Shown: positions 1-64,000, counted from the stretch's first letter. The stretch is DNA of 64,000 nucleotides from Thermodesulfovibrionales bacterium (GCA_049302065.1 JBAQLU010000241.1:8756-72755), one strand, 5' to 3'. Notes: generated by a model from the sequence alone, not told the origin. Program-made: numbers and translations.

Positions 1-644
1 TCTGCCAATACTTCATGACCATAGAGAAATAGAATTCTCTTGTTTGTATAGGCAAAGTCTATCCATTCCAGAATCTGTTCTATCGGGACATAATTCATTA
101 TATCAAGAGATTTTCCAGGAATTGAGCCATCATTTTTCTTATGATCAGTTATTGGGAAAGGATCATAATATCGGAAACTCTCAAACCTTTTCGATACCTC
201 ATTACTCAATTCTGTATTAAATGCATTAAAAGGGAATACAAGAGAACGAATAATGAGCCCCTGGGACTTCAATTCATCCACTGAAGCTTCCAATTCATCT
301 TTAATCCAAAGGGTTAACCCTTTATTGCGAACAAATTCGACAGCGTTAAAATGATGATACGTATGAGTACCTATTTCCCAACCGTATTTGTTCTGGAGAA
401 TGCGCAGATCTTCAAAATTGACATCCCGATTGTGAATCCTTTGATTGTTCACAAAAACTGTTGCGATACCGCCAGCGCGCTCCAATTCAGGAGCAATCGT
501 TTTGATCCAGCTGGGATATCCATCATCAAAACTTAATACGATGCCCCCCTGGCGTTCTTCAGCATAACCTAGGGGTGTGGCAGTTAGAAAAAATAGCAGC
601 ATAAGGAAAAAAGACCACATGAAACTTACTTTTCTATAACTCAT
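1..644 (-). CDS. Polysaccharide deacetylase (NodB/CE4 family), secreted; 5' end complete, 3' end beyond window edge
   Basis: Own minus-strand translation from ATG at 644-642: MSYRKVSFMWSFFLMLLFFLTATPLGYAEERQGGIVLSFDDGYPSW...GWEIGTHTYHHFN. It has a signal peptide and NodB-type motifs 'FDDGY' and 'HTYHH'. The start overlaps the stop of the upstream gene (ATGA). It is not in the ORF track because the frame is open to the window edge. Confidence 0.75.
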   Translation of the reverse strand, partial: MSYRKVSFMWSFFLMLLFFLTATPLGYAEERQGGIVLSFDDGYPSWIKTIAPELERAGGIATVFVNNQRIHNRDVNFEDLRILQNKYGWEIGTHTYHHFNAVEFVRNKGLTLWIKDELEASVDELKSQGLIIRSLVFPFNAFNTELSNEVSKRFESFRYYDPFPITDHKKNDGSIPGKSLDIMNYVPIEQILEWIDFAYTNKRILFLYGHEVLA

Positions 645-1684
645 CGATCTTTAACCGAAGTTTGTAAGTTTTTCAGAAATGCAAATAAGTTATCATCATT
701 CCCGCCAAGCCTCCAAATCATGATTGAACGAAAACCAGATTTATATGCAGCAGCCCATTTTGCCTGAATACTGTCTGTATCTTCGAACCATATTTCACTT
801 CCGCCTTCCAGATATGCATACGGAACACGGCTGAATATCTGTCTTCGATTTTGAATTGCATTGACTGATAATTTTTGGCCTGTAACCCAGTCCAATTGTT
901 TGACTTTACCATCGGATAACCACATGAAACCTCCGACAGCAATAGCTAATTCAGGCGCTGCATAAACATCACCTTTGCCGCGTTGCTTCAGTGACAATAT
1001 AAAGTCAGGGGTTGCACGTGGCCCGGGTTTAGAATGAGGGCCATGAAGGTTATATCCCATAACCGTCAAAGATACTGTTCGCGGTATCGGTAAAGGTCCT
1101 TTTTTAGGCTCCACAACCACATTGAAACCCAATCCGCTATCTTTCAGACCCTTACCCAGTTCTGTTATATAAACACGGAAATCTTCCTGATCTGATATTT
1201 CAAGTCCTTCATAGTCAAGATCAAGTCCTGCAAAACCGTCTTTCTTAACTTGTTCTACTAATTTTTGAATATGCTTCTTGCGATTATCCGTAGTTGTCAT
1301 TATTTTTCTCAGAATCTCTGAATTTTTCAGGAATACCTTATCAGCCACACGCATATCATTAACAACAGTAACCCATGGAGAAAAACCATTTTTTTGTGAA
1401 AGCGATAAAAATCGCGGCCTTATCTCATCAAAACCTGGAGCATATTGAGGAAAACCTTCTGCGTCCAGTTCGTATGCAAACATTGAGACACGTCTGAATA
1501 ATCCTTTATGTCTCTCCAGTTCTGCTAATCCCCGATCCCCATCCCAGTAAACTATCCAGGAACCAATATATTGTGGCGGAGGAACTTCTTTAACAGAAAT
1601 GCAGGATGAGGAGAAGATCATACTAAGTAAGATCCCAACAATACCGATTAATTTTTGTTTCATTAAACTATTTGATTTTTTCAT
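641..1684 (-). CDS. Glycoside hydrolase family 18-like lipoprotein
   Basis: 347 aa. N-terminal signal with lipobox-like 'FSSSC'. GH18 catalytic-type motif 'GFAGLDLDYEGL' (DxxDxDxE). Translationally coupled to the downstream deacetylase. Confidence 0.6.
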   Translation of the reverse strand: MKKSNSLMKQKLIGIVGILLSMIFSSSCISVKEVPPPQYIGSWIVYWDGDRGLAELERHKGLFRRVSMFAYELDAEGFPQYAPGFDEIRPRFLSLSQKNGFSPWVTVVNDMRVADKVFLKNSEILRKIMTTTDNRKKHIQKLVEQVKKDGFAGLDLDYEGLEISDQEDFRVYITELGKGLKDSGLGFNVVVEPKKGPLPIPRTVSLTVMGYNLHGPHSKPGPRATPDFILSLKQRGKGDVYAAPELAIAVGGFMWLSDGKVKQLDWVTGQKLSVNAIQNRRQIFSRVPYAYLEGGSEIWFEDTDSIQAKWAAAYKSGFRSIMIWRLGGNDDNLFAFLKNLQTSVKDR

Positions 1685-1744
1685 ATTGGTTTCATTCCAT
1701 TGATTTATAGATATATTTTAACTAAAAAGCAAGAATAAAAAGCT

Positions 1745-2458
1745 TTATGGGTTAGAAGAATTATCAGTCAACCTTCCGTCCACCATCTTGAGTATCCTGT
1801 GGCAGCGGCTTGAGAGCGATTCGTTGTGGGTGACGATCACGAAAGTGATGCCCTTTTCTTTATTCAGATCAATGAAGATTCTAAACAGTTCTTCACCGGT
1901 CGCTGTATCAAGATTTCCGGTAGGTTCATCTGCAAGCACTACTTTCGGCTCGAGTATCAATGCCCGTGCAACTGCAACTCTCTGCTGCTCCCCGCCTGAG
2001 AGTTCCCCGGGCCTGTGCTTTTTCCTTTCGGACAAACCCATCTCATCCAGAAGTCTTCCTGCTCTTTCAGATATTTCCTTATAGATTTGACCCTTGCCCC
2101 TTGAGCCTTGACTCATAGCTATCAGTCCGGGCATTATCACATTCTCAATGGCTGAAAATTCAGGGAGAAGGTGATGGAACTGAAAGACAAAGCCTATTGT
2201 TTTGTTTCTGAAAGTTGCAAGAGAATTCCTGTCGAGCGAAAAAACATCCGTGTTGCTGTAATAGAGGTTACCGGAAGTCGGCCTGTCCAGCGCCCCAAGT
2301 ATATGGAGCAGGGTGCTCTTACCCACACCTGATGCGCCTACTATCCCCACCATTTCTCCTTCTTTTATGGAGAGGGTTATGTCCTTCAGTACATGAAGCT
2401 CACCGGCATCCGTTATAAATACCTTCTTCAGGTCCTTTGTTTCAATTAAGCTCTTCAA
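1745..2458 (-). CDS. lolD: Lipoprotein-releasing system ATP-binding protein LolD (ABC ATPase)
   Basis: Walker A 'GASGVGKST', ABC signature 'LSGGEQQRVAVARAL', Walker B 'VVLADEPTGNLD'. A LolC/E-type permease lies upstream in the same orientation. Confidence 0.85.
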   Translation of the reverse strand: MKSLIETKDLKKVFITDAGELHVLKDITLSIKEGEMVGIVGASGVGKSTLLHILGALDRPTSGNLYYSNTDVFSLDRNSLATFRNKTIGFVFQFHHLLPEFSAIENVIMPGLIAMSQGSRGKGQIYKEISERAGRLLDEMGLSERKKHRPGELSGGEQQRVAVARALILEPKVVLADEPTGNLDTATGEELFRIFIDLNKEKGITFVIVTHNESLSSRCHRILKMVDGRLTDNSSNP

Positions 2459-2469
2459 TACATATCCTC

Positions 2470-2754
2470 TTACTTTTCAGTTTTTGTACCTGTAATATCC
2501 TTTATTTTTTCTCCTGTCTTCCTGATACCTTCCCCAACTTTTTTTGTAGTTTCTTTCATATCTTCTGCTTTTATTTTTATCTTCTCGGCCTCTTCGCCTA
2601 CTTCCTCGCTCTTCTTTTTAAGAACTTCTCCTGCCTGTTCCGACTTCTGGCCAAACCATCTGAAAGGCTTCCCCCCCTGCCATAATGAAAGGGCAAGGAA
2701 AACAATCGCAGCAAGGATAGCGATCCCTATAAGTCGTCTTACGAGTTTAAACAT
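2470..2754 (-). CDS. Small membrane-anchored Lys/Glu-rich hypothetical protein
   Basis: 94 aa. It has one N-terminal TM helix (LIGIAILAAIVFLALSLW) and then a charged K/E-rich tail. It sits 11 nt upstream of lolD on the same strand. No recognisable family. Confidence 0.45.
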   Translation of the reverse strand: MFKLVRRLIGIAILAAIVFLALSLWQGGKPFRWFGQKSEQAGEVLKKKSEEVGEEAEKIKIKAEDMKETTKKVGEGIRKTGEKIKDITGTKTEK

Positions 2755-2817
2755 ATGTAATAATCCCTCTTATAATCAATATGTCCTTTATATACAACAT
2801 GTCATTCACCATTTAGT

Positions 2818-2945
2818 GTCTGTGTATAAACTATTAAACACCCTCACCCTTACCCTCTCCCCTCAAGGGAGAGGGTAGTAAAATCGCCCCTCCCTTGAGG
2901 GGAGGGGTTGGGGAGGGTATTAAAATATTTATTTTATACACAGAC
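2818..2945. repeat. Family-B G/C-run palindromic repeat element with 13-bp terminal inverted repeats
   Basis: Terminal inverted repeats are gtctgtgtataaa (2818-2830) and tttatacacagac (2933-2945). Internal hairpins are ccctctcccctcaagggagaggg and cccctcccttgaggggagggg. The second hairpin recurs exactly at 60731-60751. Confidence 0.75.
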
Positions 2946-2986
2946 TTTATTTAGAGTTCGCCCATAAACTATGTTTTACGTAATCC

Positions 2987-3123
2987 GTCATTCCCCGACT
3001 TGATCGGTCTCCTCGGCGACTCGCCTGGGGCGAGGAATCCAGTCTTTTGAATAGGTTATAGATCCCCCGGTCAAGTTTACCCGCCTTCGGCGGCGCCAGA
3101 GGCGACCAGGGCCGGAGGATGAC
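2987..3123. repeat. Family-A MITE-like palindromic repeat (GTCATTCC...GGATGAC), long variant
   Basis: Termini are gtcattcc / ggaggatgac with nested hairpins. Its 'aatccag...ggttatagatcccccggtcaag' core is the same as in copy 21232-21296. The 60-aa ORF 2947..3129 is only its translation. Confidence 0.8.
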
Positions 3124-3186
3124 AAGCACTGAATATATAAACAGACACTATTTACTATTCACGTTTCACAATTCACGATTTGTAAT

Positions 3187-4428
3187 TTACTCATACCTCA
3201 GCGGCTCCACCGGATTCATCTTCGCAGCCTGCCATGCCGGGTAAATAGTCGCAAGGAAACTGATGATGACCGCAGAGAGGGATACAGTTACAAAATCAAT
3301 AAATTTTGTCTTAACAGGCAGATGGCTCAGATAATATACATCAGCCGGCAGTTTGATAATCTCGTATGTATTTAAGATATAGCATAAGAGATATCCTCCG
3401 GTCACCCCGATAATCGTCCCGACTACGCCTATAAACAGTCCCTGCAGCATAAAGATGTTCATGATGCCTCTGTCCGTTGCTCCCATCGCCTTAAGAATGG
3501 CTATCTCTCTCTTCTTCTCCATGACATTCATAATTAATGTGCTCACAATATTCAATGACGCAACAAGGATTATAAGGATTAAGATGATAAACATGGCGAA
3601 CTTTTCGAGTTTCAGGGCTGAAAACAGGTTCCTGTTCATCTGCATCCAGTCTTTTGCATAGAGAGGGAAGGCTAATTCCTTCTGTATTCTCTCCCTGACA
3701 AGAGAGGCCTTATAAATATCAGCGAGCCTGAGCTGAATTCCTGTTATATCCTGTTTCATGTCAAAAAATTCCTGGGCTGCACCGATATCAGTCAAAACAA
3801 GATTTGAATCGTACTCGAACATCCCGACCTCAAATATCCCCACAACCCTGAACTGTTTGATTTTTGGGAGCATTCCCAAAGGGCCTATTTTGCCGACAGG
3901 AGACAGAATATTAATGACATCCCCCTGAAAAGCCCCCAAACTGCCTGCGAGTTCCTTGCCAAGTATTATGCCGGGCATTTTATCTCCTGAAGTCAGTTTT
4001 GCGAGAGTGCCTTCTTTCATGAACTTTCCTATCTCTGTTGTCTTAATCTCTGTTTCAGGGTTAATCCCCCGCAAATAGACCCCGTGTGCCCTTTTGCCAT
4101 ATGCCACCATCACCTGCCCCAATATGAAAGGCGCAGATGCAATAATATCCTTGTCATTTTTCAAGCCTTCGTTCACATCTTTATAGTCTGATATTATCCC
4201 CTTGTAGCTGATAATAACCATATGCGCGTTCACTCCGAGAATCTTCTTCTGCAAATCTTCATGAAACCCGCTCATTACTGACAGTACAACGAGCAGCGCC
4301 ATTACGCCAACTGCAACCCCCCCGACAGATATTAATGTATTAACAGAAATACCCTTATGCTTTTTCTTGGACCTGAGGTATCTGAATGCTATAAATAATT
4401 GATATGGGAGGTTCATTGTAATGTTCAA
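3187..4428 (-). CDS. Lipoprotein-releasing system permease, LolC/LolE family (MacB-like periplasmic domain + FtsX domain)
   Basis: 413 aa. N-terminus 'FIAFRYLRSKKKH' is typical of LolC/E. It has four predicted TM segments with a large periplasmic loop, and is adjacent to lolD. Confidence 0.85.
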   Translation of the reverse strand: MNITMNLPYQLFIAFRYLRSKKKHKGISVNTLISVGGVAVGVMALLVVLSVMSGFHEDLQKKILGVNAHMVIISYKGIISDYKDVNEGLKNDKDIIASAPFILGQVMVAYGKRAHGVYLRGINPETEIKTTEIGKFMKEGTLAKLTSGDKMPGIILGKELAGSLGAFQGDVINILSPVGKIGPLGMLPKIKQFRVVGIFEVGMFEYDSNLVLTDIGAAQEFFDMKQDITGIQLRLADIYKASLVRERIQKELAFPLYAKDWMQMNRNLFSALKLEKFAMFIILILIILVASLNIVSTLIMNVMEKKREIAILKAMGATDRGIMNIFMLQGLFIGVVGTIIGVTGGYLLCYILNTYEIIKLPADVYYLSHLPVKTKFIDFVTVSLSAVIISFLATIYPAWQAAKMNPVEPLRYE

Positions 4429-4587
4429 CTGACAGATGCAGATGTTGTGAATAAATTTATTTTTTGATACCTTAGTGTACCTTTAACTGATGAGTATCGG
4501 AATATTTTAAGTGGATTGGACAAATAAAGACACTTAAAATAATTTATCAAGTTAAATAAATTTATGAATAATGTCTGCATCGTAAAA

Positions 4588-6063
4588 TCATTGCTCTGGT
4601 TTCAATTGCGGGAAGAGTATTACATCTCTGATAGACTGTGAGTTTGTGAGCAGCATAACAAGCCTGTCAATTCCAATGCCCTCCCCTGCTGCAGGCGGCA
4701 TTCCGTATTCCAGTGCCCTGACAAAATCCTCATCCATGCTCTGAGCCTCCTCATCGCCGCCGGCCTTTGCCTCAACCTGCTTCAGGAATCTCTCCCTCTG
4801 ATCCATGGGGTCATTCAGCTCGGAAAATGCATTTACAATCTCTCTTGATGTAACAAAGAGTTCGAACCTTTCAACGAGTGCAGGGTTGTCAGCCTTTCTC
4901 TTGGCCAATGGTGACAGTTCAACAGGATGGTCAATAATAAATGTAGGCTGGATAAGTTCAGCCTCAACTTTCTCCTTGAATATCTCATCAAGGATTTTTC
5001 CAAGGGATGCGCCCTTCTCTATCACTATTTTATTTGACTTTGCCCATGCGCCTGCCTTCTCGCTGTCATCGAATATATCATCAGGAACACCCTTTCGAAT
5101 TAATGCCTCAAGCATCGGTATCCTTGGCCAGGGAGGCGTCAAATCAATGATATCATCTCCATATGGCACTTTTAATGTTCCGAGAGTTTTTTCAGCAATA
5201 TTTGTAATAAGCTCCTCAGTTAATGACATGAGGAAATTATAATCTCTGTAAGCAATATAGAATTCGAGCATCGTAAACTCAGGGTTATGCTTTGTTGATA
5301 TGCCTTCATTCCTGAAATTCCTGTTGAGCTCGTATACCCTCTCGTATCCGCCAACGAGAAGCCTTTTTAAATAAAGCTCCGGGGCAATCCTGAGATAAAG
5401 GTCTGCATCGAGTGCATTATGATGTGTCTTGAAAGGTCTCGCAGTTGCACCACCGGGAATCGGCTGCATCATAGGGGTCTCTACTTCAATAAAACCTTTT
5501 GATTCAAGAAAGTCTCTTGTGGCCTTAATGATAATGCTTCTCTTTACAAATGCCTGTTTAACCTCGGGGTTAACGATCAAATCAACATATCTCTGTCTGT
5601 ATCGTGTCTCGATATCCTTCAATCCATGCCATTTCTCAGGCAAAGGCCTGAGCGATTTTGTAAGCAAAACCATATCATCAACCTCAACAGTAAGCTCGTT
5701 GGTTTTCGTCCTGAAGAGTTTTCCCTTCAAGCCGATAATATCCCCAATATCAAGTTTTTTGACAATAGAATATTTTTCATTCAGGATGTCTTTTCTTAAA
5801 TAAACCTGTATCCTGCCTGTAGCATCCTGAATATGCGCAAAGGCGGCCTTGCCAAAATTCCTCATGGCAACAATCCTGCCTGCAAGAGAAGCGGCAACAG
5901 GCTCAGCCTCAAGGGTTTCTTTTGATACTGCGCTGAACTTATCATGAAGGTCAGTTGCATGATCTTCAGCATAAAATGAACCGCCAAACGGTTCTACGCC
6001 TGACTGCCGCAGTTCCTCAAGTTTCCTTATACGCTGTTCTATGAGTTCGTTAATATCTTCCAT
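4588..6063 (-). CDS. lysS: Lysine--tRNA ligase (class II)
   Basis: 491 aa. N-terminal OB-fold region, class II motifs 'FRNEGIS' and 'GIGIDRLVMLL', and full-length colinearity with LysS. Confidence 0.95.
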   Translation of the reverse strand: MEDINELIEQRIRKLEELRQSGVEPFGGSFYAEDHATDLHDKFSAVSKETLEAEPVAASLAGRIVAMRNFGKAAFAHIQDATGRIQVYLRKDILNEKYSIVKKLDIGDIIGLKGKLFRTKTNELTVEVDDMVLLTKSLRPLPEKWHGLKDIETRYRQRYVDLIVNPEVKQAFVKRSIIIKATRDFLESKGFIEVETPMMQPIPGGATARPFKTHHNALDADLYLRIAPELYLKRLLVGGYERVYELNRNFRNEGISTKHNPEFTMLEFYIAYRDYNFLMSLTEELITNIAEKTLGTLKVPYGDDIIDLTPPWPRIPMLEALIRKGVPDDIFDDSEKAGAWAKSNKIVIEKGASLGKILDEIFKEKVEAELIQPTFIIDHPVELSPLAKRKADNPALVERFELFVTSREIVNAFSELNDPMDQRERFLKQVEAKAGGDEEAQSMDEDFVRALEYGMPPAAGEGIGIDRLVMLLTNSQSIRDVILFPQLKPEQ

Positions 6064-6210
6064 GGTTTTAAATTAAAGTAAAATTATAATGATTAGTTTC
6101 TTGTGAAGTCAATTGCAAGCGCTCAATAGCAGATAGAAAGTTTTTTTCATTCTCTACATAACGACATAAATCTTTTCGCATCGCAAGGAGTACTTGTCCC
6201 CCATAAAACT

Positions 6211-6275
6211 GTCATTCCGGCTTGTCCGGAATCTTTCCGGAAGGATTCCCGACGCGTTTCTCTTGCGGGAATGAC
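6211..6275. repeat. Family-A MITE-like palindromic repeat
   Basis: gtcattccggcttgtccggaatctttccggaaggattcccgacgcgtttctcttgcgggaatgac. It has terminal inverted repeats and two internal hairpins. Confidence 0.85.
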
Positions 6276-6332
6276 AATAATGCGATATTATTTATGACGC
6301 TATGTATAATTTCCCCTTCTATAAGGATCACT

Positions 6333-7340
6333 TCACTTCTTTTTTACTGCCATGTTTTCGAGTATCTCAAGTTTTGATGTTTCTCCTACTGCTATCAGTG
6401 TGTCACCTGCTTCTATAATAGTCCGAAACGTCGGATTGAATTTCATCTCTCCGCCCCTCTCCTTTATGGCAACAACAATAATTCCGAGGTCTCTGCCTAT
6501 ACCACAGTGATCTAATGAATTCCCTACAAGGTCAGAACCTTCCTGAATAGTTATTTCCTCTATCTGCAAATCTATATTACCGCTTTTTGTGGCGAACTCT
6601 ATGAAATCAACCACCGCGGGTTTAAGGACACTATGAGCCATACGTAATCCACCGATGTGATATGGTGATACCACACGGTCTGCACCTGCCCTGAGAAGCT
6701 TCTGTTCTGACCCCTCTTCGCCGGCCCTCGCGACAATCAACAAATCCGGCTTCAACCCCCTGGCGCTTAAAACAACATAAAGGTTTTCTGCATCAGTAGG
6801 CAGAACCGAAATCAGACACTTCGCCCTTTCTATCCCTACCCTTTTCAAAAGTTCATCTTTGGTTGCATCTCCCTGGATTATTAAGAATTCCTCTTTATCA
6901 TCTGAATCCAGCAGGACTTCATTCTTTTCAATAACAGCAAATTTTAGTTTTCCATGCTTCAGTTCCCTTGCTATTATTTTTCCCATCCTGCCATATCCGC
7001 ATACAATATAATGATCCCTTAAATCCCTTAGTTTCTTTTCCAATCTCTTCCTCCCGTAAATTTCCTGCAATTCACCTTCCAAAATAAACTTTGCGCCTGT
7101 GCTCAGGGCATAGAGCACAGTCCCCACTCCTCCAATTAACAGCACAACGGTAAATATTTGACCGTTAAAAGATAAATCATGGATCTCCCTGTAACCGACT
7201 GTTGTAAGGGTTATGACAGTCATGTAGAAGGAGTCCCAGAAACCCCACCCTTCGATGCTCACGTACCCTATCGTGCCAAACCCGATGACAACGACTATAA
7301 GTCCAATTACAAGTACCATTTTTTTTCTGAAATCTTCCAC
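6333..7340 (-). CDS. Two-TM K+-channel-like protein with cytoplasmic RCK (TrkA-N/TrkA-C) domains; non-canonical filter TVGYRE
   Basis: 335 aa. The pore-loop sequence is 'TLTTVGYREI', followed by a Rossmann-type 'IVCGYGRMG' (TrkA-N) and a C-terminal TrkA-C-like region. Confidence 0.8.
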   Translation of the reverse strand: MEDFRKKMVLVIGLIVVVIGFGTIGYVSIEGWGFWDSFYMTVITLTTVGYREIHDLSFNGQIFTVVLLIGGVGTVLYALSTGAKFILEGELQEIYGRKRLEKKLRDLRDHYIVCGYGRMGKIIARELKHGKLKFAVIEKNEVLLDSDDKEEFLIIQGDATKDELLKRVGIERAKCLISVLPTDAENLYVVLSARGLKPDLLIVARAGEEGSEQKLLRAGADRVVSPYHIGGLRMAHSVLKPAVVDFIEFATKSGNIDLQIEEITIQEGSDLVGNSLDHCGIGRDLGIIVVAIKERGGEMKFNPTFRTIIEAGDTLIAVGETSKLEILENMAVKKK

Positions 7341-7474
7341 AGATTGATAACTCCTCTTAAACTTTTTACGCTTTACACTTTGCTGTATTAATTATACCTA
7401 AATCGCTCAACTTAGACTTAATTTACATATAATAGTAAAATATCCATTGTTCATACAAAATCTAAGGAGGTAAA

Positions 7475-8518
7475 ATGGATATTAAATTAACAAGTCTTTC
7501 AAGCTGCTCCGGTTGAGCTTCAAAATTCAGTCCTTCGGACCTGCTCCAGGTGCTGGGGCAGCTACCTCCAATTACTGACAGGAATGTACTCGTTGGTTCA
7601 TCCAATTCAGATGATGCAGGTGTCTACCGCATTACAGATGAGATAGCAGTTGTCTTAACAGCGGATTTTTTCACACCGATTGTTGACGACCCTTACTGGT
7701 ATGGTGCGATTGCCGCAGCAAATTCACTTTCTGATGTATACGCAATGGGCAGCAGACCATTAGTTGCATTAAATATTGCCATGTTTCCAAATCAGACTGA
7801 GTTTTTCCCTTACCTGAAGAAAATAATGCAGGGCGGGATCGATAAGATGACCGAGGCAGGTGTAACAATCATCGGGGGACATACGATCAGAGATAAAGAG
7901 CCGAAATTTGGTTTCTCAGTCTTTGGTGTTATTCATCCTGACAGGATCCTTGATAATACCAAGGCCCGTCCAGGAGACGCCCTGATACTCACGAAAAAGA
8001 TAGGCACAGGTATTCTTTCTACAGGGATTAAGGCAAACATGTGCAGTGAAGCCACCATAGAAGAATTCACGCTTTCTATGGCTTCTTTGAATAAAAAAGC
8101 CGGAGAGACCATGCTTGAAGTCGGCGTGAGCACGGCAACAGACATAACAGGATTCGGCCTCATAGGACATCTGCACGAAGTCCTTTCTGCGAGCAATCTG
8201 AGCGCACGTCTTTATACAAGCAATGTGCCTTTCTTTGTTGATGCAGTGAGACTGGCAGAATTGAATAAAGTGCCCGGCGGTTCAAGGGCTAACTGCAGAT
8301 GTTTCGAACAATATGTAAAATGGCGCGAGGCTGTATCAGATACAGAAAAATTATTATTGAATGATGCGCAGACATCAGGCGGTCTCCTGATATTTGTTCC
8401 AAAGGAAAAAAAGGATACGCTTGTTTCCGCACTCCAGAAAGAAGGCATCTTAGCTGCACATATCGGCGATATTATCAGCGAAGGCTCAGAAGACACTAAA
8501 CGTATATTCGTAGACTGA
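7475..8518 (+). CDS. selD: Selenide, water dikinase (selenophosphate synthetase) with in-frame UGA selenocysteine
   Basis: RBS aaggagg (7464-7470), then ATG at 7475. Translation reads MDIKLTSLSSCSG-U(TGA 7514-7516)-ASKFSPSDLLQVLGQLPP... and is in frame with ORF 7550..8518. The U-x-x-K spacing matches the Cys17/Lys20 loop of E. coli SelD. The rest is the AIR-synthase-like SelD fold. Confidence 0.85.
7529..7561 (+). promoter_or_regulatory. Candidate bacterial SECIS hairpin(s) downstream of the selD UGA
   Basis: Hairpin ctgctcc-aggtgct-ggggcag (7541-7561) has a 7-bp stem and a GGU-containing loop, starting 24 nt after the UGA. A smaller bulged hairpin cagtcc-ttc-ggacctg lies at 7529-7544. Both were folded by eye only. 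Confidence 0.35.
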
Positions 8519-8521
8519 TAC

Positions 8522-9298
8522 ATGCCACTCTTTTATATCTTCCTTTTTTGTGCAGGCTCAATAGGCGGTTTTTTCTCAGGCCTGTTAGGTATCGGGGGTG
8601 GGATTATCATGTTCCCCATTTTATTCTATATCCCTACGCTATTCGGGTTTGATGCGATTGGGGTAAAAAACATTACCGGACTCACCATGGTTCAGGGTTT
8701 TTTTGCATCCCTTTCTGCGATTCTTTTTTATAAGAAAGAAAACCTTGTGAACAAAAGTCTCGCATTGACCCTTGGACTTTCTCTCTTTCTTTCCTCATTG
8801 ATTGGCTCTATCATTTCTAAAGGAGTCTCAGACAGGTATCTCTTGTTCATCTTTGGCATACTGTCTTTTGTCGCTTCAATTCTGATGTTTATGCCGCGCA
8901 GTTATCTGAAAGATGACCTGACCGAAGATAAGATTGCCTTCCATAAACCCGCTGCGATCATTACAGGCATTATCATCGGCTTTCTTCTCGGAATGGTCGG
9001 ACAGGGCGGGGCTTTCATTCTTATTCCTATACTTCTGTATGGACTGAAAATCCCTCTCAGAGTTGCCCTCGGGAGCACTCTTGCAATCGGTCTTTTCTCT
9101 GCCACAGCCGGATTGATAGGGAAGGTCGCAACCGGGCAGGTACCATTTTACATGGCGCTCGCACTTCTGCTTGGCGCCATTCCCTCAGCACGATTAGGAA
9201 GCATGGTGAGCAGAAACACAAAATCGCAGTCTCTCAGATGGATTCTGGCGTTCATTATCTCTGTAACTGCAATTAAAGTTTGGTACGACATATTTTAG
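8522..9298 (+). CDS. TauE/SafE (DUF81) family anion permease
   Basis: 258 aa, polytopic, with Gly-rich TM helices ('GLLGIGGGIIMFPIL', 'GMVGQGGAFILIPILL') in a two-fold internal repeat. It starts 3 nt after the selD stop. Confidence 0.8.
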   Translation: MPLFYIFLFCAGSIGGFFSGLLGIGGGIIMFPILFYIPTLFGFDAIGVKNITGLTMVQGFFASLSAILFYKKENLVNKSLALTLGLSLFLSSLIGSIISKGVSDRYLLFIFGILSFVASILMFMPRSYLKDDLTEDKIAFHKPAAIITGIIIGFLLGMVGQGGAFILIPILLYGLKIPLRVALGSTLAIGLFSATAGLIGKVATGQVPFYMALALLLGAIPSARLGSMVSRNTKSQSLRWILAFIISVTAIKVWYDIF

Positions 9299-9332
9299 AC
9301 ACTCAGTCGGTAATGGGTAGGGCTACATATAT

Positions 9333-9396
9333 GTCATTCCCGCTTGTCGGGAATCTTTCTGAAAAACCAGAAGGATTGCGGACAAGCCGCAATGAC
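9333..9396. repeat. Family-A MITE-like palindromic repeat
   Basis: gtcattcccgcttgtcgggaatctttctgaaaaaccagaaggattgcggacaagccgcaatgac. Confidence 0.85.
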
Positions 9397-9441
9397 ATCA
9401 AGCATAAGGAATATCTTCTTACTAAGAATTGCATAATCAAA

Positions 9442-11760
9442 CTACCATGTCTGAAAAAGCTTTTTAATATTCTTCATCTCTCCAGCCAGTGATCCTGCCT
9501 TATCGAATTGAAAATCCTTATATGTCTTTGTCTCAAGACCATCTTCAGTTTCATGTATCTTAACCGCGCCATCGATATCTGTCCTGAATATCTTAACTTC
9601 ATTCAGGGCATCTAACATTTTCTGATGGGGATGGCCGAAGGGATTGTCTCTTCCTGCACTGATTACTGCAATTTGAGGTGAAACAATTTCGATAAATGGT
9701 TGATATGCAGATGCCTTTCCACCATGATGCGGAACTTTCATAACCTCGCTTTTTAACCACTTCCCTAAATGCATTATATTCCCTTCTGCGTCTTCTTCAA
9801 TATCTCCGGTAAAGAGAAACGATGTATGATCGTCTTCTATCCGCAGGACAAGTGAATCATTATTTGCTGCGTCATACTCATTCCCCTGCATTGTATAGAA
9901 CTCAGGATATGGATGAAGCGCATATATTTTGTAACCCTTCCCTTCGATCACATCACCTCTGCTGAGTTTCTGGTGTTTTATCTGCTTTAACATATCGGGC
10001 AAGATCATCCTGCCATTATCCCAGACCTGCTGAACATCGAAATGTTTTAGTATGTATTCAACACCGCCTGTGTGGTCAGGATGGACATGCGAGAGCGCCA
10101 GAATATCAATGGTCTTTTTCCCCCTGTATTTAAGGAAAGAAAAAGTTTCCCAGCCTGTTCTGCCTGTATCTATAAGCATAGTCTTTCCATCCGGAAGTTC
10201 GATAACTGATGCATCTCCCTGGCCGGCATCGAGAAAGGTTACATTGAGTTTTTCCTTCTCAAAGATCGTCAGGAGAAGATATATCACTACAGGGACAAAC
10301 GGGATGATCAGCAGGTATCTTCTCTTATCGAACAGGAAATAGAAAATGAATCCGGCATAGAAAAGAAGGAGAAGTACCGGCGGAAAAGCAGGTATTTTCA
10401 GATCAGCGAATGGTATTTGAGAGAACAGCTTCACCAGATAAATACTGATATCTGAAATTACTGATACCAGAGGAGTGAATACGAAATGCCCTGTAAGAAG
10501 AAACAGGAAGGATGATATAACAGAAAGTGGGATTAGAACAAAACCTATGAGCGGAGCAATCACCAGATTTGATACAGGGGATATGAGCGAGAAATAATGG
10601 AAATAATATGCAACCAGCGGCGCTGTGCCTATGGATGCAGCAAGGCTCATGTACAGGGCATTTCTTATATGCCTGGTTAATCCGCCTGTGTCTTTTTCTG
10701 CAGCCTCTTCTTTCTGAATCGAAAAGCCGATAAAAAGTACCGCAAGAAACGATAGCTGGAACGATAGACTTAAAATCCATTTCGGCTCATAAAGTATCAG
10801 TATGAACGCCGCAAAAAGAAGAGAGTTCAGCCAGAACCCTTTTCTGTTAATAATAAGTCCAAACAGGAAAAGACCAATCATAATAAATGATCTGACTGCA
10901 GGGATGCTTCCGCCTGAAAGTCCGAGATAAGCAAACATGAAGGGAAGGGAGAGGATGGCTGCAACCTGTGAGGGAGTCAGATATATCGTTATCCTCTGAA
11001 GCAGACGGTAAGGCAAAACCCTGATAAAGGATCTGAATATTCCGAAGAGTAATACAGAAAATAGTCCGAAGTGAGTTCCTGAAATACTGAGGATATGTGC
11101 AAGACCCGTTGCATTGAATGCCTCCTTCAGTTCATCCGTCATATTCACCCTTTGTCCTGTAGTTATTGATGCAACAAAGGCCCCTGAATCTCCCTTTATA
11201 TGGTCTTCTATGTATCTGTTGGTCCTGTATCTGCACTCCTGAATCTTTGAATTGAGGGAATTCCGTTTCTTTCCTGAATCGAATACGTATAAAAGTGTTG
11301 CATACATATCGTCCCTCATTTGTTGTCCGGGATTTAATCTTTTTCTGCTCTTTTGAAATTTTATTGCAAGGCCGTATTCAATACCTAACCCGAATTCACT
11401 GTCTGAAAAAATAGCAACTTCTTTCCCTGCAAGTTCGTTCAGCCTTTCACCTGTATTTATATCTGAAGCTTTCGTTATGCTCAATATCTGCCTAAAAGAC
11501 CCTATGTCGGTCTTAAGCGGATTTGATTCAAATACCCCGTTTACAGCTATTGTGTCTCTGGTATAAGACAATTCCTGAACAGGTTCATATCTCAAAAAAG
11601 CATAGGTTATCCCTAAAAAAACTACAAAAATAAGCGAGTATTTTTTCTTTGCGGTCAGATATGCGGCAGATGTTAAGAAAACAGAAACAGTAGAAAAAGG
11701 GAAATAGAGGAATAAGTAAAAAGAGACTACCCCGATAAGGAATGAGACAAAGAAATGCAT
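9442..11760 (-). CDS. comEC: DNA internalization-related competence protein ComEC/Rec2 (competence domain + metallo-beta-lactamase domain)
   Basis: 772 aa with many TM helices. The C-terminal MBL motif is 'LSHVHPDHTGG' plus 'VPHHG'. Confidence 0.85.
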   Translation of the reverse strand: MHFFVSFLIGVVSFYLFLYFPFSTVSVFLTSAAYLTAKKKYSLIFVVFLGITYAFLRYEPVQELSYTRDTIAVNGVFESNPLKTDIGSFRQILSITKASDINTGERLNELAGKEVAIFSDSEFGLGIEYGLAIKFQKSRKRLNPGQQMRDDMYATLLYVFDSGKKRNSLNSKIQECRYRTNRYIEDHIKGDSGAFVASITTGQRVNMTDELKEAFNATGLAHILSISGTHFGLFSVLLFGIFRSFIRVLPYRLLQRITIYLTPSQVAAILSLPFMFAYLGLSGGSIPAVRSFIMIGLFLFGLIINRKGFWLNSLLFAAFILILYEPKWILSLSFQLSFLAVLFIGFSIQKEEAAEKDTGGLTRHIRNALYMSLAASIGTAPLVAYYFHYFSLISPVSNLVIAPLIGFVLIPLSVISSFLFLLTGHFVFTPLVSVISDISIYLVKLFSQIPFADLKIPAFPPVLLLLFYAGFIFYFLFDKRRYLLIIPFVPVVIYLLLTIFEKEKLNVTFLDAGQGDASVIELPDGKTMLIDTGRTGWETFSFLKYRGKKTIDILALSHVHPDHTGGVEYILKHFDVQQVWDNGRMILPDMLKQIKHQKLSRGDVIEGKGYKIYALHPYPEFYTMQGNEYDAANNDSLVLRIEDDHTSFLFTGDIEEDAEGNIMHLGKWLKSEVMKVPHHGGKASAYQPFIEIVSPQIAVISAGRDNPFGHPHQKMLDALNEVKIFRTDIDGAVKIHETEDGLETKTYKDFQFDKAGSLAGEMKNIKKLFQTW

Positions 11761-13106
11761 CAGGTCATCTTCTTTTGAATAACCTTTGCTATATCATTAC
11801 CAAGTCTTTTAATAAGCTTCATATCCTCACCTTCGATCATAACCCTGATCTTCGGTTCAGTACCTGACGCTCTGACGAGCACCCTCCCCTTTCCAGCGAG
11901 TTTTTTCTCCGCTGACAGTATCGCATCTTCAATTTCAGGTATAGCCTTAATATCGTGCCTATGTTTAACTCTGACATTCGTCAGTATCTGGGGGTATAGT
12001 TGTATCCCCTGCGAAAGCTTTGACAAAGCAGCATCCCTTTTCTTCATCAGATACAGAACCTGCAGGGCTGTGAGAGGCCCGTCACCCGTTGTATTATGGT
12101 CAAGGAAAATGATATGTCCTGATTGCTCTCCCCCAAGGTTGTATCCGCCGTGAGACATCTTTTCAACGACATATCTATCCCCTACTTTTGTTCTTATGAG
12201 TTTAATGCCGTTCATTGCAAGAAATTTCTCAAGACCGAAATTGCTCATTACCGTTGCAACAACCGTATTTTTTTTCAGCATCCTCTCTCTCTTCAGCTCC
12301 ACTGCCCACATCCCCATAATCTTGTCACCATCGACAATCCGGCCTTTTTCATCACAGAAGATTGCCCTGTCAGCATCTCCGTCGTGCGCTATCCCGACAT
12401 CTGCCTTATGGAGTTTAACAGCCTTCTGCAGCACTTCCATATGCAGGGTACCGGATCCTGCATTTATGTTTATGCCGTCGGGCTTGTCGTTCACCGATAT
12501 CACATCTGCCCCTAATTCACGGAACAGCCACGGTGTTGTCTTATATGCAGCGCCATTTGCACAATCAACCACGATCTTCATTCCCTCGAAGGTTACCCCC
12601 CTCGGTATTGTTGATTTGATATATTCAATATAACGTCCTGTCGCATCATCAAGCCTGTATGCCTTGCCTATCTCTGAGCCCTGAGGCCTGTTTTTCAAAA
12701 GACCATCTTCTTTCACAAGCCCCTCAATCTTCCTTTCGAGTTCATCAGAGAGTTTGTAGCCTTCAGACGAGAAGAACTTTATACCGTTATCTTCAAAAGG
12801 ATTATGTGAAGCTGATATGACAATCCCCGCATCCAGTCGTAATGTCCTGATAAGGTATGCAACCCCGGGAGTCGGGATAGGGCCGACAAGTGTTACATTC
12901 ATGCCCATAGAACATATCCCTGACGTGAGTGCACTCTCTATGATATAGCCTGACAATCGTGTGTCCTTGCCGATCAATATCATGTTTCTTCCGTGATTCT
13001 CCCTGAGGAGAGAGGCTGCAGCCATACCGATTCTCAGGACAGTCTCGGGTGTCATGGGATGTTCGTTTACAGTTCCTCTTATACCATCTGTTCCAAAGAG
13101 TCTCAT
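11760..13106 (-). CDS. glmM: Phosphoglucosamine mutase
   Basis: 448 aa. N-terminus 'LFGTDGIRG', phosphoserine loop 'SASHNPFEDNGIKFF', and 'GDGDADR' Mg-binding loop. Confidence 0.95.
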   Translation of the reverse strand: MRLFGTDGIRGTVNEHPMTPETVLRIGMAAASLLRENHGRNMILIGKDTRLSGYIIESALTSGICSMGMNVTLVGPIPTPGVAYLIRTLRLDAGIVISASHNPFEDNGIKFFSSEGYKLSDELERKIEGLVKEDGLLKNRPQGSEIGKAYRLDDATGRYIEYIKSTIPRGVTFEGMKIVVDCANGAAYKTTPWLFRELGADVISVNDKPDGININAGSGTLHMEVLQKAVKLHKADVGIAHDGDADRAIFCDEKGRIVDGDKIMGMWAVELKRERMLKKNTVVATVMSNFGLEKFLAMNGIKLIRTKVGDRYVVEKMSHGGYNLGGEQSGHIIFLDHNTTGDGPLTALQVLYLMKKRDAALSKLSQGIQLYPQILTNVRVKHRHDIKAIPEIEDAILSAEKKLAGKGRVLVRASGTEPKIRVMIEGEDMKLIKRLGNDIAKVIQKKMT

Positions 13107-13750
13107 TTTCCTCTCGCTCCAATTACAACCTTAACAATAACATCGTTTATCTTTGATCTGACATTCCTGCCGGTTAAGTCAATCTTCAGCTCCTGTGAAA
13201 ATGATTCATTGAAGGCAGAAATATCAATCGGCTCGGTTTTAACATTACCGATCTTTATAACTTCTGAACGAACTCCTTCGATTACCACATACTGCGGAAC
13301 AACCTCAACAGATTTAACAAAATAACCTCTTTCAGGTTCACCAATAACCATAGGCAGTACCTTTACAGTTTTTGATATGGTTTCTTCAATTGTTACTTTT
13401 ATGCTCGAAGGATAGATATTGGTAACCATAATTGCATGGGGAAGCTTTATTTCCTCCCTGTCAATGTGGTATATGCCCTCACCTTTCTTAGCTTTGCTGA
13501 GATCCACATAGACCCTGATATCTGCTGATTTAACATTCTTAATGAGTCTTTCCTGCCCCTTGATATTGAGGTTTATTGTTTTCATGCTATGATTAACCAT
13601 CTCAAGTCCCGCCGGTATATTCCTGAACTCAATTGGCGCATCAAGAGATATCTCTGACTGTCCGCGGGAAGTAACAAAGATCCATAAAACTGCAGACAGC
13701 AGGACAGCTGCTATCTTGAGTCCAAGATTTTCAAAAAAGAATTTCTTCAT
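13103..13750 (-). CDS. cdaR: YbbR-domain protein (CdaR-type regulator of diadenylate cyclase)
   Basis: 215 aa with an N-terminal TM helix and repeated YbbR-like beta-rich modules. Overlaps cdaA and glmM by 4 nt each, in the conserved cdaA-cdaR-glmM order. Confidence 0.7.
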   Translation of the reverse strand: MKKFFFENLGLKIAAVLLSAVLWIFVTSRGQSEISLDAPIEFRNIPAGLEMVNHSMKTINLNIKGQERLIKNVKSADIRVYVDLSKAKKGEGIYHIDREEIKLPHAIMVTNIYPSSIKVTIEETISKTVKVLPMVIGEPERGYFVKSVEVVPQYVVIEGVRSEVIKIGNVKTEPIDISAFNESFSQELKIDLTGRNVRSKINDVIVKVVIGARGK

Positions 13751-14508
13751 TTCTTTCCCTTTGCCGTAAACAGATCAGTAAGGACGTCCCTGAGAGTTCC
13801 CATATCGAGATGCGTTTCAAACTTCCCCTTAATCGCCATTGATATCGCGCCTGTCTCTTCTGACACAATGATCACAACCGCATCTGTTTCTTCTGATAAG
13901 CCCATGCCTGCACGGTGCCTTGTACCCAGGGCCTTGCTGATATCTGAACTCATCGTTATCGGTAAAAAACATCCGGCAGCAACAATCCTGTTGCCCTTTA
14001 TTACGACTGCACCATCATGAATGGGAGATGTTGGATGAAAAATACTGAGCAGAACTTCCTTCGACACCTTAGCGTCCAATATTGTGCCGATCTCTACAAA
14101 GTCCCTCAGGCTTGTATCCCTTTCTATTGCGATCAGAGCGCCTATCTTTTTGTTTGCAAGGGCGATGGTCGCCTTGACAATTTCATCGAGTGACTTCAGT
14201 TCTTCAGCAGATGTGAGCGTCTGAAACAACTGCGTTTCACCCATCTGTGCAAGCGCCCTTCTGATCTCAGGCTGGAAAAGGATGATAATTGCTATAACGA
14301 TCTGTGCCCAAAAGCTCTGTATTAACCAGTCTACCGTATACAGTTCAAAATGCCGTGAAAGCAGCGATGCCAGCAGCAGGACACCGAGCCCCATAAGCAT
14401 ATGCGCAGCTTTTGTGCCCTTTATGATAAGGAGAAGGCGATAGAGTATGATTGACATGAGGATAATGTCAACAATATCCTGCCACCGTATTTGTCTGAGT
14501 ATCTCCAT
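13747..14508 (-). CDS. cdaA: Diadenylate cyclase CdaA (DAC domain, membrane-anchored)
   Basis: 253 aa. Three N-terminal TM helices, then DAC motifs 'DGAVVI', 'GTRHRAG' and 'SEETG'. Confidence 0.9.
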   Translation of the reverse strand: MEILRQIRWQDIVDIILMSIILYRLLLIIKGTKAAHMLMGLGVLLLASLLSRHFELYTVDWLIQSFWAQIVIAIIILFQPEIRRALAQMGETQLFQTLTSAEELKSLDEIVKATIALANKKIGALIAIERDTSLRDFVEIGTILDAKVSKEVLLSIFHPTSPIHDGAVVIKGNRIVAAGCFLPITMSSDISKALGTRHRAGMGLSEETDAVVIIVSEETGAISMAIKGKFETHLDMGTLRDVLTDLFTAKGKK

Positions 14509-14597
14509 TCTTAAAATCTTGCCTTTAGCTTAATATGATACCATACATGCAGTTACTAATGCGGCTGCAAGTAAGGATACACGGGGATTTTATGTTT

Positions 14598-14726
14598 GTC
14601 ATGCCCCGAACTTGTTTCGGGACATCCTTTTTGAAAAAAGATTCCCGCCTCGGTTCTACTTGTCCCGAAGGCTTTCGGGACTGAGTGCGGACGAGTCGCT
14701 GAGGTGACCCGACAAGCGGGAATGAC
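14598..14726. repeat. Family-A MITE-like repeat, composite/long variant
   Basis: gtcatgccccgaacttgtttcgggac...gacccgacaagcgggaatgac, with extra internal hairpins. Confidence 0.75.
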
Positions 14727-14785
14727 AGGCAATGTTTTCTTACTTATGACCCCCTTAGTATGTAATGCCTAACGATCGCGGAAGT

Positions 14786-14815
14786 TTGACAAACAAACCA
14801 TTGATAAGTTATTGT
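14786..14815 (+). promoter_or_regulatory. Candidate sigma70-type promoter for tRNA-fMet
   Basis: -35 TTGACA (14786-14791), 18-nt spacer, -10 TATTGT (14810-14815). The tRNA 5' end is at 14827. Confidence 0.35.
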
Positions 14816-14826
14816 TAATGCTCTAT

Positions 14827-14903
<77 letters not shown>

Positions 14904-14933
14904 GTAAAAATAATAGATTTTTCAATAGATTTG

Positions 14934-14974
14934 AGGCTGTCAGAACATTAAGCGCTGACAGCCTCATCTGTTTT
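14934..14974 (+). terminator. Rho-independent terminator downstream of tRNA-fMet
   Basis: An 11-bp perfect stem gaggctgtcag / ctgacagcctc (14934-14944 / 14955-14965) is followed by atctgtttt. Confidence 0.55.
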
Positions 14975-15045
14975 AACAGGACAGTTGCAGGACAGTAGGT
15001 TCATACCTGCACACTCAGAAACAACGTCCCGGAAGTTTTTTCGAA

Positions 15046-15393
15046 CTATAGGGGTTTGCCAGTTCTCCTTGGTCTCGTTCGTTTTTTATAATAAGCGTCC
15101 TTCTCCTTTTCAAGCAGGAATTCAAAGGCTTTAGCAATCAGGGCTTTCAACTGCACAAGAAATGGATATCTCGGATTGAAGGTATAAACTCTTACCCTGC
15201 CGATGAGACGGCTTACAATTATTCCGGCATTTTCGAGTCTCTTCAGCTGCTGCTGAAACCTGTTCACAGGCTCTTCAAAGGTTTTAGCCATGCCGAGGGG
15301 ATACCCCTCGCCGTATACATAGAGCGTGAACAGGATTTTTTCAACGATAATATTTCCGAATATACCCTCAAGCATTGTCTTTCCTATTACCAT
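15046..15393 (-). CDS. Small winged-helix DNA-binding protein (hypothetical regulator)
   Basis: 115 aa. The segment 'GYPLGMAKTFEEPVNRFQQQLKRLENAGIIVSRLIGRVRVYTFNP' reads as helix-turn-helix plus a beta-wing. A perfect 11-bp inverted repeat lies just upstream. Confidence 0.5.
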   Translation of the reverse strand: MVIGKTMLEGIFGNIIVEKILFTLYVYGEGYPLGMAKTFEEPVNRFQQQLKRLENAGIIVSRLIGRVRVYTFNPRYPFLVQLKALIAKAFEFLLEKEKDAYYKKRTRPRRTGKPL

Positions 15394-15403
15394 AATACAT
15401 GGT

Positions 15404-15430
15404 TATATTACCATAATTAATGGTAATATA
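15404..15430. promoter_or_regulatory. Perfect 11-bp inverted repeat, candidate operator of the wHTH gene
   Basis: tatattaccat-aatta-atggtaatata lies 11-37 bp upstream of the start at 15393. A second, weaker accat..atggt palindrome (15386-15406) overlaps the start codon. Confidence 0.4.
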
Positions 15431-15456
15431 TTATTCTTGTTTTGTCAACCCCAGCG

Positions 15457-15600
15457 CAGAGGTTCAAATCCTCTCCCCGCCACCAAGTGGAATAATAGAT
15501 TTTTCAATAGATCATAGGCTGTCAGAACAGTAAGTGCTGACAGCCTTATCTGTTTTAACAGGACACTGACAGTACAGTTGGTTCAAACCTGTCACTGCCT
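15457..15600 (+). repeat. Direct duplicate of the tRNA-fMet 3' end (29 nt) plus its downstream terminator region
   Basis: 15457-15485 is identical to tRNA positions 14875-14903 (cagaggttcaaatcctctccccgccacca). The following ~110 bp, including hairpin aggctgtcag/ctgacagcct, matches 14904-15020 with scattered mismatches. Confidence 0.85.
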
Positions 15601-15726
15601 CCGGAAAAATGGCAAAAGAAAAAGACAATAAAGAGCAACCGATTGCCTCAATGAATAAAAGAGAAATAAAAATACAAGTGCTCTCCACATATAATATTTT
15701 GACGGACAAAAGTAACATATTTTCAT

Positions 15727-16902
15727 TTATTTATTATCCGCTATTTTTGATGCATTCATCCATGAATAAATACGCAGTCCCTCCCTCGTATAGGTATCAT
15801 TGCCTCCATAGATGAGAGAGGGTTTGCCTGAAGGACAATCAGCAATACTCAGCCATTTCCTGATTCCTGAGAAATAATCAGGGGTAATTGTCTTGCCCGA
15901 CTTTATCTCAACAGGGGTAAGTGCCTCGCCATCTTCAATAATCACATCGATTTCATTGCCTGTGTTGTCCCTCCAGAAATAAAGGTTGGATGGCAATCCA
16001 CAGTTGAATCTTGCTTTAACCAGTTCACTGATGACAAATGACTCAAACAAAGAACCCCGCATCGGATGCAATGAGAGATGTTCAGGACTTTGCATATTCA
16101 CAAGCCATGACGCAAGTCCTGTGTCATAAAAATATATCTTCGGTGTTTTCACGAGACGTTTGCCGAAATTTCTGAAATGTGGATAAAGCAGAAAAATTAT
16201 ATAACTTGCTTCCAGAACCGATATCCATGAACGGGCAGTATTATGGGTAATCCCGCAGTCATTGGCAAGACCGGTAAGATTTATCAATTGTCCTGTCCGG
16301 GCTGCACACATGCGAAGGAAGCGTTGAAAGATTCCTAAGTTCTTAATATTGATCATTTGTCTTACATCACGTTCCACATATGTCATAACATAATTCGCAT
16401 ACCAGTCAGAGGGCTGCACTTTTCTGTCATATAAGGCAGGATACAAACCTTTGAATAACAGTGCATCGAGGTTCCTGCCAAGATTCCTTACATGAAATAA
16501 TTCGCTGTAAGAAAAGGGCAGCAGTTGCACCAAGCCGACTCTTCCGGAGAGCGTTTGGGTAATATGAGACAGCACACCGAACTGCTGCGAGCCTGTCAAT
16601 ATGAACAACCCCGGGCGTTTGTCCAAATCGACTATTGTCTGAATATAAGAAAATAGGGGAGGACACCTCTGAACTTCATCCAGCACTGCGCCATCCGGAA
16701 ATCTTTCCAAAAAACCACGAGGGTCCTTGTTGGCAAACTCAAGCTGGTCAGGATCTTCGAGGGAAACATAGGGTTTCTTTTGGAATGTTGCTCTGACAAT
16801 TGTAGTTTTCCCTGATTGCCTGGGCCCGGTTACAGCTACGACCAGATAGCCTTTCGCAAGCCGAAGGAGAGTTTTTTTAGCATCACGGGATATCATGCTC
16901 AA
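15727..16902 (-). CDS. AAA+ ATPase with C-terminal DUF4143-type domain
   Basis: 391 aa. Walker A 'GPRQSGKTT', Walker B-like 'VLDEVQ', and the typical architecture of the 'ATP-binding protein, DUF4143' family. The ORF-track start is TTG at 16902. An ATG at 16896 (MISRD...) is an alternative. Confidence 0.8.
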   Translation of the reverse strand: MSMISRDAKKTLLRLAKGYLVVAVTGPRQSGKTTIVRATFQKKPYVSLEDPDQLEFANKDPRGFLERFPDGAVLDEVQRCPPLFSYIQTIVDLDKRPGLFILTGSQQFGVLSHITQTLSGRVGLVQLLPFSYSELFHVRNLGRNLDALLFKGLYPALYDRKVQPSDWYANYVMTYVERDVRQMINIKNLGIFQRFLRMCAARTGQLINLTGLANDCGITHNTARSWISVLEASYIIFLLYPHFRNFGKRLVKTPKIYFYDTGLASWLVNMQSPEHLSLHPMRGSLFESFVISELVKARFNCGLPSNLYFWRDNTGNEIDVIIEDGEALTPVEIKSGKTITPDYFSGIRKWLSIADCPSGKPSLIYGGNDTYTREGLRIYSWMNASKIADNK

Positions 16903-17280
16903 TATTCTAACAGATATTTACAATTTGTCAATTCAATTTACAATTTGTAAGTAAACATTGGGTGAAGGAGTAATAATCAATTCCAGACAATAAAAGGATA
17001 GCAAGGATTACCCATAATACCGCTAACGAAGAATATCTGAGGTATTGGTTCATCTGTCCTTCCCTTGCCTTCGTAATATACTAAAATCACCCATGCGGAA
17101 TTTTCATGCTGAATGGGAAGTTTTAGCAGATGAGATGACCGTCTATTTTGGAGTTGCTTCTGGCTATTTTATAAGCATGATGATTGGAAGATCCGGAACG
17201 CTTTCAAAATCTGTCAGAATAAAAGAATTAAATCCCTCCGGTATTTAATAGGGATTTTGAAGAATATTTAAAAAGCTTTC

Positions 17281-17574
17281 CTATGGATGAGGAGTTATTG
17301 AGATAACGGTAATCTGGTTTTCTTTGGGGCCGTAATACCAGAAAATTCTGTATGCTGCTGGTGTAGCCTGCTCAGCGTATGCCTCGAAAACCTTCTCTCC
17401 CTTGGGGCCTTTCAGGGAAGTAAATTCATGAGTCTGCAAACCGGGATGCCTTGGATTTTGGGATAAGAACAGGATAGCCTTTTTTACAGCCTTGTACCGC
17501 TTTGAAAGTCCTTTGTCACTTTTAAGTCTGTTGAACTGCTCGTCGGCTTCATCAGTGAGGAAGATATCAAACAA
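17281..17574 (-). CDS. Type II toxin, RelE/ParE superfamily-like
   Basis: 97 aa. Lies 8 nt downstream of a small antitoxin-like ORF. The C-terminal 'AYRIFWYYGPKENQITVISITPH' resembles the RelE/ParE beta-sheet core. Confidence 0.6.
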   Translation of the reverse strand: MFDIFLTDEADEQFNRLKSDKGLSKRYKAVKKAILFLSQNPRHPGLQTHEFTSLKGPKGEKVFEAYAEQATPAAYRIFWYYGPKENQITVISITPHP

Positions 17575-17582
17575 TGGGCACC

Positions 17583-17831
17583 TTAAAGTTCGTCAAGATT
17601 AAGTTTTCTTACTCTGCCCTTCGCTGCTTGCTTCAAGCCCTTTTGAACACTTTCAAGTGCTTTCTTGTTTTTGTAAAGCCATGCTTCTGAAGAAGGTATG
17701 AGATCCAGAACAGTCTCTATTCTCTTCAGTTCCTCTATGTCGATAACAGCTGCCATCTTTTGGCCCTTTGTATCGGTAATGAATTGTTTGACCTTAATAT
17801 GTTCATCTTTTTGTTTTGCTGTTAAAGGCAT
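17583..17831 (-). CDS. Type II antitoxin (Phd/YefM-like), partner of 17281..17574
   Basis: 82 aa, upstream of and tightly linked to the toxin. The family assignment comes from position and size, not a strong motif. Confidence 0.5.
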   Translation of the reverse strand: MPLTAKQKDEHIKVKQFITDTKGQKMAAVIDIEELKRIETVLDLIPSSEAWLYKNKKALESVQKGLKQAAKGRVRKLNLDEL

Positions 17832-18038
17832 ACTATTTCTCCTTTCGCGGATGAATATATTATATCACAATGATTTCCTTCTTATTTTGAAAGTTCCTGC
17901 AATATTCTCAAGGCTCCGGATTTTATAAAACAAACCAAAACAAAATAGTTTCCTATCTCACTTCCGGTTTGTATTTACCCTCCTGCATTTTTTGTGTTAT
18001 TCTTTCTGAACTTTACTATTTTTTTACTTACAAAACCT

Positions 18039-19853
18039 ATGGCATTTACAGGTGATTTAGAACAGCTGCATATAGTTGATGTAATTCAACTGATCCATAC
18101 GACAAGGAAGTCCGGCACTTTTTCTATTAAAGGACCCAGGGGCGAAAGCCGGGTCATCTTCAGTAATGGCTATATCGTCGGTGCAAATCATCTCAATAAC
18201 AGAATCCGCATCGGCACGGTTCTTGTAAAATTGAATACAATAACCCCCGAAGATCTCAAACAGGCTCTTGAAGTCCAGAAGAAAGCAAAAAAGGATCGCA
18301 AACCCTTACTTGTTACGCTGATCGAATCAGGCAAATTAAGACAGGAAGAAGCAGCCAAAGGATTGAAAAAGCTGATCGAGATTACGATTGTTGAATTGAT
18401 AGGCTGGACAAAAGGAACCTTTACCCTTGATACAGAGGCAATCGCTGTCTCTCCGGATTGCAGTTATATCCCGGACAGAATGGAGCAGACAGTAAGCCTT
18501 GATGCCCAAATGGTATTGATGGACGCTCTCCGAATATATGATGAGCGGGAACGTGATCGAAATTCAGGGAAACATATTCCGCCGGATGAAGAATTGTTTG
18601 CGGAAGTCATTCCATCAGATGAGACTGTACAAACAGGTGATAAGGACAAAGTCATTACCGCAGACGTTCTGGGATTGGCAGATCTGGAACACCTGGAGAA
18701 AAAGATACCCTCGTCTTTTTCTGTTAAAGAAATTTTCAGTCCGATCGAAATCCATCGTCAGAACATAAAGGATACTTTAGGGGATTTTTCATCTGAGGAG
18801 CAGGATAACTTTGTCTCTTTCCTGGAAAAGTGTATAAAGAGCGCCGGGGCACAGAAAGACCTGGTAAAATCCGAAAGGCTTGCGAAGGTGATTATCCTGT
18901 TCAGCCGGGACAGGCTTATCAAACATTCTGTTATGACTATCTGTAAAAACGAAGGCATCCTTGTGTTTGCGACTGACAAGGAAGAGGAATTTTACAGTAT
19001 CATAGACGAGTGTCTCGCAAAAAATAGCCTGCCTGTCCTGATTTTTGACAGCCCTGAGACCTCGGAGTGGGGTCTTTCCGAAAAAACTATCGTTAGCCTG
19101 CGGCAGCAGGCAATAAAAAGATACCCGCGGGTGTCATCCATTCAATTCGCCTCTGTCCTGCATTATACATTTTTTCTGCAATCGTTTAGCGATGGTGTCA
19201 TAGCCGTCTTTCCCAGACCCCTCAGGGAAGCCAGACAAGAGATGTTCATTGAAGATACGATAAAATTTCTGGAAACTTTCAAATCGTATATCAATGATTT
19301 ACTGGATAAACAGCAGCAGCTCTCAATTGTAGATAACCGGTTCGGAAAGCTCAGGGAAAAGCTCTCAGCTTTTCGTGACCTTAACGAACCTATTGATATA
19401 TCATTTGCCCTTCTTCAGTACATTGCTGAAATATTTGAGCGATCGATCACTTTTATCGTTCGCCCGGCAGAGCTTACAGGAGAAAGAGCCCTGGGAGTGC
19501 ATAATGAAAGGGATAAGGGACCAAGTTCGGCATCGAGACTGAAGATTCCCCTGACAGAACCTTCCGTCTTCCGTGATGTAATTGAAAAAGGACAGTTCTT
19601 CTATGGAGAGTGTGATGATGAAGTCTTAAGGGAATATCTTTATGCAGGGATTGGTGCACCACTAAAACCAACAATACTAATCCTTCCAGTGAAGAGTCGC
19701 GGTAAAATCGTTACCCTGACATATGGCGATTACGGCAAACAAGATGTGTCGCCGGCACAAAATGATATACTTGAAATCCTGGCAGACCAGGCCGGCCTGG
19801 CTATCGAAAATGCCTTTCACCGCAAGATGCTCACTAAGACGTCCCGGAAATGA
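18039..19853 (+). CDS. DUF4388 (PATAN-type) domain protein with C-terminal GAF-like domain
   Basis: N-terminus 'MAFTGDLEQLHIVDVIQLIHTTRKSGTFSIKG' is the DUF4388 signature. The C-terminal ~170 aa end in 'LEILADQAGLAIENAFHRKML', a GAF-type ending. The ORF opens at 17994 but ATG 18039 fits the domain start. Confidence 0.65.
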   Translation: MAFTGDLEQLHIVDVIQLIHTTRKSGTFSIKGPRGESRVIFSNGYIVGANHLNNRIRIGTVLVKLNTITPEDLKQALEVQKKAKKDRKPLLVTLIESGKLRQEEAAKGLKKLIEITIVELIGWTKGTFTLDTEAIAVSPDCSYIPDRMEQTVSLDAQMVLMDALRIYDERERDRNSGKHIPPDEELFAEVIPSDETVQTGDKDKVITADVLGLADLEHLEKKIPSSFSVKEIFSPIEIHRQNIKDTLGDFSSEEQDNFVSFLEKCIKSAGAQKDLVKSERLAKVIILFSRDRLIKHSVMTICKNEGILVFATDKEEEFYSIIDECLAKNSLPVLIFDSPETSEWGLSEKTIVSLRQQAIKRYPRVSSIQFASVLHYTFFLQSFSDGVIAVFPRPLREARQEMFIEDTIKFLETFKSYINDLLDKQQQLSIVDNRFGKLREKLSAFRDLNEPIDISFALLQYIAEIFERSITFIVRPAELTGERALGVHNERDKGPSSASRLKIPLTEPSVFRDVIEKGQFFYGECDDEVLREYLYAGIGAPLKPTILILPVKSRGKIVTLTYGDYGKQDVSPAQNDILEILADQAGLAIENAFHRKMLTKTSRK

Positions 19854-19878
19854 AGAGACTCAACGCCTTTATGGAATC

Positions 19879-20973
19879 ATGAATAATTCAAGAAAGGAAA
19901 AGACTATGGACATTGCCACCTTTACGCAAATTCTCGAAATCGCCTTTAAAAAGAAGGTTTCCGATATCCATTTTGAAGTGGACAATCCACCGATATTCAG
20001 GGCTTTCGGGCACCTGATCCGCTCAAAACTGAATACCTTAACAAAAACCGATACCGAGTTTATCGCTTCAACTGTTATGGAGCAGAGCAGACGAAAGCTT
20101 CCTGAAAATTTAACGGAATTCGACACTTCTTATACTTTGCCTGACGTGGGTCGTTTTCGCGTCAGCATCTTCCGGCAGCGTGGCAATATCGGTATTGTAA
20201 TGCGTGTAATACCTCACTATATCGGCACATTCGAAGAACTGAATCTCCCTGCTGTATTGGGGAGTATTGTAAAAGCCCCGAACGGACTGATTCTTGTCTG
20301 CGGACCCACCGGCAATGGGAAATCTACGACGCTTGCTTCTATGATCCGGTTTATCAACGACAATTTCAGCTATAGTATTATTACCATCGAGGACCCCATC
20401 GAGTTTATTTTTCCTTCAACTCAAAGCTGTATTATCCAGAGAGAACTGGGTATCGATACAGAGAGTTTTGGAGGCGCCTTAAAGGCAGCTATGCGTATGG
20501 ATCCTGATGTCATAATGGTCGGAGAACTGCGTGATATAGAAACGATAGACGCCTGCATCAAAGCTGCTGAAACAGGGCATCTTGTATTATCGACACTCCA
20601 TACTAACAATGCAGCTTCTACTATCAACCGCATTGTCGGGTACTATCCCCCGCAGGCCCAGGAGAATGTCCGCCATAGACTATCAGAAATCCTGGTGGCT
20701 ACAGTTTCCTTGCGACTCGTAAGGGGAAAGAGCGGCGATCAAATTTTGCCGGCATTAGAAGTAATGTATACGACGTCTACAATCAAGGCATGTATCCGTG
20801 ATGGTCACCTCGATGAAATCGAACACCACATTGAAAAAGGACGCGATGAATATCAGATGCAGACACTCGACCAGCATTTGATTCAACTCTGCAAACAGAA
20901 TATCATAACTCTCGATGAAGCAAAGAGGCTTTCCCGCTCATCAGACCTGGAACGTAAGCTGATGTATTATTAG
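19879..20973 (+). CDS. pilT: Type IV pilus retraction ATPase PilT family
   Basis: Walker A 'GPTGNGKST', Asp box 'IEDPIEF', Walker B 'IMVGELRD', His box 'STLHTNNAAS'. ATG 19879 (MNNSRKEKTMDIATF...) avoids the 130-nt overlap implied by the ORF-track start at 19723. Confidence 0.9.
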   Translation: MNNSRKEKTMDIATFTQILEIAFKKKVSDIHFEVDNPPIFRAFGHLIRSKLNTLTKTDTEFIASTVMEQSRRKLPENLTEFDTSYTLPDVGRFRVSIFRQRGNIGIVMRVIPHYIGTFEELNLPAVLGSIVKAPNGLILVCGPTGNGKSTTLASMIRFINDNFSYSIITIEDPIEFIFPSTQSCIIQRELGIDTESFGGALKAAMRMDPDVIMVGELRDIETIDACIKAAETGHLVLSTLHTNNAASTINRIVGYYPPQAQENVRHRLSEILVATVSLRLVRGKSGDQILPALEVMYTTSTIKACIRDGHLDEIEHHIEKGRDEYQMQTLDQHLIQLCKQNIITLDEAKRLSRSSDLERKLMYY

Positions 20974-21062
20974 CCGATCAACTATTTCCATATCCGTAAA
21001 GCATCTGACGTAAAATTCTATATTTAGAGTTTATCCATAAATGCATGAAAAATCCAACGGCT

Positions 21063-21153
21063 GTCATTCCCGCAAGTGAAGCGCGTCGGGAATCTTTCTG
21101 ATTCTTCTTTCTTGGGGAGGATGCCAGAAGGATTCTGGACAAGCCAGAATGAC
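21063..21153. repeat. Family-A MITE-like palindromic repeat
   Basis: gtcattcccgcaagtgaagcgcgtcgggaatctttctg...agaaggattctggacaagccagaatgac. Confidence 0.8.
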
Positions 21154-21231
21154 AATACTTAGTATATAAATGTGGTGTTACTAAGAAGTGCATAAGTAAA
21201 ACCGCATCATATGCGAATGTTGTCATTATCC

Positions 21232-21296
21232 GGCTTGACCGGATAATCCAGTTTTTTCAATAGGTTCTGGATCCCCCGGTCAAGCCGGAGGATGAC
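21232..21296. repeat. Family-A MITE-like palindromic repeat ('aatccag' subfamily)
   Basis: gtcattatccggcttgaccggataatccag...ctggatcccccggtcaagccggaggatgac, in tandem with the copy at 21063. Confidence 0.8.
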
Positions 21297-21375
21297 GGTT
21301 ATGAGTCCTTACTTATGAACTTATCAGTACTTATGAACTCCTTACTAATAAAAAATCGTTTCCCGACCGATGACT

Positions 21376-23295
21376 TCAGGTGGCTGCGATATTTCCTGTA
21401 GGCATGGTGCTTTTCATAAACATCTTACCATAAGTTTTTGTCAGGATCCGTTCATCACAGATAATAATCCTGCCTGTATCCGTCTTGCTTCTGATCAACC
21501 TTCCAAAGCCCTGCCTGAATTTCAGTACAGCACGCGGGAGACTGTATTCATAAAAAGCATTGCCTCCTTCCCTCTCGATCATCTCAGTCCTCGCCTGAAC
21601 AATAGGTTCAGTAGGAACCTCAAATGGCAGTTTAGTAATAATAAGGCACTTTAGGGCATCTCCGCAAACATCAACCCCTTCCCAAAAAGAATCAAGGCCA
21701 AAGATCACTGTATTCCTGCTTTTTCTCATAGTCTCAAGCATCCTCCTGCTTGAGGATTCCCCCTGCACCATGGGGTTAAGATTAATCTTCGATAGTTCTT
21801 CAGCGGTCAGTTCCCGGGTCTTTCTCATGACATCCTTTGAGGTAAAAAGGACAAGGGTACCTCCCTTTGCCCTGCCCGCCTCTTCAATGATTACACCTGC
21901 CAGTTTCTCAATGCTGTCTTCATCTCTAAGGTCGATACCTTTTTTGATCTCTACAGAAACCTGGTTTTTCATATCGAAAGGTGATGAAACAGACAACTTT
22001 TGTGAACCATGGACACCAAGAGCATTTTCTATAAGTTTGAAATCTCCTGAGACAGAGAGGGTAGCAGATGTGAGGATGATGGACTTATATTCCGGCAGGA
22101 GATTGCTTTTAATAAATTCGGATGGATATACGGGAGACATCCTGAGCGCTGTATTCTTTTCTTCTGTCTCAACCCATCTGACAAAACCGGGGGTTTCGTC
22201 ACAGAATGTTTTCATATCTTCTGCAACAGCAAGAAGCTTTACGATTGAAGCTTTGAGCTCGATCTCTTCATCCTCCTCAAAGAGCCCCATAGCGGATGTT
22301 TTGATGCTCTCAAGAAGTGTCTCTATAGATTCAACGAGCGCCATTAAAGAATAGTTCAGGGGAAAAGATCCTCTTATAATTGTTCTGCTTTTCATTTCCT
22401 TTGCGACCTGTTCCCAGAAAAAGGATGTCTCCATCCGTAATGATTCAACAACCGGAAAAAGTGCAGGAGATTTTGAAAGCAGCCCCTTGTAGTTGCCTCT
22501 TTCGTCTGTCTTCAGCAGCCTGTTGAATATCTTATCGAGACCCCGGTTTGAGAGTCTCATCCCGATCTGGTCGGAAAAAACCGTATCTAAAGCATGCGCC
22601 TCGTCAATTACCAGGATATCTGTTTCAGGTAGTATTCTGGAATCATGCTGCATCATGGCACTGACTGCCAGGAGGGCATGGTTTGTAACTACAATCTGGG
22701 CCTGAGACCATTGCTGGCGTGCCATAAAATAATAGCAGTCTCTGTAAAACTGACACTTCTTGCCTTTGCAGGCATCCGCATCGGAACATATCCTGTCCCA
22801 TATGACGGGTTTCCTTCGGGAGATGTAATCTTCGATATCCCCTGTTTCCGTCTCCATAACCCATTCAAGCAGATCCTCATGCTCATCGAGGTCACCCCTG
22901 TCAGCCGGCTTGAACGCATTTAACCTTCTCTTGCAGAGATAGTGCCCCCTTCCCTTGGCGATTGCGCATCTGAATTCTCTCAGAGAAGATAGAAACCTGA
23001 GGTCCTTGGAGACGAGCTGTTCCTGCAGGTTGATTGTGCGGGTTGTTACCAGTGCCTTTTTCCCCGAAAGGATCGCAGGGATGAGATAAGCAAAAGTCTT
23101 CCCGGTCCCTGTCCCGGCCTCTGCGAGGAGAATCCCGCCTTCCTCTATATTCCTTGCGCCGGCATTCATCATATTCACCTGCGAGGGCCTTATCTCATAA
23201 TTTTCGAGAGCCCTGCTTACTATTTCGGTCAGAAAAGCCTCTGATTCCCTGGCCAGCGCTGATTTATTACTGTCGCTAAGATTATTTTGACTCAT
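21376..23295 (-). CDS. dinG: ATP-dependent DNA helicase, DinG/XPD (Rad3) family with Fe-S cluster cysteines
   Basis: 639 aa. Walker A 'AGTGTGKT', DEAH box 'VIDEAHAL', and four Cys between motifs I and II ('HYLCKRR', 'ACKGKKCQFYRDC'). Confidence 0.85.
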   Translation of the reverse strand: MSQNNLSDSNKSALARESEAFLTEIVSRALENYEIRPSQVNMMNAGARNIEEGGILLAEAGTGTGKTFAYLIPAILSGKKALVTTRTINLQEQLVSKDLRFLSSLREFRCAIAKGRGHYLCKRRLNAFKPADRGDLDEHEDLLEWVMETETGDIEDYISRRKPVIWDRICSDADACKGKKCQFYRDCYYFMARQQWSQAQIVVTNHALLAVSAMMQHDSRILPETDILVIDEAHALDTVFSDQIGMRLSNRGLDKIFNRLLKTDERGNYKGLLSKSPALFPVVESLRMETSFFWEQVAKEMKSRTIIRGSFPLNYSLMALVESIETLLESIKTSAMGLFEEDEEIELKASIVKLLAVAEDMKTFCDETPGFVRWVETEEKNTALRMSPVYPSEFIKSNLLPEYKSIILTSATLSVSGDFKLIENALGVHGSQKLSVSSPFDMKNQVSVEIKKGIDLRDEDSIEKLAGVIIEEAGRAKGGTLVLFTSKDVMRKTRELTAEELSKINLNPMVQGESSSRRMLETMRKSRNTVIFGLDSFWEGVDVCGDALKCLIITKLPFEVPTEPIVQARTEMIEREGGNAFYEYSLPRAVLKFRQGFGRLIRSKTDTGRIIICDERILTKTYGKMFMKSTMPTGNIAAT

Positions 23296-23491
23296 ATTTA
23301 ATGATTATCCTATTTCCAAATTTTTTCAATATGGTTTTTTCTACAGGCCGCATCGTCTTCATAAGTTCTTCATATTCCATTCATTACTTCTTAATAATTT
23401 TCGTATAATATAAAAGTAATAAGCAAATTGACTGCGGTACAATTCAAGGAAACAGAGATATTAAACCAAGAGAAAGGCGGTAATAAATACT

Positions 23492-23644
23492 ATGAAAGCT
23501 CATAAATGCATGAAATGCGACAATTCAACGAACCAGAAAGACGGCATCTGTGTCATATGCAGGTTAGGAATCACACAGATGCATACAGAGTTGGTTGATT
23601 TGATGAAGAAGAAGAAAAAATTGCACCTCCATACAAAGACATAG
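23492..23644 (+). CDS. Possible 50-aa zinc-ribbon protein
   Basis: Own translation: MKAHKCMKCDNSTNQKDGICVICRLGITQMHTELVDLMKKKKKLHLHTKT. It has CxxC...CxxC, and RBS-like aaaggcgg sits ~11 nt upstream. It is below the ORF-track length cutoff. Confidence 0.3.
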   Translation: MKAHKCMKCDNSTNQKDGICVICRLGITQMHTELVDLMKKKKKLHLHTKT

Positions 23645-23697
23645 AAATGAGACAGAAAAGCAGGCGCTAACACTGCTATAAATAAGGATACATGACT

Positions 23698-23766
23698 GTC
23701 ATTGCCCGACTTGATCGGGCAATCCAGAGAAAGGAACTGGATTCACCGGTCGAGCCGGAGAATGAC
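23698..23766. repeat. Family-A MITE-like palindromic repeat ('aatccag' subfamily)
   Basis: gtcattgcccgacttgatcgggcaatccagagaaaggaactggattcaccggtcgagccggagaatgac. Confidence 0.8.
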
Positions 23767-23819
23767 AAACAGACGAAACTATGTCGCCATACTAACGACC
23801 GCATTAGTAAATCCGTTCC

Positions 23820-24155
23820 CTATTGAAGCCTCTGATAGTTTCTTAAAAATTTTTCCTTGTCCATAGTTCCATCACCGTATACGTCAAAATACCGTATCCG
23901 GAAAGGGCTGGTTTTTTTATCATCACTCTTATATTTGTAACGATCCCATTCGTCGTTCGTAATAGTGTCGTCCCCGTCGGTATCGATCGTGTTCCATTCC
24001 TCCCTGCTTATTTTGCCATCCTTGTCTTTGTCACAGGCGTCGTAGATTTCATCAGGACTGCATTCAGCTTTCTCATCTTCTGCAAAACATAAGGCAGCTG
24101 TCAGCATCATCATAACTGATACTGCCAGTACAACTATACATCTGAATCTGTTCAT
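23820..24155 (-). CDS. Secreted EF-hand calcium-binding protein
   Basis: 111 aa with a signal peptide. There are three EF-hand loops: 'DKDKDGKISREEW', 'DTDGDDTITNDEW' and 'DVYGDGTMDKEKF'. Confidence 0.75.
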   Translation of the reverse strand: MNRFRCIVVLAVSVMMMLTAALCFAEDEKAECSPDEIYDACDKDKDGKISREEWNTIDTDGDDTITNDEWDRYKYKSDDKKTSPFRIRYFDVYGDGTMDKEKFLRNYQRLQ

Positions 24156-24173
24156 CTGTTCCTCCTTACAGGA

Positions 24174-25586
24174 TCACTCATGGTAAATAATTGCATCTAT
24201 TTTTTCGTTGCTGCGAACTTCGTATGCCAGCTGGGCAGCTTCTTTTTTATTACTGAAATTACCTATCAGAACCCTGTAGATTACACCCGGCTTTTTGGTT
24301 GGGCATTCAAGAGTAAAAGCATCATAGCCTTTTTTTTTATATTTATCTGTGAAATCTTCTGCATTGCTTCTCTCTTTAAATAAGCCGATCTGAACATGGA
24401 CAGGATTGCTTCCATGCTGATTGTTGGGAATCGTAGATTTAAGCAGTTCTCTTTTTTCTATCGGCTTTTGGCCAACTTGCTTCTGAGTTAGTTCAGGCAG
24501 TTTAACGAATGTTTCTGCATGCTTAAAAAATGTGCCCGGCTGTTTTACGGATTCTATTTGTTCAGTTGGTTGTTGAACAGGTTCAGGCACAGGACCTGAT
24601 TGCTTTACGGGTTCCGGCTTTTCAAGAGGTTGTTGATCAGGTTCAGGATCTGTCATTGACTTCTGTGCAGGTTCAGGTTGTCCAACCGGTTGTATAGAAG
24701 ACTGAGACTCCCCTTCAGCAGGCGTATCAGTTTCCTCTACTTTCTTTTTACGGTATTGGACATATGCATCACGCAAAGAAACATAGGGATCAATGGCTGA
24801 TTTCTTAAAGTCCTCATAATCTCCTATATGGAATGTCGTTTCATTCACCTCGTCATAAACCTTTATCCCTACGGCTGCCTCCCATGGGTTGACATAACTG
24901 ACCGGATCCAGGAAACCGTCTCCGACCCTGCCAATTGTATCACGAAGAGACGATGGACCAAGGAAAGGCCAAACAAGATAAAACCCGTGGCCGATACCAT
25001 AACTGCCAAGGGTCTGGCCAAGGTCTTCATCATGCTGTTTGATGCCGAAATCGAGCTTTGCGGCATCAGCAAGACCACCGACCCCGGCTGTTGTGTTATA
25101 AACAAACCTGAGCAGTTCATTTCCGGCGTTTTTTACTTTCAACTGTAAAAGGTTGCTGATAAAACGTATCGGCATGGCAAGATTTGAAAAAAAGTTACTG
25201 ACCGCGAGTCTCATGTCTTCAGGAACTGCCTCTGAATACCCCCGGGCAACAGGTTTCAGTATCCAGAAATAGACCTTATCGTTAAAATGGTACATTGCAT
25301 TGTTCCATGGGCGTAAAGGATCGGATATCTTCACCGTCTCTTCTTCACCCTCTTCTTCGCCTTCATTGTTCCCGGTCGCAACAGATTTCGGCTCCTCTGC
25401 TTTCGCTGGATCCGGTTTTGCCTGGTCTGTTATAAGAGGTTTTTTCTCCTGCTCATGAGGAGTTTTTCCCTCTTCGGTTTCAATGAAAGATTTTTCCAGA
25501 AGATCTCCGGGAGAAACAGCAAATATATGGGAGGAACTCAACGAAAGACATATGAAGATTGCACACACCATAAAAATCAGCTTCAT
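24174..25586 (-). CDS. mlaA: MlaA/VacJ-family protein fused to a Pro-rich linker and C-terminal SPOR domain
   Basis: 470 aa. The MlaA core is 'DPLRPWNNAMYHFNDKVYFWILKPVARGYSEAVPEDMRLAVSNFFSNLAMPIRFISNLLQ'. The linker carries PEPxQxP-type repeats. The C-terminal 'VHVQIGLFKERSNAEDFTDKYKKKGYDAF...YRVLIGNFSNKKEAAQLAYEV' fits the SPOR pattern. Confidence 0.8.
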   Translation of the reverse strand: MKLIFMVCAIFICLSLSSSHIFAVSPGDLLEKSFIETEEGKTPHEQEKKPLITDQAKPDPAKAEEPKSVATGNNEGEEEGEEETVKISDPLRPWNNAMYHFNDKVYFWILKPVARGYSEAVPEDMRLAVSNFFSNLAMPIRFISNLLQLKVKNAGNELLRFVYNTTAGVGGLADAAKLDFGIKQHDEDLGQTLGSYGIGHGFYLVWPFLGPSSLRDTIGRVGDGFLDPVSYVNPWEAAVGIKVYDEVNETTFHIGDYEDFKKSAIDPYVSLRDAYVQYRKKKVEETDTPAEGESQSSIQPVGQPEPAQKSMTDPEPDQQPLEKPEPVKQSGPVPEPVQQPTEQIESVKQPGTFFKHAETFVKLPELTQKQVGQKPIEKRELLKSTIPNNQHGSNPVHVQIGLFKERSNAEDFTDKYKKKGYDAFTLECPTKKPGVIYRVLIGNFSNKKEAAQLAYEVRSNEKIDAIIYHE

Positions 25587-25621
25587 GAACTCCCCTCCTT
25601 TTTCATTACAACCTTTTATTT

Positions 25622-26215
25622 TTATGCCTTTCCGACTTTCTTTCTTAATGTATCGATCAATACTTCAGGCGATTTATTCATGAGGATCTCCCTGAATTGA
25701 TTGCGGTAGTTATTGATCAGGCTTACGCCTTCGATAACAACATCATATACCTTCCATTCTCCATCCTTTTGAATTACCCTGTAGTAAATAGGTATATCAG
25801 CCTTTTTTGTCAGAATTGTAGTTTGCACCTCAAATGTTTTTTCCGAGAGCTGGTTCTCTTTGCTGAAGGCTACCTTTTCATCCGTATAGTTTATGATCTT
25901 ATCAGCATACGCATCTTCAAGGAGAGACTTGTAGAGATCGGTAAACTCATTCTGCTGCGCAGTGTTCAGTTTCTTCCAGTCTATCCCCAATGTCCTCCTT
26001 GAAAGCTCGGAGTAGTCGAACATCTTGTCCGAAATAGACCGGATTTTCTGTCTCTTGGTCTTTTTCCCTGATTCTCCCTTAAGAGCCGGGTCACGTAAAA
26101 CATCAAGCACCTTATTGATGTTTCCTTTGACGCTGTCAAGCGGAGCGCCTGCATAGACTGAGAGCGGAACGATCAGAAGAATGATGAGCGTTAAAGCTAT
26201 TCCCTGCTTTTTCAT
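25622..26215 (-). CDS. mlaC: MlaC/Ttg2D-family periplasmic lipid-binding protein
   Basis: 197 aa with a signal peptide. Typical MlaC layout ('FDYSELSRRTLGIDWKKLNTAQQNEFTDLYKSLLEDAYADKI...WKVYDVVIEGVSLINNYRNQF'). Confidence 0.8.
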   Translation of the reverse strand: MKKQGIALTLIILLIVPLSVYAGAPLDSVKGNINKVLDVLRDPALKGESGKKTKRQKIRSISDKMFDYSELSRRTLGIDWKKLNTAQQNEFTDLYKSLLEDAYADKIINYTDEKVAFSKENQLSEKTFEVQTTILTKKADIPIYYRVIQKDGEWKVYDVVIEGVSLINNYRNQFREILMNKSPEVLIDTLRKKVGKA

Positions 26216-26330
26216 AGCTTCCCCCTTATATTTTTTTGGAGTCTTTATCCTTTTAAACAGATCAATTATATCATTTTCCTACCGGGGTTCAATCAACTTT
26301 TATTAATACTATAGCTATAGCGTGTTTTTT

Positions 26331-26405
26331 GTCATTCCCGAAGTTCGTAATCGGGAATCCATGGGTTTCAATACGTTCTGGATTCCGGGTCAAGCCCGGA
26401 ATGAC
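26331..26405. repeat. Family-A MITE-like palindromic repeat in the divergent mlaC / lipid-cluster promoter region
   Basis: gtcattcccgaagttcgtaatcgggaatccatgggtttcaatacgttctggattccgggtcaagcccggaatgac. Confidence 0.8.
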
Positions 26406-26510
26406 GATTAAAAACCATTGATTAGCGGTTTTTATTGAAAAGTGCCGCTGTAGTAATAATACTACCCTTTACAAGAAGCGTTTTCAACCTTTCCTATAAT
26501 ATATTAATCT

Positions 26511-27338
26511 ATGATATATTATAGATTCAAAATTATGCACTGTAATTTCTTTAAAGATAAAATTGCATTGATAACAGGTAGTTCCCGTGGCATCGGGAGC
26601 GCAATTGCGCGGAATTTTGCCCGGGAGGGCGCTGATATTGTTGTTAATTTCCGCAAATCAGGAGGTAAATCCCAGGAGCAGGGAGAACTCCTGTGTAAAG
26701 ATATCCGGGATATGGGACGCCGTGCCTTCCTCATTCAGGCTGATATAGCTGTGAAGGAATCAGTGAAAGAGATGTTTCATGAAATAAATGAAAAATGCGG
26801 TCGGCTGGACTTTCTCATTCTGAATGCTGCAAAGGCGCCTTTCAAACCATTGGAGAAACTTCCCGAGAGGGAATTGCGACAGCTTGTTGAAACGAATTAC
26901 CTTGGCAACATCTTCTGCGTCCAGGCAGCCCTTCCCTTGCTGGAAAATTCAGCAGGGAAAATCGTTTTTATATCGAGTCTCGGAAGCCGTTTTTACAACC
27001 CTGCATATCCACTTGGAACCATGAAGGCAGCAATGGAATCCGCTGTCAGAGACCTTGCTGAAAGCCTGAGCACAAGGAAGATATCAGTCAATGGCGTATG
27101 CGGAGGCATTGTGAAGACAGACTCTTTTAAAGTCCTCCGTCAGTACTGGGAAGAACTTGACCAGATACCCAATGAGCTTTTTGTTGAACCTGATGAGATA
27201 GCAGACGCTGTCCTTTTCCTCTGTGACCCTGCGAGCAGGGGGATACAGGGGCAGATGATCGTTGTTGACAGGGGACTCAGCAACAGACTTTACAGACCTT
27301 TCCCCAAAGCAGATAAAAAACAGGAATTATCATATTGA
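26511..27338 (+). CDS. SDR-family reductase, FabL-like (putative enoyl-ACP reductase)
   Basis: 'IALITGSSRGIGSAIA' NAD(P)-binding motif. 'ISSLGSRFYNPAYPLGTMKAAMESAVRDLA' resembles the FabL 'SSLGS..Y...Y...KAA' catalytic region. An alternative start is ATG 26535. Confidence 0.7.
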   Translation: MIYYRFKIMHCNFFKDKIALITGSSRGIGSAIARNFAREGADIVVNFRKSGGKSQEQGELLCKDIRDMGRRAFLIQADIAVKESVKEMFHEINEKCGRLDFLILNAAKAPFKPLEKLPERELRQLVETNYLGNIFCVQAALPLLENSAGKIVFISSLGSRFYNPAYPLGTMKAAMESAVRDLAESLSTRKISVNGVCGGIVKTDSFKVLRQYWEELDQIPNELFVEPDEIADAVLFLCDPASRGIQGQMIVVDRGLSNRLYRPFPKADKKQELSY

Positions 27339-27366
27339 AATATATGCCTTATTTGGAGGTTACCTT

Positions 27367-27930
27367 ATGAGCCAGAATTTTATTACAGAAGCAACTGTAT
27401 TTGAGGAAGCCAAAAAAGCGATAGCGGAAACGCTTAATATTGATAAGGATTCCATCAAGCCGGAGAGTTCTCTCATTAAGGATCTGGGCGCAGAGTCTCT
27501 CGATTTCCTCGATATCAATTACCGTCTTGAGCAGGCTTTCGGGATCAAGATGGCACGGCATTTTATCCTTGAGCATATCGAAGAGATGTTCGGTGAGGGC
27601 TCTGCCATTGATGCGAACAGCCAGATTACCGACAAAGCTGTCTCTCTGCTGCAATTCCGCATGGGCGAAAACTTTCCTGAGTTGCGTCCCGGCATGGATA
27701 TGGACGAAGTGCCTGCCCTGGTCACAGTTCAGTCCCTAACAAGGGGCGTGCTGGATATTCTCGACAGCCTCCCTGAAAAGTGTTCAGCCTGCGGAAATTC
27801 TGAATGGCAGTCAGAAAACAGTCTCCGCATCAAATGTGGTTCATGCGGTGAATATGCAGCCTTTACAAATGGCGATGATCTCATAAAGGCCTGGCTGACA
27901 AAGGTCCAGGAAGAAAAGAAGATTTTTTAA
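27367..27930 (+). CDS. Atypical acyl carrier protein with ~100-aa C-terminal extension ending in a CxxC...CxxC zinc ribbon
   Basis: RBS ggagg, then ATG 27367 (MSQNFITEATVFEEAKKAIAETLNIDKDSIKPESSLIKDLGAESLDFLDINYRLEQAFGI). The 'DLGAESLD' motif is the phosphopantetheine-Ser site. The tail contains 'CSACGNSEW...CGSCGEY'. The ORF-track start at 27262 overlaps the preceding gene. Confidence 0.75.
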   Translation: MSQNFITEATVFEEAKKAIAETLNIDKDSIKPESSLIKDLGAESLDFLDINYRLEQAFGIKMARHFILEHIEEMFGEGSAIDANSQITDKAVSLLQFRMGENFPELRPGMDMDEVPALVTVQSLTRGVLDILDSLPEKCSACGNSEWQSENSLRIKCGSCGEYAAFTNGDDLIKAWLTKVQEEKKIF

Positions 27931-27950
27931 TACATCTGCATTCATTTATT

Positions 27951-29246
27951 ATGTCCAGAGAATTTCCGAAAAGAAGGGTAGTTGTAACCGGTTATGGAAT
28001 GATAACTCCCCTCGGGAAAAATACAGAAGAAACATTCAGGAGCGCTGCCAGGGGGCTTTCAGGTATTGATTATATTACCTCTTTTGATACAAAAGGGTTG
28101 CCCTGTCAGATTGGAGGACAGGTACAGGACAGATGGCTTGATGAGATCCATGATCCTGTTGCTCAGCGGTATTATAAATTCTCTGCCCGCGGTCTCAGGT
28201 TGATCAGGGCTGCAACCATCGAGGCAACTGAACAGGCTCAAACTGACAAAATAGCAGCCCGGGAGAGAATCGGCGTCTCTCTCGGTTATCATGCTGATAA
28301 CCCGACTATAGAAGATCTCGTCTTCCTCCACCGGTTCTATAATGGGAATGGTTCCTGGGATATGAAAGGCCTCCTGCAGGCAGGAGGGTACTCGTATCTC
28401 AATTTCTTAAGGAGAAAGCCTGATGTTGTGACATCCATGCTCTCGATACTCTCTAACTGCAAAGGCCCCAACCTATCGATCGTATCCGCATGTGCTGCAG
28501 GCTCTCAGGCAATCGGTGAAGCATACAGGATGCTCCAGGAAGGAAAAGCTGATGTCATGATCGCCGGAGGCTGTGACACCACATTAAATTTTGTAGGGTT
28601 CATAGGTTTTGTGCTGATTAAGGCCTTGTCTGAAAGATATACCACACCCCAAAAAGCGTCGCGGCCATTTGACCGCAAGAGAAACGGGTTCGTGATGTCA
28701 GAAGGCGCAGGGACTATTATTCTGGAAGAACTCGAGCATGCACGCTCACGCGGTGTGCCGGTATACGGAGAGATCCTCGGATACGCCTCCTCTGCCGATG
28801 CATACAGGATTACTGATACGCACCCAAAAGGACTGGGCGCAATTCTGGCTATAAAAGGTGCTTTGGAGGATGCCGGCATCTCTTCTGAAGACGTTGATTA
28901 TATCAATGCGCACGGCACATCCACAGTACAAAACGACCTGACTGAAACTGTGGCGATAAAGGAGGTATTCGGCGAAAGGGCAAGGAGTATCCCGGTAAGC
29001 TCCAATAAATCCATGCTGGGACATAGCATAGGCGCTGCAGGCGCCATAGAGTGCATACTGACACTTGCCGGAATGAATCAATCCACCATCCTTCCCACAA
29101 TTAATTATGAGTTCCCTGATCCAAAGTGCGATCTTGATTATGTCCCCAATGTGGCAAGAACACAGGAACACAGGATCGCCATATCGAATTCATTCGGCTT
29201 TGGAGGGCAGAATGCATGCCTCTGTATCGGCAAATTTGATGGATAG
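27951..29246 (+). CDS. Beta-ketoacyl-ACP synthase (FabF/FabB-like, catalytic Cys-His-His intact)
   Basis: 431 aa. Active-site 'GPNLSIVSACAAGSQAIGEA', 'NAHGTST' and 'GHSIGAAG'. Confidence 0.9.
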   Translation: MSREFPKRRVVVTGYGMITPLGKNTEETFRSAARGLSGIDYITSFDTKGLPCQIGGQVQDRWLDEIHDPVAQRYYKFSARGLRLIRAATIEATEQAQTDKIAARERIGVSLGYHADNPTIEDLVFLHRFYNGNGSWDMKGLLQAGGYSYLNFLRRKPDVVTSMLSILSNCKGPNLSIVSACAAGSQAIGEAYRMLQEGKADVMIAGGCDTTLNFVGFIGFVLIKALSERYTTPQKASRPFDRKRNGFVMSEGAGTIILEELEHARSRGVPVYGEILGYASSADAYRITDTHPKGLGAILAIKGALEDAGISSEDVDYINAHGTSTVQNDLTETVAIKEVFGERARSIPVSSNKSMLGHSIGAAGAIECILTLAGMNQSTILPTINYEFPDPKCDLDYVPNVARTQEHRIAISNSFGFGGQNACLCIGKFDG

Positions 29247-29272
29247 AAAATATAATTACGCCCATTTAAGAA

Positions 29273-30556
29273 ATGTCCCGGACCGATAACCGTGTCGTCA
29301 TAACCGGGGCAGGCATAGTCTGCTCACTCGGCATTGGAAGAGAAGAGGTATGGAACGCCCTGCTTTCCGGTAAGACAGGAATCCGCTCTATCGAAGGATT
29401 TGATGTATCAGAGTTTGAATGCACGTCTGCTGCACAGGTAAAAGATATTAATCCACGAGACCTCGGTATCCATCCAAGGGATTCCCGCATTATGGATACC
29501 CATTCATATATGCTCATGAAATGTGCGCGTGACGCCTTTTCCCAGGCAGGCCTTGATAAGGCTTCCCTCCCGAAAGAAGATATAGGGTTTTTTGCGGGTA
29601 TGGGAATGGTCGACTATAAGGCAGAAGACCTCCTTCCTTCTGTCCTGAAATCCCTGAATTCCTCCGGCAGCCTGAATTACGATATGTTTTATACAGATGG
29701 ATACAGAGAGATTTATCCGCTCTGGCCGTTGTCAATGTTGAACAATATCAGCTTCTGTCAGGTTGCCATAAATCTCGATATGAGGGGTGAAAATACAGTA
29801 TTTTCGCCTCATGCCGACTCCGGCGCTCAGGCCGTTGCAGAAGGGATGCAGACATTGCTGGACGGTACAGCACAGGCTGTTCTTGCCGGAGGCGTCAGTG
29901 AGAAGATATCACCCTTCAGTCTTGCACGAGGTCTTCTCAGCGGCATCCTTAATACTTCGAATGACCTGACAGAACCGGCATGCAGACCTTTTGCTGCAGA
30001 CAGGAACGGGACTGTACCTGGGGAAGGCTGCGGCGTCCTGACACTCGAATCCCGTCAATCTGCAATTGAGCGGAGGATGAAATGTCTTGCATCTGTCACC
30101 GGATACAGCTTCGCATTTGAGTCTGACGGAAAGTTTTCAGGCCCTGCTTCACATGCACTTGGCAATGCAATGCAGGGAGCCCTTAACAGCGCAGGTCTTA
30201 AGCCTTCCGATATTGACCTGATTATCGCACACGGTGATGGAACCATATCAGGAGATAAGAATGAAATCCATGCGATTCATGAAATCTTTGCTGATTGTAT
30301 AGATAAGGTAAATGTATTTTCTTCAAAGGGCGCATTGGGCCACCTCCTTGCAGGCGCGCCTGCTGTTGATGTCATACTCGGAATCTCGATGCTTGAGTCA
30401 GGCATAGTCCCGCAGACAATTACTTCTTCGCCGGACAGCAGTATCCTGTTTAATCTTATTAGAAAACCTTTAAGAATGAACCTGCAAAAGATTCTGATCA
30501 ACTGTCAAAGCTGCGAAGGCCAGGCTGCATCAATTATAATAGAGGCTGTCAGATGA
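29273..30556 (+). CDS. KS-like protein lacking the active-site Cys (chain-length-factor-like partner)
   Basis: 427 aa with a thiolase fold. The aligned active-site stretch is 'GENTVFSPHADSGAQAV', with Ala (29813-29815) where the nucleophilic Cys should be. His motifs are retained ('AHGDGT', 'GHLLAGA'). Confidence 0.8.
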   Translation: MSRTDNRVVITGAGIVCSLGIGREEVWNALLSGKTGIRSIEGFDVSEFECTSAAQVKDINPRDLGIHPRDSRIMDTHSYMLMKCARDAFSQAGLDKASLPKEDIGFFAGMGMVDYKAEDLLPSVLKSLNSSGSLNYDMFYTDGYREIYPLWPLSMLNNISFCQVAINLDMRGENTVFSPHADSGAQAVAEGMQTLLDGTAQAVLAGGVSEKISPFSLARGLLSGILNTSNDLTEPACRPFAADRNGTVPGEGCGVLTLESRQSAIERRMKCLASVTGYSFAFESDGKFSGPASHALGNAMQGALNSAGLKPSDIDLIIAHGDGTISGDKNEIHAIHEIFADCIDKVNVFSSKGALGHLLAGAPAVDVILGISMLESGIVPQTITSSPDSSILFNLIRKPLRMNLQKILINCQSCEGQAASIIIEAVR

Positions 30557-30591
30557 ACAATCCAAGAGCATATTTGCCAGGTATTAAATCT

Positions 30592-30670
30592 GTCATTCCG
30601 GCTCGTCCGGAATCTTTCCGAGTCCCCCTTCATAAAGGTTTAAAAAGGATTGCGGACAAGCCGCAATGAC
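30592..30670. repeat. Family-A MITE-like palindromic repeat inside the lipid cluster
   Basis: gtcattccggctcgtccggaatctttccgag...aaaaaggattgcggacaagccgcaatgac. Confidence 0.8.
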
Positions 30671-30744
30671 AGAACTCATCAAGAAGATGAGGTTTTACTT
30701 ATGGTCTTATTAGTAATTTCAAAACGGAACGTAGAGGAATAAAT

Positions 30745-31188
30745 ATGCGATTTCTATTTTATGATGCAGTTACACATATAGAAAAAGGCAAATCAATTAC
30801 AGGGGTAAAGAGCTTTTCTCTTTCAGAGGAATTCCTCAGGGGACATTATGCAAAGATTGCCATCGTCCCCGGGGCTATTATGATCGAGGCAATGGCCCAG
30901 CTCCTTGGATGGCTGATCATCTATTCTCATGATTTCAGGCTCACTGCGATCATGTCACTGATTGAGGATGTTACGGTCACTTCGACCTTACGGCCCGGGT
31001 TCAGGGCAGAGATCCGTGGTGAAATCGTCTCAACATCAAGGAGAGACTCGCTCGGCATGGCCGGCATATACGTCAACGATAAATGTATTGCTTCCCTGAA
31101 CCGGATCATTTACAGCCATTTTCACGATGTACATTCGGAAGAACTCATTAAGAGGTTCGAATATTACAGCGGATGGAAAATTCAGTGA
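30745..31188 (+). CDS. Hot-dog fold 3-hydroxyacyl-ACP dehydratase (FabZ/FabA-like, divergent)
   Basis: 147 aa. 'FLRGHYAKIAIVPGAIMIEAMAQLLGW' aligns to the FabZ 'HFP..PVMPGVL.IEA.AQ' motif. Confidence 0.75.
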   Translation: MRFLFYDAVTHIEKGKSITGVKSFSLSEEFLRGHYAKIAIVPGAIMIEAMAQLLGWLIIYSHDFRLTAIMSLIEDVTVTSTLRPGFRAEIRGEIVSTSRRDSLGMAGIYVNDKCIASLNRIIYSHFHDVHSEELIKRFEYYSGWKIQ

Positions 31189-32489
31189 ATCCGGATAAAA
31201 ACCATAAAAAAAGAAGGGTAGTCGTTACCGGCCTTGGAATGGCAACCTCCCTTGGTCTTCATGTTGAAGAAAGCTGGGAGAAAGCCCTTAAGGGTATTTC
31301 CGGCATATCAAAGCTCACCCTGCCCTTTGCTGAAAAATCTCCTGTTCAGGCGGTCGGTGAGGTGGGAGAAAAAGATTGGCAGAAGATACAGGAGGAATTT
31401 AAAGAAGAATCCCTAACAGAAGGTGAAAGGAGAACCCTCTTTGCCCTCTGGGCAGCAAAGAATGCGCTCAGCGACGCAGGCATTTCAGACTATGGGAAAC
31501 AGAGAGATAATTGCGGGGTTGCCCTTGCAGCAGGGCTTGGCATCAACAGATTAGAAGACATTCAAAACTGGATTGACGATAGAAATTTTAATATAAAAAG
31601 ATTTGGTAAAGAATACAGTCGCGTGCACAGAGAGTCCATCATGAAAAACAATTCGCACAGGCCTTCAGCACTCATCGGCAATAGATTCGGTCTGCATGGC
31701 ATGAATTGCACTATCACAACAGCCTGTGCATCTGCGACCCAGGCTATAGGGATAGGCTATCGCGCAGTGCAAAGGGGAGATGCTGACCTGATGGTTGCAG
31801 GCGGAGCTGATTCGATGATTAATCCTGTAGGGCTCGTCTTTTTTGTCCTGCTCAGCGCTGCTGCAACCTCATCTGAAAGTCCTCAGACCCTCTGCCGGCC
31901 ATTTGACAGGAGGAGGGCAGGACTGGTTATGGGGGAAGGGGCCGGCATTGCAATCCTCGAAGAAAAATCACACGCTGTCAGCAGAGGAGCAAAGATATAT
32001 TGTGAAGTTGCAGGGTACGGTTCATCAATGGATGCATACCAGGTGACAGCCCCACATCCGCAGGGCCGCGGCGGTGAACAGTCAATGAGGGCTGCTCTGA
32101 ATGATGCTGGTCTGAATAATCATGACATAGATTATATTAATGCTCATGGAACGAGCACAAAACTGAATGACGCAATGGAGACAGTTGCAATAAAAAATGT
32201 TTTTCAGGATCACGCCCGGAGGATTGCGATCAGTTCAAGCAAGTCCCTGATCGGGCATTTACTGGCAGCATCAGGCGGCCCGGAATTTGTTTTCACGGTA
32301 TTGAGCACCGAAAGGAACAAAATCCATCCTACAATAAATCTGACCGGTCCTGATCCAAAGTGTGACCTCGATTATGTTCCGAATGTGCACAGGTCAATGA
32401 CGGTAAGGGCTGCGCTCTCAAATTCCTTTGGCTTCGGAGGGCAGAACGCATCCATCATCACTAAAAAGTATCCTGGAGAAGAACAATGA
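31173..32489 (+). CDS. Beta-ketoacyl-ACP synthase (catalytic Cys-His-His intact)
   Basis: 438 aa. 'GMNCTITTACASATQAIG', 'NAHGTST' and 'GHLLAASG'. Overlaps the upstream DH by 16 nt. Confidence 0.9.
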   Translation: MENSVNPDKNHKKRRVVVTGLGMATSLGLHVEESWEKALKGISGISKLTLPFAEKSPVQAVGEVGEKDWQKIQEEFKEESLTEGERRTLFALWAAKNALSDAGISDYGKQRDNCGVALAAGLGINRLEDIQNWIDDRNFNIKRFGKEYSRVHRESIMKNNSHRPSALIGNRFGLHGMNCTITTACASATQAIGIGYRAVQRGDADLMVAGGADSMINPVGLVFFVLLSAAATSSESPQTLCRPFDRRRAGLVMGEGAGIAILEEKSHAVSRGAKIYCEVAGYGSSMDAYQVTAPHPQGRGGEQSMRAALNDAGLNNHDIDYINAHGTSTKLNDAMETVAIKNVFQDHARRIAISSSKSLIGHLLAASGGPEFVFTVLSTERNKIHPTINLTGPDPKCDLDYVPNVHRSMTVRAALSNSFGFGGQNASIITKKYPGEEQ

Positions 32490-33238
32490 AAATAGATTTA
32501 ACAGGCAGGATTGCTCTCGTTACCGGAGGTTCAAGGGGGATCGGAAGGGAGACAAGTCTGCTCCTTGCACAGGCAGGAGCATATGTCATAATCAATTACA
32601 ACAGGTCAGTGGAAGAAGCTGAAAAGATACGCGAAGAGATTATCCGGCAGGGAGGCAAGGCTGCGATCTTCCAGGCTGATATAGCAAAACCCGGGGAGGT
32701 CGAAAAGCTCTTTGCCTATATCAAAACCACTTTCAATAAAATCGATATCCTGGTCAATAATGCAGGGATTATCAGGGATAACCTCCTTTTGAGTATGGGG
32801 CTTCCTGATTGGGACAGGGTGCTTGAACTGAACCTGAGAGGCGCCTTCCTATGTTCAAAATTCGCTGCTGAAATGATGCTGCTGCAACATGCAGGGAAGA
32901 TCATCAATATTTCCTCAGTAAGTGCGATCAAAGGCGTCCGCGGACAGACAAACTATGCCGCTTCAAAAGGTGGTTTGATATCCTTCACCAGAGCCTGTGC
33001 CGTCGAGTTGTCAGGCAAGGGCATACAGGTCAATGCTGTATTGCCGGGGGTGATTGTCACAGATATGAGTACCAGGGCAAGAAAGAGGGCAGGTGAAGAT
33101 ATCCTTAAAGGGATACCATGCGGCAGGTTCGGAGAACCCCGTGATGTTGCGCTCCTTGTTTTATTTCTTGCATCCAATATGTCAGATTATATTACGGGAC
33201 AGGCCATATCGGTTGACGGAGGGTTAAGCGTATCATGA
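32486..33238 (+). CDS. fabG: 3-oxoacyl-ACP reductase (FabG-type SDR)
   Basis: 250 aa. 'ALVTGGSRGIG', 'NNAG' and 'SSVSAIKGVRGQTNYAASKGG' (Ser-Tyr-Lys). Has a 4-nt overlap with both neighbours. Confidence 0.9.
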   Translation: MKIDLTGRIALVTGGSRGIGRETSLLLAQAGAYVIINYNRSVEEAEKIREEIIRQGGKAAIFQADIAKPGEVEKLFAYIKTTFNKIDILVNNAGIIRDNLLLSMGLPDWDRVLELNLRGAFLCSKFAAEMMLLQHAGKIINISSVSAIKGVRGQTNYAASKGGLISFTRACAVELSGKGIQVNAVLPGVIVTDMSTRARKRAGEDILKGIPCGRFGEPRDVALLVLFLASNMSDYITGQAISVDGGLSVS

Positions 33239-33624
33239 TGAAGATTCTTCAGGGAATAGATATTGTAGATATTTCTAAACTAAAACGCATAATACAGAAA
33301 AACAGCGCTTTTATTTCAGATATTTTTACTGAAAAGGAGAGAGAATACTGCGAGTCGAGGAAAGATCCATATATACACTTTGCAGGCCGTTTTGCTGCAA
33401 AAGAGTCATTTGTGAAAGCCCTCGGTACAGGATTTTCCGGAACAGGCATTGATCATCTCTTCCAGGAGATCGAAGTTCTCCCGGCTCCTTCAGGGAAGCC
33501 GGAGCTTCATGTAAAAGGCTGGGCTGAAAAGCTTGCAAAAAAAAGAAGGATTTGCCAGTGGACTGTTTCTATCTCACATGCATCGGATTATGCCGTAGCT
33601 TCAGTCATTCTAATCGGGAACTGA
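33235..33624 (+). CDS. acpS: Holo-ACP synthase (AcpS-type 4'-phosphopantetheinyl transferase)
   Basis: 129 aa. '[10 protein letters not shown]', '[12 protein letters not shown]' and '[15 protein letters not shown]' are classical AcpS motifs. Confidence 0.9.
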
Positions 33625-33645
33625 ACCCGGGATACAGGAGGATAC

Positions 33646-34089
33646 ATGCGATATTTGCTTATTGACCGCATCACTGAATGGAAGGCTAATGAAGGTATCA
33701 GGGGCATAAAAAATGTTGCCATGAGTGAGGATTTCCTCGAATTCCATTTCCCGAAAAACCCGATCATGCCCGGTGTGCTCTTGCTTGAGGCAATAGCTCA
33801 GCTTACCGGTTGGCTTGTTGCAGCATCCTCTGATTTCAAAGACTGGTTTCTTATAACAAAGGTTCACAAATGCAAGTTCTATGGTTTTGCATTTCCAGGT
33901 GACCGCGTTGATCTCGAGGTGAAACTGATCCAGGGACCTGAAAAAGATAAAATAATGTATTCGGGTGTTGGTATGGTTGATGGAAAAAAGAAGATCATTG
34001 CTGAGTTTGAGGGAGAGACAATATCTTTTGAAGAGATAGAAGACGCCAATGAACAGAAGAGATTCTTCAAGCTTCTGACGAGGGGATGA
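33646..34089 (+). CDS. 3-hydroxyacyl-ACP dehydratase, FabZ-like
   Basis: 147 aa. Carries the canonical hot-dog DH motif '[24 protein letters not shown]'. Confidence 0.85.
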
Positions 34090-34092
34090 TAC

Positions 34093-35385
34093 GTGCATGA
34101 CAGAGAAGTAATAATAACAGGAATGGGACTCATAACACCCACAGGGAACAGTGTTACAGAAAACTGGGGGAATGTAAAGGCATTGAAGACAGGGATAGCA
34201 CATTATCCCAATGATGGATTGCCGGGCTTTCTGCAGTTTATGGGGAAGGTCAAAGAAGCCGAAACAGACAGGGATATTCCTCACAAACTCTTGGGGCAGA
34301 TGAAATTTCGGAACCGCGGCTCGATCCTCGGATTCAATGCAGCACGTGATGCATTATCTTCATCCGGTATAAATATCACGGACATACAACCCGGCAGAAG
34401 GGCTTTGTTCATTGCATCAGGAGACACAACAAAAGTCGGCTGTGATTTCATGTATCCTGCCACAAAGGATGGTACCCATGGGAAATGGCAGACAATAGAC
34501 CATGAGAGGTTAAACAGGTCAACCCTCGATAAGGTCAATCCTTTTTTTCTCCTTGAATCCATTAATAATAATCTCTTCAGCTTTCTTTCAGCCTATCTGG
34601 AATTCATGGGACCCAATACAAGTCTTGCAAGCCACTCTCCATGCGGAGGGAATGCAGTCGAACTCGCATGCAGGAGTATCAGACAGGGCAAAGCAGATGC
34701 TGCAATGGCAGCAGGCTGCGGCAACTGGCTCACAGAGATTCCTCTCTATGAGATGGAAGGACTGGGCCTTGTCTCTCAGTGCAGAGATGGTATCCTTTCT
34801 TACAGGCCTTTTGACTGGAGAAGAGACGGCTTTATTCCCGGCGAGGGAGGGGCTGCGCTTTTTCTTGAGGCCTCAGACATTGCTGAGAAGCGCGGTGCAA
34901 CTATTCTGGGGAAAATAAAAGGATTCGGGAACAGCATAGCATTCTCGAATGACCGCGGGATAAGCGTTCATTCACAGGTTACTCTCTGTAGCATTGCTGC
35001 TGCATTAAATGAAACCTCATGTGATCCCGGAGACCTTGCCTTTATCAGCCCCCACGGTAGCGGCTCTCAAAAAGGCGACAGATCCGAACTGAGATCAATC
35101 ATGCAGGTATTCGACAAAGAGAAACATGCAATTCCCATCTGCGGCATGAAGCCTTACACCGGACATCTCGGTGCAGCAAGTGATATTGCCGAGATAATAT
35201 TAGGGATTAAAGCTGTTCAGGATAAAATAGCTCCTGCTACGCTGAACTTCAGGGAGAGTGAAAAGGAATTTTCTGAACTCAGGATATCGGGTTCTCATCA
35301 GCAATGTCAAAAAGATCATTTTTTATCTGTCAGCTATGGCATTGGCGGACAGTCTTCCTCTGTTGTAGTACAGGTTTTAAAGTGA
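34093..35385 (+). CDS. KS-like protein with Ser in place of the active-site Cys (second CLF-like partner)
   Basis: 430 aa with a GTG start. The aligned stretch is 'GPNTSLASHSPCGGNAVELA', with Ser (34636-34638) at the nucleophile position and a Cys two residues downstream. 'SPHGSGS' and 'GHLGAAS' are retained. Confidence 0.8.
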   Translation: MHDREVIITGMGLITPTGNSVTENWGNVKALKTGIAHYPNDGLPGFLQFMGKVKEAETDRDIPHKLLGQMKFRNRGSILGFNAARDALSSSGINITDIQPGRRALFIASGDTTKVGCDFMYPATKDGTHGKWQTIDHERLNRSTLDKVNPFFLLESINNNLFSFLSAYLEFMGPNTSLASHSPCGGNAVELACRSIRQGKADAAMAAGCGNWLTEIPLYEMEGLGLVSQCRDGILSYRPFDWRRDGFIPGEGGAALFLEASDIAEKRGATILGKIKGFGNSIAFSNDRGISVHSQVTLCSIAAALNETSCDPGDLAFISPHGSGSQKGDRSELRSIMQVFDKEKHAIPICGMKPYTGHLGAASDIAEIILGIKAVQDKIAPATLNFRESEKEFSELRISGSHQQCQKDHFLSVSYGIGGQSSSVVVQVLK

Positions 35386-35421
35386 ACTTACTAACAAGAC
35401 CATAAGTAAACCCACATAATC

Positions 35422-35487
35422 GTCATTCCCCGACTCGATCGGGGAATCCAGAAACGACTGGATTCCCCAGTCAAGCTGGAGAATGAC
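35422..35487. repeat. Family-A MITE-like palindromic repeat
   Basis: gtcattccccgactcgatcggggaatccagaaacgactggattccccagtcaagctggagaatgac. Confidence 0.8.
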
Positions 35488-35583
35488 AAAATTTGCATCT
35501 CATGTGGTTTTACTTATGAACTCCTTAGTAAACGCTCCAAATATTTTTTCAATTGTATTCTTTGATACGACTGATGTGCTGAA

Positions 35584-36564
35584 GTGAAGAGTGCAGATAC
35601 ACAATCCCCTAAAAAGGCCAAAAAGAAGCGTTCCAAAAAGGGGAAAACTCTTCAGGTTGTTGAGTATATAGCTGTTTATACCCTTCTTGTCTTTTGCCGC
35701 ATAACACCACTTAAAATCATCCATCTTATAAGCAGCCTGCTGGGAAACCTTTTCTATCTTCTCGTATCGAAACGACGCACGATTGCAATCAATAACCTTA
35801 AACATGCTTATTCAGGAGAGAAAGATGATAAGGAGATCAGAAAGATCGCACGCATGAGCTGCATATCGTTTTTTCTCACTTTCCTTGAGGGTTCAAAATT
35901 TCAGGATGTTTTGAAATCAGACAGCGTTCAGGATGATCTGCGGAAAGCATCACTCGGGCTTAATGAACTTTTTCAGAAGGCAAAAAGAATCCACGATGAT
36001 TCTAAAGGCTGCATTTTCGTGACACCTCATATCGGAAACTGGGAACTCCTGCCCCATGTAAGTTCAGTTGTAGGCATCCCTTTGGTGGTCGTGGTAAGAC
36101 CACTCGACAACATCTATCTCGAAAAACTGATTTACAAAAAACGGGCCGGCAGCGGACAGGTTATTATCCCGAAGAAGAATGCCATGTTCACCCTCCAGAA
36201 GACATTGCAGCATGGAAAATCCATCGGCATGCTGCCGGATCAGAGCACCATGCGGGGGATTTCGGTTGATTTCTTCGGACGTAAAGCTACCACGACACCC
36301 GTACCAGCCATACTTTCTATTGCATACAAAAGACCGATTGTGGTAGTTGCGTGCTGCAGGAGCAGAGATGGATACAGTTTTGAAGGCATTGTCTCTGACC
36401 CTGTTTCGCCCGGAGAATACCGAAGCGAAAAAGAAGAGATCTTTCGTTTGACGGAAGAGATCAACAAAAAGATGGAACTAATTATCCGGAAATACCCGGA
36501 ACAATACCTCTGGATGCATAACCGCTGGAAGACCTATAAACATAAAAAAGCATTAATGACGTGA
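35584..36564 (+). CDS. LpxL/HtrB-family (lipid A biosynthesis lauroyl-type) acyl-ACP-dependent acyltransferase
   Basis: 326 aa. N-terminal TM helix, catalytic 'TPHIGNWELL' (HX4E/D), 'MLPDQS', 'FFGRKATTTPVPAILS' and C-terminal 'YPEQYLWMHNRWK'. GTG start as in the ORF track. Confidence 0.8.
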   Translation: MKSADTQSPKKAKKKRSKKGKTLQVVEYIAVYTLLVFCRITPLKIIHLISSLLGNLFYLLVSKRRTIAINNLKHAYSGEKDDKEIRKIARMSCISFFLTFLEGSKFQDVLKSDSVQDDLRKASLGLNELFQKAKRIHDDSKGCIFVTPHIGNWELLPHVSSVVGIPLVVVVRPLDNIYLEKLIYKKRAGSGQVIIPKKNAMFTLQKTLQHGKSIGMLPDQSTMRGISVDFFGRKATTTPVPAILSIAYKRPIVVVACCRSRDGYSFEGIVSDPVSPGEYRSEKEEIFRLTEEINKKMELIIRKYPEQYLWMHNRWKTYKHKKALMT

Positions 36565-36676
36565 AAATTTTCATGAATTGGCAGACTTTATTCAGGCAGT
36601 CTTATTTTTGAGCCGAAGAGAACTAATCATTTAATTTTTTACAGGTGGAGATTTATTAGGGGAAGATCATGGAAGC

Positions 36677-38503
36677 TTATGCAACAGCCGCTTTTATCGC
36701 CTTTTTATCTAAATGCCTTTTGTTGGCTCCGAGCAGCTTTTTCCTCAACCTCACAAATTCAGGTGTTACCTCAACAAGCTCATCTTCTTTAATAAATTCT
36801 ATCGCCTGCTCCAGGCTCATGATCCTTGGAGGTATAAGCTGAAGCGCATCATCTGCGTTTGAGGCACGCATGTTTGTCAGCTTCTTTTCCTTAATGACAT
36901 TCACTTCAAGGTCATTTGCCCTTGAATTCTCGCCTATTATCATGCCTTCATACACATGAGTATTTTCCCTGATAAAGAGTATTCCTCTCGGTTGCAGGTG
37001 GAAAAGCGCATAGGTAGTGGATATCCCCTGCCTGTCAGCTACAAGTGCGCCTGTCTGCCTCTTGGAGATAGGGCCATGCCAGGGTTCATATCCGTCAAAG
37101 AGATGATTCAGCAGTCCTGTTCCTCTTGTATCGGTGAGAAATTGTGATCTAAAACCGATCAGCCCCCGCGAAGGGATCCTGAACTCAAGCCTTACCCTGC
37201 CAAATCCATTGTTCTGCATCTTCTGCATTTTGCCTCTTCTCATGCCGATCTGCTGGGTAACAACCCCGATGTATTCTTCAGGGACATCTATGACAAGCAG
37301 TTCCATGGGTTCATGTAAAACATCCTTTATCGTCTTTGTTATTGTCTCGGGCATGGCAACAGAAAGTTCATACCCCTCCCGCCTCATCATCTCGATAAGT
37401 ATTGCAAGCTGCAGTTCCCCGCGTCCCATAACCTTAAAGGAGTCTGTCTCGGTAAGGTCCACTTTTATTGCTACGTTATAGAGGAGTTCTTTCTCAAGCC
37501 TTTCCCTTAATTTCCTGGATGTTACATATGTGCCGTCTTTCCCTGAAAAAGGGGATGTGTTGACAGAAAATACCATCGAAATGGTAGGCTCATCCACCTT
37601 TATCCTCGGCAATGGCTTCGGATTTTCTACGTCAGTGATGGTGTCTCCTATATTTATCCCTTCCAGTCCTGCAAGGGCGATAATTTCTCCGGCAGAGGCC
37701 TCTTCAGTAGCAATCCTCTCAAGCCCCTCGAATATATAAAGTAATGATACCTTTGTCTTTGACAGTTCGCCGTCAGCTTTGGCCATGGCAACATTATCCC
37801 CTACCTTCACTGTCCCCGAGAATATACGTCCGATTGCGAGTCTCCCGACATAGTTGTCATATTCAATGTTGGTTACGAGTATCTGCAATAGACCGTTAAT
37901 TGCATTCGCAGGCGGAGGTATGGTTTTCATTATCGTATCAAACAGCGGTTTAAGATTATCTGATTCTTCCTCCATGCTCAGTGTTGCAGAGCCAAGCTTT
38001 GCGTTTGTATAAAGAACCGGGAATTCAAGCTGTTCCTCTGTTGCATCAAGATCAATAAAAAGGTCATATATCTCATTCAGCACAGCCTGTATCCTTGCAT
38101 CAGGCCGGTCTATCTTATTGATAACAACTATAGGCGGGAGTTTGCGTTCAAGGGCTTTTTGCAGCACAAACCTTGTCTGCGGCAGGGGGCCTTCTGAGGC
38201 GTCAACAAGCAGCAGCACCCCGTCTACCATCTTCAGTGTCCTCTCAACTTCACCGCCAAAGTCTGCATGACCGGGGGTATCTACAATATTAATCTTCATG
38301 CCGTTGTACCGAACGGCTGCATTCTTTGCCATGATAGTTATGCCGCGTTCCCTCTCAAGGTCAATATTGTCCATAATGCGTTCCTGCACCTTTTCATTGG
38401 ATCGGAAAAGCCCGGCCTGTTTCATCATCCCGTCAACAAGCGTAGTCTTGCCATGATCAACATGGGCTATAATAGCTATATTCCTTAAATCATCACGTCT
38501 CAT
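36677..38503 (-). CDS. typA: Translational GTPase TypA/BipA
   Basis: G1 'AHVDHGKTT', G3 'DTPGHADF', G4 'NKID', and full-length colinearity with BipA. ATG at 38503 ([12 protein letters not shown]...) with an upstream aggaaagg RBS is preferred over the ORF-track start at 38554. Confidence 0.95.
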
Positions 38504-38780
38504 AAACAAACCTTTCCTCTTCTCTGCCTTTAGAAATCTTATGCGCTGATACAACGCTGTAAAGAATAATAAGACAAATTCAGTTATTCAGAGTATCAAT
38601 CATGATTTTATCGACAATGCCTCTGGAGGGACAAAGAAATCACAACCTATATATTTTACTTTATTTTCAAATATAAAAGCTACAGGTCTGTCATAGAAGT
38701 ATTTATTTGAACAAGTTCCAAAAAGAATTTTCAGTTTTGAGCTAAAATAGACACTATATGTACAGGATTATATTCAGACA

Positions 38781-39950
38781 ATGAAGATCCTTTATTACGA
38801 CTGTTTTTCAGGCATCAGCGGCGACATGAACCTTGCTGCCATGATTGACCTTGGTGTGCCCGGAGAATACCTCAAGCAGGAACTTGCCAGACTGTTCCTG
38901 AAAGATTATTCCATCCTGATTTCTGACGAGATCCGGAATGGCATAAAAGGCACTAAAGTGCGTATCCAGACAGAAGCTGATTCATATGAGCATCGCAATC
39001 TGAATGACATCCTTCAACTGATTCATAAGAGCGGTCTTAATGAAAATGTCTGTTACGGTGCAGAGAGGATGTTCAGAACACTCGCAGAAGCTGAAGCAAA
39101 AGTGCACGGGACTTCTACTGATACCATTCATTTTCACGAATTGGGCGCTGTTGATTCGATACTTGATATCGTTGGCGCTGCAATATGTTTCGATTATCTG
39201 AAGCCCGACCGTATCATCAGTTCCTCCGTTGAGCTTGGAAGCGGATTTGCCGGGGGCGAACACGGAACACTTCCTGTGCCGGCTCCTGCAACAGTTGAGA
39301 TCCTGAAAAACATCCCTGTAAAAAAAGGGTCTCAACCATTCGAAGCCACCACTCCGACAGGCGCTGTAATACTTGCATGCAATGTGAATGAATTCACTGA
39401 TAACCTTTCTTTCAGGATTCAGAAAACTGCGTATGGCATCGGCAACAGGCAATCAGCAATCCCGAATCTCCTCAGGGTTCACCTCGGCAAAACTCTTGCA
39501 AGGCCGGACCAGGAACACCACTCGTTGATTGAGTGCAATATTGATGACATGAACCCTGAACTCATTGATTACATTATGGACAAGCTGTTTGCCGAAGGGG
39601 CTGATGACGTCTTCATTACTCCGATAATCATGAAGAAGACCCGGAACGCATCACAATTGAGCGTTCTCTGCAGCAATGAGAAAAAAGAGAAACTCATTTC
39701 ATTGATACTGCATGAGACGTCTACCTTTGGGCTGAGAACTTGCTCTGTTGAGAAGACAGCCCTGCCAAGAGAATTCATATCCGCAGATACCCGATACGGA
39801 AAGATAACCCTGAAAAAGGCTCTTCTTCCAAACGGAGAGAGCAAGGTGAAACCCGAATATGATGAGATTGCCGCCATCGCAAAGGCGCACAATAAGCCGA
39901 TACGAGAGGTATACCAGGAAATCATAAATGATCTTTCTCAGGAGAAATGA
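38781..39950 (+). CDS. larC: Nickel-pincer cofactor biosynthesis protein LarC (DUF111)
   Basis: 389 aa. The N-terminus 'MKILYYDCFSGISGDMNLAAMIDLGV' is typical of LarC, and it is followed by larE and larB. Confidence 0.9.
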   Translation: MKILYYDCFSGISGDMNLAAMIDLGVPGEYLKQELARLFLKDYSILISDEIRNGIKGTKVRIQTEADSYEHRNLNDILQLIHKSGLNENVCYGAERMFRTLAEAEAKVHGTSTDTIHFHELGAVDSILDIVGAAICFDYLKPDRIISSSVELGSGFAGGEHGTLPVPAPATVEILKNIPVKKGSQPFEATTPTGAVILACNVNEFTDNLSFRIQKTAYGIGNRQSAIPNLLRVHLGKTLARPDQEHHSLIECNIDDMNPELIDYIMDKLFAEGADDVFITPIIMKKTRNASQLSVLCSNEKKEKLISLILHETSTFGLRTCSVEKTALPREFISADTRYGKITLKKALLPNGESKVKPEYDEIAAIAKAHNKPIREVYQEIINDLSQEK

Positions 39951-40756
39951 TTACACCGGAACAGAAATATCAGAGACTAAGAGATTATCTGAAGAAGCTG
40001 AAAAAGGTAGTGATAGCTTTTTCCGGTGGGGTTGACAGTACTTTTTTGCTGATAACCGCACACAATGCTTTGGGTGACAATGTGTTTGCAGTTACTGTTG
40101 ACTCTCCGTATATTCCACGCAGGGAATTGAAAGAAGCAAAAGACCTTGCGCGGAAATTCAATATCAGGCATCAGATAATAAAACTCCCGCTTTCTGAATC
40201 TATTATTGAAAATCCTGAAGACAGATGTTACTACTGCAAGTCGTCTTTTTTTTCAGGCATCACTAAGAAAGCGTATCAAAAAGGTTTTGAGCATATTTTA
40301 GAAGGCACAAACAGAGATGATCAGCGCGACTACCGCCCCGGATCACGCGCATTAAGAGAATCAGGGATACTCAGTCCGCTGAAAATATGCGGCCTGTCTA
40401 AGCAGGATATCAGAAGCCTCTCAAGACAATTGAAGCTTCCGACATGGGATAAGCCGGCAGATTCCTGTCTGTTGACAAGAATCCCTTATAATACGAGAAT
40501 AACGCTTGATGAACTTAAAAGGATCGAAAGATCCGAGCATTACCTTGCAGGGATAGGGTTCTCAGGTGTGCGTGTCAGAAGCCATGGGGATCTCGCACGC
40601 ATTGAAGTAAGCCGGGATCAAAGATCAACGATATTGGATGAAACAGTAATGGATCCGGTTTCAATACATCTTAAAGATTACGGATATACCTATGTGTGTT
40701 TTGATCTGGAAGGATACAGAATGGGAAGTTTTAAACCTAAAAAGGGAATACTATGA
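39947..40756 (+). CDS. larE: ATP-dependent sulfur transferase LarE (PP-loop ATP pyrophosphatase)
   Basis: 269 aa. PP-loop 'AFSGGVDST', and Cys residues in 'DRCYYCK' and 'DSCLLTRIPY'. Confidence 0.9.
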   Translation: MITPEQKYQRLRDYLKKLKKVVIAFSGGVDSTFLLITAHNALGDNVFAVTVDSPYIPRRELKEAKDLARKFNIRHQIIKLPLSESIIENPEDRCYYCKSSFFSGITKKAYQKGFEHILEGTNRDDQRDYRPGSRALRESGILSPLKICGLSKQDIRSLSRQLKLPTWDKPADSCLLTRIPYNTRITLDELKRIERSEHYLAGIGFSGVRVRSHGDLARIEVSRDQRSTILDETVMDPVSIHLKDYGYTYVCFDLEGYRMGSFKPKKGIL

Positions 40757-41514
40757 GCCCTGAAGAACTGAAAGAGATACTTTTAAGAGTCAAAAACGGA
40801 AAATTAAACGTGGACGGGGCGCTAAAAGAACTAAAGGAACTGCCTTTTAAGGACCTCGGTCATACAAAGATAGACCTTCACCGCAGTCTCCGCACCGGCT
40901 ATCCTGAAGTTATCTTCTCTCCCGGCAAGACCATAGAGCAGATTGAACACATTGTCAGATCCATGCTCGAAGGGAAAAACAATATCCTGTGCACGAGAGC
41001 GGATGAAGAGATATTTATGGCTGTAAAAAAATTAAGCCGGCATGCCGAATATAACAGACTGGCCCGAACCATAAGCATCATACAGAAAAAGATGAAAATG
41101 CCTTCTACATATATCTCGATTGTCACTGCCGGGACATCGGATATCCCTGTGGCAGAAGAAGCCGCAGTCACAGCAGAGATTTTTGGCAATAAGGTGAAAA
41201 GGATCTATGATGTTGGGGTTGCAGGCATTCACCGCCTGAGCGAGAATATGCAGGGGATCGCCCGTGCAAGGGTGATTATTGCTGTTGCAGGCATGGAAGG
41301 CGCCCTGCCAAGCGTAATAGGCGGGCTCGTTGATAAGCCTGTCATTGCAGTGCCTACAAGCGTCGGATATGGTGCAAGTTTTCATGGCATTACAGCATTG
41401 CTCGGCATGCTGACCAGTTGCGCAAGCGGTGTCAGTGTTGTGAATATTGATAACGGTTTCGGCGCCGGCGTCCTCGCAAGTATGATCAATAAATTAGGTT
41501 CAGTTGGAAAATGA
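40753..41514 (+). CDS. larB: Pyridinium-3,5-biscarboxylic acid mononucleotide synthase LarB (AIR carboxylase-like)
   Basis: 253 aa. PurE-like core 'ISIVTAGTSDIPVAEEA' and 'GMEGALPSVIGG'. Confidence 0.9.
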   Translation: MSPEELKEILLRVKNGKLNVDGALKELKELPFKDLGHTKIDLHRSLRTGYPEVIFSPGKTIEQIEHIVRSMLEGKNNILCTRADEEIFMAVKKLSRHAEYNRLARTISIIQKKMKMPSTYISIVTAGTSDIPVAEEAAVTAEIFGNKVKRIYDVGVAGIHRLSENMQGIARARVIIAVAGMEGALPSVIGGLVDKPVIAVPTSVGYGASFHGITALLGMLTSCASGVSVVNIDNGFGAGVLASMINKLGSVGK

Positions 41515-41528
41515 AAATTATGTTTAGT

Positions 41529-41632
41529 AATCCCCCTTAATCCCCCTTTAGAAAAGGGGGAGGTAATACGTAAATGCCATTCTGAAAAGAAGCAAAATCC
41601 CCCTCTTTTATAAAGAGGGGTTAGGGGAGATT
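41529..41632. repeat. Family-B repeat element (aatccccct ... aggggagatt)
   Basis: aatcccccttaatccccctttagaaaaggggga ... aaaatccccctcttttataaagaggggttaggggagatt. Confidence 0.75.
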
Positions 41633-41644
41633 ACTCAATAAATT

Positions 41645-43183
41645 ATGAATAAATCTTTAGCGGTATTTTGCCTATTCCTCCTGTTATTCCTCTCGGTTCC
41701 ATATGCACAGGCTGAGCAGACTGTAATCCGTATTTTGTATCTGAATGATTTCCACGGTTTTGCAGAGCCGTATAGGCCCTTTGGCTCTGATGAAAACCTT
41801 GGGGGCATTGCATATCTCTCTGCTAAGCTGAATTCATTGCGAAATGAAAGAGATTCGTTATTGATCTCGGCAGGGGACATGATCCAGGGAAATAACTGGG
41901 CAAATCTTTCGCAGGGAGAATCAGTTATTGAATTGATGAATGCCATGAAATTTGACGCTATGGTCCTGGGAAACCATGAATTTGATTTCGGGCAGGATGT
42001 TCTGAAAAAACGGATATCTGAAGCAACGTTCCCTGTGCTTGGCGCAAATATTGAAGGTCTTGATTTACTCAAACCGTATGTCATAAAGGAAATCAATAAG
42101 GTAAAAGTAGCTGTTATAGGAGTTGTGACAGCTGATACACCCGTATCAACTGATCCACGAAATGTAGCGGGCCTGATATTCCTTCAGCCGGCAGAGGTTG
42201 TGAAAAATAATTTACAGGAATTAAAAGACAAGGCTGATATCTTTATCGTCCTTTCTCATATTGGATATCAGGCTGACAGAAGCCTTGCAGAGGACGTAAA
42301 AGGCATAGATATAATCGTCGGAGGACATTCTCATACAAAGCTTAGCCAGCCGGTGCTTATCGGGGATACAATAATAGTTCAGGCATGGGAGCATGCAAAG
42401 GCCCTTGGAGTCCTTGATCTCACTGTTGCAGATGGAAGGATAGAGAAATACGAGGGTCATCTTGAGGAGATCAGGCCTGAACCGGACAAGGATGATAAAA
42501 ATATTACAGCGATTGTTGAAAAATACCGGGAAAAGGTCGATACAGTCCTCAATGAAACAGTCGGAGAGGCCGGGGTTGATTTTGACGGCGAGAATGTGAG
42601 GAAAAAAGAAACAAATCTCGGTGACCTCATAGCTGATATTATGAGAGAAACGGCACATGCTGATATTGCACTCATAAATGGAGGGACTATCAGGACAAGC
42701 ATTAAAAAAGGGGAGTTAAAGGTAAAACATATCTATGCGGTTCTGCCTTTTGATAATTATATTGTTGCTGTCAGACTGACAGGAAAACAAATCAGGGAAG
42801 CACTGGAGCATGGCGTATCCGCCGTTGAAGAAGGGGCCGGCAGATTCCCCCAGGTATCAGGCCTTGGATTCACATACTCCATTTCAGCAAAGGCTGGTTC
42901 GAGAATAAAGGATATCTTCATTGCCGGCAAACTGATAGAAGAAAATAGAGAATATATTGTTGCCACAAATGATTTCCTTGCAGCGGGTGGCGACGGATAT
43001 AAGGCATTTGGAGATGCGGTAAGATCCTCAAGGGATTTCTCAATCGTCGGCGGCACAATGAAAGGTGATAAATTGACATACAGTGATTCCGGCAGATGGC
43101 TGAGGGATGTGGTAATAGAATACATAAAGGGAAAAAGAATAATTTCTCCGGCCATAGAAGGCCGGATTACAGAAACTCCCTGA
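41645..43183 (+). CDS. Secreted bifunctional 5'-nucleotidase / UDP-sugar hydrolase family (metallophosphatase + 5'-nucleotidase C domain)
   Basis: 512 aa with a signal peptide. Metallophosphatase motifs are 'LNDFHG', 'GDMIQGN', 'GNHEFD' and 'GGHSH'. C-terminal substrate-binding domain ('TNDFLAAGGDGY'). Confidence 0.85.
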   Translation: MNKSLAVFCLFLLLFLSVPYAQAEQTVIRILYLNDFHGFAEPYRPFGSDENLGGIAYLSAKLNSLRNERDSLLISAGDMIQGNNWANLSQGESVIELMNAMKFDAMVLGNHEFDFGQDVLKKRISEATFPVLGANIEGLDLLKPYVIKEINKVKVAVIGVVTADTPVSTDPRNVAGLIFLQPAEVVKNNLQELKDKADIFIVLSHIGYQADRSLAEDVKGIDIIVGGHSHTKLSQPVLIGDTIIVQAWEHAKALGVLDLTVADGRIEKYEGHLEEIRPEPDKDDKNITAIVEKYREKVDTVLNETVGEAGVDFDGENVRKKETNLGDLIADIMRETAHADIALINGGTIRTSIKKGELKVKHIYAVLPFDNYIVAVRLTGKQIREALEHGVSAVEEGAGRFPQVSGLGFTYSISAKAGSRIKDIFIAGKLIEENREYIVATNDFLAAGGDGYKAFGDAVRSSRDFSIVGGTMKGDKLTYSDSGRWLRDVVIEYIKGKRIISPAIEGRITETP

Positions 43184-43185
43184 TC

Positions 43186-43368
43186 ATGAAAGTTTTTGTT
43201 AATGATATCCCAATCGAGATCCTGCCGGGGATGACTGTCAGGCATGCCCTTGTCAGCGCAGATCTTCTAAAGGGAATAGAGTCATCAAAGCGGGTTTTTG
43301 ATGAATGGGGTAACGAGATCGGGTTGGACGGGGCATTGTCCGAAGGAGCAAAGATTTACGTTCGATAA
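43186..43368 (+). CDS. Possible 60-aa small protein (hypothetical)
   Basis: ATG 43186 lies 2 nt after the nucleotidase stop and gives MKVFVNDIPIEILPGMTVRHALVSADLL...GAKIYVR. No recognisable motif. Confidence 0.3.
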   Translation: MKVFVNDIPIEILPGMTVRHALVSADLLKGIESSKRVFDEWGNEIGLDGALSEGAKIYVR

Positions 43369-44261
43369 TCTGTTCTGCCTTTTACCTGCCGCTTAATCCA
43401 CCAACCATAATACCATTCTCCTAACACTACGGTTAAAAGCGTTAGACCGAACCCTGCGATCACGTCAACGACGTAGTGATACCGGCAGTATACCGTTGAA
43501 AAGATCATGGCTGATACAATGGGGAGCGCTATCCGGAAAAACCCCTTCCTGAACCTCCATGCAAGATAGAGGACAGTCAGAGCAATACCGGTATGTCCGC
43601 TTGGGAACGCATCTCTTTTTATGCCCTCAAGCCTGTTAAGAAGGTTCTGTATTGGTTCGGCAGCAAAAAAACCCTGGAGTTCTGTTGTCTGAATGTTGCT
43701 CAGGCAGAATCTTGGTCCAAGGGCAGGGAAGAGGATATAACCGAGATATGAAAGATAAAAACATAGCAAAATCATGAATATTGTCTTATCAAACTCCTCT
43801 CTCTGTTTATTCATTAAAAGGATGATACTAAAGCTTATCGGGATGAAATAGTACGTTGAATAGGCAATCTGAAGGATATCAGTGAGAAAAGGGTTCATTA
43901 TGCTTTCGAGCATAACAGTAGGATGGTTGCCGAAAATAAGATAATCAAGCCTGATAAGTACCGGGTCTATGTCCTCCGGATTAATATAATGCACAATCCA
44001 TTCAAGGCTGTCAAAAACCGCCAGCACGCAGATTATGGGAAAAATCACATCATAAAAATTCCTCATGAATCTACCGTTGTCTCTAAACCGGATGAGAATT
44101 ATCTGTGTAAGAATCATGAGCGAGTAGATACCCAGCAGATAAGGCGCTCTTGGGAGAATTGCAAAATAGAACAGTGTCAGACCGGTCAGGAACAAAAGGA
44201 AAATAATTGTGACGGTATCTGCAGGTCTTTGCTGAAAAAGTGCGCTGAAGATCCTCTTCAT
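43356..44261 (-). CDS. PAP2-superfamily membrane phosphatase/phosphotransferase
   Basis: 301 aa, polytopic. PAP2 motifs are 'FPSGHTGIALT' and 'CRYHYVVDVIAG'. Confidence 0.75.
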   Translation of the reverse strand: MKRIFSALFQQRPADTVTIIFLLFLTGLTLFYFAILPRAPYLLGIYSLMILTQIILIRFRDNGRFMRNFYDVIFPIICVLAVFDSLEWIVHYINPEDIDPVLIRLDYLIFGNHPTVMLESIMNPFLTDILQIAYSTYYFIPISFSIILLMNKQREEFDKTIFMILLCFYLSYLGYILFPALGPRFCLSNIQTTELQGFFAAEPIQNLLNRLEGIKRDAFPSGHTGIALTVLYLAWRFRKGFFRIALPIVSAMIFSTVYCRYHYVVDVIAGFGLTLLTVVLGEWYYGWWIKRQVKGRTDYRT

Positions 44262-44752
44262 TAAAGCTTGCTTAATGCCCTTTTGATTGCCTTATCTTTT
44301 TTTGACAACTTCCTCGGATTGCCTTTCCTTTGAGGTTCTATATATTCATCATCGTCATATTCTCCTTCATCAGTTGAAAGACGGTCTTTTCTCTCAAATA
44401 CTTTCAGGAATTTCTCTGAAGATACAGGGATAGAACCTGCAGCCCATGCATGGTCTGCTATCTCCCTGTCTGACGTGATCACAATCCACTCACGCCGATC
44501 TGAAGAAATGATACGTTTAATAACAGCATCGGCCTTTTCACCAATCCTTGAATAGATGATCCTTATTCCACCTGTTACTGCCTGGTTCTCGTTGCCTTCG
44601 CCTGTCCTCCATCCGTCAAAAACAATGGTTATATCATGACCCTTTTTCTTTCTGTAATCGACGAGAGACTGGATGAACAGTTCCCTCTCATGCCTGAGGT
44701 CATTGTGATGTATACCAATCAGATTGTAACCGTCAATAATAATTGAAGAAAT
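44261..44752 (-). CDS. NYN-domain RNase-like protein (YacP/Rae1 family) with apparent ATT initiation codon
   Basis: Own translation: (I)SSIIIDGYNLIGIHHNDLRHERELFIQSLVDYRKKKGHDITIVFDGWRTGEGNENQ...WIVITSDREIADHAW. 'IIDGYN' and 'TSDRE' are YacP motifs. AGGAGG (44763-44758) lies 5 nt upstream of ATT (44752). An in-frame TAG 9 nt upstream excludes a longer ORF. The ORF track reported only the C-terminal 73 aa. Confidence 0.65.
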   Translation of the reverse strand: MSSIIIDGYNLIGIHHNDLRHERELFIQSLVDYRKKKGHDITIVFDGWRTGEGNENQAVTGGIRIIYSRIGEKADAVIKRIISSDRREWIVITSDREIADHAWAAGSIPVSSEKFLKVFERKDRLSTDEGEYDDDEYIEPQRKGNPRKLSKKDKAIKRALSKL

Positions 44753-44967
44753 AGTAACCTCCTATGTTTTATATCTGTTCAACAAGATAGCCTTTCTTCC
44801 TGAGCATCTCTATAATACCTTTGTCACCGACAATCTGAATATCGATTTTACTTACATCCAATCCTTTTGCCTGTTTTTATCATATCTACTCCGATGGTAT
44901 CTCATAGCTTCCTTTCAATTGTATGCAATAATCTATTTTATAACAATCTGTCCATGCCAACATTAAG

Positions 44968-44995
44968 TTGCATATTTTTTTATAGATGATATAAT
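44968..44995 (+). promoter_or_regulatory. Candidate sigma70-type promoter upstream of the PAS/GAF histidine kinase
   Basis: -35 TTGCAT (44968-44973), 16-nt spacer, perfect -10 TATAAT (44990-44995), ~140 nt upstream of ATG 45137. Confidence 0.35.
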
Positions 44996-45136
44996 CAAGA
45001 TCAAGGTTATGCTTATTCAAGTGTCAACGGAGGCAATAATGGTTTCAGCACAAAATTTGCATTCACTCACTCCTCTTCCCTTATGAGAGATTTTTTTTCA
45101 ATAGCTTATCTATATGCATTCGGTGAGGAACTTTAG

Positions 45137-48058
45137 ATGAAAGACCAGGCAAAGACAAAAAAGCAGCTTATCGAAGAATTAGAGGCGCTGCGCAAGCAGG
45201 CGGAAGAGGCGCTTCACGCTTTATCCTCGAAACAGGAAGCAATTCTTGCTGCAGTACCGGACATCATCATGGAAGTGGACGCAAACAAGGTTTACACCTG
45301 GGCGAATCATGCAGGCAAGGAGTTTTTTGGTGAGGATGTTATTGGCAAGGAAGCCGCTTTTTACTTTGTAGAAGAGCAAAAAACATACGATATAGTGCAG
45401 CCTCTTTTTAAAGGCAATGAAAACATAATCTATGTAGAAAGCTGGCAGCGAAGGAAAGATGGCGAAAAGCGCCTGTTAGCCTGGTGGTGCAGGGTGCTCA
45501 AGGATGACCGGGGAAACGTAACAGGGGCGCTTTCCACAGCGCGCGATATCACCGAGTCCAAGCATTATGAGGAGGCGCTTAGGATTAGCGAAGAGAAATA
45601 TCGGTCGGTAATCGAAAACCAAACTGAACTCGTCTGCCGTTTCAACCCTGATGGGACCTTTATATTTGTCAATGAAGTGTTTTGTCTTTTTTTTGGGAAA
45701 ACAAAAGATGAATTAATCGGGAACAAGTGGTTTCCTCTGCCTGTTGATGAAGACATCAATATTGTCCAGGAAAAACTGCTTACATTATCCCCGACAAACC
45801 CAATTGTTATTATTGAAAACAGAGTGGTTTCCTCCAAAGGAGATATCCATTGGATACAGTTCGTCAATAGGGGATTTTTTGACCTTCATGGAGTTCTGCT
45901 GGAAATTCAATCAGTAGGACGCGACATCACCGAGCGCAAACAGGTAGGGAAGACGCTACGGATGAGTGAGGAGAGATTCCGCATTTTATTTGAAAATATA
46001 CCATTAGGAACGGGGGTTGCAACATTAGAAGGCAAAGTACTGGTCTATAATGAATCCCTGGCGAAAATAGCCGGATACACAAAAGAGGAATTTCTGAACT
46101 TTAATATAAGAAATTTATATCAAAATCCTGAAGATCGGGAACCACTCCTGAAACAATTACAGAGCAATGGATATGTCAGAAATTATGAGATTATATTTAA
46201 ACGTAAAAATGGCACATCCTTTTATGCAAACCTTACCATAGACTTAATTGCCTTTGATGGTGAAAAGGCCCTCCTGACTGTGGTTGAAGACATCACCGAG
46301 CGCAAGCTGGCCGAGGAGTCGATGCGGGAGAGTGAGCTGAAATACCGAAAGTTGGTGGAACTCACCCGGACTGGATTCCTCATCCTTGACCACAGGGGCT
46401 CAGTGATCGATGCGAATAATGAGTATGTCCGGCTGACAGGGCATCATGCCCTCGCCGAAATCGTCGGGAGGAGGGTAATTGAGTGGACAGCAGAGTATGA
46501 GAAAGAGAAGAACACCATGGCAATAGAGGAGTGTATGCGCGTCGGCTATGTCAATAACCTGGAGATCGATTATGTAGACGGGCAGGGGCGTATTACACCC
46601 ATCGAAATCAATGCCTTCATGGAAGGTCAGGGCGAAACACTTCGTATAGTCTCTCTCTGCCGCGATATTACAGAGCGCAAGCAGTCGGAAGAGCAAATAT
46701 TAATGCTGAATACAGAGCTTGAACAGCGTGTAGCAGACCGCACTGCCCAGCTTGAAGCCTCTAACAGGGAACTGGGAAATGAAATCACAGAACGAAAGAA
46801 AAAAGAAGAAAAGATTAAGGGCCAAAATATCCTGCTGGAAGGGATCAACTGGATCGTAAGGGAGGCATTAACAATTGAAACTGAGGAAGAATTATCAAGT
46901 CAATGTCTTGCTATTGCCGAGGAATTAACCGGGAGTAAATTCGGTTTTATCGATGAATTAAACGAAGCAGGCACAATAGATAATCTTGCATTCTCTGATC
47001 CTGGGTGGGCTGTTTCCGGGGTGCCGGACACTAACGCACCAATTCTGTTGAAAAATATTCCTGTTCGCGGAATACATTCCGATGCCATAAGAAAAGGCAT
47101 ATCGGTGATTGTCAATGACCCTGCTTCGCACCCTGACAGAGTTGGGTTACCTGAAGGACATCCTCCACTTACAGCATTTTTGGGAGTTCCGCTGAAACAG
47201 GGGGAGAAAGTCATTGGTTTAATCGGTCTGGCTAACAAGGAATCAGGGTATGACGCAGAGGATCAGCAAAATATTGAAATGATATCTGTTGCTTTTATTG
47301 AAGCCTTAACCCGCATACGGTCGGAAAACATTATCAAAACTCTCAATAAAGAGCTTCAGCAGAGCGTAGATGAGGTTTCCCATGCAAACAAGGAGCTTGA
47401 AGCATTCTCCTACTCCGTCTCCCACGACCTGCGTGCACCCCTGCGTGCGATTGACGGATTCACGGAAATCCTCCTCAGGGAATACAGTCCAAAGCTTGAT
47501 GATGAAGGGAAAAGGATATGCTCTGTAATCACCGGGAACTCGAAGAAGATGGGGCAGTTGATCGATGAACTATTATCGTTGTCGCGTCTCGGCCGTACAG
47601 AAATGCATTTTTCTTCAATTGATATGAATGACCTGGCAAATGCAGTATATGATGAACTTACCACACCGGAGATGCGGCAGCGGATCGATTTCTACCTTGA
47701 CGATTTAAAGAAGGCGTCCGGTGATCCAATATTAATCAGACAGGTGTGGATGAATCTGATAGCGAATGCGATAAAATTTACTTCACACAATGAGCAGCCG
47801 GTTATTTCGATCACACGAAGAGAGGAAGAAGAACAGACAGTGTTTTGTGTCAAAGATAACGGCGCAGGGTTTAATATGCAATATGCGGATAAACTCTTCA
47901 AAGTTTTTCAGCGCCTGCACAACGAGAAAGAGTTCGAAGGCACCGGCGTGGGGCTTGCCATTGTGCAGCGTATTATTCACCGGCATGGCGGTAAAGTATG
48001 GGCCGAGGGAGAAGTGGACAGAGGGGCGACATTCTGGTTTTCGATACCAAATAAATAA
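45137..48058 (+). CDS. Multi-PAS / GAF sensor histidine kinase
   Basis: 973 aa. N-terminal coiled coil, at least four PAS modules delimited by 'DITE(S/R)K' linkers, a coiled-coil, a GAF-like region, H-box 'FSYSVSHDLRAPL', and HATPase_c motifs 'NAIKF', 'DNGAGF' and 'GTGVGLAIV'. Confidence 0.9.
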   Translation: MKDQAKTKKQLIEELEALRKQAEEALHALSSKQEAILAAVPDIIMEVDANKVYTWANHAGKEFFGEDVIGKEAAFYFVEEQKTYDIVQPLFKGNENIIYVESWQRRKDGEKRLLAWWCRVLKDDRGNVTGALSTARDITESKHYEEALRISEEKYRSVIENQTELVCRFNPDGTFIFVNEVFCLFFGKTKDELIGNKWFPLPVDEDINIVQEKLLTLSPTNPIVIIENRVVSSKGDIHWIQFVNRGFFDLHGVLLEIQSVGRDITERKQVGKTLRMSEERFRILFENIPLGTGVATLEGKVLVYNESLAKIAGYTKEEFLNFNIRNLYQNPEDREPLLKQLQSNGYVRNYEIIFKRKNGTSFYANLTIDLIAFDGEKALLTVVEDITERKLAEESMRESELKYRKLVELTRTGFLILDHRGSVIDANNEYVRLTGHHALAEIVGRRVIEWTAEYEKEKNTMAIEECMRVGYVNNLEIDYVDGQGRITPIEINAFMEGQGETLRIVSLCRDITERKQSEEQILMLNTELEQRVADRTAQLEASNRELGNEITERKKKEEKIKGQNILLEGINWIVREALTIETEEELSSQCLAIAEELTGSKFGFIDELNEAGTIDNLAFSDPGWAVSGVPDTNAPILLKNIPVRGIHSDAIRKGISVIVNDPASHPDRVGLPEGHPPLTAFLGVPLKQGEKVIGLIGLANKESGYDAEDQQNIEMISVAFIEALTRIRSENIIKTLNKELQQSVDEVSHANKELEAFSYSVSHDLRAPLRAIDGFTEILLREYSPKLDDEGKRICSVITGNSKKMGQLIDELLSLSRLGRTEMHFSSIDMNDLANAVYDELTTPEMRQRIDFYLDDLKKASGDPILIRQVWMNLIANAIKFTSHNEQPVISITRREEEEQTVFCVKDNGAGFNMQYADKLFKVFQRLHNEKEFEGTGVGLAIVQRIIHRHGGKVWAEGEVDRGATFWFSIPNK

Positions 48059-48066
48059 AGTGATGA

Positions 48067-48453
48067 GTGGTGAGTACATTAAAATCGTATTGTAACTTCA
48101 TAGTTTGGCAGAAATCAATAGAATTGGCAAAAAAGATATATGCATTGACACATCTCTTTCCAAAAGAAGAAATGTATGGACTGACTTCTCAGCTTAGGAG
48201 GGCGAGCGTATCAATATGCTGCAACATCGCTGAGGGACAGGCACGAAATTCCACGGGAGAGTTTAAGCAGTTTCTGGGTATTTCGAAAGGCTCCCTGGCA
48301 GAGCTGGAGACATTGTTGCTTCTGAGACCCTTAATAACAGGGGAGCATATGGGAGTAATTATGGATTTATTATCTTTTTGTGATTCTTCAGGGAATTGTA
48401 TGTATATATCCCCCACTTTCGCAAAGAAGCCACTTTGTTCCCCACTTTTTTAA
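48067..48453 (+). CDS. Four-helix-bundle protein (23S rRNA intervening-sequence / 'S23 ribosomal' family)
   Basis: 'FIVWQKSIELAKKIYALTHLFPKEEMYGLTSQLRRASVSICCNIAEGQARNSTGEFKQFLGISKGSLAELETLLLL' is the family signature. GTG start. The C-terminal ~45 aa look atypical and read into a family-B repeat. Confidence 0.7.
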   Translation: MVSTLKSYCNFIVWQKSIELAKKIYALTHLFPKEEMYGLTSQLRRASVSICCNIAEGQARNSTGEFKQFLGISKGSLAELETLLLLRPLITGEHMGVIMDLLSFCDSSGNCMYISPTFAKKPLCSPLF

Positions 48454-48472
48454 AGGGGGGTGAGGGGGGATT
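48441..48472. repeat. Left inverted repeat flanking the DUF559 gene (family-B module, reverse orientation)
   Basis: cccacttttttaaaggggggtgaggggggatt. Its reverse complement matches 48828-48860 at 29 of 32 positions (hand count). Confidence 0.8.
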
Positions 48473-48481
48473 ACTAAAACA

Positions 48482-48829
48482 ATGCTGTTTTACAACACCA
48501 GGTTGAAACAAATCTCAAGACAACTTAGATCAAATATGACCGATGCTGAAAAGCTTTTATGGTCAAGGCTGAGGGCAAAACAACTGAAAGGCAGACAATT
48601 CTACAGACAAAGAATAATAGGAGATTATATTGTTGATTTTTACTGTCCCAAAGCAAATCTTATTGTTGAGCTTGATGGAGGTCAACACTATACTGATGAA
48701 GGGATAAAGAAGGACAAGATGAGAGACAATTATATAGGGAAGCAAGGATATAAGATATTGCGATTTTCTGATAGAGAAGTATTTGAGAATCTTGCAGGAG
48801 TGATTGAAAGAATATATGGAGATTTGTAA
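48482..48829 (+). CDS. DUF559 endonuclease-domain protein (Vsr-like fold)
   Basis: 115 aa. 'ISRQLRSNMTDAEKLLWSRLRAKQLKGRQFYRQRIIGDYIVDFYCPKANLIVELDGGQH...DKMRDNYIGKQGYKILRFSDREV' is the DUF559 signature. Confidence 0.85.
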   Translation: MLFYNTRLKQISRQLRSNMTDAEKLLWSRLRAKQLKGRQFYRQRIIGDYIVDFYCPKANLIVELDGGQHYTDEGIKKDKMRDNYIGKQGYKILRFSDREVFENLAGVIERIYGDL

Positions 48830-48860
48830 TCCCCCTGCATCCCCCTTTAAAAAAGTGGGA
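48828..48860. repeat. Right inverted repeat flanking the DUF559 gene (family-B module, forward orientation)
   Basis: aatccccctgcatccccctttaaaaaagtggga. It overlaps the DUF559 stop codon. Confidence 0.8.
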
Positions 48861-48953
48861 ATTAAAAAAGGACTATAATAAAATGGGAATTGAAAATGAG
48901 AACTTTAGTAAAGTGGGATTAAAAGAGAGCCCTTTTTAAAAAGAAAAGTCCTG

Positions 48954-51548
48954 ATGGAAACGCCATATCGTGTCCTGATTGTTGAAGATTTGCCTGCAGA
49001 TGCGGAAATAAACGAAAGGGCAATATAAGAGGTATTGACCCCGTGCGTCTTCGAACGGGTGGAAACTGAAGCAGATTTCCTGAAGGCTCTTGATGAGTTC
49101 AAACCGGACATCATCGTTTCGGATTATTCAATGCCGTCTTTCGACGGCATGACTGCCCTGAAATTAACATTGAAAAAAACGCCACTTACTCCTTTTATAA
49201 TTGTGACCGGTTCGATGAATGAAGACACCGCGGTTGACTGCATGAAAGCCGGCGCCACCAACTATGTTATTAAACAATATTTAAAGCGACTGGGGCCGGC
49301 TGTTCTCCACGCCATGGAAGAAAGAACGATTCGCCAGGAACGTTTACAGGCACAGGAGGATCTGAAGGAGAGCGAACAAAGATACAGCACTATGGTCAAT
49401 TCCTCCCCCAATGTGGTCTTTGTACACAGGAATGGTGTAGTTCTTTATATCAACGAAATTGGGGTAATCTTATTAGGATATTCCAGAGATGAGATTATTG
49501 GAAAATCAGTGTTTGAATTTCTTGCAGATGATTCAAAAGAGTTGGCTTTGAAAAATATGCAGCGAAGAATGGCCGGGGAGAATGTTGAGAATTATGAGAT
49601 AAAGGTAATTTCTAAATTCAAAGAGATAAAACACTTCCTTGTGAACGTCTCTATCATAACTTATGAAAAGGAAAAGGTTTTTCTGGTTATTCTGTCTGAC
49701 ATAACCGAGCGCAAACAGGCTGAAGAAGCGCTGCGTGCATCGGAAGCAGAGCTTCATGATAACTACTTTATCCAGGCTACGATCAACATGATTCTAAGCG
49801 AATCACTGGAAAATATACCATTAGAGGAAATCTTACAAAAGTCATTGAATATGATACTTTCAATTCCATGGATGGCCTTTGAATCAATTGGTAGTATATC
49901 TCTCGTGGAAGATGACGCAGATGTTTTGGTGATGAAAGCTCAAAGCAATCTTCACGAACCTATAACAAAACTATGCATGCGAGTTCCTTTTGGAAAATGT
50001 CTTTGTGGAAAGGCTGCGCAGACTCAAAAAATTGAGTTTGCCGACCACATCGATGAACGTCATGAAATCTGCTACGAGGGAATATATCCCCACGGTCACT
50101 ACTCTGTGCCCATTTTGTTCAGCGGCAGAACGCTGGGAGTCCTGAATATCTATTTAAAAGAAGGGCACATAAGAGACAAAAAAGAGGAAGAATTCCTGCG
50201 CACCGTTGCCGATACACTATCAGGAATCATTATGCGCAAAAAGGCAGAGAAAAGGATTGAGTATCTTGCCTATTACGATGCATTGACAGGTCTTCCCAAC
50301 AGGAACCTCTTTCTTGACAGGTTGAAACAGGGGATATACAGATCAGAACATACTTCAAAGATTGCTGCAGTTTTAATCACAAATATTGACAGGTTCAAGT
50401 CTATAAACGATACCTACGGAACTGAGGTTGGGGACAGTGTTTTAAATGAAGTTGCAGGAAGGCTCTCGACCGCTGTCCGAAAAGGAGATACCGTTGCACG
50501 TCTTGGGAATGATGAATTTGGAATAGCGCTTCTTGATATCGGCAATCTTGACGATGTCATTCCGGTCATGGAGAAGATCATGAAGTATATATCTCATCCT
50601 TTGAAGGTTGGCAGCGATGAAATAGCATTGACTTTTAGCACCGGCATCTCAATATATCCTCATGACAGTAAAAATCCGCAAGATCTCTTAAAATCCGCAG
50701 GATTAGCGCTTGGGATAGCAAAGAAAGAGGGAAGGAGAACCTCCCAGTTCTACACCGAAGATTTAAATATTAAGGCATCAGAATTTTTATTGATGGAAAA
50801 GAACCTCTACAATGCTATTAAGAATGAAGAATTCTTGCTTCACTACCAACCTTACTGGGAAATAAATACTCAAAAGATGGTCGGCATGGAAGCCCTTATC
50901 AGGTGGAACAGTAAGGATATGGGATTAGTCTCACCGGGGAAGTTTATTCCTGTGCTTGAAGACACGGGGATGATTATAGAGGTTGGAGAATGGATTTTAA
51001 GGACAGCCATGAGACAGGTGAAGGAATGGCAGAACAATGGATATCCTGTAGTTCCCGTCTCTGTGAATATGTCATTAGTTCAGTTCAGGCAAAAGAATTT
51101 GGCAGAGATGGTTAAGAAAATAATGGGAGAATGTGGTTTTTATCCATCACTTCTTACCCTGGAGATAACAGAAAGCGCCTTCATGCAGGATATAGAATTT
51201 ACCAGATCGGTGCTTACGGTAGTGAAGGGAATAGGGTGTTCAGTATCTATTGATGATTTTGGGACAGGGTATTCATCTTTAAGCTATCTCAAGAGATTCC
51301 CGATTGACAATCTGAAGATTGATATATCTTTTATCAGAGAAATGGTGAAAGATCCTGATTCTGCCTCAATCGTCGTGGCTATTATTAATATGGCACACAC
51401 CCTGCAGTTAAAGACCATTGCAGAAGGGATAGAAACCGAAGAGCAATGGAATTTCCTGCGCCTTCTAAGATGCGATATGGGGCAGGGGTTTTACTTGAGC
51501 AAACCTTTGCCTGCAGAGGAAATGGAAAGGTTCTTCAAACAGCAATAG
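48954..51548 (+). pseudogene. Response-regulator receiver - PAS - GAF - GGDEF(degenerate GNDEF) - EAL protein interrupted by an in-frame TAA at codon 25
   Basis: ATG 48954 gives METPYRVLIVEDLPADAEINERAI-TAA(49026-49028)-EVLTPCVFERVETEADFLKALDEFKPDIIVSDYSMP..., a continuous receiver domain across the stop. Downstream are PAS, GAF, 'RLGNDEF', then EAL motifs 'EALIRW', 'DDFGTGYSSL' and 'QGFYLSKP'. The ORF track restarts at TTG 49035. Confidence 0.6.
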
Positions 51549-51689
51549 ATATTTAAATGGGTTTGAAGACAATAGGAATAAATCATTCATTAGTGTCTAT
51601 CATTTTTCATAATTTCTGATATAATTTGATTGAAAATAAAGCTGAGTACATTTTAAGCCCTATCTGTTTTCAGACAAGGGAGGTGAAGC

Positions 51690-53153
51690 ATGCAGCGTAA
51701 ACGTATAGGTGAACGTCTTATAGATGCTGGTCTTATTACGCAGGAACAACTTCAAATTGCACTTCAGGAACAAAAAAAGACCGGGGAGCTCATAGGAGCC
51801 ATTCTCTATGGTAATGGGTTCATAAGCCAGAAAGACCTCTTCACGGTACTTTCAATGTCATACAGTGGTGAATACACAAAAGAAAAAGAAGAGGAAATGG
51901 ATCTTCCACGTGATATAACTGATATTGTAAGGCAAAGCCGTGCAGTCCTGAGAACAACCGTTCGCGATGCTGAGAAGATCTCTGATATATCAATGGCGCC
52001 TGTCGTACGCCTCGTTGAGCAGATAATCATTACAGGGATGAAGAAGAGGGCTACTGATATTCACATAGGCCCTGATGTTAAGGGGACACGCATACGGTAC
52101 AGAATTGACGGCCTGCTTCAGCATGCAATGTATCTTCCCAAAGATATGCTTCCTGCAATTGTCTCAAGAGTTAAAATCCTTGGGGCTATGAATATTGCTG
52201 AGAGCAGAATACCTCAGGACGGTTCAACAGAATTTGTATGGGAGACCAAGGTCTTTGACATCAGAATTTCTACATTTCCTTTGACAGGAGGTGAGAACAT
52301 TGTCATGAGGATACTCGATAAATCCCAGCTTCTCCTTGGACTTGAGAACCTGGGATTTCTCGGGGATGATATAGAAACACTCAAAAAGTCACTCAGCGTA
52401 CCCTACGGAATGATCATCGTTACAGGGCCGACAGGCTCAGGCAAAACAACAACTCTCTATTCTGCACTCTCTACAATCAACAGCGTTTTTAAGAATATCT
52501 TCACAATCGAAGACCCTGTGGAATATCAGCTCCCGCTGATAAGACAGTCACAGATTAATGTTAAGGCAGGGCTCACCTTTGCTGCGGGGCTGCGTTCTAT
52601 TTTAAGGCAGGACCCTGATGTAATCCTGGTAGGTGAAATGAGGGATATGGAGACAGCTGAACTTGCCATACGGTCGGCCCTCACAGGTCATCTTGTTTTC
52701 ACTACTCTCCATACTAACAACGCAGCCTCAAGTTTGCCGCGCCTTATAGATATGGGAGTTGAACCGTTCCTGCTCGCCTCAACCATTGACACTATCATTT
52801 CCCAGAGACTTGTCAGGATACTTTGCAACGAATGCAAAGAAGCATATTCCCCCACCAGTGAGATGAGAGAACGCATAGGGGTTACAGTCCCTGAAGATGC
52901 GGTTTTTTTCATGGCTAAAGGATGTAAAGAATGCAATGATACTGGATACAGAGGCAGGACAATCATATATGAAATCATGAAAATGAATGAGTCATTGAGA
53001 AAACTTATTCTTACAAAATCCGGCTCAGACACATTAGCTGCTGCTGCAAAAAAAGGCGGCATGGAACCTATGTACGAAATAGGAATCAAGAAAGTAATCC
53101 TTGGATTAACATCCCTTGAAGAAGTGATCAGCACAACAAGGACCGCTTACTGA
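51690..53153 (+). CDS. Type II secretion / type IV pilus assembly ATPase (GspE/PilB family)
   Basis: 487 aa. N-terminal GspE-N domain ('LIDAGLITQEQLQIALQEQKKTGELIG'), Walker A 'GPTGSGKTT', 'VGEMRD', His box 'TLHTNNAAS', and tetracysteine 'CNEC...CKEC'. Confidence 0.9.
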   Translation: MQRKRIGERLIDAGLITQEQLQIALQEQKKTGELIGAILYGNGFISQKDLFTVLSMSYSGEYTKEKEEEMDLPRDITDIVRQSRAVLRTTVRDAEKISDISMAPVVRLVEQIIITGMKKRATDIHIGPDVKGTRIRYRIDGLLQHAMYLPKDMLPAIVSRVKILGAMNIAESRIPQDGSTEFVWETKVFDIRISTFPLTGGENIVMRILDKSQLLLGLENLGFLGDDIETLKKSLSVPYGMIIVTGPTGSGKTTTLYSALSTINSVFKNIFTIEDPVEYQLPLIRQSQINVKAGLTFAAGLRSILRQDPDVILVGEMRDMETAELAIRSALTGHLVFTTLHTNNAASSLPRLIDMGVEPFLLASTIDTIISQRLVRILCNECKEAYSPTSEMRERIGVTVPEDAVFFMAKGCKECNDTGYRGRTIIYEIMKMNESLRKLILTKSGSDTLAAAAKKGGMEPMYEIGIKKVILGLTSLEEVISTTRTAY

Positions 53154-54349
53154 TGGCTTATTTCAATTACAGGGCAATCGATGAGAATTCCAGAGTCATT
53201 AAAGGGAAGATAGGGGCTTCAGATGAAGATGACCTTGAACAGATACTCCGTGCCAACGGTCTCATATTGCTCGAAGCAACAAAAAGCACATTTGTTTTCT
53301 ATCGCAAGCCGAGACTGAGCGAAAAAGACCTTGTCAACTTCACCTATCTTCTGAATTTAATCCTGTCTTCAGGCGTTCCCCTGATGAGCGGTTTAAATCA
53401 GATGGCAAAACAATCTGCCAACAGGAGAATAGCAACAGCAGCTTCTTTCATACAATCCAAGCTGGAATCAGGCAAGTCGATCTCAGGTTCGATGTCGGAA
53501 TACCCTGAACTATTCCCTCAATTCTATATAAGCATGGTCAGGGCAGGTGAAGTTTCCGGTAATCTGGAACAGGTACTCAATGACGTGATGGCTTACCTTG
53601 AATGGCAGATCAAATTGAAAAAAGATGTCAAAGCAGCGCTCGCATATCCGGCAATTGTATTGACTGCTGTTGCCTTTCTTATTGCTATCTTGTTCATTTT
53701 TATTATGCCTAAGTTTATGAAAATACTCGCTGATTTTAAGGTTGGGCTGCCTCTGCCTACAAAGATCCTCGTTTTTATAGTCGGAATCATAAAAGGTTAC
53801 TGGCCTTTGATACTCCTGGGTTTGATCTCAACTCCTTTTATTTTGAGAATTTTATATGGCACTTCGGCTGGAAGAAGGATCATTGACATGTTTTTCCTCA
53901 AACTTCCTCTTTTTGGTGAACTCGTCAGGAAACTCAACCACTCAAGGTATTTCAGAACTTTTGCAACGCTCTTCAGGTCAGGGCTCAATATGAATGAAAT
54001 ACTCAGGGTATCTTCTGATGTCGTAAATAATACCGTTATTGCCGCTTCTTTCTATAAAGTGACAAATGCTGTGCTTGGAGGCGATCAGTTAAGCAAGGCA
54101 TTAAGAGATTCAGGAGAGTTTGCACCGCTGCTGGTCAATATGGTCGAAATCGGGGAACAAACAGGAACCCTTGACAACACCATTCTCAGGATAAGTGACG
54201 TATATGACAGGGAAATCCCGGAGACCATGAAGAAGATTTTTACAATCGTTGAGCCTTTAATCATTATCTTGCTCGGGGGGCTTGTGCTTCTGACAGTAGC
54301 ATCTTTTTTCCTGCCTCTCTACAAAATAATCGGCGGAATCCGGAGATGA
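53153..54349 (+). CDS. Type II secretion / type IV pilus platform protein (GspF/PilC family)
   Basis: 398 aa with duplicated GspF domains and three TM helices. Its start overlaps the ATPase stop. Confidence 0.9.
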   Translation: MAYFNYRAIDENSRVIKGKIGASDEDDLEQILRANGLILLEATKSTFVFYRKPRLSEKDLVNFTYLLNLILSSGVPLMSGLNQMAKQSANRRIATAASFIQSKLESGKSISGSMSEYPELFPQFYISMVRAGEVSGNLEQVLNDVMAYLEWQIKLKKDVKAALAYPAIVLTAVAFLIAILFIFIMPKFMKILADFKVGLPLPTKILVFIVGIIKGYWPLILLGLISTPFILRILYGTSAGRRIIDMFFLKLPLFGELVRKLNHSRYFRTFATLFRSGLNMNEILRVSSDVVNNTVIAASFYKVTNAVLGGDQLSKALRDSGEFAPLLVNMVEIGEQTGTLDNTILRISDVYDREIPETMKKIFTIVEPLIIILLGGLVLLTVASFFLPLYKIIGGIRR

Positions 54350-54418
54350 AGACTAATATCAAAAGGATTTTTTACTATAATGGATAACCCGCCAGCAGAT
54401 TTTGGGGTTATAAAATAT

Positions 54419-54481
54419 GTCATTCTGGCTTGTCCAGAATCTTTTTCTATAGAAGAGAGATTCCCGACAAGCGGGAATGAC
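54419..54481. repeat. Family-A MITE-like palindromic repeat (left flank of pseudopilin gene)
   Basis: gtcattctggcttgtccagaatctttttctatagaagagagattcccgacaagcgggaatgac. Its arms are identical to the copy at 55555. Confidence 0.85.
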
Positions 54482-54510
54482 TAAAATGACATGAAAATAT
54501 TATTTAATAA

Positions 54511-54587
54511 AATCCCCCTCTATCCCCCTTTTCCAAAGTGGGATTTAAAATATTCCCCTCTTTGGCAAAGAGGGGTTAGGGGAGATT
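54511..54587. repeat. Family-B repeat element
   Basis: aatccccctctatcccccttttccaaagtgggatttaaaatattcccctctttggcaaagaggggttaggggagatt. It is translated as the spurious N-terminus of ORF 54491..55495. Confidence 0.8.
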
Positions 54588-54601
54588 TTAAAAAATTCCC
54601 G

Positions 54602-55495
54602 TTGTTCCATAGTACTTTCAGTCCAAAATCCAGAAATGGTTTTACCCTTTTAGAGGTTATTGTTGTGATCGGCATCATCTCTTTGATGGTCGGAATCCTC
54701 GTGCCGATGGTTTACAGAATATGGGAGAGCAATGAGATCGATATTACAAAGGAGAGAATGAGAGATTTGAAAATAGCAATGGTTGGTGATCCGAAATTAA
54801 TACAGAATGGAGTGAGGACGAATTTTGGTTTTGTTGGGGATAACGGACAACTGCCCGATAACGGAGAACTTCCCGGTACTATTTCAAATGCCCTTTTGCC
54901 TCATATGCCTTCGGGTTATAATCCTAATAAGTATAATAAAGATGCATGGGGCAAAGAATTTGAATATAAGATTGTAGCTACGGACGCTGAAGGCCGAAGA
55001 GTTTCTGCTACATTAAAAAGTGCAGGACCAGATGGAATTCTCGGAGGCTTAAGCACTGATGATATTGATGAAGTTATTGCACACAAAAATTATACTCCAG
55101 ATGCTTTTATTGCTGCGGGAGAAGTAACTCCAGCAAATATAATTCAGGGGAATGTAAGCATTATGCTTCAGACCGCACCTGTTGCAGCTAAAAATATTTA
55201 CATAGGAGTTTCAGTGAGGTATAGAAGCGGGGATGGTACTTTGACCACTAAAATCTGTTGTGACAATAATATGAAGACAATATCTGGAAATCCCGACAAC
55301 ACCCAGGTAAATTATTCGCAGAATTTTAACTGTACTCCTGTGAATAATCTGCCCGTTGGGATAGCATATTTAACACCAGGGCTGTTTTCAGATAATTCAT
55401 GCAATACCAGTTTAGGTGGAACTCCGCTTGAACTGGCAACAAGTGTCAATAACATCTCTATATTCGTAAATTTACAGATTCAATCGGTACCGTAA
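54602..55495 (+). CDS. Large GspG-like pseudopilin with prepilin cleavage/methylation motif and Cys-containing C-terminal extension
   Basis: TTG 54602 gives MFHSTFSPKSRNG|FTLLEVIVVIGIISLMVGILVPMV, a class III signal. GspG-type motif 'DAWGKEFEYKIV...LKSAGPDGILGGLSTDDID' is followed by ~150 extra residues with 4 Cys. The start is uncertain, as the ORF is open from 54491. Confidence 0.7.
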   Translation: MFHSTFSPKSRNGFTLLEVIVVIGIISLMVGILVPMVYRIWESNEIDITKERMRDLKIAMVGDPKLIQNGVRTNFGFVGDNGQLPDNGELPGTISNALLPHMPSGYNPNKYNKDAWGKEFEYKIVATDAEGRRVSATLKSAGPDGILGGLSTDDIDEVIAHKNYTPDAFIAAGEVTPANIIQGNVSIMLQTAPVAAKNIYIGVSVRYRSGDGTLTTKICCDNNMKTISGNPDNTQVNYSQNFNCTPVNNLPVGIAYLTPGLFSDNSCNTSLGGTPLELATSVNNISIFVNLQIQSVP

Positions 55496-55554
55496 AAATT
55501 GATTATGCTATTAATCATTAAATATCTTAAAAGTTGTTTAAGTTTCTTAGTTCT

Positions 55555-55618
55555 GTCATTCTGGCTTGTCCAGAATCTTTCTTCGCTTACAAAAAGATTC
55601 CCGACAAGCGGGAATGAC
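55555..55618. repeat. Family-A MITE-like palindromic repeat (right flank of pseudopilin gene)
   Basis: gtcattctggcttgtccagaatctttcttcgcttacaaaaagattcccgacaagcgggaatgac, in the same orientation as the copy at 54419. Confidence 0.85.
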
Positions 55619-55653
55619 AACCTAACTTATCAACCATTGGAACAGAGTTCGCC

Positions 55654-57090
55654 ATGAATTCGTTCGGTATTGATTTCAGAGATGGCTGCCTGAGAATCCT
55701 TGCATTAAAGGATGGCTCGGTCAGGTATGCAAAAGCAGTAAGGAATTTTTCCGTGAGCGATCCAAAATCCGCACAGGAAAAGCTGTCCTTATTATTAAAA
55801 GAGGCTGGCATGAAAAGAGAAAAGGCTTGTGTCATTCTTCCCAACGATATTGTCAGGAATAAGCTTTTACAGGTACCTGCAATGGGGCCTGAGGACACAA
55901 AGATATTCATTAAAAGAGAAATATCAAAGGAACTGAAGGGCCAGAAATTTGCCTGCGGGATCAGAAGACTGGTCTCAGAAAAAAGACCTCCATCAGGTGG
56001 GCAGTATATCCTTGCAGATTATGTGCTTGCTGCTGATGCCCTGACTTATCTGGATTTCCTGAAAAGCTGTGGCATAAAGCCGGCTGTCATGGCGAGCGGG
56101 CTTGAGGGGAATACGCACATGTTCAATAAATTCAGACCTGAAATAGATGAAAATGAGGCGGTTCTCGACATCGGCATGGACATGGTTGAAGTTGCAGTCT
56201 TCAGAAACAGAGAGCTGGTTGATCATGAGAAGATACCCATACCGCAATTACGGGATGAAGATGTTAGCGGCAGTTTGCCCTCTGAGCAGTCAGAAAAAAT
56301 AAGGTCTTACAGAGCCATCGATACACTGTATAAATTCATCATGTCATACAGCAAGGATCATCCGGAAGAAAAACTCTCAGCGCTCTGGGTCTGTGGCATC
56401 GACTCTACACTGGATGGACTTGCGAATTCCATAACCGAGGGTCTGGGAATACCCTGCAGGCTGATAAACCCTTTTGATAAAGATACTGAGGATGCGAGCG
56501 TTTTCACTTCCCTAAAAGGCATATCTGAATTAACAGATAAAGACGTCTGCATTAACCTGATCCCCGAAGATCTTCTTACTGCAAGGAAAAAGTTATTAAC
56601 GCGGGTGTTGCTTGCTGCTTCTCTTGTATTTTATATGGTTCTGATTGCCGGCGGTTTTGCCGTTCTGAATCGTTCGGAAAAGGAGATGAAATTGCTGTTC
56701 GAAAAAGTTAAGGCAGACGAGGCTCTGAGAATCAGCAAACATAAAAGTGAAGATATTTATTATGCCGGACAGGATACTTTTGCGAAATTAATCTCCAGCA
56801 GCCCGGGCCTGTATAATGTATTCAGAGATATTGCAAACCTGACTCCGTCAGAAGTGATGCTCACTGACATTAATGCTAAGGGTTCATATGACGGAACTGT
56901 TCTTACACTCACTGCAGTAATACAATATACCGATGAGAATTTTAAAAACGCTGTACTGAGCAAATACCTGACAGCGCTTGACCGTTCATCAGGCATGAAG
57001 AGGACTTCAAATCCGGAAATTTCAATGCCCCGCACCACTTCATCTCAAAAAGAAGTTTTAGTGAAGGTCAATTATAAGGTTACCCGATGA
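55654..57090 (+). CDS. PilM-PilN fusion-type (GspL-like) assembly protein: cytoplasmic actin-like domain + TM + periplasmic domain
   Basis: 478 aa. N-terminus 'FGIDFRDGCLRILALKDGSV' resembles the PilM start. A single TM helix 'VLLAASLVFYMVLIAGGFAVL' lies near residue 320, followed by a ~140-aa periplasmic tail. Confidence 0.65.
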   Translation: MNSFGIDFRDGCLRILALKDGSVRYAKAVRNFSVSDPKSAQEKLSLLLKEAGMKREKACVILPNDIVRNKLLQVPAMGPEDTKIFIKREISKELKGQKFACGIRRLVSEKRPPSGGQYILADYVLAADALTYLDFLKSCGIKPAVMASGLEGNTHMFNKFRPEIDENEAVLDIGMDMVEVAVFRNRELVDHEKIPIPQLRDEDVSGSLPSEQSEKIRSYRAIDTLYKFIMSYSKDHPEEKLSALWVCGIDSTLDGLANSITEGLGIPCRLINPFDKDTEDASVFTSLKGISELTDKDVCINLIPEDLLTARKKLLTRVLLAASLVFYMVLIAGGFAVLNRSEKEMKLLFEKVKADEALRISKHKSEDIYYAGQDTFAKLISSSPGLYNVFRDIANLTPSEVMLTDINAKGSYDGTVLTLTAVIQYTDENFKNAVLSKYLTALDRSSGMKRTSNPEISMPRTTSSQKEVLVKVNYKVTR

Positions 57091-57626
57091 ACAGACAAAA
57101 AATCTTATTTCTGGTGATACTTGCGGCAGTGATTCTTTCAGGCATAATATTTTTCTTTTATGCCAAATCTGCATTTTCATCAATAAAAAACCTTAGGGCT
57201 TCAATAGAGGAGTTTCAGAAAAAAAGCCATGAGGATTTGGAAAAAAATACAGGAGTGATACAGAATCCTGAGGAATTATTCCCTGAAAAAGGCAATATTA
57301 GCGAATTTATAGAAAACGCTTACAGGACTTCCAAACAGCGGGGGGTCAGGAACCTGTCATTCGAACAGAAGACAACAGAGTTCATTGATCTGAGTTCCGG
57401 AAAAGTTTTGAAATCCATTCCTGTTTCCGGAAAGAAACCAAGAGTTATCTATGTGTATCCTGTCAAATTCAGCTTTGATTCAGGCTTCAGGAATATGGCA
57501 GAATTCATACGGGAGATACAGAATCAGAAGAGGCTGGTCACGATACAAAGCCTGACAGTAAAACGTGACATAGATCACCTTTCAACAGATATGGTTATCG
57601 CTGTTTATTCTATGGAGGAGAGATAA
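57087..57626 (+). CDS. PilO/GspM-like bitopic assembly protein
   Basis: 179 aa with an N-terminal TM helix, coiled coil and ferredoxin-like tail. ATGA overlap with the upstream gene. Assigned mainly from position and topology. Confidence 0.45.
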   Translation: MNRQKILFLVILAAVILSGIIFFFYAKSAFSSIKNLRASIEEFQKKSHEDLEKNTGVIQNPEELFPEKGNISEFIENAYRTSKQRGVRNLSFEQKTTEFIDLSSGKVLKSIPVSGKKPRVIYVYPVKFSFDSGFRNMAEFIREIQNQKRLVTIQSLTVKRDIDHLSTDMVIAVYSMEER

Positions 57627-58108
57627 TGCTGGGGAATAAGTACGTTGCTGCTGCTGTCGGTGTTATACTTATTCTTGTGTTGGCCTATAATATTAAATTC
57701 TTTACTGCAAAAAGCAGGCAAAATGAAGTTACAGCAGGAAAAGGCGCTGAAACCTTACAACGGCCTGAACCTGTCATGCCAAAAGCACCTGTAATCATTT
57801 CCGAACAAGAGGATAAAAGCACATGGAAAAGAGACCCGTTCAGCCTGCAGGTATTGCTGCAAAAGAAAACTGCATCTAAAATACCCCAGAAACCGGATAT
57901 CAGCGAAGGGATCCATCTTACGGGCATTATAAAACGTAATGGCAAAAGCCTTGCATTGATCAACGGCAAAGTCTACAGGGAAGATGACAGGATCGGGGAT
58001 GTGGTTATCAAAGCCATAACAAAAAAGGGAATTGTTATATCATCAGGTGATCAGAGCAAGGAAATATCTTTTGAGGATTATAAGCTCCTTAAGGAGAAAT
58101 CAAAATGA
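57626..58108 (+). CDS. PilP/GspB-like bitopic periplasmic protein
   Basis: 160 aa with an N-terminal TM helix. The C-terminal 'LTGIIKRNGKSLALINGKVYREDDRIGDVVIKAITKKGIVI' pattern is typical of GspB/PilP-type secretin-associated proteins. Overlaps both neighbours. Confidence 0.45.
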   Translation: MLGNKYVAAAVGVILILVLAYNIKFFTAKSRQNEVTAGKGAETLQRPEPVMPKAPVIISEQEDKSTWKRDPFSLQVLLQKKTASKIPQKPDISEGIHLTGIIKRNGKSLALINGKVYREDDRIGDVVIKAITKKGIVISSGDQSKEISFEDYKLLKEKSK

Positions 58109-59769
58109 AAAAGCATTATTGTATTCTCTTGACGTTAATTATTCTGGCATTAGGCTGTGCCACTCCAAGGACATCACAGGTTCCTGAAACAATGGTGCTG
58201 AAGGAACCGCCGAAATTAGAGGTACCAAGGGTAAAACCCCAGCCGCCCAGGGCAGAGGAATTTCCTCCCTTAAAAGAGACAGGCCATTTTTCACTGAACG
58301 TCAGGGATGTTGACCTCAGAGATATCTTCCTGCTTTTGTCACAAGACAGCGGAGTGAATATCATAGCAGACCAGGATATCACCGGGAAGATCTCTATAGA
58401 TTTTGCAAATCTTGATCTTTACAGCGCCCTCTATGCAATAACAAGGCAGCTCGGCCTGACCTTCAGGATGGACAAGGGATTCATCAGGGTCAGCAAACCA
58501 CGTTTGGAGACAAAGACGTTTCAGTTCAATTATATAACCGGCAAAAGATCCTCTTCGAGCACCATGAGCGCTGCAATCTCCCAGGGCGATAACTCAGGGG
58601 GAGTAAACGCCGGAAGGTCGACAAGCATAAATATTTCGACTACGCCTTCCGCTGCACAGTCAGGAGGGGCAACAGCATCATCAACAGCACAGGGGAATGT
58701 CAATGTCACGACAACAGGCATTTCTGACCTATGGAAAGAGCTCAGAAGAGGGCTTGAGGTCATCATATTCGGTGATTCAAAGGGCGGCTCAGAAGGAGAC
58801 AGCAGTTACAGCCGGGGTGATATTTCAGGCAAGAAGCTCATAATCATCGAATCAGCAGGAATCATACAGGTTAATGATTTTTCGGACAATATGGAAAATA
58901 TCGAAAAATTCTTAACCGATGTTGAACGGTCTATCAGGAAACAGGTTTTGATACAGGCACACATCATAGAGGTAACCCTGAATGACGGTTATAGGCTGGG
59001 AATCGACTGGGAATTGCTTTTCAGAAACAGCACGGAAAGCTTCTCTCTGTCACAGAACCTGATGAACCAGCCTCCAACCGGCGTATTTGTTTTAGACTAT
59101 CAACTGAACCTTCCGTTGAAAAATATAACCGCACTGCTCGATGCAATGAAAGATCAGGGCCAGGTGAAAGTGCTTTCAAGCCCAAAAGTTGCAACCATGA
59201 ATAACCAGAAGGCTGTGATCAAGCTGACTACGAAAGAGGTATCATGGGTAACGAACAGTTACCTGAATGCCGACGGCACCATTGTACTTTCCTATACAAA
59301 CCCGCAAATTGACGAGGTTGGATTGTTTCTTGATGTTACCCCCCAGATAGATGACAATGGTTTGATCACCATGCAGATCCATCCGAGCATATCTGATAAA
59401 GTGCGGGAATCGGTATCCCCTGATGGAAAAAGCACAAAACCTGTAATAGACGTCAGGGAAGTGGATGCGATGATTAAGGTGAAGAACGGACAGACAATCC
59501 TGATCGCAGGACTTATCAAAGAGAAGATCGGTGATACCACACGAAGTGTCCCTGTATTGGGTGATATTCCGATCATTGGGACTCTTTTTAAACGGGTGAC
59601 ACAGGATAAATCTAAGGTCGAACTGGTAATCCTTCTGACACCGTACATCCTGACAGATCAGTCCATTGAAGATATCCGCAGAGAACACGAGGAAAGACTG
59701 AAAAATACAGAAAGGCCTTTTGAACCAGTGCCTGCGCTACCGCAGAAAACATTAGAGATGAAGCAATAA
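58105..59769 (+). CDS. Secretin (PilQ/GspD family) lipoprotein
   Basis: 554 aa with lipobox 'LALGC'. N0-like 'VDLRDIFLLLSQDSGVNIIADQDITGKISIDF'. C-terminal secretin signature 'VPVLGDIPIIGTLFKRVTQDKSKVELVILLTPYIL'. Confidence 0.9.
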   Translation: MKKHYCILLTLIILALGCATPRTSQVPETMVLKEPPKLEVPRVKPQPPRAEEFPPLKETGHFSLNVRDVDLRDIFLLLSQDSGVNIIADQDITGKISIDFANLDLYSALYAITRQLGLTFRMDKGFIRVSKPRLETKTFQFNYITGKRSSSSTMSAAISQGDNSGGVNAGRSTSINISTTPSAAQSGGATASSTAQGNVNVTTTGISDLWKELRRGLEVIIFGDSKGGSEGDSSYSRGDISGKKLIIIESAGIIQVNDFSDNMENIEKFLTDVERSIRKQVLIQAHIIEVTLNDGYRLGIDWELLFRNSTESFSLSQNLMNQPPTGVFVLDYQLNLPLKNITALLDAMKDQGQVKVLSSPKVATMNNQKAVIKLTTKEVSWVTNSYLNADGTIVLSYTNPQIDEVGLFLDVTPQIDDNGLITMQIHPSISDKVRESVSPDGKSTKPVIDVREVDAMIKVKNGQTILIAGLIKEKIGDTTRSVPVLGDIPIIGTLFKRVTQDKSKVELVILLTPYILTDQSIEDIRREHEERLKNTERPFEPVPALPQKTLEMKQ

Positions 59770-59804
59770 AAATCTCCGTCTTTCGTATTTAAGTTGAAGA
59801 AACC

Positions 59805-59883
59805 CTGGATTCCCCGATCAAGTCGGGGAATGACATTCTTAAGTGCATGTTTTTTCGTCATTCCCGCGGAGGCGGGAATCCAG
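59805..59883. repeat. Two family-A half-elements in inverted order
   Basis: ctggattccccgatcaagtcggggaatgac (59805-59834) and gtcattcccgcggaggcgggaatccag (59857-59883). Confidence 0.7.
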
Positions 59884-60004
59884 TCATCCTTCTCATTCGA
59901 TGTTCTTCAACTTTTTTCGAAAGAACCTAAAAACCTGAATGTTTATATACTGAAATTCTTAGAGTCTTCAGCCTTTTTCATCTTTCCTGTTGCCCTTGCT
60001 ATTG

Positions 60005-60541
60005 CTATTGCAGTCTCATCCCGATATCATCGCCTAATACTGTCGTGCTGAATGATGGAGTCTCAACCTGGCCATTCGCTCCTGCTGACAGAATCCAGAC
60101 CGGATTGCCTGCTATCACAAACGAATCTGCATTTGTGATATAAGTGTTTCCCCAGGGATCTGCAGTAACCCTTGTCATATATGCTCCTTGCCAGTTGTTA
60201 TAACACCCGTTTGTATCGGCTGATAAATGGTCGTTATATGAACTTGTGACACCGGCATCAAATCCAAGGCCTGCAAGATTGGGAGGCAGATTTCCGTCAC
60301 CTGTCAGCAGGGTAACATTCGGTGCGCAGCCATTATCCATGTTAGGCCACTTGGCCGTATCTTTTTTGAATACTACTATTGAAGTAGCTATTGACCTCAC
60401 ATCAGCATATCCCTTTGTGGACCTTGACGCTTCAATCTCCTTCAGAACCATGGGCACTAAGATACTGGCAAGTATTGCAATAATTCCGACAACGACAATT
60501 ACCTCAATAAGCGTGAAGCCCTTCCTGTTATCGATTCTCAT
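60005..60541 (-). CDS. Type IV pilin / GspG-like pseudopilin
   Basis: 178 aa. 'MRIDNRKG|FTLIEVIVVVGIIAILASILVPMV' is a prepilin motif. C-terminal 'DPWGNTYITN...ILSAGANGQ...GDDI' is GspG-like. Convergent with the secretin operon. Confidence 0.85.
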   Translation of the reverse strand: MRIDNRKGFTLIEVIVVVGIIAILASILVPMVLKEIEASRSTKGYADVRSIATSIVVFKKDTAKWPNMDNGCAPNVTLLTGDGNLPPNLAGLGFDAGVTSSYNDHLSADTNGCYNNWQGAYMTRVTADPWGNTYITNADSFVIAGNPVWILSAGANGQVETPSFSTTVLGDDIGMRLQ

Positions 60542-60730
60542 AGCATTCCTCCTTTTTCAATATGGTTATTATATCACTCTTAATGAAGCAGATAAATACT
60601 CTATTGGACCTCACCTCCTTTATTCACTTTGTAAACCATAGTCAAATCATATCTAAAAAAAATAAAACAAGCAAATATTTTTTTAAAATGAACCTCCCCG
60701 CCGCAGAGACGGCGAGGTATCTTAAAATCT

Positions 60731-60820
60731 CCCCTCCCTTGAGGGGAGGGGATGAAGGGGAGGGTGAAAACGGCTTCTTAATCACCCCCACCCTTACCCT
60801 CCCCCCTTAAGGGGGAGGGA
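60731..60820. repeat. Family-B G/C-run palindromic repeat element
   Basis: cccctcccttgaggggaggggatgaaggggagggtg...cacccccacccttaccctccccccttaagggggaggga. It shares modules with 2839-2919. Confidence 0.75.
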
Positions 60821-60945
60821 AGTATATAGTGCAGTGGATATAAATTTGACAAATAATGCATTTTGTACGATTCTTTATTGTATGGAAATCGTATTCTGAT
60901 GGCATAGTTTTGACAATTGCTCGATTCATGACAGGGGGGCAACAG

Positions 60946-62868
60946 ATGAACGACATTAACAAGACAAAAACAGAGCTCATTGCAGAGTTGAAAACTTTGC
61001 GCCGTCAGTTTCAGAAACTGGAAAGAGAAATAAAGAAATCAGCGCATGAAAAAGATGGGTTTCTGAAAACCCCCTGCACAGAGGAGGCATTGAGAAAAAA
61101 CAGAAAGAAGTTCACGGCCGTGTTTGACGGTATCAATGATGCCATTGCTATCCATGGCCTTGAGGGGCGCTTCCTTGAAGTAAATGAGACTCTCTGTGAG
61201 CGTCTTGGCTACAGTCGCAAAGAATTATTACATATGACCCCAGAGGATATAGACACTGAAGACAACGCCGCTCTTGTAAAAGGCAGAATAAAGTTGTTGC
61301 AACAAAAGGGACATATCACCTTTGAGTCAGTTCATGTGCGCAAAAACGGGACAACATTACCGGTTGAAGTTAATAGCCGGATCATTGACTATTCCGGGAC
61401 AAAAGCAGTGCTTAGTGTTGCCCGTGATATCACCGAACGTAAGCAGGTAGAGGAGGCACTAAAGGAGAGTGAGGAGAGACACCGCCTATTTGCTGATTCA
61501 ACATCAGACATGGTTTATGTTAAAGACGATCAGTTACGACATTTACTGGCTAATAAGGCCCTTCTATCATTTCTTGGCTTAGAAGAAAATCAGGTTATCG
61601 GCAAAACATCATTTGAATTAATGCCTGAGCATGTTGCGGAACAATGCACAGAAACAGATAAAAAAGCATTAGAAGAGGATAAATTGATCGTTTTTGAAGA
61701 AAAAATAGGTGATAGAATTTTTGAAACTCGAAAATTCCCTATAAAACTCAGCCATAATATGATAGGTCTCGGAGGGTCTATAACGGACATCACCGAGCGT
61801 AAGCAGACAGAAGAGGCGCTGAAGGCGAGCGAAGAGAGATACAGCACCATGATCAATTCCTCGCCGAATCTTGTGCTTGTACATAAGAATGGCATTATTC
61901 ATTACATCAACGAGTTCGGAATGAGAATAACGGGGTATCACAAAGATGAGATTATCGGCAAGTCGATGTTTGAATTCCTTTCTGATGATTCAAAAGAGTT
62001 GGCTGTGAAAAATATGCAGCGCAGGATTTCCGGGGAAGACGTTGAGAATTATGAGGTGAAAGTTATTACAAAATCAAAAGGTATAAAATATTTCCTTGTA
62101 TCTGCCGCTATTATCCCCTATGAACAAGACAAGGCTTTCCTGACGGTGCTCTCTGATATAACCGAGCGCAGGGAGACAGCGAACAGACTTGAGCAATATC
62201 GGGAACGTCTCAGCGACCTCGCGTCGCAATTAGCTCTCGCCGCAGAAAACGAGCGGCGTCTTTTTGCGGATGAACTGCATGATATCACCGGACAGAATCT
62301 TGCGCTGGCAAAGATCAAACTCTCCGAACTCAGAGACTTAACAGGTAATGAGGATACGGGAAATATAAAGGGCAGACTCGATGATGTGTTGAAGCTTATT
62401 GATGAAGCGGTTATATCAACCCGCTCACTTACATTCGAACTCAGTCCTCCGATCCTCTATGAACTCGGTTTCGAAGCCACAGCCGAATGGTTCGGAGAGC
62501 AGATATTGAAGAGGTATAATATTGCATTCCATTTTGAAGACGACAGGGAGCACAAGCCGTTAACGGATGACATGAAGGTCCTCCTGTACCTTTCGCTGCG
62601 GGAGTTAATCGTGAATATTGCGAAACATGCAAAAGCCCGTAATGCAACCCTGTCGATACGCAGGGAGAGCGATAATATCCATATATCGCTCTCTGATGAC
62701 GGTACAGGGTTTGATGCATCGGACATGGATTATCAGATTATGAAATCTGCAAGTTTTGGCCTGTTCAGCACAAGGGAGCGGATTGAAAGACTGGGAGGCC
62801 GTCTCAATATTTCGTCGCAACCGGGACAGGGGACAACAGTGACGATGATTGTGCCGTTGAAAGAATAA
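60946..62868 (+). CDS. Triple-PAS sensor histidine kinase, HisKA_3 (NarX/DegS-type) + HATPase_c
   Basis: Three PAS modules ending in 'DITERK/R'. H-box 'FADELHDITGQNLALAK', then 'NIAKHAKA', 'DDGTGF' and 'FGLFSTRERIERLGG'. ATG 60946 (MNDINKTK...), preceded by gggggg, is preferred. The ORF is open from 60856. Confidence 0.85.
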   Translation: MNDINKTKTELIAELKTLRRQFQKLEREIKKSAHEKDGFLKTPCTEEALRKNRKKFTAVFDGINDAIAIHGLEGRFLEVNETLCERLGYSRKELLHMTPEDIDTEDNAALVKGRIKLLQQKGHITFESVHVRKNGTTLPVEVNSRIIDYSGTKAVLSVARDITERKQVEEALKESEERHRLFADSTSDMVYVKDDQLRHLLANKALLSFLGLEENQVIGKTSFELMPEHVAEQCTETDKKALEEDKLIVFEEKIGDRIFETRKFPIKLSHNMIGLGGSITDITERKQTEEALKASEERYSTMINSSPNLVLVHKNGIIHYINEFGMRITGYHKDEIIGKSMFEFLSDDSKELAVKNMQRRISGEDVENYEVKVITKSKGIKYFLVSAAIIPYEQDKAFLTVLSDITERRETANRLEQYRERLSDLASQLALAAENERRLFADELHDITGQNLALAKIKLSELRDLTGNEDTGNIKGRLDDVLKLIDEAVISTRSLTFELSPPILYELGFEATAEWFGEQILKRYNIAFHFEDDREHKPLTDDMKVLLYLSLRELIVNIAKHAKARNATLSIRRESDNIHISLSDDGTGFDASDMDYQIMKSASFGLFSTRERIERLGGRLNISSQPGQGTTVTMIVPLKE

Positions 62869-62915
62869 AGGATTCAAGCGGATAAGGGTTCAAGGGGTCA
62901 AGGGGTCAAGGCACG

Positions 62916-63076
62916 AAAAGAATAGACTACAGACCGAAGACCGTAAGAGGAGAGATTCCGGGTCAGGCCCGGAATGACGGATTGGGGCAGTGTTTTTGTC
63001 ATTCTGAACTTGATTCAGAATCTTGTCTTACGGGTATGGATAAAAAGAATAGATTGCGGATCAAGTCCGGAATGAC
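62916..63076. repeat. Family-A repeat array, left of the GIY-YIG gene
   Basis: Contains a half element (62954-62978), a full element gtcattctgaacttgattcagaatc...ggatcaagtccggaatgac (62998-63076), and a preceding 8-bp tandem aaggggtc x3 at ~62888-62912. Confidence 0.8.
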
Positions 63077-63096
63077 TATATGATGAATAAAGTACC

Positions 63097-63381
63097 ATGA
63101 GTTATTATGTTTATATTCTCACAAATAAACAAAACGGTGTTTTATACATTGGGGTAACCAATAATCTGGAACGAAGAATGTATGAACATAAAAATAAACT
63201 TATGGAAGGGTTTACGAAAAAATATAATCTTGGAAGATTAGTCTATTTCGAAGAGACAGATAGTATTGAAAGTGCCATTAAGAGGGAAAAGCAGCTAAAA
63301 AATTGGAGAAGGGATTGGAAGACGAAATTAATCAATGACTTTAACCCAGATTGGAAGGATTTGAGCCCAGATTATGGATAA
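63097..63381 (+). CDS. GIY-YIG nuclease family protein (stand-alone URI domain)
   Basis: 94 aa. 'YYVYILTNKQNGVLYIGVTNNLERRMYEHKN' (GIY...YIG...R...E) plus 'KREKQLKNWRRDWK'. Confidence 0.85.
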   Translation: MSYYVYILTNKQNGVLYIGVTNNLERRMYEHKNKLMEGFTKKYNLGRLVYFEETDSIESAIKREKQLKNWRRDWKTKLINDFNPDWKDLSPDYG

Positions 63382-63392
63382 CAGATAAGTAT

Positions 63393-63605
63393 AAAAAGAA
63401 TAGATTCCGGGTCAAGCTCGGAATGACGGCATGCGGGTAGTGTTTTTGTCATTCTGAACTTGATTCAGAATCTTGTCTTACGGGTATGGATAAAAAGAAT
63501 AGATTCCGGATCGAGCTCGGAATGACGGCATGCGGGTAGTGTTGTGTGTCACCCTGAACCTTGTCCTGAACTTGTTTCACGGATGGATTCAGGGTCTGCT
63601 GTGAC
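63393..63605. repeat. Family-A repeat array, right of the GIY-YIG gene (two ~99-bp tandem units)
   Basis: Units start at 63393 and 63492 (aaaaagaatagattccgg...). There is a full element at 63448-63526 and a diverged element gtcaccctgaacc...ctgctgtgac at 63548-63605, ending 14 nt before the regulator start codon. Confidence 0.8.
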
Positions 63606-63618
63606 AGATTGGAAATTT

Positions 63619-64000
63619 ATGAACATTAAAATTCTTCTTGCAGACGACCATAAGATTATGAGGGAGGGCCTCAGGGCACTGATCGAAAAGCATAGTGACA
63701 TGAGTGTAATCGGCGAAGCCGATGACGGACGGACAACGGTAAGACTGGCCCATGAGCTTTTGCCCGACATCGTGATTATGGATATAAGTATGCCCGACAT
63801 GAACGGGATAGAGGCTGCGCGTCAAATCATCAGCCAGGATTCCCGGATCAAAGTTATCGCCCTTTCTGTCCATTCGAATAAGCATTTTGTGAGCGAGATG
63901 CTGAATGCGGGCGCATCAGGCTACCTGTTAAAAGACTGTGCTTTCCATGAACTGGTCAATGCAGTCCGTGCTGTTTTTTCGAACCGTTCTTATCTCAGCC
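63619..64000 (+). CDS. NarL/FixJ-family response regulator (receiver domain; 3' end beyond window)
   Basis: Own translation from ATG 63619: MNIKILLADDHKIMREGLRALIEKHSDMSVIGEADDGRTTVRLAHELLPDIVIMDISMPDMNGIEAARQI...GASGYLLKDCAF. This is the typical NarL-type receiver and the cognate class for the HisKA_3 kinase upstream. Confidence 0.9.
   Translation, partial: MNIKILLADDHKIMREGLRALIEKHSDMSVIGEADDGRTTVRLAHELLPDIVIMDISMPDMNGIEAARQIISQDSRIKVIALSVHSNKHFVSEMLNAGASGYLLKDCAFHELVNAVRAVFSNRSYLS

Follow-up and report, generated by a model that had tools for sequence, protein, structure and literature searches.

Aryl-polyene (APE) clusters combine a ketosynthase (KS) and a Cys-less partner with two hot-dog dehydratases (DH), one ketoreductase (KR), one or more acyl carrier proteins (ACP), and an acyltransferase of the PF03279 family tethering the product to an envelope lipid; ishigamide-type clusters likewise comprise KS/Cys-less KS pairs with one KR and two dehydratases. 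In rhizobia, the acpXL-fabZXL-fabF2XL-fabF1XL-adhA2XL-lpxXL cluster is responsible for lipid A's very-long-chain fatty acid (PMC11901934, PMC4402001). Anammox Cluster I (amxACP, amxFabZ, and amxFabF2/amxFabFmut) is FAS-II-like and has a special ACP, and a preprint describes amxFabF2/amxFabFmut as a heterodimer resembling a KS and a chain-length factor (CLF), which decarboxylates malonyl-ACP and starts synthesis without FabH (bioRxiv 10.64898/2026.05.19.726425). Unusual lipids were also tied to FASII-like clusters with divergent FabF paralogues (Rattray et al. 2009, PMC2649909). In the literature searched, we found no published description of the operon analyzed here and no lipid A structure for its lineage.

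The operon lies in a 64,000-nt stretch of DNA from an uncultured Thermodesulfovibrionales bacterium (the window) and comprises eleven co-directional genes on the plus strand (26511-36564), all of which were found where a sequence-only reading of the same DNA had placed and assigned them. Three of the genes overlap their neighbors by 16, 4, and 4 nt, the 16-nt overlap being that of DH1 and KS2, and the 189-nt gap between CLF1 and DH1 is a repeat-element insertion. This insertion, the conserved four-Cys tail of the ACP, and the separability of the first three genes were absent from the sequence-only reading. The eleven-gene arrangement is far beyond chance: 23 long-form and three short-form loci of other species have their genes in this order. 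On balance, we lean toward the view that these genes encode a dedicated type II FAS-like line which works on its own carrier and ends in a lipid A transferase.

The carrier, ACPzn (27367-27930), is a 187-aa protein composed of an ACP and a C-terminal four-Cys domain; its mechanical open reading frame begins at 27262, and its homologues (n = 721) begin at the ATG at 27367. The phosphopantetheine (PP)-binding domain, with Ser44 in the motif DLGAESLDFLD, is the sole Pfam domain of the protein, and the tail of about 88 aa (CxxC...CxxC) gave no match in Pfam. All four cysteines of the tail are invariant in the 41-44 sequences aligned, and a search of 1.84 billion proteins with the tail only retrieved just 40 representative clusters, nearly all of them about 185-190 aa long and of the same layout. 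In a Foldseek search with the AF2 model (pLDDT 92.7), the ACP part alone found matches. The tail is a putative zinc-binding domain (Zn-ribbon) that is unique to this carrier. The ACP core is nearest to AcpXL both by structure and by model, the best NCBIfam hit being the AcpXL model NF005079 (54.5 bits, cutoff 83).

Two FabF-like ketosynthases with a complete Cys-His-Lys-His set are present. KS1 (27951-29246) contains the N and C ketoacyl-synt domains of Pfam, scored 436.7 bits with TIGR03150 (fabF, cutoff 493.75), and had 3-oxoacyl-ACP synthase 2 entries as its top PDB matches (343 bits), whereas KS2 (31173-32489) was assigned using Pfam, NCBIfam, and alignment. The active-site Cys is kept in all 72 KS1 and all 35 KS2 orthologues, and both proteins scored 435 bits with FabF in NCBIfam vs 202-249 bits with other KS family models, which we take to be of the APE and PKS type. 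Each KS is accompanied by a paralogue that, according to the alignment, is Cys-less. In CLF1 (29273-30556), Cys is replaced by Ala, and its 36 orthologues carry Ala (25), Ser (6), or Gly (5) at this position, with both His positions partly lost; the protein is nearer to FabF than to the solved type II PKS CLFs. In CLF2 (34093-35385; 699 homologues), Cys is replaced by Ser, which is found in 29 of 30 orthologues together with the retained His, Lys, and His.

The first gene (26511-27338) encodes a short-chain dehydrogenase/reductase (SDR) matching adh_short_C2, adh_short, and KR in Pfam. Among NCBIfam models, FabL fits it best (208.6 bits, short of the cutoff of 328), and its best PDB match is 3OIC, an enoyl-ACP reductase [NADPH] (134.8 bits), vs at most 113 bits for FabG entries. 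The motif SSLGSRFYNPxYPLGxMK, conserved in 77 orthologues, has a Tyr-x5-Lys spacing instead of the classical YxxxK or the Tyr-x6-Lys of FabL. We regard this SDR as a putative enoyl-ACP reductase (ER), on the strength of a similarity lying under the FabL cutoff; the spacing counts against this assignment. Both dehydratases are FabZ-like hot-dog proteins: DH1 (30745-31188) scored 45 bits with Pfam FabA and 58-60 bits with FabZ models, below their cutoffs, while DH2 (33646-34089) scored 75.7 bits and 97.8 bits (NF000582, cutoff 113), respectively. All 31 DH1 and all 30 DH2 orthologues retain the catalytic His and Glu. The KR (32486-33238) is FabG-like (TIGR01830, 275.9 bits, cutoff 297.75; FabG subfamily model NF009466, 243 bits, cutoff 222), and the AcpS-type phosphopantetheinyl transferase (33235-33624; Pfam ACPS) exceeded the TIGR00516 acpS cutoff (74 vs 59.8 bits). 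The last gene (35584-36564) encodes an LpxL/HtrB-family acyltransferase with an N-terminal hydrophobic segment and the motif HIGNWE (PF03279, 143.8 bits). As the sequence-only reading had it for the block itself, FabD, FabH, thioesterase, AMP-ligase, and exporter domains were absent from a domain search of the block and up to 10 kb around it. Its description of the block as self-contained is just partly right: KS, KR, DH, ER, ACP, and AcpS are all supplied, but the malonyl transferase must come from elsewhere.

From gene content, residues, and synteny, we infer the following biochemical steps. AcpS would transfer phosphopantetheine onto Ser44 of ACPzn, and, since the block encodes none, a malonyl transferase encoded outside it would load the malonyl group. 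Because FabH is missing as well, synthesis would probably start with the decarboxylation of malonyl-ACPzn on a heterodimer of a ketosynthase and a Cys-less paralogue, as reported for the anammox pair; CLF2, with its Ser-His-Lys-His, is the best candidate. Elongation would be carried out by KS1 and KS2, probably paired with CLF1 and CLF2, respectively, and these pairs would set chain length or pattern; KR, DH1/DH2, and the FabL-like reductase would reduce every added unit, giving a largely saturated chain. Finally, the LpxL-family enzyme would use acyl-ACPzn to place a secondary acyl group on lipid A of the Kdo2-lipid IVA type.

Judged from its genes, the most likely role of the block is to provide outer-membrane lipid A with a special fatty chain. 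In NCBIfam, the acyltransferase is best matched by PRK06553, 'lipid A biosynthesis lauroyl acyltransferase' (143 bits with a cutoff of 273), and by PRK08419, and its best PDB match is 5KN7, a lipid A acyltransferase; all 24 orthologues have the motif H[ILF]GNWE, and the gene lies directly 3' of CLF2 in 26 of the 28 loci in which that position is visible. Further evidence comes from the relatives. ACPzn is present in 280 reference species, chiefly Nitrospirota and Desulfobacterota, and LpxL accompanies the cassette across two phyla. The first three genes (ER-ACPzn-KS1) are a separable module, which was found in all 80 loci fetched (±10 kb each) and shows the highest conservation (57-97% identity). 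One clade has a split system, consisting of this trio, located after lpxD-fabZ-lpxA-lpxI-gnnA-gnnB (complete in seven loci, partial in six more), and the other eight genes, which adjoin lpxB-waaA-lpxK in three loci. Assembly JACQZF01 has both halves on separate contigs, and the proximity of accessions points to a like arrangement in two more MAGs. Moreover, ACPzn adjoins an LpxA paralogue in one locus (L087), and around a divergent cassette (L082) lie LpxB, an MsbA-like ABC transporter, and two non-orthologous genes of the LpxL family. The synteny of the split halves with lpx genes supports a lipid A destination and strengthens the link to this lipid drawn in the sequence-only reading, but lpx adjacency alone is no proof of a special product, since a housekeeping fabZ also lies among lpx genes.

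The synthase core also occurs without LpxL in Nocardia brasiliensis and two other loci (L085 and L086), which is a point against the lipid A reading. N. brasiliensis has no LPS. It keeps nine of ten genes in the same order, with the reductase gene at the end and Ser at the active-site position of the CLF2 counterpart, so the core is a reusable engine.

The same synthase might instead serve an LpxL-family enzyme that acylates another envelope lipid, such as a lysophospholipid, glycolipid, or aminolipid, a reading to which we give a limited chance. PF03279 also holds enzymes with substrates other than lipid A, the model and structures of PIM acyltransferase were weakly matched, all lipid A models scored under their cutoffs, and many orthologues are named 'lysophospholipid acyltransferase family protein' by NCBI; three loci (L047, L048, and L061) have a free-standing condensation-domain protein after LpxL or in its place. 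Nevertheless, the top family and structure matches are late acyltransferases of lipid A, both split halves adjoin Raetz-pathway genes, and LpxB and the MsbA-like transporter lie beside the L082 cassette. A non-lipid A acceptor has already been proposed for the LpxL-family acyltransferase of APE clusters.

It is improbable that the block is a cluster for a secondary metabolite or pigment, akin to highly reducing type II PKS or APE clusters, with a product that is displayed or released apart from lipid A and with LpxL as an incidental neighbor. The parts list would suit it, and DH2 orthologues elsewhere bear an ApeI-like Pfam match; the Nocardia core set lies among genes for an aminotransferase, a radical SAM enzyme, methyltransferases, and FAD monooxygenases and an AfsA-like gene. 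The FASII-like clusters of Rattray et al. (PMC2649909) provide a precedent. However, the block lacks a starter-activating ligase, a thioesterase, and an exporter, and its FabL-like reductase speaks against a polyene; both ketosynthases are FabF-like, the CLFs barely match PRK06147, and LpxL stays with the cassette as described above.

That the block is the housekeeping FAS or elongation core of the lineage, with ACPzn as the main ACP and placed like fabZ in lpxD-fabZ-lpxA, is very unlikely: the order ER-ACPzn-KS1 does resemble fabG-acpP-fabF, the trio is the most conserved part, KS1 and KS2 exceed one FabF subfamily cutoff (422 vs 387) as AcpS does its own, and neither the window nor some 1.3 Mb of related loci showed a canonical acpP, which says little because these loci cover just ±10 kb each, but every component except AcpS missed its NCBIfam equivalog cutoff (ACP, FabF, FabG, FabZ, and FabL), FabD and FabH are missing, six otherwise complete blocks lack AcpS, and Nocardia and MAGs labelled as Desulfobacterota, groups that have ordinary FAS systems, carry the cassette as well. 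In addition, two relatives (L021 and L025) have a separate FabZ of housekeeping grade (200-207 bits, cutoff 113, vs 58-98 bits for the cassette dehydratases), which lies in lpxD-fabZ-lpxA and, in L021, 7 kb from the cassette; in these relatives, the cassette dehydratases are thus not the only FabZ homologues. PGAP names are generic for all four products looked up (ER, ACPzn, KS1, and KR), for example merely 'phosphopantetheine-binding protein' for ACPzn and '3-oxoacyl-ACP reductase family protein' for KR. These scores, names, and the separate FabZ agree with the earlier proposal of a dedicated pathway on its own carrier, apart from housekeeping FAS II.

Upstream, on the minus strand, Pfam confirmed genes for an EF-hand protein with a signal-peptide-like N-terminus (23820-24155), an MlaA-SPOR fusion (24174-25586), and an MlaC-like protein (25622-26215). 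Their proposed role as a trafficking module is not supported: the adjacency is kept only in a near-identical locus (L002), an MlaC-like gene is just nearby in three others, and these neighbors lie outside the conserved system.

Compared with known systems, the block shares enzyme folds and the reaction cycle with canonical FAS II (FabD, FabH, FabG, FabZ, FabI/L, FabF, AcpP, and AcpS), with KS1/KS2 nearest to 3-oxoacyl-ACP synthase 2 entries and the SDR nearest to 3OIC, but it lacks FabD and FabH, has two extra Cys-less KS paralogues and a putative Zn-ribbon tail on its ACP, and differs in the missed cutoffs and the separate FabZ of relatives. Like ishigamide (Iga10-13/16) and aromatic type II PKS clusters, it has adjacent KS/Cys-less KS genes and discrete KR, DH, and ACP; however, the CLF position holds Ala or Ser, not Gln, the resemblance to FabF exceeds that to actinorhodin KS/CLF (1TQY) and ishigamide KS (6KXD), and the block includes an enoyl-reductase-like SDR and a lipid acyltransferase. 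With anammox Cluster I, it has in common a special ACP and a FabF homologue paired with a catalytically altered FabF, but it has no radical SAM or phytoene-desaturase genes, and its output is an LpxL-type transferase; amxFabFmut has lost the whole triad, whereas CLF2 keeps Ser-His-Lys-His, and the CLFs matched the second chain of 9S5H no better (85-99 bits) than they did ordinary FabF (148-166 bits). Neither the APE nor the acpXL cluster is matched gene for gene in model scores and gene content, as had been anticipated. The APE-like features are the KS with a Cys-less partner, two dehydratases, KR, ACP, PF03279 acyltransferase, and the ApeI-like match of DH2 orthologues; the aryl-starter adenylating enzyme, thioesterase, methyltransferase, and LolA/MMPL export genes are missing, while the block has a FabL-like reductase, KS proteins that resemble FabF instead of their APE counterparts, and an ACP from a different family. 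The rhizobial cluster, found in a different phylum, also unites a dedicated ACP, FabZ-like and FabF-like enzymes, and an LpxL-family transferase in one co-directional cluster, and AcpXL and ACPzn have the motif SLDFLDI in common. However, it has six genes, not eleven; the present block has its own KR, ER, and AcpS, two KS/CLF-like pairs, two dehydratases, and no Adh, and ACPzn carries the extra tail. The scores with models of rhizobial families, an assignment tested for PRK06508 and presumed for the rest, were 54.5, 143, 328, and 44-48 bits, far under the cutoffs of 83, 273, 629, and 320, respectively. Functionally, the system would resemble rhizobial AcpXL/LpxXL, but its parts are different ones derived from FabF, and its carrier protein is of a new kind.

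The window is part of an 86.7-kb contig of an NCBI metagenome-assembled genome. ORF coordinates, Pfam and NCBIfam searches, and the translations confirmed the eleven co-directional genes, and their functions, that had been proposed in the sequence-only reading. On the plus strand these genes encode a FabL-like SDR (ER, 26511–27338), an ACP with a C-terminal four-Cys domain (ACPzn, 27367–27930), a Cys-containing ketosynthase (KS1, 27951–29246), a Cys-less KS paralogue (CLF1, 29273–30556), a FabZ-like dehydratase (DH1, 30745–31188), a second Cys-containing ketosynthase (KS2, 31173–32489), a FabG-like reductase (KR, 32486–33238), AcpS (33235–33624), a second dehydratase (DH2, 33646–34089), a second Cys-less paralogue (CLF2, 34093–35385), and an LpxL-family acyltransferase carrying the motif HIGNWE (35584–36564). 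Three junctions overlap, by 16, 4, and 4 nt, and KS1 and CLF1 are 26 nt apart. A domain search detected no FabD, FabH, thioesterase, AMP-ligase, or transporter domain in the block, in agreement with the initial reading, and no fab gene in the remainder of the 64-kb window. The four products looked up bear the generic PGAP names 'SDR family oxidoreductase', 'phosphopantetheine-binding protein', 'beta-ketoacyl-ACP synthase family protein', and '3-oxoacyl-ACP reductase family protein'. A promoter and terminator scan gave counts no better than those of shuffled sequences.

The distance between CLF1 and DH1 is 189 nt in the window and 14 nt in the nearest public relative, locus L002 (contig VGWX01000008, labelled 'Nitrospira sp.'). 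That the gap hides a missing gene was ruled out, since it consists of a palindromic repeat insertion of about 175 nt, which is absent from the 93%-identical L002 and forms a long hairpin (-54.6 kcal/mol, z = -4.1). Palindromic MITE/REP-like repeats occupy both large intra-operon gaps (30557–30744 and 35386–35583), and further, related intergenic copies lie near 2978, 6204–6239, 9329–9397, 21178–21329, 23667–23769, 54409–54444, 55549–55619, and 59798–59835; similar repeat cores are found in other Nitrospirota loci (L012, L013, L017, L030, and L051).

Judged by their scores, the enzymes of the block derive from FAS II, yet they do not appear to be its housekeeping copies. AcpS was the sole component to pass an equivalog cutoff (74 bits versus 59.8), while KS1 and KS2 reached 437 and 435 bits on the fabF equivalog (cutoff 493.75), KR 275.9 bits on the FabG model (cutoff 297.75), DH1 and DH2 60 and 98 bits on FabZ models (cutoff 113), ER 208.6 bits on the FabL model (cutoff 328), and ACPzn 48 bits on the ACP model (cutoff 70.45). 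The closest PDB entries to KS1 and KS2 were 3-oxoacyl-ACP synthases 2 (343 bits), compared with 232 bits for the actinorhodin KS and 222 bits for 6SMO (a 'PKS_KS domain' protein), and both CLF1 and CLF2 were nearer to FabF than to solved CLFs. The best PDB match of ER was 3OIC (134.8 bits; FabG structures, at most 113 bits). This FabL-like reductase, which is conserved in the orthologues, has Tyr-x5-Lys instead of the classical YxxxK.

In an alignment of the four KS paralogues, KS1 and KS2 hold the Cys-His-Lys-His residues, while Cys is replaced by Ala in CLF1 and by Ser in CLF2. Among orthologues drawn from 80 loci, the Cys was present in all 72 KS1 and all 35 KS2 sequences; CLF1 proteins had Ala, Ser, or Gly in its place and had partly lost the His residues, and CLF2 proteins had Ser in 29 of 30 cases and retained His-Lys-His. 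A KS gene thus adjoins a KS paralogue devoid of the active-site Cys, as expected of a KS/CLF pair, and the position is occupied by Ala/Ser/Gly or Ser, not by the Gln of type II PKS CLFs. The conserved Ser-His-Lys-His paralogue is a target for work on FabH-free chain start or chain measuring in type II synthases. Both catalytic residues of the dehydratases, His and Glu, were found in all DH1 and DH2 orthologues. The acyltransferase matched PF03279 over its full length (143.8 bits), has a hydrophobic N-terminus and the HX4D/E motif as HIGNWE (H[ILF]GNWE in 24 of 24 orthologues), and its best PDB match was the lipid A acyltransferase 5KN7; it missed every curated LpxL/LpxM cutoff.

ACPzn is the most unusual part of the block. 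The 187-residue protein joins an ACP core, with Ser44 in the motif DLGAESLDFLD, to a conserved tail of about 88 residues containing CxxC...CxxC. There were 721 homologues, and all of the 120 matches listed were at least 69% identical; the four Cys residues are invariant, even in members of only 26 to 46% identity. The tail matched no Pfam or NCBIfam model, and when it was used alone as the query in an exhaustive search of 1.84 billion proteins, just 40 representative clusters were retrieved, nearly all of them proteins of about 185 to 190 residues with the match at the same position. An AlphaFold2 model reached a pLDDT of 67.6 with a shallow alignment and, after distant members had been added (41 sequences), 92.7 with a pTM of 0.87. 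A Foldseek comparison of this model with the PDB matched the ACP part alone, with the longest alignments to 3LMO/2KW2, a 'specialized ACP' of Rhodopseudomonas palustris that was also the top PDB sequence match. The best NCBIfam model was NF005079 (PRK06508; 54.5 bits, cutoff 83), which is the AcpXL model, as shown by the 98.8 bits that it gives a 52-residue fragment of 2KW2, a solved AcpXL-type protein. The core of ACPzn is therefore AcpXL-like, and the protein as a whole lies outside the AcpXL family. A 78-residue tail fragment (cluster member P0464) was named 'ribosomal protein S27AE', a zinc-ribbon protein, by JGI, an independent hint at a putative zinc-ribbon look of the tail. We found no description of an ACP-zinc-ribbon fusion in the searchable literature, and an ACP with a four-Cys tail, confined to those roughly 40 sequence clusters, represents a new carrier-protein architecture.

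When one genome per GTDB species was scanned, ACPzn turned up in 280 species. The best 80 loci belong mostly to Nitrospirota, including Candidatus Magnetobacterium and Magnetominusculus, and the rest to MAGs labelled Syntrophobacteraceae, Desulfobacteraceae, or Desulfosarcina. The trio ER-ACPzn-KS1 was present in all 80. It continues into a long form ending with LpxL in 23 loci, into a short form without CLF1 and KS2, also ending with LpxL, in three, and into CLF2 followed by a condensation-domain protein, without LpxL, in two; in about 28 it is followed by unrelated genes, and in the remaining loci a contig end cuts the block. Where the position after CLF2 was visible, LpxL stood there in 26 of 28 loci. 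The free-standing condensation-domain protein (about 430 to 440 residues; PF00668, 41 bits) follows LpxL in L047 (19224–20549), whereas in L048 (18980–20275) and L061 (18115–19407) it stands after CLF2 instead of LpxL; it may be an alternative output enzyme. The cassette is therefore real, widely conserved, and apparently undescribed, as no description of it was found in the searchable literature.

The divergent neighbors of the block encode an MlaC-like protein, an MlaA homologue fused to a C-terminal SPOR domain, and an EF-hand protein with a signal-peptide-like N-terminus, which had been proposed as a possible lipid-trafficking module. This part of the proposal was not supported: the order of the block is kept in related genomes, but mlaC, mlaA-SPOR, and the EF-hand gene accompany it only in L002, which is 91 to 97% identical per protein and syntenic with the window from a helicase gene to LpxL. 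The MlaC-like protein (25622–26215) scored 92.6 bits on the hopanoid-associated HpnM model (cutoff 160) and 45 bits on MlaC (cutoff 195). Elsewhere in the window, we noted a minus-strand cdaA (DAC domain)-ybbR-glmM operon (11760–14508), typical of c-di-AMP control, with a single tRNA gene just upstream (14827–14900); a 619-residue DUF4388 ORF that overlaps the next ORF, a T2SSE-family ATPase, by 131 nt (17994–20973), where the mechanical start codon of one or the other ORF is probably wrong; three co-directional genes just downstream of bipA (38781–41514) that make up a nickel-pincer cofactor set, i.e., a nickel-insertion protein (PF01969, LarC-like), a PP-loop ATPase (LarE-like), and an AIR-carboxylase-family protein (LarB-like); and a type IV pilus or type II secretion-like cluster (51690–60541; T2SSE ATPase, T2SSF, N-methyl pilin-like proteins, and secretin) including three consecutive ORFs without a Pfam match (55654–58108).

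Could the cassette simply be the housekeeping fatty acid synthase of its hosts? Within ±10 kb of each of the 80 loci, the stretch read, no fabH, fabD, fabF, or fabG was found besides the cassette, and no canonical acpP was found there or in the window, where the E. coli and B. subtilis ACP queries matched only ACPzn. On the other side, the FabZ encoded in lpxD-fabZ-lpxA scored 207 bits in L021 and 200 bits in L025 (cutoff 113), compared with 58 to 98 bits for cassette dehydratases, which are therefore not the sole FabZ homologues in these relatives. The subthreshold scores, the generic PGAP names, and the presence of the cassette in Desulfobacterota-labelled MAGs and Nocardia likewise argue for an accessory system.

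The main support for lipid A as the most likely destination of the product comes from independent gene arrangements. In L025 and six further loci, the trio follows, in full, bamA-skp-lpxD-fabZ-lpxA-lpxI and genes for a GFO/IDH/MocA oxidoreductase and a DegT aminotransferase, a GnnA/GnnB pair by domain; part of this bamA-to-gnnB neighborhood was visible in six more trio loci. With LpxL as the query, three additional loci were retrieved, in which the other genes lie two genes from lpxB-waaA-lpxK: CLF1-DH1-KS2-KR-AcpS-DH2-CLF2-LpxL in L089 and L090, and DH2-CLF2-LpxL only in L088. Since L090 (contig 16) and the trio-only L013 (contig 74) belong to the same assembly (JACQZF01), both halves are present in one genome, and adjacent protein accession numbers point to a similar split in two other MAGs. 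Trio-only genomes were thus ruled out as carriers of a reduced system, because a different contig of the assembly holds the other eight genes. In L082, a locus on a 4.7-Mb contig, the cassette is divergent, and its flanks hold LpxB, an MsbA-like ABC transporter, and two non-orthologous LpxL-family genes. Small toxin-antitoxin-like genes (a weak PIN match; ParE) occur inside or just upstream of the eight-gene half, in L090 (7614–8137, between AcpS and DH2) and L088 (937–1415). A different kind of link between the ACPzn family and lipid A acylation is found in L087 (511–2614), where the gene for a distant ACPzn (184 residues) has a KS gene on one side and an SDR gene on the other, and an LpxA paralogue with hexapeptide repeats and an Acetyltransf_11 domain comes immediately next.

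In Nocardia brasiliensis, an ACPzn relative of 216 to 219 residues is followed by cassette genes (L083 and L084 contigs, 8579–20660) in the order ACPzn (35% identity), KS1 (46%), CLF1 (32%), DH1 (35%), KS2 (39%), a radical SAM gene, AcpS (34%), KR (31%), DH2 (38%), CLF2 (29%), and a FabL-like SDR (39%). The CLF2 keeps the Ser, and the SDR has Tyr-x6-Lys. The surrounding genes encode an aminotransferase, methyltransferases, FAD monooxygenases, an amine oxidase, and AfsA-like, FabD-like, and WS/DGAT proteins; no LpxL was found around the cassette. The ten core genes without LpxL were also present in L085 and a shorter set, again without it, in L086. LpxL is thus not part of the core but an output module of diderm lineages, and the synthase core itself is a reusable engine. 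Nocardia brasiliensis, a culturable and genetically tractable host that shares the core genes and keeps nine of them in the same order, offers an experimental route.

From the gene content, residues, and synteny observed, we infer the following course of events. AcpS would activate ACPzn, which would be loaded by a malonyl transferase encoded elsewhere. Because the block has no FabH, we propose that a heterodimer of KS and Cys-less KS probably primes synthesis by decarboxylating malonyl-ACPzn, which is the role reported for the anammox FabF2/FabFmut pair in a 2026 preprint and one that the conserved Ser-His-Lys-His of CLF2 would fit. KS1 and KS2 would then elongate the chain; KR, DH1/DH2, and the FabL-like reductase would reduce it; and the LpxL-family enzyme would hand it over, most likely to Kdo2-lipid IVA, because the LpxL gene adjoins lpxB-waaA-lpxK in L088–L090. 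The central idea of the sequence-only reading, a dedicated acyl pathway serving an outer-membrane lipid, is largely upheld.

If so, the cassette would be a second, independently evolved private fatty-acid line feeding lipid A, in carriers that include Thermodesulfovibrionia, magnetotactic Nitrospirota, and sulfate-reducing or syntrophic Desulfobacterota, and a special chain could alter membrane rigidity, permeability, or recognition. Literature searches returned nothing relevant on lipid A of the carrier phyla, and we know of no published account of their outer-membrane chemistry, nor did the searches reveal one. A broader reading, which we put forward tentatively and would sooner doubt than accept as a whole, is that of an ancient, unrecognized type II synthase family. 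It may be separate from FAS II, APE (aryl polyene), and aromatic PKS systems, and may be marked by (i) a putative zinc-ribbon ACP tail as a new docking or chain-shielding device, (ii) a Ser-type KS paralogue that primes without FabH, and (iii) an unusual chain determined by two KS/CLF-like pairs. Lipid A of Nitrospirota and Desulfobacterota may carry this chain as its signature secondary acyl group, in which case the role of rhizobial AcpXL/LpxXL would have been invented independently, and in Nocardia the same engine may have been redeployed for a secondary metabolite.

Among known systems, the rhizobial acpXL-lpxXL cluster is the closest in function. It comprises six ORFs, acpXL-fabZXL-fabF2XL-fabF1XL-adhA2XL-lpxXL (PMC11901934; also PMC4402001). 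In contrast, the block has eleven genes in another order, lacks Adh, and adds KR, ER, AcpS, a second KS/CLF pair, and a second dehydratase, while ACPzn differs from AcpXL by its score below the family cutoff and its extra tail of about 88 residues. The product that characterizes the rhizobial system is a C26–C30 (omega-1)-hydroxy fatty acid on lipid A. On PRK06501, PRK06519, and PRK06553, which, judging by profile lengths, are presumably the models of rhizobial FabF1XL/FabF2XL/LpxXL, the block proteins scored 328 and 312 bits (cutoff 629), 44 to 48 bits (cutoff 320), and 143 bits (cutoff 273), respectively. The likeness to APE clusters lies in the PF03279 acyltransferase (35584–36564), the two FabA-fold dehydratases, and an ApeI-like match borne by DH2 orthologues. 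Unlike the polyene-making APE systems, the block has a conserved FabL-like reductase, and the APE features AMP-binding, thioesterase, LolA, and MMPL domains were found neither in the eleven genes nor in their flanks or related loci. The models PRK09185, PRK07103, and PRK06147, presumably those of APE KS/CLF proteins, gave 231 to 249 bits (cutoff 407), 216 to 227 bits (cutoff 445), and 30 to 47 bits (cutoff 342). Curated-model scores and gene content thus rule out orthology to either cluster type, which bears out the earlier claim that the block matches neither, and such blocks risk being labelled as generic FAS or aryl polyene in genome mining. PDB entry 9S5H, for which a literature search found nothing, is, at a guess, the structure belonging to a preprint on anammox bacteria. 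FASII-like clusters with divergent FabF paralogues, a likeness to the block, were noted by Rattray et al. (PMC2649909), and the anammox FabF2/FabFmut pair is reported to start the chain by decarboxylating malonyl-ACP, without FabH (bioRxiv 10.64898/2026.05.19.726425, a 2026 preprint). The block is a member of none of the systems compared, acpXL-lpxXL and APE included; its parts recall APE and highly reducing type II PKS systems, and in the FabF/FabFmut idea it is similar to anammox Cluster I.
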